From NCBI GenBank assembly GCA_038087875.1, contig CM075992.1, positions 10,790,001 through 10,854,000 of the forward strand: a DNA stretch of 64,000 nucleotides, read 5' to 3'. The position numbers and the translations under genes were made by a program. This document shows positions 1 to 64,000 of this stretch, one piece after another. Under the pieces are notes generated by a model that saw only the letters and a list, made by a program, of their open reading frames with translations, searched no databases and had not been told where the DNA came from. This DNA comes from Malacoraja senta (Eukaryota). Position 1 is the first letter of the stretch, and the number at the start of each line of letters is the position of its first letter.

Positions 1-29
1 TGTGCGTGCGAGAGAGAGAAATATATAGC

Positions 30-205
<176 letters not shown>

Positions 206-629
206 AGCACAAAGGGCTGGAGGAATTTAGCGAATCAGAGAAGGAAATAGACATACAATGATTCGATACGGGACGTTTCTCAACTAATTGTAGGAACGGG
301 AGAAAGTTGGAAAAATATGTTGGGCGTGAGAAAACGAGGCATGCGATAATTAGATACAAGTTAGGGAGGTGAATTAACAGAGGTAACAAACGACATAAAC
401 GGGTATCAGGTAAGTGAGGGGGAGGACAAATTAAGCCGGAGGGAAGGACATCCGAGGAACGCCATAGGGCAGAGAGGAGGGACGCGATAAAATGTAAATT
501 GTGGTTACGTGGATTGGAGATGTATGAATTACGAAGCAAACGGACAGGTTCGTCTGGGGTCGAGAGATACTGGCAGAAATGGACTACATTGCTGGGGGAA
601 ATCGAAGGAAGGAGGGCGGCTATGAGCTC

Positions 630-1210
630 TATCTTAAAAGTGGAAAAGTGATTTTCCGTACTATTCGCTTCAATCCATCAAAACGGATTATGAGGTGCTG
701 TTCCTCCATTATGCTTGCTACCTCACTCTGGCATTTAAATGGCCAAGAACACAAAGGTCGCTATAGGAATGGGAAGGAGGTTTAAAATTGTTAGCAACCT
801 AGATTAACAAGAAGACAACGCGTTAGTATTCGGCGAAATCTTCGCCTCGCCTTCCTTTTGTCTTATTCGTGCCACATCTAGAGCACGAAATGTCGTCGAT
901 GAGATGAGCGCAGCGACGTGAGAACCTCTGTCTCACAGTGCCGACATCCTGTGGTCGCTCGATGGAGTTAAAGCGGGAGATGTAGGGGAGGTGTTTCATC
1001 TTCTGGGATAACCTGGGAGGAGAGAGGTTTGGGAGCATAGGAATGAGTAAACCCAGTACTGCCTGCAAGATTGGAAAGAGGTGGAGATGGGAATATGAGA
1101 CCGGCCCATTGGTCGCTTTACATTTGGCGGAATTATCTTTGAATAATTAGTTAGTTACGAAGGATGTAGAGGCGAAAGCTAAGGGGCAGGGGATCTCATT
1201 CCATCTGGGG
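630..1210 (-). mobile_element. Degenerate Penelope-like element, GIY-YIG/3' region
   Basis: Diverged similarity to the young Penelope at 9631-10300 (e.g. ATGAGGTGCTGTTCCTCC, TTCGGCGAA, GAACCTCTGTCTCAC). Confidence 0.7.
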
Positions 1211-1949
1211 TGAGAGGGGGCGAGTTTTTAATTGCAGGACTCAGAGGTGACATGATGGAAGAGACCGGGTGCAGGCATAGTATTCAGTGGGTCTGTCATT
1301 GGTTTACAATCTGTCATAGTGCGAGTTTCACCACTGCTCACAAATACACACACACCGAACAACTTTTCCCTTGCGTCCCTGTAATTGGTGTAACGTGAAG
1401 ATGCAGACTGACACAGTTAATGTCCAACAGTTTTTCCATAATATTAAATTATAATGAGTTACAGGCGCTTGGATGCAACGTCGGAAGGTAGGGAGAGCAC
1501 AATTTATATTAACTGAATCACAGAATATTCGGTACTTTTTATGGAGCAAGCTGTACTGCACAAATCTCTCATAAATCGAAGAGTATTTGCCCTCGAAATT
1601 CGAGAGTATTTGCCCTCGAATAGAGAAATGTTAAAAGTGGCGATCAGTTTTTAACATTCAGTAACACTATCACACCAACATAAACTGCAGAGGAACATAA
1701 AAATGAAGACAAATAACACTTCCTATGGCGCACACATACTACCGATCGGGGCGCAGAAATTGCAGAAGCGAGGGGCGGGTGGTAGTTGGGTCGTCGGGGG
1801 TGCGGTAACCAGAATTGAAAGTATGGATAAAGATAAAGGGAAATAGGGCGCAGAGAGGTTATCGAAGACTCCAGAATAAGAAATAGCACAGCAAGTTCAG
1901 AAAGGGGTAAGAGAGTATCAGCAGGCAACATGGGGAACAATTTAAAAAG

Positions 1950-2303
1950 AAGGGTGGTGTATACATAACTGAAGATGTTATGTTAACACGCACTCAATAT
2001 ACGAAACAAGGCGAATAGGCATAAATTGCAGTTAGACATAGGCAGGGGCGTTTCTGTGGGCATTATAGAGTCATGGCTGAAAGAGGATCAGATATGATTG
2101 CTGAACATCCAATGATACAAATCCTGCAGAATAGGCTGCTTTGATGGTTAGGAATGGCATTCATTCCTCAGTAAGAAATGACTTAGGCTCAGCAGATGTA
2201 GGATAGTTTTGGGTAAAGTAAATATCTGCAAAGAGACAAAATACCCGGATATGAGTTAAATACCGGTTTCTAAGTAGCGGCAGTGGTGTAGGGTACCAAT
2301 TAC
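1950..2303 (+). mobile_element. Old CR1 ORF2 endonuclease fragment, host of the intact CR1; continues at 7411-8046, 8791-9290 and 12486-12755
   Basis: Decayed NxxSIRNK / GIxESWL / YR motifs; the CR1 reading resumes right after the young CR1 tail (EKACNKGNV) and after the Penelope (EYLDFQKA). Confidence 0.7.
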
Positions 2304-2921
2304 ACAGAGGTCCGAAAGCCGTTGGAGAGGTCGCTGAGGGAGGAGCTACAACCGAGCGGTAGGACTTAAAAAGGAGCGCGGGGGCTTGTTCCTTACAGAG
2401 GTCCGAAAGCCGTTGGAGAGGTCGCTGAGGGAGGAGCTACAACCGAGCGGTAGGACTTAAAAAGGAGCGCGGGGGCTTGTTCCTTACAGAGGTCCGAAAG
2501 CCGTTGGAGAGGTCGCTGAGGGAGGAGCTACAACCGAGCGGTAGGACTTAAAAAGGAGCGCGGGGGCTTGTTCCTTACAGAGGTCCGAAAGCCGTTGGAG
2601 AGGTCGCTGAGGGAGGAGCTACAACCGAGCGGTAGGACTTAAAAAGGAGCGCGGGGGCTTGTTCCTTACAGAGGTCCGAAAGCCGTTGGAGAGGTCGCTG
2701 AGGGAGGAGCTACAACCGAGCGGTAGGACTTAAAAAGGAGCGCGGGGGCTTGTTCCTTACAGAGGTCCGAAAGCCGTTGGAGAGGTCGCTGAGGGAGGAG
2801 CTACAACCGAGCGGTAGGACTTAAAAAGGAGCGCGGGGGCTTGTTCCTTACAGAGGTCCGAAAGCCGTTGGAGAGGTCGCTGAGGGAGGAGCTACAACCG
2901 AGCGGTAGGAGTTAAAAAGGA
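2304..2921 (+). repeat. 91-bp tandem monomer array (about 6.8 near-identical units) in the CR1 5'UTR
   Basis: GAGGTCCGAAAGCCGTTGG recurs at 2307, 2398, 2489, 2580, 2671, 2762 and 2853. Confidence 0.97.
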
Positions 2922-3035
2922 ACCCAAATCGGCAACGTTCCACTTCAAAAACAAGTGGGTTTGAGGAAGCCGCTGATTGGTGGACGCAGATAAGAGAGAG
3001 CAGCTGATTGGGAGTCAGATCCCTGCTGATTGTAC

Positions 3036-3247
3036 TGTATTGTAGCAGCTTGTTTTGTATTGTAGCAGTTTGTTTTGTATTCTATCAGTTTGTTTTATAT
3101 TGTAGCAGTTTGTTTTGTATTCTATCAGTTTGTTTTGTATTGTAGCAGTTTGTTTTGTATTGTAGCAGTTTGTTTTGTATTGTAGCAGTTTGTTTTGTAT
3201 TGTAGCAGTTTGTTTTGTATTCTATCAGTTTGTTTTATATTCTATCC
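3036..3247 (+). repeat. 20-bp minisatellite (TGTATTGTAGCAGTTTGTTT and a TCTATC variant), about 10 copies, just upstream of ORF1
   Basis: 20-nt periodicity is directly visible. Confidence 0.95.
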
Positions 3248-3261
3248 AGGGTAAGGGGAGT

Positions 3262-4197
3262 ATGACGGCCAGGGCAGTTTACTGTTCTGGATGTCAGATG
3301 TGGGAAGTCATGGAGTCTGTTAGCCCTCCAGACGTCCACATCTGCGCCAGGTGTATCGAGATGGGGCTCCTAATGGACCGTATTAGGAACCTGGAGCAGC
3401 AGCTCGATGACCTCCGTCTGGTCAGGGAGAGCGAGGAAGTCATTGAGAGGAGTTACAGGGATGTGGTCACTCCAACACCACAGGAGGCAGGCAAGTGGAT
3501 CACGGTTGGGAGAGGCAAGGGGCACAGGCAGGGACTAGAGAGTACCCCGGTGGCTGTACACCTTGACAATAAGTACTCCTGTTTGAGCACTGTTGGGGTG
3601 GACAGCCTACCTGGGGGTAGCGACAGCGGCCGGGCCTCCGGTATAGAGACCGGTCCTGTTGCTCAGAAGGGTAAGGAAAAGAAGAGGAGGGCAATATTAA
3701 TAGGGGACTCTATAGTTAGGGGGTCAGACAGGCGATTCTGTGGACGCAGTCGGGAGACCCGGATGGTAGTTTGCCTCCCTGGTGCCAGGGTCTGTGATGT
3801 GTCCCAACGTGTCCAAGACATCCTGAAAGGGCAGGGAGAGGAGCCCGAGGTCGTGATACATATAGGTACCAATGACATAGGTAAAAAAAGAGAAGAGGTC
3901 CTGAAAGGAGAATTTAGGGAGTTAGGAGGGGAGTTAAAGAGAAGGACAGCAAAGGTAACAATCTCGGGATTACTGCCTGTACCACGCGACAGTGAGAGTA
4001 GGAATGGAGCGAGGTGGAGGATAAATGCGTGGCTGAAGGACTGGTGCAGAAGGCAGGGATTCAAATTTCTGGATCATTGGGACTTCTTTTGTGGAAGGTT
4101 CGACCTGTACAAAAAGGATGGGTTGCACTTGAACCTGAGGGGGACCGATATCCTGGCGGGGAGATCTGCAAAAGCTACTGGGGAGACTTTAAACTAG
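3262..4197 (+). CDS. CR1 ORF1 protein: zinc finger/coiled coil plus SGNH esterase domain
   Basis: ATG at 3262 (MTARAVYCSGC); CxxC...CxxC, leucine-zipper segment, GDS, GTND and DGLH esterase motifs. Confidence 0.92.
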   Translation: MTARAVYCSGCQMWEVMESVSPPDVHICARCIEMGLLMDRIRNLEQQLDDLRLVRESEEVIERSYRDVVTPTPQEAGKWITVGRGKGHRQGLESTPVAVHLDNKYSCLSTVGVDSLPGGSDSGRASGIETGPVAQKGKEKKRRAILIGDSIVRGSDRRFCGRSRETRMVVCLPGARVCDVSQRVQDILKGQGEEPEVVIHIGTNDIGKKREEVLKGEFRELGGELKRRTAKVTISGLLPVPRDSESRNGARWRINAWLKDWCRRQGFKFLDHWDFFCGRFDLYKKDGLHLNLRGTDILAGRSAKATGETLN

Positions 4198-4198
4198 A

Positions 4199-7100
4199 AT
4201 GGTTGGGGGGGGGACTCAAATAGAGAATGCTATTAGACAGTGTGTGAGGCAGGAGGCAGAGAAGGAAAGCACTCAGACCCAACATGTAGGGGGGAAAGAA
4301 GAAAACAATAATAAACAGAGAATAAGAGGTGGTGGGGTTCTTAAATGGGTGAGCAGAGAAACAGAGGGGTGTAAAATGCGGGCGGAAGCAATAGGTAGCA
4401 AGGTGAAAGGTAAAAGTGGCAGGCAGACAAATCCAGGACAAAAATCAAAAAGAGCCACTTTTCAACATAATTGTATAAGGGGTAAGAGCGTTGTAAAAAC
4501 AAGTCTGAAGGCTTTGTGTCTCAATGCAAGGAGCATTCGTAATAAGGTGGATGAGTTGAACGTGCAGATAGCAATTAATGATTATGATATAGTTGGGATC
4601 ACGGAGACATGGCTCCAAGGTGACCAAGGCTGGGAGCTGAACATCCAGGGATATTCAATATTCAGGAGGGATAGAGAGAAAGGAAAAGGAGGTGGGGTGG
4701 CGTTGCTGGTTAGAGAGGAGATTAACGCAGTGGAAAGGAAGGACATTAGCTTGGAGGATGTGGAATCGGTATGGGTAGAGCTGCGAAACACTAAGGGGCA
4801 GAAAACGCTGGTGGGCGTTGTGTACAGGCCACCTAGCAGTAGTAGTGAAGTTGGGGATGGCATCAAACAGGAAATTAGAAATGCGTGCAACAAAGGCAAA
4901 ACAGTTATAATGGGTGACTTCAATCTACATATAGATTGGGTGAATCAAATTGGCAGGGGTGCTGAGGAAGAGGATTTCTTGGAATGTATGAGGGATAGTT
5001 ATCTAAACCAACATGTAGAGGAACCAACGAGAGAGCAGGCTATTCTAGACTGGGTATTGAGTAATGAGGAAGGGTTAGTTAGCAGACTTGTTGTGCGTGC
5101 CCCCTTGGGCAAGAGTGATCATAATATGGTTGAGTTCTTCATTAGGATGGAGAGTGACATTGTTAATTCAGAAACAACGGTTCTGAACTTAAAGAAAGGT
5201 AACTTTGAGGGTATGAGACATGAATTGGCCAAGATTGACTGGCAATTAGTTCTAAAAGGGTTGACGGTGGATATGCAATGGAAGGCATTTAAAGACTGCA
5301 TGGATGAACTACAAAAATTGTTCATCCCAGTTTGGCAAAAGAATAAATCAAGGAAGGTAATGCATCCGTGGATAACAAGGGAAATCAGGGATAGTATCAA
5401 AGCAAAAGATGATGCGTACAAATTAGCCAGAAAAAGCAGCATACCAGAGGACTGGGAGAAATTCAGAGACCAGCAGAGGAGGACAAAGGGCTTAATTAGG
5501 AAAGGGAAAATAGATTATGAAAGGAAACTGGCAGGGAACATAAAAACTGACTGCAAAAGTTTTTATAGATATGTGAAGAGAAAGAGATTAGTTAAATCAA
5601 ATGTAGGTCCCTTGCAGTCAGAAACAGGTGAATTGATCATGGGGAACAAGGATATGGCAGACCAATTGAATAACTACTTTGGTTCCGTCTTCACTAAGGA
5701 AGACATAATTAATCTGCCGGAAATAGCAGGGGGCCGCGGGTCAAAGGAGATGGAGGAACTGAGTGAAATCCAGGTTAGTCGGGAAGTGGTGTTGGGTAAA
5801 TTGAATGGATTAAAGGCCGATAAATCACCAGGGCCAGATAGGCTGCATCCCAGAGTACTTAAGGAAGTAGCTCCAGAAATAGTGGATGCATTAGTGATAA
5901 TTTTTCAAAACTCTTTAGATTCTGGAGTAGTTCCTGAGGATTGGAGGGTAGCAAACGTAACCCCACTTTTTAAGAAGGGAGGGAGAGAGAAAACGGGGAA
6001 TTACAGACCAGTTAGTCTAACATCGGTAGTGGGGAAACTGCTAGAGTCAGTTATTAAAGATGGGATAGCAGCACATTTGGAAAGTGGTGAAATCATTGGA
6101 CAAAGTCAGCATGGATTTACGAAAGGTAAATCGTGTCTGACGAATCTTATAGAATTTTTCGAGGATGTAACTAGTAGAGTGGATAGGGGAGAACCAGTGG
6201 ATGTGTTGTATCTGGACTTTCAGAAGGCTTTCGACAAGGTACCACATAAGAGATTAGGATACAAACTTAAATCACACGGTATTGGGGGTTCAGTATTGAT
6301 GTGGATAGAGAACTGGCTGGCAAACAGGAAGCAAAGAGTAGGAGTAAACGGGTCCTTTTCACAATGGCAGGCAGTGACTAGTGGGGTACCACAAGGCTCA
6401 GTGCTGGGACCCCAGCTATTTACAATTTATATTAATGATCTGGACGAGGGAATTGAAAGCAACATCTCCAAGTTTGCGGATGACACTAAGCTGGGGGGCA
6501 GTGTTAGCTGTGAGGAGGATGCTAGGAGACTGCAAGGTGACTTGGATAGGCTGGGTGAGTGGGCAAATGTTTGGCAGATGCAGTATAATGTGGATAAATG
6601 TGAGGTTATCCACTTTGGTAGCAAAAACGGGAAGGCAGACTATTATCTAAATGGTGGCCGATTAGGAAATGGGGAGATGCAGCGAGACCTGGGTGTCATG
6701 GTACACCAGTCATTGAAAGTAGGCATGCAGGTGCAGCAGGCAGTGAAGAAAGCGAATGGTATGTTGGCCTTCATAACAAGAGGATTTGAGTATAGGAGCA
6801 GTGAGGTTCTACTGCAGTTGTACAGGGTCTTGGTGAGACCACACCTGGAGTATTGCGTACAGTTTTGGTCTCCAAATCTGAGGAAGGACATTATAGCCAT
6901 AGAGGGAGTGCAGAGAAGGTTCACCAGACTGATTCCTGGGATGTCAGGACTTTCATATGAAGAAAGACTGGATAGACTTGGCTTATACTCGCTAGAATTT
7001 AGGAGATTGAGAGGGGATCTTATAGAAACGTACAAGATTCTTATGGGGTTGGACAGGCTAGATGCAGGAAGTTTGTTCCCGATGTTGGGGAAGTCCAGGA

Positions 7101-7312
7101 CAAGGGGTCACAGCTTAAGGATAAGGGGAAAATCCTTTAAGACCGAGATGAGGAAAAACTTTTTCACACAGAGAGTGGTGAATCTCTGGAACTCTCTGCC
7201 ACAGAGGGTAGTTGAGGCCAGTTCATTGGCTATATTTAAGAGGGAATTAGATGTGGCCCTTGTGGCTAAAGGGATCAGGGGGTATGGAGAGAAGGCAGGT
7301 ACGGGATACTGA
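4199..7312 (+). CDS. CR1 ORF2 protein: APE endonuclease plus reverse transcriptase, 1037 aa
   Basis: NARSIRNK, ITETWL, GDFN and SDHN endonuclease motifs; [22 protein letters not shown] and FADD RT motifs; no internal stops. Confidence 0.97.
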   Translation: MVGGGTQIENAIRQCVRQEAEKESTQTQHVGGKEENNNKQRIRGGGVLKWVSRETEGCKMRAEAIGSKVKGKSGRQTNPGQKSKRATFQHNCIRGKSVVKTSLKALCLNARSIRNKVDELNVQIAINDYDIVGITETWLQGDQGWELNIQGYSIFRRDREKGKGGGVALLVREEINAVERKDISLEDVESVWVELRNTKGQKTLVGVVYRPPSSSSEVGDGIKQEIRNACNKGKTVIMGDFNLHIDWVNQIGRGAEEEDFLECMRDSYLNQHVEEPTREQAILDWVLSNEEGLVSRLVVRAPLGKSDHNMVEFFIRMESDIVNSETTVLNLKKGNFEGMRHELAKIDWQLVLKGLTVDMQWKAFKDCMDELQKLFIPVWQKNKSRKVMHPWITREIRDSIKAKDDAYKLARKSSIPEDWEKFRDQQRRTKGLIRKGKIDYERKLAGNIKTDCKSFYRYVKRKRLVKSNVGPLQSETGELIMGNKDMADQLNNYFGSVFTKEDIINLPEIAGGRGSKEMEELSEIQVSREVVLGKLNGLKADKSPGPDRLHPRVLKEVAPEIVDALVIIFQNSLDSGVVPEDWRVANVTPLFKKGGREKTGNYRPVSLTSVVGKLLESVIKDGIAAHLESGEIIGQSQHGFTKGKSCLTNLIEFFEDVTSRVDRGEPVDVLYLDFQKAFDKVPHKRLGYKLKSHGIGGSVLMWIENWLANRKQRVGVNGSFSQWQAVTSGVPQGSVLGPQLFTIYINDLDEGIESNISKFADDTKLGGSVSCEEDARRLQGDLDRLGEWANVWQMQYNVDKCEVIHFGSKNGKADYYLNGGRLGNGEMQRDLGVMVHQSLKVGMQVQQAVKKANGMLAFITRGFEYRSSEVLLQLYRVLVRPHLEYCVQFWSPNLRKDIIAIEGVQRRFTRLIPGMSGLSYEERLDRLGLYSLEFRRLRGDLIETYKILMGLDRLDAGSLFPMLGKSRTRGHSLRIRGKSFKTEMRKNFFTQRVVNLWNSLPQRVVEASSLAIFKRELDVALVAKGIRGYGEKAGTGY

Positions 7313-8046
7313 GTTGGATGATCAGCCATGATCGTATTGAATGGCGGTGCAGGCTCGAAGGGCCGAATGGCCTACTCCTGCACCTAATTTCTATGTATCT
7401 ATGTATCTATGAGACAGAAAAGGCATGTAACAAAGGAAATGTTACATTGGTCATGGTAGATGTCACTGTGTGGGCAGACAGAGCAACTCAGATTAGCATT
7501 GAATCCCAAGAGAAGGAATTTGAAGGGAAAAAAAGCCTACTAGTACAAGATAGATTCTTAGAGAAGCTGGTGGTCGAGTACAACAGAGAACAGGCAATTC
7601 TGAATTTTGAGATGTGAAACGAACAATATTCAACATGGGATTCTAAGCTGGAGGATCTCCTGGGAGGAAATGATCAGGATTCAAACTGCAGATTTCAAAC
7701 CGCAGTTTGAAAGGGAGAAGTCAAAATCGGATGTATCAATGTTACTGTTGAGCAAAGATGATGACGGAGACATTTGGGAGGAGGTGACTAAATTTAATTG
7801 AGGGGAAAGCTTGCACAAATCATGAAGTAGCAGCAATGGCAGGGACTTCTTGGAGTAGTTTGTAAGATGCGGCATCCTTGTATTACAAAGTGGGAGAGAT
7901 ATACTAAACGGAGAATGAGGCGACCGTGGCAGACAAAGGAATTCAAATACAACATGAAACGAAAAGAGAATGCATAAAAGATGAGTGGGAAAGTGGAGAA
8001 TTGGGCTGCTTGAAGGACTCAGAGGAAGCTAGTTAAAAGGTTTCAA

Positions 8047-8790
8047 AGGTGTCAACGGTATTTTATTGTGAGCTGTACTAATTAAGGTTTAGTTTTATGC
8101 GAATTACCATACAGACATACTAAAAAAGCAACAAGATATACAACTACATATAAGTTAACATAAACATCTACCTCGGCGGACTCCCCACATTCCTCACTGT
8201 TATTTAAATCAATTCAGTATAATACTCCTCCTTCTTTATTCTCCCGCGGTAGGGGCAGTCGAACCATCCATCTGGGCGATCGAAGCTTCCGCAGCCGGCG
8301 GTCGAATTTTCCGCGTGGGGTCGATAGAAGCGCCCGCGACGGGGAGATATAAGAACACTCGTCGGGGCGGTCGAAGCTCCTGCAAGGCCTGGAGTTCCCG
8401 AAGTTGGTCTGTGACCTGAGACCGCAAGCTCCGCCATGTTAATGTAAGCAGGCAATCGTGGTGGAGTTCAGAGTTCGCTTCCTGCCAAAGGGATCGCGGG
8501 CTCCACAATGGTATGTCCGCAGGCTCCATGCGGTGGAGCACTCGAAGTCGGTCCCCAGCAAAGGCCGCCAACTCCTCGATGTTAGGCCGCAGTGAGGACG
8601 GAGATACGATACGGAATAAAATTGCATCTCCGTCGAGGTAAGAGTTAGAAAACGTTTCACCCACCCCTACACAAAACAAGCTAAAGAACACTAAATACAT
8701 ACATTTACCACATACTAAAGTAAACAACAAAGAAGAAAGGGACATACAGAATGTTGGCGAAGTAGCAGTCAGTAATAAAACAGAATTCAA
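8047..8790 (-). mobile_element. Non-autonomous retroposon (SINE-like), related to 26850-27784 and 47490-48095
   Basis: Shared CACATTCCTCACTGT and GC-rich GGAGCTCCCG-type blocks; it interrupts the old CR1. Confidence 0.6.
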
Positions 8791-9420
8791 AAAAATATAA
8801 TATATATATATATATGATGCTGGAGAAAGAGTAATGGGGGGAAATGAATTGGCGAACAGACTGACTACGATTTTGTGTCACTGTGAAAGACACCAGCAAC
8901 ATGCCAGAAATTCAAAGAAAATTGGTGCGTCGTTATTGCGGATGAGAAGGTGCTTGGGAAGTTGACAGGTTCGAAGATCTATAGTTCACCTGTTCCAAAT
9001 GGAGGCTTACTAGTGATCTTTCTGGAATCACTAGATCCAGGAATTGCTGTAGAGAACGGAATTATCAGAAATCTGACTGCACTTTGCAAAGAATGAGTGT
9101 GAAAAGAAAAACAAATCAAAGGCCGCTTCGTCTGACCAGATATTCAGAGAATGTTACAGACTATTGTTAAGAGTATGGTCACAGGGTACTTGTAGTTGTA
9201 TGATAGTAGGCCAAAGTTAAGCGGAAATACTGCGTGATGAAGTTGCTCGAATATTTTGAGAATGTAACATCCAGGATAAGGTCAAACGCTCATAAATGAT
9301 GGAAGCGCATTAGGCAAGTCGGCCCATCTGGTCTACGCCATTCAATCATGGCTGATCGATTGCACCCTCCTAACCGCATTCTTCTGCGTTCTTGCCGTAA
9401 ACCATGGAGAGTAAGTGGAT

Positions 9421-12400
9421 GGTACACAAAAATGCTGGAGAAACTCAGCGGGTGCAGCAGTATCTATGGAGCGAAGGAAATAGGCAACGTTTCGGGCCGA
9501 AACCCTTCTTCAGACTGATAGGGGGTGGGGAGAAGAAAGCAAAAAAGGAAAAAGGCGGAGGAGGAGCCTGAGGGCTGGGGGAGGGGAGGAGACAACCAGA
9601 GGGCTGATGAAGGGGAGGGGACAGCAAGGGCTAGCAGAATTGGGAGAGTTCAATGTTCAAGCCCCCAGGATGTAGACTGCCCAAGCGGAATATGAGGTGC
9701 ATTTCCTCCAATTTACGGTGTTGCTCGCTGTGGCCATGGAGGAGACCCAGGACAGAGAGGTCAGATACGGAATGGGAGGGGGAGTTGAAGTGCTGAGCCA
9801 CCGGGAGGTCAAGTTGGTTATTGCAAACCGACCGGTGGTGTTCGGCGAAACGATCGCCAAGCCTACGCTTGGTCTCACCGATGTAGATCAGCTGGCATCT
9901 AGAGCAGCGGATGCAATAGATGAGGTTGGAGGAGATGCAGGTGAACCTCTGTCGCACCTGGAACGACTGCTTGGGTCCTTGAATGGAGTCGAGGGGGGAG
10001 GTGAAGGGACAAGTGTTGCATCTCTTGCGGTTGCAAGGGAAAGTACCAGGGGAGGCGGTGGTATGGGAGGGAAGGGAAGAATTGACAAGGGAGTTACGGA
10101 GGGAGCGGTCTTTGCGGAAGGCAGACATGGGGGGAGATGGGAAGATGTGGCGAGTGGTGGGTTCACGTTGGAGGTGGCGAAACTGACGGAGGATCACTTG
10201 TTGTATGTGACGCCTGGTGGGGTGAAAGGTGAGGACTAGGGGGGCTCTGCCCTTGTTGTGAGTGGGGGGATGGGGAGAGAGAGCAGTGTTGCGGGGTATG
10301 GCAGAGACCCTGGTGCGAGCCTCATCTATGGTGGAGGAGGAGAACCCCTGTTCCCTGAAGAATGAGGACATTTCAGATGCCCTGGTGTGGAACGCCTCAT
10401 CCTGGGAGCAGATGCGGCGTAGACGGAGGAATTAGGAGTGGGGTATGGAGTCCTTACAGGAAGCAGGGTGGGAAGAAGTGTAGTCCAGATAGCCATGGGA
10501 GTCGGTGGGTTTGTAGTGGATGTCGGTAAGGAGTCTATCACCTTCGATGGAGATAGTGAGGTCAAGCAATGGTAGGGGTAGTGTCGGAAATGGTCCAGGT
10601 ATATTTGAGTGCGGGATGGAAGTTGGTGGTGAAGCGGATTAAGTCAGTCAGTTGTGTGTGGGTGCAGGATGTGGCACCAAAACAATCATCGATGTAGCGG
10701 AGGTAGAGGTCGGGGATGGGGCCCTTGTACGCATTGAACAAGGATTGTTCTACGTACCCGACAAAGAGGCAGGCGTAGCTGGGGCCCATGCGTGTGCCCA
10801 TAGCTACGCCTTGTATTTGGGGGAAATGGGAGGAGTCAAATGAAAAGTTATTAAGTGTAAGGACCAGCTCCGCTAGGTGGAGGAGGGTGTCAGTGGCCGG
10901 GTATAGGTTGCTTCCACGGTCGAGGAAAAAACGGAGGGCTTCGAGACTATCCTGGTGGAGGTTGGATGTGTACAATGACTGGACGTCCCTGGTGAAGATG
11001 AGGGGGTGAGGGCCTAGAGAGTGGAATGCGCGGAGACGACGGAGAGTGTCTGAGGTGTCTTGAACATAGGTGGGGAGGGATTTAACCAAGGCGGATAGGA
11101 TGGAGCAGAGGTAGGTGGAGATGAATTCGGTGGGGCACGAAGAGGCAGAGACAATTGGTCTACCGGGACAGTCAGGTTTGTGGATTTTGGGGAGAAGGTA
11201 AAAGCGGGTTGTGCGGGGCTGGGGAACGATGAGGTTGGAGGCTCGGTCGGGCAGGGCGTGGGAGTGGATGAAGTCGGTGATGGTGCTGGAGATGGTGGCC
11301 TGGTGCTCGTCAGTGGGGTCATGGTCCAGGGGTAAGTAGGAGAAGGTGTCCGAGAGTTGGCACGTGTCCTCAGCTTTGTAGAGATCGATGCGCCAGACTA
11401 CCACGGCACCTCCCTTGTCGGCGGGTTTGATAACCCAATCTAGGTTGTTGCGGAGTGAGTCGATGGCAGTGCGTTCAGGGGGGGGGGAGATTGGAGTGAG
11501 ACAGGGGAGTGGAGAAGTTGAGGCTGTTGATGTCACGGCGGCGGTTTTGAATGAAGAGTTCTAAAGCCGGAAGGCTACGAGGGGGGTTCCATGAGGACGG
11601 GTGCGTTGGAGACGGGAAAAGGGGTCATCAGTGGGGGGCGAGGACTCCTTCCCATGGAAGTGAGCTGTGAGGCGGAGGCGACGGTAGAAGCGTTCCAAGT
11701 CATGGAGGGCACGGAACTCATTGAGGTGGGGACGGAGGGGGACAAAGGTGAGACCTCTGCTGAGGACAGACCGTTCGATATCGGAGAGGGGGAGGTCGGG
11801 GGGGATGGTGAACACCCGGCAGGGATGGGGGTTGGGTCCGGAGAACGGCAGGTGGGTGGAATGGGGACGAGGCGATGTGTGGTGGGGGTGGTGGGTGTTC
11901 AGGGGGTGGGGGGTGAGAGGGCTGTGGTGTGGGTGTGGAAGAGAAGTGGTCCCATAGTTGGAGAGGGGTCGGGAAGTATCAGTGGAACTGCCACTGAGGT
12001 AACCATGAATAGGCAGACTGGCACTAGGACCCAGTGGAGTCAAACCCTGGAGAGTGGGAGTGAGCAGCGTGGAGGCTTCAGGCCCAATACAGAGACCAGT
12101 CTGCAGGTGAGGCGACGGCTGCGGGCTGCTGGAGGGAGGTGCAGTGGCGAAGGTCGGCGGACCCGACGGTAGGAGTCCTCGGGCAGTGGAGTCGGGGTCG
12201 GGGTCGGGGGGGCTGGGGGCGGTGTGGTGGCGAGGGTCGGCGGACCCGATGGTCGGGGTCCGTGGGTAGTGGAGTCGGGGGGCTGGGGGGGCGTTGCAGT
12301 GGCGAGGGTCGGCGGACCCGATGGTCGGAGTCCACGGGCAATGGAGTAGGGGTCGGCGGGGCTGGAGGGCGTTGCAGTGGCGAGGGTCGGCTGACCCGAT

Positions 12401-12484
12401 GGTCGGGGTCCGTGGGCAGTAGAGTCGGGGTCCACGGGCGATGCTTGGGATGTCCCGGTAGGCGGGTGGTCGGTGGGGTGGCGC
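9421..12484 (-). mobile_element. Penelope-like retroelement (RT plus GIY-YIG), frameshifted
   Basis: ORF pieces with KPADKGG, GVAMG and YLRYIDD (10562-11536) and CxxC / YIGETKRRLGDRFAEH GIY-YIG motifs (9631-10371); splits a CR1 RT at GGATG. Confidence 0.95.
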
Positions 12485-12769
12485 GGATGTTGAGTATTTG
12501 GATTTTCAGAAGGCCTTGATAAGCCGCAGACATTTTAAAAAGATGGGTGCCCGGAGGCGGAGTACTATCAGGGATAGAAGATTGTCTGATTGGCAGAAGG
12601 GTGAGTGTGAGAACAAATGGGGACCATTCTGGTTGGCTGCAGATGAATAGTGGTATCCCACTGACGTCGATGTGTGGTTCGATAACTTTCATCTTATGTT
12701 TTAATGATCTGGATGATGGAGTGGATGGCTTTCTGACAAAGCATGCGGATAGTACAAACTCATTGCAAC

Positions 12770-13680
12770 TTCTATATCCACTCATCACTTCCTACCCAAA
12801 CCACACGCTCTCCATGAACCGCTGGAAATGTAACACGTGGCACAACACCTCATCCCTCAACTCCAGCGACCGACCGCAGGAGGTTTTAATTGTGAAACGG
12901 AGATTCACACACAGTTCCACTAATCTGAACTACTGCATTTAATGCTCCCAGAGTGTCCTACCTTACACCACTCAGACGCATCCGTGACGAGGGAATGCTT
13001 TCGCCGAATATTGTCCATTGTCTAATACTAGCGCTCTGCCTTCCAATGTCACCTGGATCAGTTTGCCAGCAATTTGAAACCCACTCCCATATCCATACCG
13101 ACTTTTCTGCCCTTCGTCCATTTAATTGCTAGATTGAGGTCGCACTCACATTGGAGGAACAACACCTCATATTCCGCCTGGGTAGTTAGTAGCTTACCAC
13201 ATGGGCATTTGTTTTCCATTCTTAACAAATAACCCATAGTCCTCGCTCTTTCCTTCCCTCTGTACTCTGATGTGCCTCACTTTCTCGCACAATATCCCAC
13301 CTTCAGTCATAATCTGCCTTTACCCTCCTTAGTACACACATCTCCTACCGTCGAAACCCTAATTTCCCTTCTCTCGCCTGTTTCTTCTTTGCCCTATCCC
13401 CTTCCCCTAACGTCACTCACTCTAGCTAAATATTGCAATCGACTTCTCTCTTATCTGACACAATTTTATGTCCACTGTCACTTGCTCCATCCCTTTGACA
13501 AAATACACCATTACATGTTTCCAGCAATCATTTGCTCGGCTTTATCCCGTCATCACTCTCTTTCCCAGCTTTCTTCCCTTTTTCTTGAATTAGTGTGAAG
13601 GATGGCACCACATAGAAACATTGTCAGTATATACCTTTCACCGAAAGGTTGAGTTCCTCCTGCCGTTTTTGTTTTGCTCC
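12770..13680 (+). mobile_element. Degenerate Penelope 3' fragment
   Basis: TTGGAGGAACAACACCTCATATTCCGCCTGGG matches the GIY-YIG end (LEEQHLIFRLG). Confidence 0.65.
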
Positions 13681-15563
13681 CACACAATGTTCGTGTTATG
13701 GTCTGTGGACTAAGTGGGCCGCAGGCGGTGCATCCTGTACCACAGGGGATTGATGACTGACTGCTCACGGCTCCACGGGCTCACAGTGCACTGCTCATAG
13801 TCTCACATGCTAGATTTAAAGCTGACAGTCTGCAGTAACATGAGAGAGAAAAGGTGATCCATAAATGTCTCTCAAAAACGAGCCCTTCCGCCCACCGTGT
13901 CAATTCCAATCACTTTATAATATTCTCACTTTTCTGCACTTGGCTCGTTGCTTTAAACTATTCGGTGTAAGTGGCCGTCCAACCATCAGAACGGCAGAAA
14001 GAACACCAGCAATGTCTTGATGGGAAAAAAAAGATAGTTGCATGACTGCAAGTTTTCTTTTTTCCGACTGGAGGTGTCTGACTGGCAATGGGCCTCAGTC
14101 ATCGGTACTGGGCCCATTGCTGCTAGTGGTTTACATCAATCATTTTAATGGATAGATACAGGGCATGATTAGCAGTTTTGCCAATCACAACATGGTAGGT
14201 GGTATCGTAGACAGTGAAGAAGTCACAAGGACAACTGTGCAACTGGGGCGATGCCGCGACCTTATTGTACGACTGTACAATATGTTGGTGTGGCAGCATT
14301 CAAATTATTGTGTCGAGTTTTGGTGACCTTCCATGGAAACGATTTCATTAATCGGCAAAGAATGCATAGGGCAGTAATCAGAATCTTGCTTGGCCGCGAG
14401 GATCTCAGCTATAAGGAAATGTTGGTAAGCTAGAACTTTGTTTCTTGAAGCGCAGGGAATTGAGGTTTGATCTTAAAAACATTAAATATGACGCAATTTA
14501 AGAAGCTTTTTTTTTTTACCAGGATATATGTATCACGAAAGAGGACAGTGTTGTTAAGCGAGAGGAGGAGCGATTTCGCAGAAAACAAAGAACCAAATGT
14601 TTCACTGAATGGATGGTGTGCATATTGTCGAACTTGCAGACGAATTAACAGGGACAGGTCCTTAAGAACATTAAAAAAACGGATGCGTACATGAATCGTG
14701 TATATTGTTCACTATGATCTTCAATCGTAGCAATGTTCTGCTACATTTATGTATCCATGGATCTACGGGCCAAGGGTAATCTGTTCATCCATATTGACTA
14801 GAATTCTACGTTTACGGCATATGTTTCAGCAAGATCAAATTTGGTTCCATCACAGCTGGGGTGCATTGTTCTGTCCGATTCGCTACACTGCTGGATTACG
14901 AATGGATCAGATGATCTAAAGTAGATTTCCTACATTCTCCCTGCAACTGACTGTGTCAGTTATGAGGAGAGGCAGGAAAGTCTGCACTTATTTGTGTTTA
15001 TAGCCGTGGAAGCCAAGAGGGAATTGGTGAAATCGAGGAACATAAGACGTATAATTACATGTTGAGAGGGGTGTGCGAAAGAGGGGAGTGAGATAAGATC
15101 AATGCAGATAGCAAATCATGGTCGGCGTCTAAATGGTGAGCCACATGGCCTCTAATGTGCATTCCAGCTCCTTGGCTCTTTCTCGTAATTTCTTTGTTTG
15201 AAACACACTGGCAATAGATCTGCGAGGTGTGAAAGAGAGCAGAAACACACTGAAAAATAATGTACAGCTTTGGATTCAAGCCATTTGCAATTACGATGTA
15301 CGTTATGTTATATATTCTGCAGTGTATTATAGTGAAAAGTTCTGGTATTCTTGTCGAACATGTGATTCATTAGGAAAGACTGACGTTAACATTGATACTG
15401 TGGGAAAGGATTCGTGTCTCGAAGTTTGTAACGTGGGCTCATACAACGCCTGGCGTCACTGTGAGGTGCTAATCTCCTAATGGAGCCCTAGCACACTTAT
15501 TTATTGCTGACCAGTTCATACCCGCTGGGTTAATCATGCTGGCAACTGATCGGTCTTCCCGTG

Positions 15564-15665
15564 CCAATGAGGAATAGTCAGACTGACTAGCGACTCCTGG
15601 AACAAATCGCCCACAGAGGCACTCACCCCAACACCATCATCACGCCATGCCCGCTCAGTATATAG
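15564..15665 (+). promoter_or_regulatory. CCAAT and TATA-like promoter of the defensin pseudogene
   Basis: CCAAT at 15564 and TATATAG at 15659, both conserved in the intact copy. Confidence 0.5.
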
Positions 15666-15729
15666 AGAGCAATTATCCGATCAGTTTCATTATCTCCTCT
15701 CAATCTGTGATACTGAAATCGAAGCGAAG

Positions 15730-17617
15730 ATGAGAAACGTGCTCCTGCTCCTGTTTGGAATGTATCTCCTGACACATATCTTCGCAACTGGAGTTGGCGC
15801 ACCTTCAATTATGGAAGCCTAGATAAACCTTTGTGTGTACATAGACTCGAGATCGCTCATCGATAGCATTGATAGAGCGTTGATTTAAAGCAGCCCCCTT
15901 CCCGTTCGGCATTGTTATTTTCAATGTTGATTAGGTGTTAATTTCTGGCAAACCGACTTAACACCGCTTCAACTTGAATAGATGACTGTCAAATCGCGAT
16001 GCTGTGCTGCAGCCGAATTCCCAGCTGTGAGTATGGTTTGCCACGCAAGAGGCGTCCATAAAGTCAGTCCATCGTCTAGATGCAGTTGTACAGGGTCTTG
16101 GTGAGACCACACCTGGAGTATTGCGTACAGTTTTGGTCTCCTAATCTGAGGAAAGACATTCTTGCCATAGAGGGAGTACAGAGAAGGTTCACCAGACTGA
16201 TTCCTGGGATGTCAGGACTTTCATATGAAGAAAGACTGGATAGACTCGGTTTGTACTCGCTAGAATTTAGAAGATTGAGGGGGGTTCTTATAGAAACGTA
16301 CTAAATTATTAAGGGTTTCGACAGGCTAGATGCAGGAAGATTGTTCCCGATGCTGGGGAAGCCCAGAACAAGGGGGTCACAGTTTAAGGATAAGGGGGAA
16401 ATCTTTTAGGACCGAGATGAGGAAAAAAAATTTCACACAGAGAGTGGTGAATCTCTGGAATTCTCTGCCACAGAAGGTAGTTGACGCCAGTTCATTGGAT
16501 ATATTTAAGAGGGAGCTAGATGTGGCCCTTGTGGCTAAAGGGATCAGGGGGTATGGAGAGAAAGCATGTACAGGATACTGAGTTGGATGATCAGCCATGA
16601 TCATATCGAATGGCGGTGCAGGCTCGAAGGGCCTAGTGGCCTACTCCTGCACCTATTTTCTATGTTTCTATGTGTCTATGTTTCTAGAAGACAGAAACAA
16701 CTTACATATTTAATTGTTTCGTCACATCTTTACCTTTTAGTGCTGCACATTAAACGAGCTTTCACGGCTTTACGGGCATGTATATGTGTCATCCCTGTCA
16801 CCCTCCCCTGTATAAAGTGCAAAAAAAAATTAAAGCAGAAGTAATGCTCACAAAGCTGAAATTGATTAGGTTTTGGGGGAAATTAAGGAAGCAGGAAAAC
16901 AGTTTAACGGAATTAACTTGATAAACTGGGCACGAAACGGGACACCTTCTCGAACAGCATTTCCATCAGCAGGTCTTTATGACAGGGATGCCTTGCGTTA
17001 GAACCTTGATTGAGTTCTTTTGAGGAGGCGCGAGGTTGAGTGATGATGAAAGAGCCAATTATGTACGCGTACATAGACCAGCTGCAGAAATAAGCAGAGA
17101 GGTGGCTGATGGAGTTTAAATAGGGCAAATGTTGGGCGTTGCACTTCATGGGGAGGCATCGATGGAGAGAGAATACAGTTAATGACGTGCGTTCGCAGAT
17201 TGCTTCTCATGCCATTCAGCGCAGCACTGATCAGTCTATTCCCCTGTCACTTCCCGGTACGGTCCGCCCTTTCCTGTGCCATTGTTTCTTTACTTGAGCT
17301 GAGGAAAGCAGGCGGATATTTTCCAACCGGACATTCGGAGGGACGGAAGCAGCCCAGGACAGCCCACGCAGCCTCGCCGCAAGCAGCCCAGCCCCAAGAA
17401 ACCTACCCCAAGCAGCAGCAGCAGCAGCAGCAGCCAAGCTCCATGCAGCAGACTTAAGAGCTCTCAATACTTCGGAACCACACTTTCAAACCTTCATACT
17501 CAGACCTTACAAGTGAAGGCCATTGATCATTTAATTTTCCTATTGAAGGATTGTGGAAGAACCAAGGAGAAGTTTGGACCTTGCCACGGCGCGTTTAGTT
17601 GTTGCAAAAAAATGTAA
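15730..17617 (+). pseudogene. Beta-defensin pseudogene, paralogue of 25390-31153
   Basis: Exon 1 reads MRNVLLLLFGMYLLTHIFATGVGAPSIMEA* (15730-15822; in-frame TAG, no GT donor at the homologous site). The exon-2 remnant LKDCGRTKEKFGPCHGAFSCCKKM* (17543-17617) lacks the acceptor and Cys1-2. AATAAA at 17695 and 17708. Confidence 0.88.
16081..16682 (+). mobile_element. 5'-truncated young CR1 copy inside the pseudogene intron
   Basis: Highly similar to the 3' end of 2304-7410; flanked by TCTAGA on both sides; the paralogue has the empty site (GTCTAGAAGACAG near 25730). Confidence 0.93.
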
Positions 17618-18339
17618 GCGAAATGAATTCCTCGTCCGGGAATTCAACTTAATTTGTGTCTGTTACCAACTTATTCGCAAGAATTACAGTTTGAAATAAA
17701 CTGTATGAATAAATAATAGTTGCATGACCTCATCGGCGTTTCTCCTTGTTTCTCTTTTTGCAGGGAACAACGTGAAATAAGGTTATGTTAGGTTAGAACT
17801 GAGCATTGGGAACAACAGTCAATTTTGGATGTAGTGACGCGTGCTTACGCACTGGACGTCAACGACTGTGAACCCCGTGTTGCGCTTTACTATCCGGAAT
17901 CCATCTAGGAAATCTCTGAAATCTCTGAAATAGGTGGTACCGATACAGGTATGATATAGTTAGACCATCATAGAAAAAGCGACAAGAAGAGTTAATTTGT
18001 GGATAGGAACAAAATGTTGGATTAACTCAGTCGAACAGGCAGCATCTCTGCAGACAAGGAATGGGTGGCGTTTCAGATCAAGAACCTTCTTCCTCAGTCT
18101 GACATGATGCCTGTCCCACTGAGTTACTCCCGCATTTTTTGTCTATGTTCGGTTTTAACCTTCCTACATAGTTCATTTGTATACTGTCCGATTCATATGC
18201 ATGCACACCAGATAGCTGGAGCCAGAGGGCGTCAATGTCTTGTTGCAACACTGCTCACATACCAACCCAAACGCAGACCCGAGTCCGCGTTTCAGAATAT
18301 GTTATTATCACATATAATGCGTTACTTTAGAGGCTGCTG

Positions 18340-21060
18340 TCAGAATCCACAGGAACTAATCCTGAATCTATAGAACATTGAAAAATGATCGCCAATGCGT
18401 CCACGATCTCTAGAGCCACCTCTTTTAGTTATCCGGGATGAAGACTAAAGGCCATGGGTATTTGTCAGCTTTCAGTCCCATCAGTTTGCCCAATAATATT
18501 TCTCGCCTAATGCAAATGTCTTTCAGTGCTTCAGTCTCCAAAGTTCCTCTGTCCTCTGGTATATCTGGGAGATTGGTTCTGTCTTCACTAAGGAAGACAC
18601 AAACAAAGTACCTGTTCAACTCTTCTGCCATTTCATTGTTGACCATAATAATTTCAACTGTTTTTGCCTTCAAGGCACCCACATTTGTCTTTACTCATGT
18701 TTCTTTTCTTTACATACCGAAATAATATTCTACTGTGGGGCAAAGTCCCGAAATGAAAGCGAGGAGCCAGGTGTTTCGGGAGGTACCTTTAATATTGTCC
18801 TTCTTGTCATCAGAGAAGTCCGCAAGAGAAAGATGGCACCCAAACCCTTGCCTTTTTCCCTCTAGCTAAGGGCCGCCTTTGGACTTAACCATACCCGTAC
18901 CGAGAGGTTTGATAGTTGGGATGGCCCGACCCTTGGGAGCCGGCACACTACTCTCATTGCCCTTTTTGTTACCCTCTATTGTCCTTTGAAAGCTACCCAA
19001 TCCTCTACCTTCCCGTTACTCTTTGCTATGTAATACCTATTTTCATTTAGTTTATTCCACCCCAACTTCCATTGTTAGCCACGGTTGCCTCTTACTCACT
19101 TCAGAATATTTATTCCTCTTTAGAAATAAGTCATCCTGCAACTTCTGGATTATGCCCAAAATTTCATGCCATTGCTGTTCTACCGTCATTCCTGCTGTGA
19201 TCTCTTGTTAGTTGACTTTGGACATTTCCTCTCTCATGCCTTCCTAGTTCCCTTTGTTCAACTGCAGTACTGAAACTTCTGATTTAACCTTCTAATTGAA
19301 AATTAAACTTATATTGTGGTCACTACCTCCTAGCGGTTCCTTTACCCTGAGTTTCATTTGGGCAATACTGAACATAGAATGGCCTTCTCGCAGGTAGGCC
19401 CCAGTGCAAACTGCTCCACGAATTCATCTCGCAAGCACTCCACAAACTCCATATCTCGTGCGCCAGAACCAACCTGATTTGCCCTGTCAACTTACATGTT
19501 GAAATCTCCAATAACCACAATGGCTTTACCTTTGTTACATGCCAATGTTTACTCCTGCTGCTACTTGCACCCTGTCTCCATGCAACTATATGGGGGCCTG
19601 TAGATAACTTCCACTCGTGTCTTCTTAACTTTACAATTCCTCAATTTTATCCACGGCGACTACATCGTCAGTCACTGTCATCCCTCACAAGGAACTGTAT
19701 TTAATCCTTCAACAACAGAACAATCCACCTCCTCTGCCCATCTGCCTGTCCTTTCTATAGGGCGTATGATCCTGAATATTCAGTTGACAGTCCCGATCCT
19801 CCTGCAGCCATGTCTCGGTAATCCCGACAATGTCATATCTGCTAATCTCTAACTGAGCCTTAAGGTCATCCACTTTACTTCTTATACTTCGCGCATTCAT
19901 GTGTAATACGTTTAATCCATTACTCACCTCACCTTTAACATCGATTGCTATTCCACAAGCCTATACTCTCCAATCCATTCCTGAGCTTCCTGTCCCGTTT
20001 ATTCTGGTGAATGTCTTAACCTTTCCTATACTCTCTTTCCCTTTAACTCTATTCTTTTCTTTCAAATTTGTCACCCCCACTATTCGTTTAATCCCACCAG
20101 TGTAGTAGCAGTGGCAAACCTGCCTGCCAGAATGCTGGTCTCCGCCTGTTAACGTGCAACCCGCCCCTTTTGTACAATTCACCCTTACTCCAAAACAGAT
20201 CCAGTGGTATAACAATCTAAGAATCAGTCATCTCCGGCCGTTGCACTAGCTCCCCTTCCACACATACTGGTACCCTGACTCCCTGTTTCCTGCCCTCACC
20301 AACGCAAGGACTGGAAGCAAACCTGAGATAACCGCCCTGCAGTCCAACCTTACAGTCTTCTTCCGAGCTCTCCAAAGTCACGCTGCAGAATCACTTTCCA
20401 CTTCTTCCCGACGTCATTTGTTTCATCATGCACTACCACTTCCGTCTACAAATCGTAACCCTTGAGTGCCATCAGTCCGTGGTGTCCTGGACCATTGCAT
20501 CAGGGAGGCAACACACCATCCTTGAATCCCGCCTGTTGCCGCAAAAAACATTTCTGTACCACTCACTGTACCTTACTACCACGGCTCTGCCTGACGTTGG
20601 TCTCTTCGGTCTTGCTTCAGCGCCAAGTTTTGTCTCGCAGACCTGTCCGCTGCTCAGTCTGGCGTGTATTCTGCTCCAATAGTTTCCAAGACGGTGAACT
20701 GCTTTCAAGGGGTACATCCCCGTGGTCTCCGTCACTTCAAGCTTTCTTCTATCCTCAACGTCACGCAACCTCTCTCAGTATTTTTGGAGTAACGATCTCG
20801 ATGTAGGTCCTATCCAGGAATTTCTCGTTTGCCCAGATGAAACTGAAGTCATCCAGTTGCCTCTCCAGTGGTAATTCAGGAGCTGAACCCGGACACACTT
20901 GCCACAGTTGTCGCCGGCAGAGGCACCATCAGTGACCCTGACCTCTCCCATCCTGCAAGCATCACACTGAATCAGCTAATCTGTCATTTCTTCACTGCAT
21001 CTCACCCTCGCCAACTTTTGGCGTAGCCTCCTCATCGAAGACTCGCGAGCCAATGACTCG
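18340..21060 (-). mobile_element. Degenerate CR1 (ORF1/ORF2 pieces), shared with duplicate 31940-36350
   Basis: MNARSIRSKVDD, GITETWLQ and MVCCLP motifs on the minus strand. Confidence 0.85.
18734..18947 (-). mobile_element. Solo LTR, 214 bp
   Basis: TGTG...CACA termini, 4-bp CTAC target duplication (18730-18733 and 18948-18951), ATTAAA on the minus strand; absent from the duplicated CR1 near 33755. Confidence 0.7.
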
Positions 21061-21295
21061 CGAGTCACGAAATTGAAAATCATTTCCCCCCCAACCTCCT
21101 CCCCCCCCCCACCCCCACATAAAACAAATCAAGGAACACTTAAACACACTTCAGACATCCTACCATCTGATGTATGTCGTTCTCCAGCCCCGAAATTACC
21201 CCCCTCGTCGTTAACGGTACGAACAACATTCAGTACGCCATTTTAAAGACTCACTGCTCTTACTCTCTGCATTAGCATCTGGATCACGAATACAT

Positions 21296-22210
21296 TTATA
21301 GAGAGAGAACCTTATCTACCCCCCGAATAATACTATCCCCTATCACAACGGCATTTCTTCTAACTCCCCCCTCTTGAATGGCCCCCTGATCCACGGTGCT
21401 GCAGCCAGGTTGCTCATCCCTGCCACAGCCCCTGATCCCGTCCTCACATTGAGTAAGAGCCTCGGTCATGCTCGTCAGGGACAAGGGCTGTGGCTCCTGC
21501 CGCATCTCCTCCTGGTTCCCCCTACCTGCCTCGCTTATGGCCACACCTTCCTTTCCCTGCTCACTAACTACTGAATTAGTTAAACTGGTCGGTGTGACCA
21601 TCCCCTGGCACAAAACATCCAGGTAATACTCCCCCTCCCTGATGCACCGCAGCGTATGAAGTTGGGTCTCCAGCTCATCAATGCGGAGCTCGAGTTCCGC
21701 TAGCTTCAAACACTTACTGCAGCTGTAGGGATCATCTACATCAATGGTGTCGACAATTTCCCACATCTCACAGTATTGGCACATCTCCTGGCCGCCCATC
21801 TTATATAAGTAATTAACTGGTCCTATTAAGAATCCCCTACCCGGATTACTGTATTAAAACACCCCATATTTATATAATCCTACCTCCTATAAATGGGAAA
21901 GTACTTACCCCAGCCGTAAATTACCTACTGGTTTGGCTGTCTAGTGGTAATTCCGTCCGCTCTTTCTGTCTGGTCCACTGTCCCTTGCAGTGCGTGGCCT
22001 ACCTCTTAGCCCCTGTTAGCCTCTCGGGCCGCGGCTCCGTCCTTCCTCCCTCGGCGACAACCCTGGGCCGCACCTGTGGCACCTGTGGCACCGCGGTCGT
22101 GACGTCCCTTCCGTTCCAACTGCCACTGATTACTCGCTGCACTCTGATTACCTCGCTACACTCTGATTCTGTGTCTGTGATTATCTGTGTCTATCTGTGT
22201 CTATCTGTGA
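21296..22210 (-). mobile_element. 5' portion of another CR1 family (5'UTR and ORF1 N-terminus)
   Basis: MGGQEMCQYCEMWE...CSKC...coiled coil...VIGDSIIRG, homologous to ORF1 at 3262. Confidence 0.85.
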
Positions 22211-22379
22211 TTCCACACCGCTGCTTGGAAGTATGCCGCGCCTGCGCACTGAGCGGGTTCTTCACGTAATCCCTCATCGTAACTCCTCATAAAATACAGA
22301 TCAAACTTCAAACTGGTAAGTTCTCGTTTAATCTTACTATTTTAGCCCCTTTCCGGACGGTCAAATGTCATCGTTCTGT

Positions 22380-23857
22380 CAACGAAATCGCGGATGCATT
22401 GGTGATAATTTGTCAATGTTCTATAGATGCAGGATCAGTTCCTGTGGATTGGAGGGTAGCTAATGTTATCCCACTTTTTAAGAAAGGCGGGAGAGAAAAC
22501 ATGGAATTATAGACCAGTTAGCTGACATCGGTGGTGGGGGGAAGATGCTGGAGTCAATTATAAAATATGAAACAGCCGCACATTTGGATAGCAGTAACAG
22601 GATCGATCCGAGTCAGCATGGATTTACGAAGGGGAAATCATGCTTGACTGATCTCTGGAATTTTTTGAAGATGTAACTAGGAAAATGGACAAGGGAGAGC
22701 CAGTGGATGTAGTGTACCCGGACTTTCAGAAAGCATTTGATAAGGTCCCACACAGGAGATTAGTGGGCAAAATGAGGGCACATGGTATTGGGGTGGAGTG
22801 CTGACATGGATAGAAAATTGGTTGGCAGACAGGAAACAGAGAGTGGGGATTAACGGGTCCCTTTCAGAAGGACAGGCAGTGACTAGTGGGATACCGCAAG
22901 GCTCGGTACTTGGACCGCATCTATTTACAATATACATCAATGATTTGGATGAAGGATTGAAAGTAACATATCCACATTTTCAGATGACACAAAGCTGGGT
23001 GGCAGTGTGAAATGTGAAGAGGATGCTATGAGAATGCAGGGTGACTTGGACAGGTTGGGGGAGTGGGTGGTTTGCTTGGCAGATGACGTTTAATGTGGAG
23101 AAATGTGAGATTATCCACTTTCGTTGCAAAAACAGGAATGCAGATTACTATATAAATGGTGTCAAGTTGGGAAAAGAGGAAGTACAGCGGATCTGGGGTC
23201 TTTATTCATCAGTCTCTGAAAGTAAGCATGCAGGTACAGCAGGCAGTGAAGAAAGCGAATGGCATGTTGGCCTTTATAACAAGAGGAGTCGAGTATAGGA
23301 GCAAAGATGTCCTTTTGCGGTTGTACAGAGCCCCAGTGAGACCACACCTGGAGTTATTTTGTGCAGTTTTGGTCCCCTAATTTGAGGAAGGACATTCTTG
23401 CTATTGATGGAGTGCAGCGTAGGTTTACAAGGTTAATACCCGGGATGGCGGGACTGTCATATGCTGAGAGAACGAAGCAGCTGGGCTTGTACACTCTGGT
23501 TTAGAAGGATGAGAGGGTCATGTTCCCGATGTTGGGGGAGTCCAGAACCAGGGGCCACTGTTTAAGAATAAGGGTAAACCATATAGAACGGAGACGAGGA
23601 AACACTTTTTCTCACAGAGAGTTGTGAGTGTGTGGAATTCTCTGCCTCAGAGGGCGATGGAGACAGGTTCTCGACATACTTGCAAGAGAGAGTTGGATAG
23701 GGCTCTTAAAGATAGCGAAGTCATGGGATATGGGGGAAAGGCAGAAACGGGGTACTGATTGGGGATGATCAGCCATGATCACATTAAACGGCGGTGCTGG
23801 CTCGAAGGGTCGAATGGCCTACTCCTGCACCTATTGTCTATTGTCTATTGTCTATTG
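22380..23857 (+). mobile_element. 5'-truncated CR1 RT region with (CTATTGT)n tail
   Basis: [13 protein letters not shown] and [10 protein letters not shown] motifs, frameshifted; tail at about 23831-23857. Confidence 0.9.
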
Positions 23858-25201
23858 AAATGCCGACAGTCGTAACATGAATGAATGGAAGTCGTTTTTG
23901 AAATCCCATAGTTTGTAAGGGGTTGCGCGGTCAATGCAGGGAAATTGGTTGATAGGTAGAGATAGATCAGCGGAGTAGACTTGATGGGCCGTACGCACGC
24001 AGTGCATCATGTGCCACAGCGGACTGATGACTGACTGCTCACGGATCCATGGACTCAGAGCGCACTGCTTATTTTCTCACTTGCTAAATGTAAAGCACTC
24101 GGTCTGCAGTGACATGAGAGAGAAAAGGTGATCAAGAAATGTCCCTCAAAATCGAGCCCTTCTGCCCATTGTGTCAATGATAATCAATTTACAATATTTT
24201 CAATTTTCTGCACTTGACTCGTTGCTTTAAACACTTCGGTGTCAGCGGCCGTCTAACGGAGATACCACGCGCCGCTGGCTTCAATCTTTTTAATGGAGGG
24301 GGTTGAGAGAACACTGGAAATTACCTGTACCCCGGTGTTATTAGAACAAAATATTTCCCAATTGCAGTGGGACTGTTTGTAAAGCGCATGGTGTTGAGTG
24401 AGGGCGAAGGTGGTTAGACTGTTGCACACGGCGCATGGAAAGCTTGCATTCATTAGATAGGTAAATTCATCATATTTGGTTCAATCACAGCTGGGGTGCT
24501 GTGTTCGGTCCGGCTCGCCACACTGCTGGATTACGAATGGAGCAGATGATCTAAAGTAGATTTGCCAATTTCTCCTCTGCAACTGATCATGTCAGATATG
24601 GGAAGAGGCCGGATGGGCTGCACTTATTTTTGTTTTTGCCGTAGAAGTCAAGAGGGAATTGGTAGAAGTGAGGAACATAAGACGTATAATTACACCTTGA
24701 GAGGTGTGTGCGAAAGAGGGGTTTGAGATAAGATCAATGCAGGTGGCAAATCATTGTCGGCTTGTAAATGGTGAGCCATATGGCTGGCCACAAGTGTGCA
24801 CTCCAGCTTCATGGCTCTTTCTGACAGTTTCTTTGTTTGAAACACACTGGCAATACATCTGGAAGGTACGAAAAAAGCGGAAAAACACCGAAAAGGAATG
24901 CACAGATTTGGATTCAAGCCATTTGTAATTACGATGTACGTTATGTTCTATTCTCTGCATGGTATTATAGGGAAAAGTTCTGATATTCTTGTAGAACGTC
25001 TAATTTATTAGGAAAGACTATCGTTAACATTGATACTGTGGGGATGGAGTCGTGTCTCGAACTTTGACACGCGGGCTCTTACAACGTCTGCCGTCGGTGT
25101 GAGGGGCTAATCTCGGAGTGGAGCCCAAGCACACGTATTTATTGCTGACCAGTTCGTGGCCGCTAGGTAAATCATGCTGGCAACTGATCGGTCTTCCCGT
25201 G

Positions 25202-25327
25202 CCAATGAGGAATAGTCAGACTGACTGGCGACTCCTGGAACAAATCGACTACAACGCCACGTCACCCCAACACCATTATCACGCCATGCCCGCCAACACA
25301 AGACAGTCTCCATCAGTGTATATATAG
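25202..25327 (+). promoter_or_regulatory. Putative promoter of the beta-defensin gene (CCAAT box and TATA box)
   Basis: CCAAT at 25202; TATATATAG at 25319-25327, about 65-70 nt before the ATG; conserved in the paralogue. Confidence 0.6.
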
Positions 25328-25389
25328 AGCAAATCTCCGATCAGATTCAATATCTCCTCGCATTCAGTGATACTGAAAGGGAAGCGAAG

Positions 25390-25468
25390 ATGAGAAACGT
25401 GCTCCTGCTCCTGTTTGGAATATTGCTCTTGGCACATCCCTTCGTAGAAGGAATGGACGAAGTCAGGG
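25390..25468 (+). CDS. Beta-defensin exon 1: signal peptide and short pro-piece, MRNVLLLLFGILLLAHPFVEGMDEVR
   Basis: ATG with A at -3 (AAGATG), basic-hydrophobic-small signal pattern ending V-E-G, phase-1 donor G|GTGAGG at 25468/25469. Confidence 0.88.
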
Positions 25469-26849
25469 GTGAGGAAACATGTGTGTGTACACATACTCGG
25501 GATCGCTCATCGATAGTATTGGGAGAGTGTTGATTTAAAGTAGCCCCCTTCTCGTTAGGCATTGTTATTTTAAACGTTGGTTAGGTGTTAAGTCGGTTTG
25601 TCAGTTCTGCCAATCCGAATTAACACCGCTCCAACTTGAATAGAAGGATGTCAAATCGCGATGCTGTGATGCATTCCCAGCTGTGAGTATGGTTTGCCTC
25701 GCACGAACCGTCCATAAAGCCAGTTCATAGTCTAGAAGACAGAAATAACTTACTAATTTAATTGTTCTGTCGCATCTTTACTTCATTGCTTTGTAGTGCA
25801 GCACATGAAACGAGCTTTAACGGCTTTACGGGCATGTATATCTGTTATACCTGTCACCCTGTGTAAATAGGGCAGATGTTAGGCGTTGCACTTCTTGAGT
25901 GGGCATCGATGGAGATAAAAAACAGTTAATGGCATGTACCTTAACAACGTCGATGTGCAGGGGAATCTTGGAGTCCCAGTTCATGGCTCACTGACGGCGG
26001 CTGCAAAATAACTTAGGATGGTAAAGAAGGCAGATGGTATGCTTGCCTCAATGCTCGGGGCATTCAGTATAACAGTCAAGACATCGTGATGAAGCTCGTA
26101 GGAGGTTGCTGATGCCGCATTTGGATTACTACGTATAGTTGAGGTCGTCCCAGTTCCGGAAATACGCGGGGGCTTGGCAGAGAGTTCTTCGGAGGTTTAG
26201 GAGAAGGCTGCCTGGATTAGTTCCTGTCAGCTACAGGGAGTCGTTGAACAGAGTTTAATACAGATGTACGGGTCAGGTTTATACTGAGAGAGCGGTGGCG
26301 ATTTGGACCAATGGCAGCAGTGGTAGTGGAGGCAGATACCAGATTGGAGTTTAATCGTCTTAAGGATGGTTAAAGAAGAGAGTGAGCACAGTAGATGGGC
26401 GTTACTCTGACTGCAGGTCTGTGACAAATGGTGTTCAGCAACACTGTTTTTGCGCCGTTCGGATGAGGGTCAACTCTAAAGTGTTCTCTTTTCCGTGTTC
26501 TACGTTTTAGTGATGATGTAATATCAGTATGAGGGTGTCCGTAGCCATAGCAGAGATAAATAAAGCCCGATTATGTAACTGGCTTCATACAGGCGCTCGG
26601 GATAGTCGGTTCGTGCTGAGCACCAGGAACCAATCATGAATTCTTACAGAAGTAACAGGCGCGAATTGATCAACGCAAGATTTTCTACACTTCAAGTCAG
26701 TGCGGATGGACAACGAGGACAAAATGTTTATTTTCGGGCCCCGGTCCCCCGTTCCTGTTGAGAAACACATTCTGAATATGGTTTCGAGGGCTGCTGCACA
26801 AACCTTTCCAGACCCACACTGCCCACCGTCGCAGTTGATCAATGATTAA

Positions 26850-27784
26850 GTCAAAGTCAAAGTCAAAGTATCCTTTATTTTCATTCAGACCTTTCCGTCT
26901 GAACGAAATTTTGTTGCCTAGCAGTCATACATATAATAAAATAACAAAACACACAATAAACACAAATTTAACATCCACAACAGTGAGTTCACCAGATACC
27001 TCCTCACTGTGATGGAAGATAAAAGTCTTAAAGTCTTTGTCTCTTCCCTCCTTGCTCTCCCTCTCCCCTGAGGCGAATCAGGCCTCCGATGTTGTGACCC
27101 CACCGGGTGATGATAAGTAAGTCCCGCGGCTCAACCTTGCTCCGCGAACGGGCCGGTTCAAACTCCGCGGCCCGGGGTGGTCGAAGCTGCCACCCTCCAT
27201 TCAGCGGACGAAGCTGTTGTTGCGGGAGCTCCGGTTAAAAAACAGGTCACCAACTTATGACCTGCGAGCTCCCGACGATGTCGTCCACTGGTTCGCGGCC
27301 AAACCTGCGAGGTCGGGTCGCCGCCGAACGCCGGAACGCTCCGTGTCGGACTGCCGCCGCCTCAGCCCCGAGTCGGACCGCCGCCGGAACGCCGCCTCGG
27401 ATGCGAGTCGGACCGCCGCCGCCTCAGCCCCGAATCGGACCGCCGCCGCAGGAAGGCCGCCTCAGCCCCGAAGTCGGCACGCCTCGCGCTGGTAAGTCCT
27501 GGCTGGTTCTGCCTCCGGAGCCTCGAGGTCGGTCCCAGTTGGAGGTCGCCAGCTCCGCCATTAGGCCTCAGCGCAGACGGGGACGGAGAAGGGGGATACG
27601 ACACGAAGAGTCGCACCCCCCCCCCCTCCGCCGAAGGAAGAGACTAAAACAAGTTTCTCCACACATACACAAACTAAGAACTCAAATTAACTAACTAAAC
27701 CAGGACAAGAAAACAACAACAAAAAAGAAAGAACAGACGGACTGCAGGCGAGCCGCAGCTGCTAAGGCAGCGCCGCCACTTCCG
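26850..27784 (-). mobile_element. Non-autonomous retroposon in the defensin intron
   Basis: Minus-strand AATAAA plus (TTTGAC)n tail, GC-rich 5' end, GATTAA duplicated at 26844 and 27785; the paralogous intron piece near 59960 has the empty site. Confidence 0.75.
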
Positions 27785-27994
27785 GATTAATTAGAAATAA
27801 CGCTGGTTTGAGGGCATTTTGTCTTGAAACGGGGCAAAATTGTTTCGACGTGGAAAGTGAACAATTTACTGAATTTCGAACATTCTCTGCAATGGTATGG
27901 CGTCATTGACAGAAAGGAAGTGATGAAGTGGCCAAATGTGCAAATGACAAAAGAACCACAATATATTATAAACGTGTGTATGGAATTGTTCACA

Positions 27995-30243
<2,249 letters not shown>

Positions 30244-31040
30244 TCTTCATTTTCGACGAACGCCTGGGAGCATAAAACGGACTTAATGGAGATAGTGTAT
30301 CCGATTCGAAGTTCTGTGACCTGTCCCAACGTATTTCTTCCTGCTTTGGGGCTGTTCAAAATTAATCTAACCATGAACATATGAGCTCTCAGAACATTGG
30401 AACCATACATTCAAACCTTCATACTCAGACCTGAAAAGTGAAGACCATTGTACATTCACTTTTCCTAATGACTACGTGGCCTGTGTAGTGAAGCCTATGC
30501 CTGATGTTGCGGCTGCCCTTTGGAACACCATGCGACGCTACTCAAAGATCACTTCTCCCCACATTCCACTCTGACCACTGACATCCTGCTGACGATGTGC
30601 AACACTCTGTTGCCGCGTGCAAAAGATGAGCTCTCCCATATAATTCTAAATTATCAGCAGAGTTTTACACGCATTGCAAATCGATGACGCCTCAGTACTT
30701 GACCTCATCCTGATCTATGACTACATGTTGCCAACCAGATTTGACAGGTATGTCTCCAAATGATCCTCTCTCTAGGTTCGATCATTCCCTGTTAAAGTCT
30801 ATCTGTCAACCAGCAACACCACATTGCTTTCTGCAGCCTTCCGTTCCTTCGGGCTTTACGAAATGCAGACATTCTACAATTAATGGAATGTAAGGTGAGG
30901 TAAAGGCTGTTCGTTATCGGGGTTCCTGTCGATTGAAAGTGCACAAAATACGTTAATGAAAGCTTGGCTCGCTATTCCCTGTAAATGTAAATATAATTGT
31001 CCACTGGCCGATTATTTAGCTTTTATTTTGTGTCACACAG

Positions 31041-31153
31041 CACGGTGCAGAGGTATGAACGGAAATTGTTTGAAGAATTGCGGAGGAGGCTTGGTGCAGG
31101 TTGGAACTTGCTTAGGCGCGTTTAAATGCTGCGGTTCACCTTCAGTGAAATGA
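31041..31153 (+). CDS. Beta-defensin exon 2: mature six-cysteine domain, (A)RCRGMNGNCLKNCGGGLVQVGTCLGAFKCCGSPSVK*
   Basis: Acceptor TTTTATTTTGTGTCACACAG| at 31040; joins exon 1 in frame (G+CA = Ala; 192 nt total, 63 aa); C-x6-C-x3-C-x9-C-x5-CC with two GxC motifs. Confidence 0.92.
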
Positions 31154-31221
31154 ATTACTTGTCCGGGAGTTCAACTTCATTCGGGTCATTTATCACCTTA
31201 TCTCGCAAGACCTAGAGTTTG

Positions 31222-31240
31222 ATTAAACTGTATGAATAAA
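31222..31240 (+). terminator. Polyadenylation signals of the defensin gene
   Basis: ATTAAA at 31222 and AATAAA at 31235, about 70-85 nt after the stop; both are AATAAA in the paralogue. Confidence 0.7.
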
Positions 31241-31939
31241 TAATAGTTGCATGACCACATCGTCATTTCTCATTGCTTCTGTTTTGCAATGAACTGCGTG
31301 AAATAAAGGTTTGTTAGGAGAGAACTGAGCATTGGGAACAAAAGTCAATTTTTGGACGTTGGACATCAATGACTGTGAACCACGGATTGTGCTCCACTCT
31401 CCGGAATCCAACTAGGAAATCTCTAAAATGGGTGGCACCGATACAGATATGATAAGGATTGACCATCATAGAAAAAGCGACAAGAATAGTTCATTTGTGG
31501 ATAGGCACGAAATACTGGATTAACTCAACGGAACAGGCAGCATCTCTGCAGAAAATGATTTGGTGATGTTTCGGTTCAAGAACCTTCTTCCTCAGTCTGA
31601 AATGATGTCTGTCCCACTAACTCCAGCATTTTGTGTCTATCTTCGGTTTAAACCAGCATATGCAGTACCTTCCTACATAGTTCATTTGTATACTGGCCGG
31701 TTCACACGCATACACACCACATAGCTGGAGCCAAAGGGCGTCAATGTCTTGTTGGAACACTTCTTACACACCACCCAAACGCAGTCCTGGGTCCGCGTTT
31801 CAGAATATGTTATTATCACAGATAATGCGTTCCTTTTGAAGCTGCGGTTAGAATATTCATCCTCAGGTTTGGTCAATAACCGAAGCTAACAGATCCGCCC
31901 AACTGCGTCTGCATTAGTAAACGCAGAAACATTGAAACT

Positions 31940-34900
31940 AAGAAACCTTGAAAAAAGGTGCAGGTGGAGGCCATTTGGACCTTCGAGCCATTCACTGTGA
32001 TCATGGCTGATCATCCACAATCAGTAACCCGTGCCTGCATTCTCCCCATATCCCTTGATTCCGCTAGCCCATGGAGCTCCATCTAACTATATTTTAAATT
32101 AATCCAGTGAATTGACCTCGTGCCTTCTGTGGCAGCGAATTCCACAAATGCACGACTCCCTGGATGAAAAACATTTTTTCTCATCTCAGTTGGGCTCCCC
32201 TTTATTCTTGGACTGTGCCCCACAGGTTCTGGACTTCTCAAAGATTGGGTACATTTTCCTACATCTAGCTTGTCCAGGCCTTTATAATTGTATTCGTTTC
32301 TGTAAGATCCCCTCTCATCTTTCTAAATTCCAATGAATACAAGCCCAGTCTTTCCAATCTTTCAGAATATGACAGTCCAGCTATCCTGGGGATTAACCTC
32401 GTGATCCAACGCTGAACTGCCTGAATAGCAAGAATGTCCTTCCTCAAAGTGGCAGACCACAACTGTACTCAATACTCCAGATGTAGTCTCACCGGGGCTC
32501 AGTACAACTGCAGAAGGACGTCTTTACTCCGATACTCATCCTCTCTTGATATGAAGGCCTGTATACCATTAGCTTTCATCACTGCTTGTTTTACCTGCAT
32601 GCATATTTTCAGTGCCTGGTGTACAAGGGCGCGCATATCTCGTTGCACTTCCCTTTTATCACATCGGACACCATTGATGTAATAAACTGCCTCCTTGTTC
32701 TTGCCGCTAAAGTGGATATCCTCACATTTATCTATATTATACTGCATCTACCATGCACCTGCCCACGCACTCGACATGTCAAGTCACCCTGCAACATCCC
32801 AGCATCCACTTCACAGTTCACACTGCCACCAGCTTTGTTTTACCCGCAAATTTACCCGCGTTACTTTTAATTCCATCATCTAAATCCTTAATATATGTTG
32901 TAAATAGTTGCGGCTCCAACACGAGCCTTGCGGCCGTCCAGTCGCCACTGCCTGTAATTCACCCAGTGAGCCGTTTACTCCTACTCTCTGTTTCGTGACT
33001 GCCAACCAATTCTATATCCATGTCAATCCCCCACCCCCAATACCATATGCTCAAATGTTGCCATTAATCTCGTGTGTGAGACAAAGTCAAAGTCTTTCTG
33101 AAACTCCAGACACACTACATACGCTGGCTCCCCTTCGTCCATTTTACTAGTCACATCCTCAAAAAATTCCAGAAGATTAGCCAAGCAGGATTTCCTTTCA
33201 TAAATCCATGCTGGCTTGAACCAATACTCTTACTGCTATCCAGAATGCGCCGTTATTACTAATTTAATAATAGACTCTGGCATCTTCCCCACCACGATGT
33301 CAGGCAAACTGGTCTATAATTCCCCGCTTTCTCTCTCGCTCCTTTGTTGCAAAGTGGGATAACATTAGTTACAACCACAGGAACTAATCCTGAATCTACA
33401 GAACATTGGAAAATGATCACGTATGCGGCCACGATTTCTAGAGCCACCTCTTTGAGTACCCTGGGATGCAGACCATCAGGCCTTGGGGAATTATCACCCT
33501 TCAGTCGCATCAGTCTGCACAATACAATTTCTCGCCTAATTCAAATATCTTTCAGTTCTTCTGTCTCGCAAGATCCTCTGTCCTCTGGTTTATCTGGGAA
33601 ATTGGTTTTGTCTTCATTTAGGAAGACATAAACAAAATACCTGTTCAACATTACATTTATTTGTTCACCATAATAATTTCTCTGGTTTACGCCTTCAAGG
33701 GACCCACATTTGTCTTTACTAATGTTTTATTTCGTAACATACCGAAATAATTTTTTACTATCCTTCTTTATACTCTTGGCCAGCTTACTCTCGTACTTCA
33801 TCTTTTCACCCGTATTGCCCTTTTTGTTACCTTCTGTTGTCCTTTGAATGTTACCCAATTCTCTCTACTCTTTCCTATGTAATACCTCTTTTCTTTTAGT
33901 TTGATTCCATCCCAAACTCCCATTGTTAACCCGGTTGCCCCTTAGTCACCTTAGAATATTTCTTCCTCGTTAGAATGAAATCATCGTGCATCTTCTGGAT
34001 TATGCCAACAAATTCCAATGCTGTTCCACCGTCATTCCTGCTGGGATCTTTTTTCCGTCGACTTTGGACAACTCCTCTCTCATGCCTCCCTAGTCCCATC
34101 TGTTCAACTGCCACACTGATACTTCTGAATTAACCTTCAAATTGCAAATTAAAACTTATATTATGGTCACTACCTCCAAGCGGTTCCTTTACCTTGAGTT
34201 CCTTATTAATTCGAGTTAATGGACAATACTAAAACCATGAATTGCCTTCTCGCTGGTAGGCTCCAGAGCAAACTGCTCCACGAATCCATCTCGGAGGCAC
34301 ACGAGAAACTCCCTATCCTGTGCTCCAGATCCAACCTGATTTGCCCAGTCTAGTTACATATTTAACTCTCCCATAAACACAATGGTTTTACTTTGTTACC
34401 AGCCAATTTTTACTCCTGCTGCAACTTACACGCTATATCCAGTCTACTGTATGGGGACATGTAGATAACTCCAATTAGTGTCTTCTTAAATTTACAATAC
34501 CTCAATTCTATCCACAGCGACTACATCGTCGTACCTGTCATACCTCACAAGGAACTGAATTTCATCCTTCACCAACAAAGCTATCCATCTCCTCTGCCCA
34601 TCTGCCTGTCCTTTTTATAGGCGTATAATCCTGAATAATCAGTTGACAGTCCCGATCCTTCTGCAGCCATGTCTCGGTAATCCCGACAATATCACATCTG
34701 CCAATCTCTAACTGAGCATTAAACTGAACCACTTTACTTCTGAGACTTCGCGCATTCATGTATAATACGTTTAATCAATAACGCACCTCACTTTTCACCT
34801 CTATTGCTATTTCACTTGCCTATACTCTCCTATCCATTCGTGAGCTTTCTGTCCCGTTAATTCTGGTGTATTTCTTAACATTTCCTATACTCTCTTTCCC

Positions 34901-36350
34901 TTTAACTCCATCCTTGTCTTTCCAATTTCTCCCCCACTATTTAGTTTAAATCCACTAGGGTACCAGTGGCAATCCTGCCTGCCAGAATGCTGCCCCCGCC
35001 TGTTAACGTGCAACCCGCCCCTTTTGTACAATTCACCATTACTCCAAAACAGATCCAGTGATATAAGAATCTAAGAATCATTGATCTCCTGCGTTGCACC
35101 TGCTTCCCATCCACACATTTTGATCCCTTAACTCTCTGTTCCTGCCCTCACCAGCACGAGAAACTAGAAGCAAACCCGAGATAACCACCTTGCAGATCCT
35201 GCATTTCAGACTTCTTCTGAACTCTCCAAAGTCACGCTGCAGAATCTCTTTCCATTTCTTCCCGAAGGCTTGGGAGTATAGATACGTTTTTTTTAGTCTT
35301 GACTTAAAGGAGTCGATGGAGGGGGCAGATCTGATGGGAAGAGGGATGCTGTTCCACAGTCTAGGAGCTGCAACCGCAAAGGCACGGCCGCCCCTGAGCT
35401 TATGCCTAGACCGTGGGATATTCAGCAACCCCAAGTCGGCCGATCTGAGGGACCTGGAGGTGGAGTGGTGGGTGAGAAGACTTTTAATGTAGGTGGGGGC
35501 AAGCCCATTGAGGGCTTTGTAGACAGAGAGGAGGATCTTGAAATGTATACGGAACCGCACAGGGAGCCAGTGGAGAGAGGCCAGGATCGGGGTGAGGTGG
35601 TCCCTTGTTCGCGTCCCCGTCAGGAGTCTCGCTGCGGCGTTTTGGACCAGTTGCAGGCGGGACAGAGAAGATTGGCTGATGCCAGTGTAAAGGGAGTTGC
35701 GGTAATCTAGGCAGGTGGAGATAAATGTGTGGATGATCCTTTCGAGGTCAGGTGGAGATAAATGTGTGGGTGATCCTTTCGAGGTCATCAAAGTGGAGGA
35801 ATTGTCAGAAACCCATTGCAATACCCCTCACTGTACCTTACTACCACGGCTCTGTCTGACGTCAGTCTCTTCGGTCTTGCTTCAGCGCCGAGTTTTGACA
35901 CACAGACCTGTCCGCCGCTCAGACTGGCAGTTTCTTCTGTCCCGACTGCTTCCAAGAGGGTGAACTGCTTTCAAGGGGTATATCCCCGGCGTCTCCGGGC
36001 CTTCAAGCTTCCTTCTCTTCCTCAACGTCACGCAACGATCTCGCTGGAGGTCATGGGCAGGAATTCCTCGTTTACCCGGATGAAACTGAGATCATCCAGT
36101 AGCCTCTCCAGTACCCAGCACGGTCATTCAGGAGCTGAACCTGGACACACTTGCCACATTTGTCGCCGGCAGAGGCACCATCAGTGACCCTGACCTCCCA
36201 CATCCTGCAATCAACAAACTGAATCAGCTTATCTGTCATTTCTTCACTGCATCTCACCCTCTCCAACTTTTGGCGTAGGCTCCTTACCGAAGACTCGCGA
36301 CCCAAAGATTCGCGAGCCGAAGACTTGCTAGGCACACACTCGCGAGTCAA
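31940..36350 (-). mobile_element. Degenerate near-full-length CR1
   Basis: Minus-strand RT (MQYNIDKCE, PDGLHPRVLKE), endonuclease and ORF1 (CRMWEV...KCGKC) remnants. Confidence 0.88.
35264..35815 (-). mobile_element. L2-clade LINE 3' ORF2 fragment nested in the CR1
   Basis: LDYRNSLY, LQLVQNAAARLL, LHWLPV and APRLWNSIP motifs typical of L2. Confidence 0.9.
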
Positions 36351-36809
36351 TGAATCGAAACCCTAGAAAATGAAATAAATTTTCCCCCAACCACCCCCCC
36401 CTCAACCCCCCACATAAAACAATTCAGGGAACACTAAAACATACTTCAGACACCCTGCGACCCTGTCGTTCTCCAGCCCCGTAAATACCCCGTTCATTGT
36501 TAACAGTACGAACAGCATACAGTACGTGCCATTTTAAAAACTCACATCTCCTGCTCTCTGCAATAGCATTTGGATCACGAATGTATTTACAGAGCGAAGC
36601 ATCTTGCGCGAATCCTTGTATCATTCCACTGGCCACTGGATCCAAATCACTAATGCAACACTTCCCATGTAAAATAAATATTTCCCCTGGAAACTGCATC
36701 TTGAAGCTTTGGCTCCGGAGGATACGGAGAAAAAGAATGAGGAGTGAGGAGCTGACCTGTCAGGCCCAGAGCAGCAGCAAGCAGGAAGTATTAAGAAGGT
36801 TTGTTCGAT

Positions 36810-39510
36810 ACACAATGGAGATTTGCAGGATCAGGTGATGTGCTGCAGCTGCATAGATTTGGAACTGGTAGATCCTTTGGTGAATCCTTGTGACCACATT
36901 TAAACCAGATGTTGGTTGGTCTAAGAGCTCATACGGAAAGCTGACGATCTGGAATCTGAGCTTCAAACGTTGTGGCACGTCAGGTACTGGAGCAAACTGC
37001 AGGAACGCTGCGTTTCTGGAGCCAACTGCACCCGCTGGAGTACATGCTACCAATGTGGTCCGGGTCACGTGGAGTTTATTACTGCTCGTGAGGCAGGCTA
37101 TTGAAATAGAGGTAGGGCAGTGAGAGAAGTACCTTCGCCTTCAGCTGACTGACGCGTCTGAGAATCTTGATTCCATTACAGATCTATGGGGGCAGTGGGA
37201 ATCATCTGCAAACTGAACGTGGTTCTGGGGTCCATTCGAGAATGGAGCGGGAAGAAAATTGTTGTTGTCATTGGGGTAGTATAGTCAGGGCGTTGACTAT
37301 TCTCATGATAATCGAGAATCTCGAAGGCTGTGTTTCCTGTCTGTTGCCGGGGTTAGGCGAAGGAACTTGGAATATGAGGGGGAAAGCCCGGTCATCGTGA
37401 TTGATGTGGGTACCAGTGACATATCAAGAAGTAGGAAAGAGGTTCTGCTAAGGGAATTACAACATTCTGGGTTTAAATTGAGCATTAAAGGATAATAATC
37501 TCTGGATTGCTACCTGAACCACGTGCAATTTAGCATAGGGTTGGGAAGATTAAAGCGTTGAACCCAAATATTGGCGTGGATAAGTGGGTTTGAATTTGTG
37601 GATCATTGGCTCCAGTTTTGGGGACGCATGAGCTGTACGGACGGGACGGACTAGACTTCAACCCAGCTGGGATCAGAGACCTGGCAAACTGTGTTGCCAG
37701 TGCGGTATGTGACACATTACGCGTGCCTGTGTGTGTGGATGGGGCAGGGAGGGTAAATAAATTGATTTATATGGGGGGCAGTTACAGGAACATCAATTGT
37801 TAGAGAGGTTGCAATAGTCTCCAGAAGTAATAGGGATAAGAGAGGGAAATGGTCAGGTAAAACGATAGGTATACACAAACAGCTGGAGTTAATGATTTCA
37901 AGTTTGAAGATTTCTAGATCATCTTATTGTATTACCAATTAAGGTACACTGACATTTGAGTTACCATACAGCCATACTAAGTGAAAAGCATCAAGGCACA
38001 CAGCCACATGAAAGTTAACAAGACCATCCACCACAGTGTATTCACATTCCTCACTGTGATGGAAGGCAATAAAGGAAAGAGGTCCTGCTAAGGTAATTAT
38101 AACAGCTTGGGGTTAAATTGAACATTAAAAGATAACAAATCTAGATTGCTACTTGAACCATGTGCAATTTTGCATAGGGTTGAGAAGATTAAAGAGTTTA
38201 ACCCAAAGATTGGTGTGGATAAGTGGGTTTGAATTTGTGGGACATCGGCTCCAGTTTGGGGACGCACGAGTTGTACCGATGGGACGGACGAGACTTCAAC
38301 CCAGCTTGGACCAGAGTCCTTGCAAACCGTTTTACTGGGGCGGTACGTGACATTAAGTGAAGGTAGGCAAAAATGCTGGAGAAACTCAGCGGGTGCGGCA
38401 TCATCTATGGAGTGAAGGAAATAGGCAACATTTCGGGTCGAATCCCTTCTTCAGCAGAGTCTGACACATTAAGCGTGCGTCTCTGTGTGTGGGAGGGGCA
38501 GGGAGGGTACATAAATTGAATTGTATGGGTGTAGTTACAGGAAGATCAAGTGCAAGAGAGGTTGCAATAATCTCCAGAAGTAATAGGCCATAATATAAGG
38601 GATAAAAGAGGGAAAGGTCAGGTAAAACCACAGATAGACAAAAACAGCTGGAGTAAGAGATTTGAAGATTGAAGATTTCAAGATCAATTTATTGTATGTA
38701 CCAATTAAGGTACAGTAAAAATTTGAGTTACATACTAAGTGAAAAGCAACAAGACACAGAGCCACACAAAAGTGAACATGAAAATCTACCACAGAAGATT
38801 CCACATTCCTCACTGTGATGGAAGACAATAAAGTTCAATCATCTTCCCCTTTGTTCTCCCACTATCAATTATGACCTTATGATAATGTATTAGAGGATGT
38901 GGAGTCATTGTGGGGGAAAATGAGAAACTATAATACCCCGATTGGAGTTATTTACAGCTCCCTAAAAGTAGCCAGGTACATTAAAACATAGAAACATAGA
39001 AAATAAGTGCAAGAGTATGCAATTCGGCCATTCGAGCCAGCACCATCATGCAATATAATCAAAGCTGATCATCCAGAATCAGTGCCCTGTTCCTGCTGTT
39101 TCCCTATATCCCTGGTTCCGTTAAGTCCTAAGAGATATATCCAACTCTCTCTTGAACATATCCAGTGAATTGGCCTCCACTGCTTTCTGTGGCAGAGAAT
39201 GCCACAAATTCACAATTCTCTGGGTGAATTGGATACAGGTTTCATGAGGCGATATAATCGGCATATAAGAAAACCAATATTGCGGTGGATATGGGGGGTT
39301 TCAATGTGCAAACAGTCTACAAAAATCTGGTTGTTGCCGGACAGCTAGAGAGGGAATTTGTAGAGTTCCTCCAAGATGATTTCTTATAGTAGTTTATACT
39401 GGAGCCTACCAGGAAAATGGCAATTCTGGATGTAGTGTTGTGAAATGAAACGGATTTAATAAAGGAGCTCAGGGTAATGGAAGCACTAGGAGCTAGCGAA
39501 CATAATATCA
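36810..39510 (+). mobile_element. Old CR1 ORF1/endonuclease relic with an internal tandem duplication of about 650 bp and SINE insertions
   Basis: QVMCCSC, VGTSDI and ISGLLPEP remnants; 37433-38070 is repeated at 38073-38830. Confidence 0.7.
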
Positions 39511-39879
39511 GTCCCGTTTCCTTTTTAGTTTATTGTCACGTGCACCGAGGAAAATGCTTTCGTTGCGTGCTAACCAGTCAGCGGAAAGACAATACATGAT
39601 TACATTCGAGGCATTCACAGAGTAAAATTAAAAGGTAAGGGAATAACGTTTCCTGCAAGGTAAAGCCTGTATAGTCCGATCAAAGTTTGTCACCTGTGCA
39701 CTGTGACGGAGTGGGACAGTTTCATTCCAGTTGTTATCAGGCAACTGTATCATCCTACCACAGACAGGAAGCAGGGCTGAACTACTATCTACCTCATTGG
39801 AGACCCAAGGCCCATCTTTGATCGGATTTTGATGGCTTCAACCTACATCAAACGTTATTACGTCATTCTGTGTAAAGGC

Positions 39880-40925
39880 TATAAATATCTCGATTTTAAT
39901 CGTATTCCCCCGGCCAGATTTCACTCCAGCTGTCTTCGAATCCAATACGTCATTATCCAACATTTCCGATAAATCTGACGCGATCTCACCACCACCCCAT
40001 CCCTTGCAACTTTTAGAGGCCATACTCCTTCTGCAGCAGCTTAGTTCACATCCCTTACTCCACAAACCATCCTCTATACAGGTATTTTCCCTTTCAAACG
40101 TTAAAGATGCCATACCTGCAGCTACACGTCCCCTTTCGTCTCCATCGAGACACAGCAGGAGGTCTTCCCTGCTATTCCGAGGTTCTCATGTAGCCCCGAT
40201 AGCGTCATCTACTGCTTTTGCTTTCTCCAGATGTGGCCTACTTTACATCAACCGGACTGAAAGTTGATGGCTTCGACAAATAGCAGCGCTGTGTTTTACA
40301 ACGACTCCTGGATCGCTGGGTTTCTAACAATTTTAATCACCCTCTTTATTAAAATACCGACCTTCTATCCTTGACCATGTTAATTGCCAGAATTAGCTCA
40401 CGGTCACATTAGAGGGACAACAGATCACATTCGCTTGGGTAGTTTAAAGTTTACCGTCTGGACATCGAACGTTCCACTTTCAACGACGAACTCCGAGCCC
40501 TCTCTCTTTTCCTCAATTTCCCACTCTGATGCATGTCTGTTTTCCAGACTACCTTCCCACCCCTGCCAGTAATGCGATGTATTTCCATTCCTCAGCAGCG
40601 CATCTCCAATCCGCGGAAGGTTAATTTGCCTATTCTCGCCTCTCTCCTCGCTGCACTATCCTCTTCCATTTATTTTCTTCCCTCTGCCCTCATATTTCAG
40701 TCATGTTCTCTCTTATCTGAAACCCTTTTGTGTTCTTTGTCGCTTATTCCATTCCTCTGGCAATTGAACCCCCTTACACGTATCCACGACATTACCAGGC
40801 TTGCTCGCGTCACTATCTCTATTTGCCAGTTTACTCCCCTCTTCTGCAGGTAATGTGAAGAAGAGCCTAAATCAAACATGCATCTGCCTGAACCCCTCCC
40901 CCGACTTCCAGTGTTCCAGCAGCCC
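39880..40925 (+). mobile_element. Degenerate Penelope 3' part, paralogous to 60660-61310
   Basis: GIY-YIG end remnant; shares diagnostic strings (GGGTAGTTTAAAG, GTTCCACTTT) with the reverse complement of 60720-60800. Confidence 0.7.
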
Positions 40926-42189
40926 TTTTGTTTTGTTCACGCATAACGTTTATGTTAAGTCTGTATACTAACAGGGTAGCACGCAATTACTCATGGAAGA
41001 CAGCCGCCTGTTTATCGTGCGTATGTTGTAAAACCGGAGACTCATATTGTGTCTGCCATACGACCAATGCGCGGCGCTTCTCGGGTTCTCAGAAATGCCG
41101 AATTTCTCACATCAGTGGGAGAGTCTAGTGCTACATATAGTGTTAAACGATGTTCCTTTTGGATGGAGATGAGGAGGAATGTCTTAAGTCAGAGGGTGGT
41201 GAATCTGTGGAATTATTTGCCATAGAACGCCGTGGAAGCCGTCAATTCATATTTTATATACATAGATAGATTTTTATTAGTGCGTGTTTCTGGGTTATGA
41301 GGAGAAGGCAGGAGAATTAGGTTCGGAGGAATAGATAGATCAGACATGATTAAATAGCGGAGTTGACTGACTAAGAGTCTTGACCTTAAACGTCACAAAA
41401 TCCTCTCCGGAGATGCTGCATGTCCCGCTGAGTTACGCCAGCTTTTTTGGTCTATCGGCGGAGTTGACTAGATGGGCCATTTGTCATAATTCTGCTCCTA
41501 TCAATTATGAACATGATATCATTCCACAGGGCACTAACAATCTGCTGACTATGTTGAAATATATGTTGCCCTGTGCAGAAGGCAACTCTTACAATGATAT
41601 TGCAAATGTTAGCAGAAGTTTACGCGCATTACAGATGGATGAGGTCAGAGTGTATGCGCCTCATCCAGTTCAACACCCACGCATTAACCTTTATAATGAA
41701 CACGTTATCATCTAACGATCCTATCTCTAATCACATTCTCTATTAATCTCAGTATGTCAATCTGCAACATCACTTTGCTGAATGCGGCCGTCCTTTCCAT
41801 CGATTATTAAAGACATGCACATATTTGAAAATTACAAGCTTTTGCTTATTCGGTTCGAATCGGGAACGTGGTGCAGGGTTATGAAGTTGCTATTAGTCAG
41901 CACAAGTCATGTCCGACGCATTTAACGCAATATCTTACTCGACGCTCTCCCAGTTTCTTGCTGCATTTGTAAATACAATGATAGTGTTGTTAAAGTAACG
42001 TTGATGAAGTCCCTCGAGAGGCTGGTGCCCACTCACCTGCGACCCCTGGTTAAACCCTACCTGGACCCCCTGCAATTCGCTTACCAAACAAAGATGGGAG
42101 TTGTGGACGCTAACATCCTCCTGCTCCATTGTTCCGGCCCAGTTCAAGTCTTTTCCGTGAAGATCGGAGAGAAGCAGCATCCATAAGCA

Positions 42190-45100
42190 GCAAGTGCGAG
42201 TAATGGCTGGAAGTAGGTGAGTGCGAGGGAAATACGGTTTTAAAAGAGCGCCAAAGGCCCAGGTTCGAGTAATTTGCAAGTTAGCCGTTAGCCTGTTAAT
42301 TGGGTAACAGAAAAATAAGTGAAACCGCAGTAGAACGTTCTTGTTGGGAGCGGCCTTGTTAAGGTGCTCAAGACTCTTCGGCGAGGAGGCTGAGGCAAGG
42401 AGAATACACTTGATCGAAATTTGTGATTTGTGATTTTTGCCCATTCAGGAAATTGCAGGCAACGTGACAGTTGTGGGAAGGCAGGGACACCGCTGGATAT
42501 TCAGGAAACTAATCCTGCAGTAATTGGTTTCAGGTGCTGCTCCTGAATGAACGTGTTGGGGAATTGAAGAAGCAGCTAGATGACCTCAGAGATATCCGGG
42601 AAAATTAGAGTTTCCTGGGCAAGACCCACAGATTGTTTGTCACGCCAAGGATACAGGCAGAGCGAAGGTGGGTGACTGTGAGAAAGGGGAGTAAACGTGG
42701 AGTGCAGCAGAACCCGGTACATAATAAAAACAGGTACACGCCCTTGGGAGCTGTCGGGGCAGACGACGCTTCCAGTCCGAGCGGCTGACAGGTCGTTGGT
42801 TCCAATCCTAGTAATGAAACTCGATCAGCGAGACCGACGTCCTACAGGGCCATAGTGGTGGATTACTCCTTTGCCCGCGGTACAGACTTGAGATTCTGTG
42901 GCGGCGGGCGAGTCTCAAGGATGGTCTGTAGCCTCCATGATGCCATGGTTCAAGATGTCTCTGACCGACTTCAGATCGTCGTCGAGAGGGAAAGGTGAGC
43001 AGCAGGAAGAACTTGTGCATCCAGGCACAAGCGACATCGGGAAGAAGAGGAATGGGGTTCCGCAACGTTTGTTTAGAGAGTTAGGAGGAAGTCTGAAAAG
43101 CAGGACTTCTAGGGTGATTATTTCTGGTTTGATTCCTGTACCTCGTGTTGGTGCGGGCATGAACATTGATATGGGGATTCTGAACGGGTGGCTGGAGTGC
43201 TGGTGCAGGAAGCAAGGAATTAGATTTATCGACCACTGGGACCGATTCTGGGTTAGGGGTGACATGTACGAAAGGGACGGGCTACACCTTTACTGGAGGG
43301 GCATCACCGTTCTGCTAGACAGATTTGCTGGGTGGGTTTAAACTAAATCGAGGGGGCAAGTGGGTGACAAATTGGGAGCATGACGATGAAGTTAAAGGGG
43401 AAGTGAGTACAGGAAATCTTACAAAAGTCTCTCGTCTTAATGGGTAGAAAAGTTCGAGAAGGGATAAGTGAGTAAGGTCAGGGGCAATAGTCTCCGGATT
43501 TACAAAGGTAAGACCTCTGCTGAGGACAGACCGTTCGATGTCGGAGAGGGGGAGGTCGGGGGGATGGTGAACACCCGGCAGGGATGGAGGTTGGGGCCGG
43601 AGGAAGGCAGGTGGGTGGAATGGGGACGAGGCGATGTGTGGTGGGGGGGGTGGTGGGTGGTCAGGGGGTGGGGGGTCAGGGGGTTTACAAAGGTAAGACC
43701 TCTGCTGAGGACAGACCGTTCGATGTCGGAGAGGGGGAGGTCGGGGGGGATGGTGAACACCCGGCAGGGATGGGGGTTGGGGCCGGAGGAAGGCAGGTGG
43801 GTGGAATGGGGACGCTTCTACCGTCGCCTCCGCCTCACAGCTCACTTCCATGGGAAGGAGTCCTCGCTCCCCACTGATGACCCCTTTTCCCGTCTCCAAC
43901 GCACCCCATCCTCATGGAACCCCCCTCGTAGCCTTCCGGCTTTAGAACTCTTTATTCACAACTGCCGCCGTGACATCAACCGCATCAACTTCTCCACTCC
44001 CCTGTCTCACTCCAATCTCTCCCCCCCTGAACGCACTGCCATCGACTCACTCCGCAACAACCTAGATTGGGTTATCAAACCCGCCGACAAGGGAGGTGCC
44101 GTGGTAGTCTGGCGCGTCGATCTCTACAAAGCTGAGGCCACGCGCCAACTCTCGGACACCTCCTCCTACTTACCCCTGGACCATGACCCCACTGACGAGC
44201 ACCAGGCCACCATCTCCAGCACCATCACCGACTTCATCCACTCCCACGCCCTGCCCGACCGAGCCTTCAACCTCATCGTTCCCCAGCCCCGCACAGCCCG
44301 CTTTTACCTTCTCCCCAAAATCCACAAACCTGACTGTCCCGGTAGGCCCATTGTCTCTGCCTGTTCGTGCCCCACCGAACTCATCTCCACCTACCTCGAC
44401 TCCATCCTATCCCCCTTGGTTAAATCCCTCCCCACCTATGTTCAAGACACCTCAGACACTCTCCGTCATCTCCGCGCATTCCACTCTCAAGGCCCTCACC
44501 CCCTCATCTTCACCATGGACGTCCAGTCATTGTACACCTCCATCCCCCACCAGGATGGTCTCGAAGCCCTCCGTTTTTTCCTCGACCGTAGAAGCAATCT
44601 ATACCCGGCCACTGACACCCTCCTCCGCCAAGCGGAGCTGGTCCTTACACTTAATAACTTTTCATTTGACTCCTCCCATTTCCTCCAAATACAAGGCGTA
44701 GCTATGGGCACACACATGGGCCCCAGCTATGCCTGCCTCTTTGTCGGGTACGTAGAACAATCCTTGTTCAATGGTACCAGGGCCCCATCCCCGACCTCTA
44801 CCTCCGCCACATCGATGATTGTTTTGGTGCCACATCCTGCACCCACACACAACTGACTGACTTCATCCGCTTCACCACCAACTTCCATCCGGCACTCAAA
44901 TACACCTGGACCATTTCCGACACTTCCCTACCATTCCTTGACCTCACTATCTCCATCACAGGTGATAGACTCCTTACCGACATCCACTACAAACCTACCG
45001 ACTCCCATGGCTATCTGGACTACACTTCTTCCCACCCTGCTTCCTGTAAGGACTCCATCCCCCACTCCCAATTCCTCCGTCTACGCCGCATCTGCTCCCA

Positions 45101-48100
45101 GGATGAGGCGTTACACACCAGGGCAACTGAAATGTCCTCATTCTTCAGGGAACGGGGGTTCCCCTCCTCCACCATAGATGAGGCTCGCACTAAGGTCTCT
45201 GCCATACCCCGCAACACTGCTCTCTCTCCCCATCCCCCCCACTCACAACAAGGGCAGAGTCCCCCTAGTCCTCACCTTTCACCCCACCAGCCGTCACATA
45301 CAACAGGTGATCCTCCGTCAGTTTCGCCATCTCCAACGTGACCCCACCACTCGCCACATCTTCCCATCTCCCCCCATGTCTGCCTTCCGCAAAGACGGCT
45401 CCCTTCGTAACTCCCTTGTCAATTCTTCCCTTCCCTCCCATACCACCCCCTCCCCTGGTACTTTCCCTTGCAACCGCAAGAGATGCAACACTTGTCCCTT
45501 CACCTCCCACCTCCACTCCATTCAAGGACCCAAGCAGTCGTTCCAGGTGCGACAGAGGTTCACGTGCATCTCCTCCAACCTCATCTATTGCATTCGCTGC
45601 TCTAGATGCCAGCTGATCTACATCGGTGAGACCAAGCGGAGGCTTGGCGATCGTTTCGCCGAACACCTCCGGTCGGTCCGCAATAACCAACCTGAACTCC
45701 CTGTGGCTCAGCACTTCGACTCCCCCTCCCATTCCGTATCTGACCTCTCTGTCCTGGGTCTCCTCCATGCCCACAGCGAGCAACACCGTAAATTGGAGGA
45801 AATGCACCTCATATTCCGCTTGGGCAGTCTACATCCTGGGGGTTTGAACATTGAATTCTCCCAATTCTGCTAGCCCTTGCTGTCCCCTCCCCTTAATCAG
45901 CCATCTGGTTGTCTCCTCCCCTCCCCCAGCCCTCGGGCTCCTCCTCCGCCTTTTTCCTCTTTTCCTTTCTTCTCCCCACCCCCTATCAGTCTGAAGAAGG
46001 GTTTCGGCACGAAACGTTACCTATTTCCTTCGCTCCATAGATGCTGCTGCACCCGCTGAGTTTCTCCAGCATTTTTGTGTACCAGGGGCAATAGTGACTG
46101 GTGTGAGAGGAGAGGTGAATATTGAAGTTAAAGTGTTCTTTTTGAAAACGCGAAGTATAAGAAATAGAGTGGATGTGCTTGAGGCTCAGTTGGACATTGG
46201 CAAGTTTGATATTGGTGGAATTACAGATACCTTCCTGCAAGAGGACCAGGGCTGGGAAATGAATATGCAAGGCTATACGTCTTAACGAATAGACAGACAG
46301 GTGGGCAAAGGGGGTGGGGTAGCTCTGTTCGTAAGGAATGGACTTCACTCCCTTGCGAGGGGTGGCATTGAATCAGGAGATGTAGAGTCAATATGGATAG
46401 GACTGAGGAATTATGAGGGTAAAAATATCCTAATGGGAGTTATCTATAGCTCCCCAATCAGTAGCGTTGATAGAAGGTGCATGTCGAAACAAGAGTTAAA
46501 ATTAGTATGTCGCAAACGTATTGCTATGGTGGTAATGGGAGATTTCAACATGCAGGTAGACTGGGGGAAATCAGGCTGTTACTGATACCCAAGAAAGAGA
46601 GTTTGTGGAGTGCTTGCGAAATGGATTCTTAGAGCAATTTGTGCTGGAGCCAACCATGAAGAAGGCAATTCCGAATTTAGTGTATTTGATTGGGGAAGTA
46701 AATGTAAAGGAGCCATTAAGAGGTAGTGACCATACTACGATAAGTTCTAATCTACAATTTGAGACGGAGAAGGGAAAATCGCAAGTGTCAGTATTACAGT
46801 TAAGGCATAAGGGAGGAGCTGGCCAAAGTTGACTGGAATGACATCCTAGCAGGGATGACAGTGGAACAGCAATAACACGTATTTCTGGGAATAATACAGA
46901 AGGTGCAGGAACAATTGAACTCAAGGCTGGTATAAGAATAAAAGATAAGTATAACGAAGCAAAGATGAGCGGGTAGCCAGAGGATTACGAAATTTTTAAA
47001 GAGCACCGGAAGATAACTAAAAAGGCAATGCGGAGAGAAAATATGAAGTGCAAAGGTAAGCTAGCCAAGAATAAAATGAAGGAATGCAAAATCTTCAATA
47101 GGTATTTGAAGAAGAAAAATATAGTTAAGACAAATGTGGGTCCCTTAAAGACAGAAACAGGTGAATTTATTATGGGGAACAAGGAAATGGCAGATGAGTT
47201 AAACTTGTACCGTGTATCTGTCTTCACTAAGGAAGACACAAAGAATCTCACGAATGTACTACTGGCCAGATGACCGAGGGTGACGGAAGAACTGAAGGAA
47301 ATTCACATTAGGCAGGAAAAGGTATTGGGTAGACTGATGGGACTAAAAGGCTGACGAGGCAAATTTGCAGATTACATAAACCTGTGTGGCTGTGTGAACT
47401 TTGCGGAGGATGCTTTAAGGATGCAGGGTGATTTGGGCAGGTTGGGTAAGTGGGCAAAATGCATGGCAGATGCAGTTTAACGTGGATAAATCTTAATCAT
47501 AATCATAACCATTCATCATTGGCCAAGTATGTTTTGCCACATACGAGGAATTGTTTTGCCATACAGTCATGCCAATAAAAAGCAACAAGACCACAACATA
47601 CATTTAACATAAACTTCCACCACAGTGACTACTCCGCATTCAACACTGAGATGGAAGGCAATCAAAATTCAATCTCTTCCCTTCTTTATCCTCCAGCGGT
47701 CGGGGGCCTCGACTCCTCCGTTGTCGGGACTATCTTGGCACCCGCGGCCGGCGGTCGGCCCTCCGCATCGGGGCGAGCGATCAAGCTACCGCCTCGGGGA
47801 GGGGGCGAGGGCGGGGGGGGGTGCGGTTCAGCTCCCTGCGCCGGGCGATCGGAACCCGTGTCGGCGCTAGCCAAACCTCCTGCGACTTTGGAGCTTCCCG
47901 ACATAGGCCGGTACCCGGGACTGTGAACCCATTGATGTTGAAATACGCAGGGCGCTGTTGTAGTATTGATCCCAGGTAATGGATCGTACGTTCCGATGTT
48001 AAGTCCACGGCCCCACGATGGGGCTCAAAGTCAAGGCCGCCAGCTCTATTATGTTGGACCGCAAAGCGGCAAAATACTCGCAACTGCCGCAAGATATGAG

Positions 48101-48423
48101 ATGGAATCTAGTATCCCCGAACCAGGGGGCCACAGTTGAAGTATAAGGGGGGGGGGGGCATTTACAAAGGAGAGGGAGAAAAAACTATTTCACCCCAAGT
48201 GTTGTGTATCTGTGAAATTCCCTGCCTCATAAGGCAGTGGATGCCGATTCTGTGGATGCTTTGAAGAGAGTTAGATATAGCTCTTAACGATAGCGGAGTC
48301 AAGGGATATGGAGAGAAGGCAGCAACTGTGAACTTATTGTGGATGATCAGCCATGATCACATTGAATGGCGGTGCTGGCTCGAAGGGCCAAATGGCCTAC
48401 TCCCGCACCTATTGTCAATTGTC
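42190..48423 (+). mobile_element. Decayed CR1 (ORF1 esterase, endonuclease, RT, tail) interrupted by a Penelope and a SINE
   Basis: GTSDIG, ISGLIPVP and DGLHL at 42898-43341; MGDFN near 46536; tail near 48410. Confidence 0.85.
43492..46082 (+). mobile_element. Young Penelope element with an inverted, duplicated 5' segment and a 13-bp TSD
   Basis: RT and GIY-YIG ORFs; CAGGGGCAATAGT at 43479-43491 and 46083-46095. Confidence 0.95.
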
Positions 48424-49292
48424 GAAATCGAGAGGCATTGTGAATGTCAATCTGCAGAATGGTTTCGATCCGAAACGTCCCGCATTCCTTCTCTCCAGAG
48501 AGGCTGCCTGTCCTGCTGAGTTACTCCAGCTTTTTTGTGTCTGTCTTCGGTATAAACCAGAATCTACAGTTCTTTCCTGCATTATTGCGAGGTTAATGTT
48601 TTTGAATTCCCCAGTGCTTTTAACACAATCCGGCCTGCACTGCTCGTGAGCAAACTGACGAAGTTGCGGCTGGATGCTTCATTGGTGTCCTGGATCACCA
48701 ATTACCTGACTGGACAAGCACAGCATTTCAGGCTACATAACTGTGCCTCGGACATGTTGGTGAACAAAACAGGGTGGCCAAGGGGCGGTCCTCTTTACAT
48801 TCTTGTTTACCATCTACACCTGGGACATTAGATATAAACCAGTCTCCTGGCACCTGCAGAAGTTTTCAGATGACTCAGCAATTGTGCGCTGATAAGTGAA
48901 GCAGAGTACATGGTTGTTGTCAACTACTTTGTTGAGTGGTGAGGGTGAATCATCTGCAGCTCAACGCCTACAAGATTAGGGAGTTTGTGGCGTACTTTAT
49001 GATGAAAGGACCACCCCTATCCCCTGTCTCAATCTATGGTGTGGATCTGCAGTTTACTATGGTATACAAATGCATTGGAGTGTACCTGGACAGTAAAGTG
49101 GACTGGTCCGCGTAAGCTGAGGCCCTGTACACGAAGGGACAGTGCCGGCTCTACTTTTTGAGAATGTGCTCCTTCAACGTCTGCAGAAAGATTTTGCAGA
49201 TGTTCCATCAATCGGTGGTAGCCAATGCAATCTCCTTCGTTGCCATGTGCTGGAGCTGCAACGCAAAGGATCTGGATGGAAATGGGATCAAC

Positions 49293-52200
49293 AAACCTCT
49301 TTTTGAGACCAATGATACAACAGGTATTTCACCTTCGTTATTATGGGAAACTTTTAAGGCATTCATAAGAGGAGTTATAATTTCATAACAGGCCTTCCAA
49401 AATAAAAAGAATAACACAGAACAATTGCAGTTAGAACAAGAAATCAGACAATTAGACCTAGATAATGCCAAAGACCCAACCACAGATAAACACAATAAGA
49501 TAACCTTATTGAAATTTAAATAAAATAAAATTTTATCGGCTAGAGTAATAAGATTATTTCAAATTACAAAACAAGAACATTTTGAATTTGGCGATAAACC
49601 ACAGAAACATTTAGCACGTCAGCTGAAAAAACGCGAAACGGAAAATATAATTATAAAAATTAAATCAGATAAGGGTGAATTACTAACATTACCAAAAGAT
49701 ATTAATAAGAGATTTGCCCAATTATTATCAAAACTTATATACATCTAAAACTACAGCAGATAACATTAAAATTACAAATTTCTTAGATAACTGCAAACTT
49801 CCTAAACTTACTTTGTTGGAACAAGAGGAGTTAGGAGCTCAGATTACACTTAAAGAAATAGAAGAAACAATAAACTCGTTGAAAAATGGCAAAACTCCAG
49901 GACCAGATGGTTTTAGCAACGAATTTTACCAAAGATTCCATGAGATAATTTCTCCCCGTCTACAAAAATTATATACTCATGCCTTTAAGGAAAACACATT
50001 ACCAGAAATACTGGCTGAATCAACCATTATACTCATACCAAAAAAAAGATAAAGATTTAGAAGAACATGGCTCATACAGAGCTATAGCACTCTTAAATAC
50101 AGATCAGAAAATACTAGCAAAGAATTTAGCGAGAAAACTAACTACGTTAACAAACTAATAAACCCGGATCAAACGGGGTTTATACCTAAAAGATACTCAG
50201 CCAATAATCTAAGACGCTTGTTTAATATAATGTACTCACTAAAAACTGAAGAAGAAGATATATCAATTATTTCATTGGATGCAGAAAAAGCATTTTATCA
50301 AGTAGAATGGCCATATATTCATAAAGTATTGCAAAAATTTAACACGGGAGAGAATTTCGTTTCATGGGTTAAATTATTATATTATAAGCCGACAGCTAGA
50401 ATACTGACTAATAATATGTTATCTTTAAAATTTCATTTAACAAGGGGCAATAGACAGGGGTGTGCTCTATCACCCCTACTATTTGCACTTGTGATAGAGC
50501 CTATAAGAAGCCATCCGAATATTCGGGGATATAATACCAAAGATTCGAATATTAAAATCTCACTATACGCAGAGGATGTATTATTATACATCACAAATTC
50601 GCAAATTAGTAGACCAAACATACCAAATTTAATAGAGGAATTTGGCTCCTTTTCAGGATATAGAATAAATTGGAAGTGAAATTATGACGTTAAAACCACA
50701 AGACGCGACACATCTGTTAAAATTTCCCTTTAAAATTGCAACAGAAAAATTTAAGTATTTAGGTATCCAAATTACTAGAAAATATAAATCATTATTTAAT
50801 GCAAATGTTATGTCTTTACTAACTAAACTGAATGGGTTGATTAAATTCTGGAAATCCTTCCCAATGTCTTTAATAGGTAGAATAACTGCTATAAAAATGA
50901 TTTTTCTACAACAAATATTATATCTATATCAATGTATTCCAATATACTTACCAAAAAACTTCTTAAAATTTTTTATTCTAGTATTACTAACTTCATTTGG
51001 GACTATACAGCGCATAAAATCCAAAGAAAACATCTGTGTAACCCTAAAGAATTTGGGGGACTGACACTCCCAAACTTTTTATACTACTACTGGGCAGTAC
51101 ATATTAAAAACATAATTAATTGGTTGGACAGGTAGAATGGATAAGAATGGAGAAAGAGGATTGCTCTTCTGATTGTGCTTCTGATTTTCTTTTTTTTTGT
51201 GTTTTTGGAACGAATTCTGTCCCTGATTTATGTATTGGTCTTTATAACCAATTTTTTTTAAATTCTGATTATATGTTTTCTATAAATCTCTGTATGGTGT
51301 CCTTGAGACCTCGGTATAAGGCGCCCGTAAATAAAATCCATTATTATTATTATTATTATTATAGGAGCGATCCTCTTCTCCCCGATAAAATTAAACAATA
51401 CAATATATAAGAAGAACCCAATTATTCACAACACAATTCGAATTTTGAAACAAATAAAACTAACTTTGAAAGTAAGAAATTTATCGTTTTCAACTCCAAT
51501 AGTAAATAACTCCTCATTTAAGCCATCTCTTATTGATAAAGCGTATACCTTTTGGGAAAGATTAGGAATTAAAAGCTTTGGAGATTTGTATGAAATGGGA
51601 ATGTTTTAAATCATTTCAACAACTACAATTAAAATACAACTTGAAAAATAATCAATACTTTAAGTACCTTCAAATTAGAGATTATTTGAAATAACACATA
51701 CAAGGATATCAAAATATAACTTTAGATTCACTAGATGAAGCGATGAATATTAAAGCAGATTCAAGCAATATAATATCATACTTATATAATATTATTTTAA
51801 ATATAGAACCTCCAACGACAGAGGCAATTAGTAGATTGGGAACAAGAATTACAGTTACAAATTGCGAAAGAAGCATGGGAAAAATACCTGATATATATAC
51901 ATAAATGTTCGATTAATGTAAAACTAAATTTTATCCAATTTAAAATTTTACATAGACTATATTACTCGAAAACTAGATTGAATAAATTTTGTCCAAATAC
52001 CTCACCAATATGTGATAAATGCTTAGCTGAGAATGCCACTATAACACACTCTTTTGTCTCATTTATAAAACTTCATAAATTCTGGAATGAAATTTTTGAA
52101 ATGTTTACAAAATTATTTAATAGAAGACTGGGACCGAATACAGAATTGATTATCTTTGGATCAATGGAAGATGGGACTAAGCTAAATACGCATCAAAAAT

Positions 52201-53173
52201 CCTTACTTAATTATGGTTTAATAATGGCAAAAAAACAAATATTTAAATTTTGGAAAATTTCGCCAACACCAACGGTGAAAATGTGGATTTCAAATATGTC
52301 AGAAACGGCATATCTTGAAGAAATACGACTCCTAGTAGGTAAGGTAGACCTCTTCTTATTGATATGGTCTCCCTTTATCGACTTTCTACAAGCATATGGT
52401 GCATTGAGAGGGGATCTTATAGAAACGTACAAGATTCTTATGGGGATGGACAGGCTAGATGCAGGAAGATTGTTCCCGATGTTGGGGAAGTCCAGGACAA
52501 GGGGTCACAGCTTAAGGATAAGGGGGAAATCCTTTAAGACCGAGATGAGGAAAAACTTTTTCACACAGAGAGTGGTGAATCTCTGGAACTCTCTGCCACA
52601 GAGGGTAGTTGAGGCCAGTTCATTGGCTATATTTAAGAGGGAATTAGATGTGGCCCTTGTGGCTAAAGGGATCAGGGGGTATGGAGAGAAGGCAGGTACG
52701 GGATACTGAGTTGGATGATCAGCCATGATCGTATTGAATGGCGGTGCAGGCTCGAAGGGCCGAATGGCCTACTCCTGCACCTAATTTCTATGTATCTATG
52801 TATCTATGTAACACAATCATATAAATATAATGGTTCAGAAATAGGTGACGGGGGGCAGGATTATCAAATAGATATATCGTTTTCAATCTCCTTTCCTCTT
52901 CTCTTTTGTTCCTTATTTCTTTCTTTCTTCTCTTCTTTCTTTCTCCTCGTTTTTTTCTAGGGATATTTGGCTATCTCACGCAACACTTCATCTCAATCTT
53001 TCCTTTTGTAATCTTGCATTTCTTATTTTTACTTTATTAGTAAATTAAAAATAAGAAGTTGTATATGAAATGTTATATGTCAATAAGAATTAGGTACTTT
53101 GGTACCACATTATTGTACTTACTTCTAAAAAATTAAAAATTAAAAATATTTTTTTTTTTAAAATAAAAAAAAC
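49293..53173 (+). mobile_element. 5'-truncated L1-clade LINE ORF2, frameshifted, with A-rich tail
   Basis: LWETFKAFIRG, KTPGPDGF, SLDAEKAF, RQGCALSPLLF and LYAED motifs; C-terminal cysteine-rich remnant; AT-rich composition. Confidence 0.92.
52403..52810 (+). mobile_element. Short 3' fragment of the young CR1 family inserted in the L1 3' end
   Basis: Almost identical to 7006-7410, including the CTATGTAT tail. Confidence 0.93.
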
Positions 53174-55204
53174 ATCTGGCTCTATCCTGTGGGCGGTGAT
53201 GGATTCGTGGAGGTGGCGTTGGAGGGGTGGATGCTACGCCAATCGCAGGGCATCCTGGACAATACAGCTCCCCGCCCCTCCATGACACACTGGCCAATCT
53301 GATGAGTACCTTCAGCAATAGACTGGTTCGACCAAGATGCAGAGTAGAACGCCACAGGAGATCGTTCTTCCCTGTGGCTATCAAACTTTACAACTCCTCC
53401 ACTTACTGTCGTGGGGTAGACTGCGAATGCCTATCCCCCTCCACCCCCACACTTTGCGCATTCCCCAATCCATTCCATTGGTCACTTTCATTTAATGTTT
53501 CAACTATATTGCTCTGTTTTAGTGACTGTTGGCATTCATTTATTCCCTCTGGGATAAAAATACATCTGAGGCTATGAGCTGTCCGAGACTCTCCCACTAG
53601 TGGAATGATCTTGTACGCATCCCCGCTCTCCAGGCCTTTCACTATTCGCTACGTTTCAATGAGGTACCCCCTCATCCTTCTAAACTCCAGAGAGTACAGG
53701 CCCTGTGCCTTCAAACACGTATCGTATGCTAATCATTCTCGTAAACCTCATCTGGATCTTCTCCAGCACAAGCACATCCTTCATCAATATCGAGAGAAGA
53801 ATGCTTGCAATAATCCAAATGCGGCCTCATCAGCACCTTTCAGGAATCGACTAGTGTGTCTGGCATTCCTTTCAGGTTAGGCAGAGGTTCACCTGCACCT
53901 CCTCCAACTTCGCCCACAGTATCTGTTGTTGAATATGTGGCCTCTTATACATCGGCGAGATCAAACGGAGAATGGGCGATCATTCGCTGAACTCCTTTGC
54001 TTAGTATGCCTGGACGTACCGGACCCCCCAGTGCTAAACACTTTAATTATCCTTCCCATTCCCACACTGATTTTTCTGTCCCAGCTCTCATCCATTGACA
54101 GAGTGTGGCTAAACGCAATTTGGAGGAACAGCATCTCATATTTCGCTTGCACAGCATACAACACAGTGTGATGAATATTGATTTCACTGTGTTCAAGTGA
54201 CCCCTGTATTTCATCTCACTTTATCCCTCCCTCACCCTAGTCGCAAACGATTCTCATTCTCACACGACAAACCTATAAATGGCTTGTTTCCTTTATCGTC
54301 GTCACTTCTTTACATATCTTTGATTCATTGTTTTATATTTCTCAATATTTGCATCTATATTACCCGTTTCCTTTTCCCGTGACTTTCATTCTGTAGAAGG
54401 GTCGAGACCAGAAATGTCCGTCATTCCCTCTCAGCTAAGATGTTGCTTGTCCAGCTGGATTACTCCAGCTTTGTGTGTCTATATATGGCTTTCACACTGC
54501 TTTGCTCGCTTCCTGTACAGCACGGTAATATTTGCAATTTTTCAATCGTCCGGAACCATTCCTGACTAATGATCTTGAAAGGTCAGTATTATTGGCTCGA
54601 TTACAGTTGTATTTCACATTTTTCTCCCCGCATTGCACTCAAGTTACTTTCTGTTGTTTAAAAAAATCTTCCCAATCATCTAGCTTCTGAAAAAATATTG
54701 CAATGTCATATGCCTTCTATTATGGTTTATGCTGTCTTTGACTTCCTTTGTCAGCTACGGTCGCCGCATTCTCCCGCTAGAGTCATTCTTTGGATTGAAA
54801 AAATCCTGCAATTACCGAATTATTCCCATAAATTCTTGCCATTGCTGTTCCAGCACAATGCTAGGGTCACTTTTCAGTCAACTTTGGCCAGTTTCTCCTT
54901 CGTGTCTTTGTCTACCACTTTGCTCAGCAGTAATACTGACACATCCAATGTCATATTTTCCCTCTCAAGTTGCAGGTTAATTCTTACCAATCACTTCCCT
55001 TGACTCCATTTACACCTCCCGCTGCCTCCGCAAGGTCAGCAGCATAATCATGGACGAGTCGCACCCTGGCCACATCCTACTTTACGCGCTGCCATCCTGC
55101 AAATTTACAGAAGTGTGAAAACGCACATATCCACATTCAAGGACAATTGCTTCTCAGATGTTTTCAGGCAACTGAACCACCCTACCGCAACTGGATAGGT
55201 GCTG

Positions 55205-56395
55205 ATATATATTGACAGACCAACAGAATATTATGTTCAGTTTATGGAAAGTCTTCTCCAGCACAAAGTACCACAAATCTACCTTAACTATTACCGGACG
55301 AATATTAAAATATTCCAAGTGGTGATTCAGTTTTTACCCTTTAGCAGCAATATTACAACAAAATAAACTGCCGAGGAATTCGAAACATGCAGGGGAATAA
55401 CACTTCGATCGCGCACACTGACGTCCGATGGAGAACACGAATTGCAGAAATATTACATGCATTCGTTGTTTCCACATTCACAGGAGATGAGATGCAAAAA
55501 TGATATTAATGTATCGGAACGCGGAATGTGGGGAGAGGACAACGTAAATTCAGTATTAACCACAAAATAGGGCACAGCGCAATGATGGTGCCGATGAACG
55601 ATGAACTACTGGGAGCGAAATATCCCTGCAGCCCAGTTTTGCTCCTGATACACCAACTATTTATAATCTTTTGTTTAATTATTTATGTCCTTGGTAAACA
55701 TATTAATCAAGTATTTTATATTTGCCCCCAAATCATTAATATGAACGACAAACATCACCAGGGCCTGAACTAATCTCTGAGGCACCTCACTGATAAAAAA
55801 AAAAGCATCGGAACAATATACTTGATACCCTCTGCTACCTTCCACGGGGCCAATTCTCAGCCATTGCGCTCAATAATCGTTGTTGTTACTTTGTCTCACA
55901 AATCTATTAAAGTCACGACACACGATCTCCCACGTAATGCCTCCGACTACCCTAAATGCATATATATTATTTGATTCTCCTGTAACATATCTACCAATAT
56001 GTGAGGCTCACTTAGCTAGAAATCCCAGGCTATCCTCAATCCGCTCTGTGTGTAAGTTGTTGCAGGACACAGGGAAACGAGGTGATAAAATGTCAATCAA
56101 ATGAAGTACTGCATTCCACACCAAGTGCTCCATGATCTCCACTTATCACTGGAAGGTTTCCATCCACAGGTCTGTCGTCATCCCTTCTACAATTAGCAGA
56201 TATCGTCACTCATTACACCTCCCTATCTGGTGACATGCTGAGCCCAAAATATTACCAGGAGAAAGGAGACACGATGTGTCACAATGCATAACGATGAGCC
56301 CTCTGAAAAAAGCCAAGTCACAGTGACGGTGAATTAATGTGGAAATGTGACATTTTTAATTCAGACTTTGTTGCATATATGCATCGGGAAACATT
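55205..56395. repeat. Old segmental duplicate of 61785-62990 (unique DNA plus an ancient antisense LINE RT)
   Basis: Colinear similarity throughout, e.g. AATATT-AAAT-TTCCAAGTGG and AAATATTACCAG. Confidence 0.75.
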
Positions 56396-56509
56396 CAATA
56401 GACAATACACAATAGACAATAGACAATAGGTGCAGGAGTAGGCCATACGGCCGTACTTTCCAGCAGCGTCATTCAATGTGATCATCCACAATTAGTGCCC
56501 CTTTCCTGT

Positions 56510-59210
56510 CGGTAAACCGGACGGGTCGTCGAAGGACGAGGGGTCGAAGCCAAGAAGTGGAAACCAAGATACCGAACGGAAACTACGACGAAAAGGCAAA
56601 TAACCGAAAGAACAGAACGCCGAAAAGACAAATAACCGGAAGGATACGACGACGAATAGCCGAATATCCCACGGACGCGACGCCGAAAAGCCAAATAACC
56701 GAAGGGGCGCAACGCCGAAAAGCCAAATAATCAAACAGACGTGACTCTTCAAAACTAAATGTCCGAACCGGCGCAACGCCAAAACCCCAAATATCCTAAC
56801 GGGCACAACGCCGAAATGCCAAATATGCGACGCCGAAAGATAGTTTGAAAGACCGATTGGTCCGGACCCCGCGTCCGTCACATTACTGGCCGGGGAGACG
56901 GGTGGGACAATCACCCCCATGTTTTGTGAAACATTTTGCAGCAAAATCGCCTTGGAATATTGCATTGTTAAAAAGCGATCGATTCAAGTCGTTTATCACT
57001 TGATTCCTCTGAGACAAGAACGATTTGTTAACTGCCACTGTTAGCGCTTGTTAACTGACAGTAGTTAACAAGTAGTTATATAATGTTTCACCAACGCATC
57101 GATATGCATTCCTCAGTAAATATAATTGTGCTTTAGAATTTCTTCAAACTGTCATTAAGAGGTCCGGACCGCTTCTTCCTAGCGTGCGGGTACAGTCCCT
57201 CATTCTCCCACGTTATTTTGTAATTTTTACCCATCATTGAGTGATGTTATATATATTGTTTTTAAATAAGTATGGGTTTTTTTTGTTTATCAAAAGTTTG
57301 GTTATGTATGTTTTTCAAACGTTTATGTAGGTTGTTTTTCTCTCTGCCCCTCTCTGTCCTCCGAGGTTAGTTCCTCTGTTTGCCTGTATCTGCTTCAGTT
57401 TTATTTTGTGTTATTTATCACGTTGCGTTTGTAACTTTTGAAAGATTTAAACGGGTATCAGATTTTTAAAATTCATATAACATCCCTAATTGTTGGCAGG
57501 TGGCTCTAGTGTAGCTGAGATATGTTGGCTGGTGAGGGCAAGTTGGGTCGAAGGGCCTGTTTCCACACTGCATCACTCTATGGCCTGCCATGTTTATGAG
57601 CACTGCTGCTTCCATGCTGAAAATCCCCAGCGCCACTGACAAGAGATACCTTCACATCTGACTCCGCTAATGCAGAGCGGTTATGGAAGGTGCGAAAACT
57701 GGCACTTACAGCGTGAAAGATCAGCACCTACCAACAATGAAGGCACTGTGAAACCAGCGTGCCCTTCCCACAGGACGTGGTTTTAACCCGGCATTAGAAA
57801 ACAAAAAATAGTTGCATTGATTTTGAAAAGAAAAATATTTATTGCATTCGGGAACCTGGTTAATTTAGTGGTGGGATTATTTCCCTGCCCTAACTATGCC
57901 ATTGGTTTAGCCGGTGGTTATATCCATTCCATACCTCCCTCTCAATGATGTGAGATTTCACTTAGAGCACACTTGGATGGATATATGCAAGCAGCATGTA
58001 AACATGTAAACGTTTAGCTTCTCTTCCATGCACGCAATGAATGAAGCCGATGAATTGAGACAACAATCATACCAAAGATAAACACAAAATGCTGGAGTGA
58101 CTTAGTGGGACGGGCAGCATCTCGGGGGAGAATGAATGGGTGACGATTCGGTTCAAGACCCTTCAGATTGTCTTCAGGTCTGAAGAAGTGTCTCGACCCG
58201 AAACGTCTCCCATTCCTCTCCAGAGCTGCTGCCAGTTCCGCAGAGTTAATCCAGCTTTTTGTGTCCACTTGCGATTTAAACCAGCATCTGTAGTTCTTTC
58301 CTACGCAACTGTCACACCAAACTAATTCTCCAGGTTGACTGGCTAAATATTGCATAAGACATGGAGAGAAGAAGGGGGAGGTTATATATACTGCCTCTTT
58401 TATGCATATTCCGGAAAAAAGATTAAACGTGTGTCAAATATGTTATTTTGCCTTTCTGTCGGGAAAGGGGGAAAGTTGCAGTTGAATAACTTGCAAATTC
58501 CATTCCTTCTTTTCCACTGTGTGCGACGTGGGCTATTCGATACCGCGTCGCCCGGCTAACTTTCACAATTTGTCTCGTGCTCATGAGTTTGATTTCAATA
58601 TGCTCAGGTTATCTTGTAATGCGGTCATTGTTCCCAATCCCTTCAGCTGTGCCTGCAGCTGAAGCTATGGGTGGATTAGTAGATCTTGAAGAGGCATTGA
58701 CACTTTGTTTTCATGTAGAGGGGTAGAGGTAAGGTATGGGATTTGAGAGTAATATAGCGCCTGCGGGGGGGGGGGGGGTGGGTATGATATACTCGACAGC
58801 GCTGTTACATGCGCTAATTAAAAAAAACAAATAGACTGCAAATAAACTGAAAAAATTAAGATTATTTGGTGCTTCCTGCGTGGCAGCTTGTTGTGTGCGT
58901 TACGCAGGCAGCCAGGTGGTATTACAGGGTATAAACAATAAATAAACTGTGTTCCTTGTTGTCAGGGGGTGGGGGGAGTAGGAGAAGATGAAATAGTTGG
59001 TTGTCATGAAACATTGTCATTGGGCCGCCAGGAAATTTGTGTCCGTTGGTTATTTTGTGTATCGGCGTCTCGCCCGTTCGGTTAGTTAGCTTCTCGTCGT
59101 CGTGTCCGTGTCATTTATTTTTTGGTTTTTCGGCGTCGTGTCCATTCGGTATCTTGGCTCCCACATCTTGGCTTCGGCTTCTAATCCTTCGACGTCCCGG
59201 CCGCACACGT
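56510..59210. mobile_element. Non-autonomous TIR DNA transposon with subterminal tandem repeats, nested in a CR1 tail
   Basis: GTCGAAGGA...CGAAGCCAAGA...CCAAGATACCGAA at about 56526-56576 is inverted at about 59145-59194; about 34-bp ACGCCGAAAA units; the flanks rejoin as a CR1 3' end. Confidence 0.65.
58068..58305. mobile_element. Palindromic Penelope-derived short element
   Basis: Two inverted copies of the Penelope terminal segment around CTTCAG...CTGAAG; related copies near 18000, 31500, 48455 and 54390. Confidence 0.7.
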
Positions 59211-60659
59211 ATCCCCATAAACCCCGACATCTGTACTTATCAACAATCTATCTATCTGCTCCTTAAAGTTATCAATTGTCTTGGCCTCCGCAGCCTTCTG
59301 TGGCAAATAATTCCTCAGATTTGCCACCCTCTGATTCCTCCTCATCTCTTACAGAAAAGAACATCCTTAATTCTAAAGCTATAACGTTTAGTCCTGGACG
59401 CTCCCACTGATGTGGTTACTTCGGCCTTTGTAACAACACGAGAAGTGCCAAGTATTGTTCGGAACGGCAGCGACAACATGAGGCACAGGAGTCACCAGAT
59501 AGGCTAGTCTAATCATTACGAAAATAATAGATTACCTTTATTTTTCAGGTCAGAGTGTGATGGTTTGATAAAAATAGTTCAATACATAGTAAGCTCTTAA
59601 AACCCGGCTAGTTTTCATTTTTATAACTTTAATAAAGGAGGACATATTTTGCGTCAGTTCAGGTAAATTCAACTGGGATGATGCACTATGTCGTAAGAGA
59701 GATTGCGGCGCTCGTTTGCGCTCCATTCGTTCCCTTGAACTGAAAAGATAAACAATCCTGTGTCAGTATTATAAGCGCATTATAGTATATAATGCTTATT
59801 TGGGCACTTGCACGTTTGGCTACCACCTCTTTTCTGTTATCAATCCCCTATTTCTGTAGTAGAGTGATCTGAAAATCAATAAATCCTTTCACTCTCCACA
59901 CTGAATCAAATTTGCCTCCGTTTAACGAACAGAATTCTGGGAATCAGCATATTTTCTAATTTATCATTGATCACCCGCGACTGTGGGCAAACAAAATGTG
60001 TGCCTCATAATACTGTGATATTTCATGATTGGTTCACGGTGCTCAGCACAACCATCTCAGCAGCTGTCGGAAGCCAGCAGTAAAATCGTGATTTATTCAT
60101 CTGCATCCTCTCTGCTAATGTCCACGGCCTTCCTCACACTTTGATTGCATCATCACGAAAACAACGATAAGAGAAGAGTTCACCTCCTGCACGTCCTCCA
60201 CCTCCTATCTCTCCCGCCCCGACTGCATCTCCCCCTCCCTTAACTTTCCTCCCTGCCTCCACTACGGCTTCACTTCTTTCTGATGGGGGGAGGGGGGAGC
60301 TGCTGTACGTACGCGTTCGGGTCGCATTGATAAGCCGCCTGTCCGCTACGGCGAATTTGTTTAAATTCGCATGTTTATTGTAATAACACTATCCTGATTG
60401 CCTCCATGTGCATTTGATTCTAAGGGGAAGGATTAGATGGTTTATGCATGCAACCAATAATATAACTACCTCAGTAGCACTAACCACGTCTTAGTTATCA
60501 AGTATAAGAACTCTATCTCCCGTGTGCTCCTCCCTTGGTTCCAGCATGATGACAGACTGGGTTCAGTCAGTGCTGGAAAGTGTTTAACCTATCTTATCAT
60601 TAAACTTTAAGTAAAGCTACAAGTGAGTCAGACTCAACTTCTTTACAGTGATAGTGGAA

Positions 60660-61310
60660 TAAATGGACGTATATCAGAGTGTGGAATGGGTGGAAAGAGA
60701 GGTTTCGGAGTTCGCCCTTCAAAGTGGAACATTCAATATCCATACGGTAAGCTTTAAACTACCCAATCGGAATATGAGCTGTTGTCCTCAAATGTGACGT
60801 TGGAAGACACAGCGCTAATATATGGCGGAACCGTCGCCTCGTGAACGTTGAGTCAGTGTTGTTGAGGCCATTTCTGCAGTACCAAACAAAATAGGTGAAG
60901 TTACCGGGGTTAAATGAGAAACTCGGAATTACAGGGAAGACCTCATGTCGTGGCTGGATGGAGAGGAGTAGCGAGATGCAGCTGCATGTGCTACATCTCC
61001 AACGTTTGAAAGGGAAACACCTGGGAAAACGGGAATGGTTTTGGGAGGCAAAGATGAGTGACTCAAGGGGCTGCGGAGAGGTGTTCCCTCGAAAAGTGAA
61101 AAGGGATGGTCATGGGAAGATATGAGATGTGGTTTCGTTTACGTGATAGTTGTCGGATAATAAGGTTTGGATACGAAGGCTGACGGGGTGAATGCTGAGG
61201 ACCAAGTCAACTCATTCTGTCTGGGGAGGGAGGAAACGACATTTGAATTGTGGAGCACGGAGGAGAAATTGGTGAGGGATACCTCCTCAACGGACGATGT
61301 AAAGAATCCT
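60660..61310 (-). mobile_element. Degenerate Penelope 3' part
   Basis: GGAATATGAGCTGTTG and GAGGACCAAG remnants of the GIY-YIG/RT linker. Confidence 0.65.
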
Positions 61311-63595
61311 GACAAGAGATAGGGTCCAATTTAGCTACACAATGCGCTTCAGTGGGTTCCTCGATGTCGTGTAGTTAATTTTAGATTATTGCTACGTGTA
61401 CCAAGATACAGTGAAATAATTCGTTGCGTGCTCTCCAGTCAGCGGAAACACAAAACATGATTAAAATCGAGACATTTACTGCGCGGACATATATGATAAC
61501 GCAATAACTTTTAATGCAAGGTAAACCCAGTAGATAGTAGCTCAGAACTGTTCTCTGATTGTGGGATGATGACTTAGCTGCCTGATAACAACTGAGATGA
61601 AACTGTCCAGTCTATCGCGACAGTTGTGTTTCGCCACTGCTGATGCACGCACAGTGTACAACTCTTCTATTCTTCTTCTACCCTCTTTAATGAGCTCTGT
61701 CGATAGCCAACACATTCACCGTAATGTTAATGCATGTTGAGACACAGACACTTGGCAGCTTTGTCGGAAGGATAGGAGAGCATGATTTATATGAACAGAT
61801 TCACAGAACATTCCGCAATCTTTCTGGGACATCTCCTGTAGCACGCACGGTCCATAAATCTACCTTTACTATTAGCCAACGAATATTGAAATGTTCCAAG
61901 TGGCGATGCAGTTTGAACCCATAAGCAGCAATGTCGCAACAACATGACCTGCTGAGGAAACATGCACGGGAATAGCACGTTTCAGGGCGCTCACTCGCGA
62001 CGGGTGGGGAGCAGAAATTGCAGACAATTTGAGTAATTTGTTGTTTATGCATTTAAAGATGAGGACATGCAGATATGATGTTAATGCACCGGAACCCAGA
62101 ATGTAGGGAGAGTGAGGACAAAGTGAATTGAGCATTAGTAAGGGAATAACACAAGGTGCACTGAGACTCTCGATGGTCATTGAACTACAGGGACAAAATT
62201 ATCTCTGCAGCGTGGTTACCCAGCTGATTTACCAACCATTTATTATCCGGTGTTTCGCTATTATTATTCTTGCTACACATATTACTCAAGTGTTATCGAT
62301 TTCCCTCCAAGTCATTAATGTTAACGACACACACCAACAGGATCTGAACTGAGATCTTAGGCACACCACTGTACAAAAGCAGCCGGAAAATATTCTTCGA
62401 ATCTGATACCTCTGCGACCTTCCACATAGCCGATTCTAGATCAAAGACCGCAATAATCTTTGCTAATACTTTGTCACAAACATCAATCAAATTCACAACA
62501 CACGATCTCCCACTCACAAAGAAAAACGTTTTATGAATCCCTCATCATCATCTAAATTCATATATATCTTTTCATGCAGAAACAGCTCCAGTAACATAAC
62601 AAACACAGATGTCTGGCTCATTTATCTAGAAATCCCAGGCGATCACCAATCCCCTCCCTTTATAAATTGCTGCTGGTCACAGAATAAACGGTGTGATATG
62701 TCGTCAGTCAAATATGGGACTACTTTCCTCAAGAAAACCTCCATGACTTCCACATAGCAACATAGGAGCTGAAAGCTGTCGAAATCCCATCATTAGTTTG
62801 AAGACATCAACACTCATTCCACCTCCGTATCTTTTGACATACTGACGTCAAAATATTACCAGCAGAAAGGAGACCAAATCAATCGCAATCTTAAAGATGA
62901 CCCCTCCGAAAAAGGAAAGTAACGGTGACGGCGAATTAATTTGTAATGTGAAATTGTCAATTGCAGAATTCATTGCATGTTTACATTGTGAAATAATCAG
63001 TTGTAAGCACGTGCCCGTCTGGAAAATGCCCCCCCAAAAAAGCAGGTGGATGTCAGGGCATTCATGTCTCCAAGAACTGAAACATGAAAATTGTTGTTGA
63101 ACCACAGAAGCATGCAGCAGGGAAATACTTCAAAATGATCCCTCTAAGCAAGTCATATTTGCTGACCTCAGGGCCCTATCCCGCTAAACCTTTCCCGACC
63201 GTTTATTTGTCAAAATGAGGCTTGTCCTTTCTGGAAAAATTCTTCCAGACCAACACGGTTAACTACCAATCTATTGCGCAGTGATCAACACGGACCATTC
63301 TGTAAGCACTAACGGACAGGGAATACGTGAACATTTTGGAGTTGCTCCAACCCTCTAACTACTAATGCACGCTTCCCTCGGGATGGCCACTAGGAAGAGG
63401 AGAATTGTGTCCTTCTGTTCACAGTGCTTCGATGTGTGCACAGCGTCTGGAGAATTTCACAGCCTCGTTGTTTGTCTCGAAACCTCCTTAACAGCGCAGT
63501 TTCTAAATTACGTCCCATTCACATTAGAAAACGGTCTTCAATTGAATAAATAATTTCCGCTAGCATAAATGGGTTTCAATCCGTTGGATGTTAAA

Positions 63596-64000
63596 GAAGG
63601 AACTGCAGATGCTGGAAAATCGAAGGTACACAAAAATGCTGGAGAAACTCAGCGGGTGCAGCAGCATCTATGGAGCGAAGGAAATAGGTAACGTTTCGGG
63701 CCGAAACCCTTCTTCAGACTGATAGGGGGTGGGGAGAAGAAAGGAAAAAAGGAAAAGGAGGAGGAGGAGCCGAGGGTGGGGGGAGGGGAGGAGACAACCA
63801 GATGGCTGATGAAGGGGAGGGGACAGCCAGGGCTAGCAGAATTGGGAGAATTCAACGTTCAGGCCACCAGGGTGTAGACTGCCCAAGCGGAATATGAGGT
63901 GCATTTCCTCCAATTTACGGTGTTGCTCGCTGTGGCCATGGAGGAGACCCAGGACAGAGAGGTCAGATACGGAATGGGAGGGGGAGTTGAAGTGCTGAGC
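63596..64000 (-). mobile_element. 3' end of a third young Penelope copy, running off the window
   Basis: Near-identical to 9421-9798. Confidence 0.95.

What the first reader, a model, noticed from the sequence alone, without database searches (positions are those of the whole stretch)
15730..17617. Dead tandem paralogue of the defensin, with visible inactivating lesions
The first 10 codons and the start context are identical to the intact gene. This copy has six extra pro-region codons (VGAPSI), an in-frame TAG at 15820 and no donor. Relative to the intact copy it lacks about 600 bp (equivalent to about 30468-31069), which fuses intron sequence TTTTCCTA directly to TTGAAG and removes the acceptor and Cys1-2. 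It also carries a young CR1. This is birth-and-death evolution visible within one window.
Basis: seen in the sequence. Interest (0 to 1): 0.7.

Follow-up and report, generated by a model that had tools for sequence, protein, structure and literature searches.

The report
Dead beta-defensin duplicate in skate-like genome
A broken copy of an antimicrobial-peptide gene sits beside its apparently intact twin in a skate-like fish genome; the breaks are real and such gene death is ordinary for defensins, but the two copies diverged unusually fast in the peptide, and defensins of this kind seem little described in sharks and rays.

Summary
Confirmed to the base. Copy A (15730-17617) is a tandem, intron-containing duplicate of a two-exon beta-defensin-like gene B (25390-31153). 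A lacks B 30468-31069 (602 bp: acceptor plus Cys1-2), has no canonical donor, and reads into TAG 15820. Contigs from 2 of 3 public runs (one study) cross the deletion junction unchanged, so an assembly error is very unlikely.

Corrections:
- The TAG lies where B's donor lies, so stop and lost donor are probably one lesion.
- 'Six extra codons' depends on the alignment; the net difference is +10 nt.
- The CR1 postdates the duplication but is 7-8% from the youngest copies and is intronic.

Additions:
- The exon-2 remnant is the most divergent part of 5 kb of aligned sequence (27-35% against 13.6%), mostly nonsynonymous, with four cysteines kept. This points to diversifying selection, probably before A died; no outgroup was available.
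- A has a second blunt deletion of 1.5 kb.
- Repeats point to a skate-like host, and I found no paper on chondrichthyan beta-defensins.

No RNA was available, so B's expression and a cryptically spliced four-cysteine product of A are untested. Six cysteines cannot be recovered by splicing.

The parts
13720..21306 (+). Duplicated unit A (tandem copy of 23994-36597); 13.6% non-coding divergence from B
   Evidence: Self-BLAST blocks; 665 of 4,894 aligned non-coding columns differ
15659..15664 (+). TATA-like box of copy A, retained (B: 25319-25326); upstream 57-nt identical run 15532-15588
   Evidence: promoter function not tested
15730..15822 (+). Exon-1 remnant of A: 21-codon signal-peptide-like stretch, 9 further codons, then TAG
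15814..15828 (+). Site of the lost phase-1 donor; TAG 15820-15822 lies here (7 nt between two shared anchors in A, 12 in B)
   Evidence: spanned unchanged by X2 record 10
16081..16682 (+). 5'-truncated CR1 LINE (3' end), inserted after the duplication, with 6-bp target-site duplications 16075-16080 and 16683-16688
   Evidence: empty site in B at 25731-25736
17542..17543 (+). Blunt junction of the 602-bp deletion (B 30468-31069: 573 bp intron, acceptor, 29 bp of exon 2 with Cys1 and Cys2)
   Evidence: bridged by X1 record 3 and X2 record 12
17543..17617 (+). Exon-2 remnant of A: 24 codons, no indel, Cys3-6 kept (17552, 17582, 17600, 17603), stop TAA 17615-17617 three codons before the TGA shared with B (17624-17626); most divergent stretch of the duplication
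17695..17713 (+). Two AATAAA polyadenylation-signal-like hexamers, retained (B: 31222 and 31235)
18346..18347 (+). Junction of a second blunt deletion in A (B 31855-33374, 1,520 bp), removing the 3' part of an antisense CR1 shared by both copies
25390..25468 (+). Copy B coding exon 1 (79 nt, phase-1 donor at 25469)
   Evidence: gene model, no RNA
31041..31153 (+). Copy B coding exon 2: six-cysteine motif C-x6-C-x3-C-x9-C-x5-CC; predicted precursor of 63 aa
   Evidence: (PF00711 E 3.5e-4)
23994..36597 (+). Duplicated unit B

Best explanation
A two-coding-exon beta-defensin gene with about 7.5 kb of surrounding DNA was duplicated in tandem long ago in a skate-like batoid (shown: collinear unit with intron, promoter and 3' flank; host clade inferred from repeats). 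The two copies then diverged under diversifying selection in the secreted peptide and in the second half of exon 1, at about twice the rate of the flanks with the cysteine frame kept (excess shown; that A was itself alive and under selection is inferred, since no outgroup was available). A was later inactivated by two lesions in unknown order: a small indel at the exon-1/intron boundary that removed the phase-1 donor, so that the frame runs into a TAG, and a blunt 602-bp deletion that removed the acceptor and Cys1-2 (lesions shown; end-joining repair inferred from the absence of microhomology). The intronic CR1 and a second 1.5-kb downstream deletion are bystander events. A is now an unprocessed pseudogene; if still transcribed from its retained promoter, the default product is a 30-residue signal-peptide stub (inferred).
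For: Collinear tandem unit. Lesions mapped to the base and present in short-read contigs of 2 of 3 runs. B exon 2 matches PF00711 (E 3.5e-4), mouse beta-defensin 7 as best PDB sequence hit (E 0.0028) and beta-defensin clusters in the Atlas (best 0.86, a lead only). Exon-2 remnant: 17 of 63 nt differ up to Cys6 (binomial P 0.004 against 13.6%), 26 of 75 up to A's stop (P 3e-6); 14.25 nonsynonymous differences on 49.4 sites; only 2 of 26 differences are CpG-type transitions. It is the most divergent 63-column window of 5,038 columns, and 0 of 2,000 permutations reach it. Neutral simulation: 10 or more amino-acid changes with all 4 Cys kept in 0.09% of 20,000 runs. Codons 11-21 differ at 11 of 33 nt (P 0.003). 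Part of the deleted segment matches an old repeat at 66%, consistent with it being ancestral intron. The second deletion has firm polarity. Same pattern in avian and primate defensin clusters (PMC3161384, PMC11874394, PMC4018336; passages).
Against: No RNA evidence for either copy. The excess divergence cannot be assigned to a branch: keeping four Cys by chance on a neutral A branch has probability about 0.5, or 0.16 if half of the exon's divergence fell on A unconstrained. The amino-acid count alone is only P 0.043. Synonymous divergence in the exon is also somewhat high (2.75 on 13.6 sites; dN 0.36, dS 0.24, non-coding 0.15), so a within-exon dN/dS test is not significant and a local mutation hot spot is not excluded. 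The two runs are from one study and may be the assembly's source; contigs drop rare alleles. B's Pfam score (20.9 bits) is just under the curated cut-off (21).
Confidence: 0.8

Rival explanations
1. A is not dead but truncated: a weak phase-0 donor right after the signal-peptide glycine (15793) is spliced to one of the new in-frame acceptors at or upstream of the junction, giving a secreted cationic peptide with only Cys3-6, in the way theta-defensins arose from a truncated alpha-defensin.
For: Four donor-acceptor pairs keep the 21-codon signal stretch and the Cys frame (43-73 aa, 4 Cys; acceptors 17458, 17503, 17518, 17548). The frame is open across the junction (17480-17614). Two acceptors have pyrimidine tracts of 0.67 and 0.73 against 0.73 for B's. 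The remnant has no indel and net charge +4; TATA-like box and AATAAA sites are retained. Precedents: theta-defensins arose by a nonsense mutation (PMC4018336, passages); five-cysteine Defr1 is active (PMC2883079, abstract).
Against: The donor scores -6.1 against +3.3 for B's. With beta-defensin pairing 1-5, 2-4, 3-6 (PMC7203481, passage) only one native disulfide could form. The remnant has no Pfam match. Retained promoter and 3' signals are no more conserved than chance (permutation P 0.09-0.66).
Confidence: 0.05
2. The lesions are real but recent: this is a null allele still segregating, and an intact A allele exists in the species (copy-number or presence/absence polymorphism).
For: Apart from the lesions, the remaining coding sequence has no frameshift, as expected of a recent death. 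Null alleles are discussed for avian beta-defensins (PMC11874394, passage). Only one study's samples were seen.
Against: Two separate disabling lesions on one haplotype imply some time since death. Both informative runs carry the deletion, and X1 differs from the window at 14988 and 17186 where X2 does not, a weak hint of a second haplotype; phase with the junction is not shown.
Confidence: 0.09
3. A was dead or silent almost from the duplication; it decayed neutrally and the excess amino-acid divergence arose on B's branch alone.
For: Pairwise data cannot polarise the changes; Cys retention on a neutral branch has probability about 0.5. A lost DNA twice by large blunt deletions, so such events are not gene-specific here.
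Against: No indel in 21 + 24 codons outside the boundary lesion. All excess on one branch would require B's exon to have changed at about three times its flank rate (inference from 27% total against 13.6%). A's signal stretch stays hydrophobic with Gly21 kept despite 11 of 33 nt differing.
Confidence: 0.15
4. The deletion or stop is an assembly error.
Against: Independently built short-read contigs bridge the junction with 101 letters on the left and 149-184 on the right, 0 differences, in 2 of 3 runs, and one spans the TAG.
Confidence: 0.01

Closest known systems
Vertebrate beta-defensin family (Pfam PF00711 Defensin_beta; e.g. mouse beta-defensin 7, PDB 1e4t; gallinacin-2)
   Same: B: six-cysteine spacing within the avian search motif (PMC3161384, passage), cationic, short precursor, phase-1 intron in front of the cysteine module (PMC7203481, PMC11874394, passages).
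   Different: No close sequence relative found. Host is a skate-like cartilaginous fish, whereas one review gives the range as teleost fish to mammals (PMC7203481). Two coding exons, as in the human genes, not the three exons given for fish (PMC3978493, passage).
Defensin pseudogenes of birth-and-death clusters (galliform AvBD pseudogenes; primate DEFAP/DEFTP)
   Same: Tandem duplicate, conserved signal region, fast-evolving mature peptide, loss by stop or indel (PMC11874394: 7 pseudogenes among 354 genes; PMC4018336; PMC3161384).
   Different: Lesions here are splice-site loss and a 602-bp deletion removing two cysteines rather than a point nonsense change or frameshift; only two copies are visible in this 64-kb window.
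Theta-defensins (DEFT) and five-cysteine Defr1
   Same: Examples of cysteine-reduced defensin paralogues or alleles that stay functional; the model for the cryptic-splice rival.
   Different: Those keep normal splicing; A has lost both canonical splice sites and has no expression evidence.
CR1-clade LINEs of chondrichthyans (GDSL-esterase ORF1, endonuclease/RT ORF2)
   Same: The intronic insert is the 3' 600 bp of such an element (92.5% to 6813-7411), with a short tandem tail and target-site duplication.
   Different: Nothing unusual; 'CR1' as a clade label is recalled from the ORF architecture, no repeat library was searched.

Membership tests
Beta-defensin (copy B) | Six-cysteine motif C-x4-6-C-x3-5-C-x9-10-C-x5-6-CC | tested here: met
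   C-x6-C-x3-C-x9-C-x5-CC at 31046-31132, the only full match of my motif scan in six frames of the window; motif from PMC3161384
Beta-defensin (copy B) | Match to PF00711 at the curated cut-off | tested here: inconclusive
   E 3.5e-4, 20.9 bits against cut-off 21, profile positions 4-35 of 36; best PDB sequence hit beta-defensin 7, E 0.0028
Beta-defensin (copy B) | Phase-1 intron just before the cysteine module | tested here: met
   Best-scoring donor of the region (25469) and acceptor 31040 give phase 1 and an open 63-aa frame; predicted, not read from RNA
Beta-defensin (copy B) | N-terminal signal peptide | tested here: inconclusive
   Basic N-terminus and hydrophobic stretch, mean hydropathy 1.0; no signal-peptide predictor was run
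Beta-defensin (copy B) | Cationic mature peptide | tested here: met
   Net K+R-D-E = +5 for exon 2
Beta-defensin (copy B) | Three-stranded beta fold | tested here: inconclusive
   Single-sequence model with three strands, pLDDT 73.7, pTM 0.38; fold searches uninformative
Beta-defensin (copy B) | Disulfides 1-5, 2-4, 3-6; expression; antimicrobial activity | not testable with these tools
   Needs peptide chemistry and RNA
Functional beta-defensin (copy A) | Six cysteines | tested here: not met
   Cys1-2 codons deleted; spliced forms that keep the signal stretch have 4 Cys
Functional beta-defensin (copy A) | Canonical phase-1 donor and acceptor | tested here: not met
   No phase-1 GT before the TAG; acceptor deleted
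Unprocessed (duplicated) pseudogene (copy A) | Retains intron and flanks of a neighbouring parent gene | tested here: met
   Collinear 13720-21306 against 23994-36597
Unprocessed (duplicated) pseudogene (copy A) | Disabling lesions present in the DNA, not only in the assembly | tested here: met
   Junction bridged in 2 of 3 runs, TAG spanned by a listed piece in 1 of 3
Unprocessed (duplicated) pseudogene (copy A) | No functional product; fixed in the species | not testable with these tools
   Needs RNA and unrelated individuals

The most novel reading that the evidence does not exclude
Copy A is a living, cysteine-reduced offshoot of a so-far undescribed chondrichthyan beta-defensin lineage: after adaptive divergence it lost the N-terminal half of the cysteine module and is now spliced through a cryptic phase-0 donor (15793) and an acceptor created or exposed by the deletion (17503 or 17548) into a secreted four-cysteine cationic peptide, a new peptide class born from an apparent pseudogene as theta-defensins were.
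Probability: 0.05. Interest if true: 0.75.

Novelty: new member of a known kind. Interest (0 to 1): 0.36.

Why it matters
The pseudogene itself is a textbook case of defensin birth and death and changes no model. Its value is as an internal control: the dead copy's flanks give a local neutral yardstick (13.6%), against which the peptide exon is about twice as divergent, so selection on this defensin pair can be seen from one genome window. The wider point concerns the parent gene. [quoted passage not shown] If the host is a skate and B is expressed, the family is present and diversifying in cartilaginous fishes, with two coding exons, which would place vertebrate beta-defensins at or before the root of jawed vertebrates and suggest that the three-exon fish form is derived (inference). 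That is an expected extension rather than a surprise, and subscription literature or genome annotations that I could not see may already hold it.

Tried and rejected
No whole genome is held for this window, so other paralogues elsewhere in the genome and synteny could not be checked. No RNA holder was listed among the 3 runs; X3 gave no cover on the unique parts; neither says anything about expression. CR1 junctions in the runs: X1 record 2 and X2 record 11 begin at 16659, only 24 letters inside the element, under the tool's 31-letter bridging rule; the 5' junction is not bridged by a listed piece (tables were cut). Contig depths were not used as copy number. Homologue searches with B exon 2: no candidate in the word-indexed search (proteins of 24-77 aa), 0 hits at E 0.001 among 1.84 billion representatives; short cysteine-rich queries are weak, so this does not show absence. 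Fold searches with the 36-aa model: 0 Foldseek matches, 1 of 48,161 chains at Z 2.2, unrelated. Rfam: 0 matches in 13000-37000. A third defensin copy in the window: none by motif scan, tblastn or word-7 blastn; the weak tblastn hit at 63033-63004 lies in an old repeat pair and lacks the other cysteines. Gene conversion or promoter conservation as the cause of the identical runs: rejected as unsupported (low-divergence windows P 0.09-0.66). A local source for the 18-nt stretch 15793-15810: no 10-12-mer of it recurs in the window. Mechanistic link between the 602-bp CR1 insert and the 602-bp deletion: none seen, they lie 860 bp apart; treated as coincidence. Earlier scan notes: nothing relevant. 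PMC4451809, a vertebrate-wide beta-defensin survey cited by PMC7203481, is not held, so its taxon coverage is unknown to me.

Full report
**The observation.** A self-BLAST of the window shows a collinear tandem duplication, 13720-21306 (unit A) against 23994-36597 (unit B), in blocks of 77-86% identity. Unit B holds a two-coding-exon gene model: ATG at 25390, a phase-1 donor at 25469, an acceptor at 31040|31041 and a stop ending at 31153, for a 63-residue precursor. Its second exon has the spacing C-x6-C-x3-C-x9-C-x5-CC, the only full match of my motif scan in the six frames of the window. It matches Pfam Defensin_beta at E 3.5e-4, 20.9 bits against a cut-off of 21. Mouse beta-defensin 7 is the best of 9 PDB sequence hits at E up to 10 (E 0.0028), and the three Atlas rows shown are beta-defensin clusters (best score 0.86, a lead only). 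A single-sequence model has three strands at pLDDT 73.7 and pTM 0.38, but fold searches with it were uninformative. B is therefore a beta-defensin-like gene by motif, profile and intron phase; that it is expressed is not shown.

**The lesions in A.** Codons 1-10 are identical to B's (0 of 30 nt differ), and TAG at 15820-15822 is in frame. Of the 4 GT sites before the TAG none is in phase 1, and they score -1.2 to -6.1 on a simple donor matrix (frequencies recalled) against +3.3 for B's donor. B 30468-31069, 602 bp made of 573 bp of intron and 29 bp of exon 2, is missing from A at a blunt junction, 17542|17543, which removes the acceptor and the Cys1 and Cys2 codons. A CR1 3' fragment lies at 16081-16682 between 6-bp target-site duplications, and B has the empty site.

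First, the TAG lies at the place of B's donor: between two shared anchors A has 7 nt and B has 12. The stop is reached only because the donor is gone, so the two are most simply one lesion. Second, the six extra codons appear as a clean 18-nt gap in 1 of the 5 gap settings tried; the others give gaps of 15, 10 or several smaller ones. What does not depend on alignment is that A is 10 nt longer from the ATG to a shared intron anchor, and the polarity is unknown. Third, the CR1 postdates the duplication but differs at 42 of 579 and 32 of 386 sites from two other copies that differ from each other at 3 of 386. It is intronic and not shown to be disabling.

**Are the lesions real?** One search for public runs returned 3 contig sets from one study, none on record as RNA. 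Laid on 14800-26000 at 93% likeness, X1 record 3 (17442-17726, depth 21.6) and X2 record 12 (17442-17691, depth 2.5) cross the deletion junction with no other letter and no gap, and X2 record 10 (15559-16016) spans the TAG unchanged. X3's listed pieces lie only on repeats. An assembly error is thus very unlikely. These runs may be the source of the assembly, contigs drop rare alleles, and the tables were cut, so fixation in the species is open. X1 differs from the window at 14988 and 17186 where X2 does not, a weak hint of a second haplotype; its phase with the junction is not shown.

In 12 aligned non-coding blocks taken from the BLAST hits (unaligned stretches left out), 665 of 4,894 columns differ (13.6%). 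The exon-2 remnant differs at 17 of 63 nt up to Cys6 (binomial P 0.004) and 26 of 75 up to A's stop (P 3e-6), with 14.25 nonsynonymous differences on 49.4 sites and 2.75 synonymous on 13.6. It is the most divergent 63-column window in a 5,038-column alignment; 0 of 2,000 permutations reach it, 2 of 2,000 for 75 columns and 5 of 2,000 for 120. Only 2 of the 26 differences are CpG-type transitions. Codons 11-21 of exon 1 differ at 11 of 33 nt (P 0.003). In 20,000 neutral simulations, 10 or more amino-acid changes in 21 codons occurred in 4.3%, and together with all four cysteines kept in 0.09%.

**Limits of that result.** Corrected rates are dN 0.36, dS 0.24 and non-coding 0.15, so the test rests on the flanks as yardstick, and a within-exon dN/dS on so few sites proves nothing. 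Two sequences cannot say on which branch the excess arose, and four cysteines survive a neutral A branch about half of the time. The reading that A lived and diversified before dying is the likelier one, because the remnant has no indel and its signal stretch stayed hydrophobic, but it is an inference.

**A second deletion.** A also lacks B 31855-33374 (1,520 bp) at 18346|18347. Its polarity is firm, because it removes the 3' part of an antisense CR1 whose remaining part both copies share. Large blunt deletions on the A lineage are therefore not specific to the gene. Part of the 602-bp segment matches an old repeat at 66%, consistent with it being ancestral intron rather than a B-specific insertion.

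**Could A still make something?** Enumerating all GT donors before the TAG against all AG acceptors in 17400-17551 gave 30 in-frame pairs. Of these, 26 cut the signal stretch and 4 keep it (donor 15793; products of 43-73 aa with four cysteines). The four-cysteine form needs a donor that scores -6.1 and could form only one of the three native disulfides (pairing from PMC7203481, passage). Precedents for cysteine-reduced defensins exist: theta-defensins arose by a nonsense mutation (PMC4018336, passages) and five-cysteine Defr1 is active (PMC2883079, abstract). I put this at about 5%.

**Host and literature.** A near-full-length LINE at about 3166-7411 has a GDSL-esterase ORF1 and an open 1,039-codon endonuclease/RT frame. 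The top 3 of its 35 ORF1 relatives are Leucoraja erinacea proteins (80-84% identity), followed among named rows by other rays and sharks, so the host is most likely a skate-like batoid; this is inference from a repeat. Birth-and-death with positively selected mature peptides and occasional pseudogenes is established for defensins: PMC3161384, PMC11874394 and PMC4018336 (passages) and PMC4255768 (search listing only). For cartilaginous fishes I found no paper describing a beta-defensin in six searches: 25 of 863 listed; 25 of 1,522; 25 of 30; 4 of 4; 30 of 635; 5 of 5; most listed papers were judged from the listing alone. PMC6795676 (section 14 read whole) names other shark and skate antimicrobials but no defensin; PMC10707392 mentions the word only in its references; PMC7203481 gives the range as teleost fish to mammals (passage); PMC3978493 gives three exons for fish genes (passage). 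The library lacks most subscription journals and one relevant survey, and I read no supplements. No close protein relative was found.

**Verdict.** The modest extra interest comes from the selection signal that the dead copy makes visible and from the host lineage. Interest 0.36.

Noticed in passing
window 25390-31153: The apparently intact partner is a two-coding-exon beta-defensin-like gene in a skate-like genome with no close relative in the protein collections searched and no chondrichthyan precedent in the papers searched; it may deserve more attention than the pseudogene.
   Followed up: partly
window 18346|18347 (B 31855-33374): Second blunt deletion of 1,520 bp in unit A, cutting a shared antisense CR1.
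   Followed up: yes
window 16081-16682 and 17542|17543: The CR1 insert between its target-site duplications and the exon-2 deletion are both exactly 602 bp long; no link seen, treated as coincidence.
   Followed up: partly
window 3166-7411: Near-full-length CR1-type LINE with GDSL-esterase ORF1 and an open 1,039-codon endonuclease/RT frame; its 3' end is 99% identical to the copy at 52403-52816, so this family was recently active.
   Followed up: partly
window 17740-17763: Copy A has a strong acceptor-like site (pyrimidine share 0.93) downstream of the poly(A) signals that B lacks.
   Followed up: no
window 9420-11696, 43809-46084 (inverted) and 63622-64000: Three copies, about 96% identical, of another repeat of 2.3 kb or more with RT-like frames.
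   Followed up: no
window 27994-29022 and 2304-2921: A 1-kb TATC microsatellite inside B's intron, and a near-perfect 91-bp tandem array.
   Followed up: no
window 25049: Both informative runs read A where the window has G: a possible consensus error or other haplotype upstream of copy B.
   Followed up: no
window 55203-56397 and 61783-62999: An older pair of repeats (69% identical) with decayed coding similarity; not identified.
   Followed up: partly
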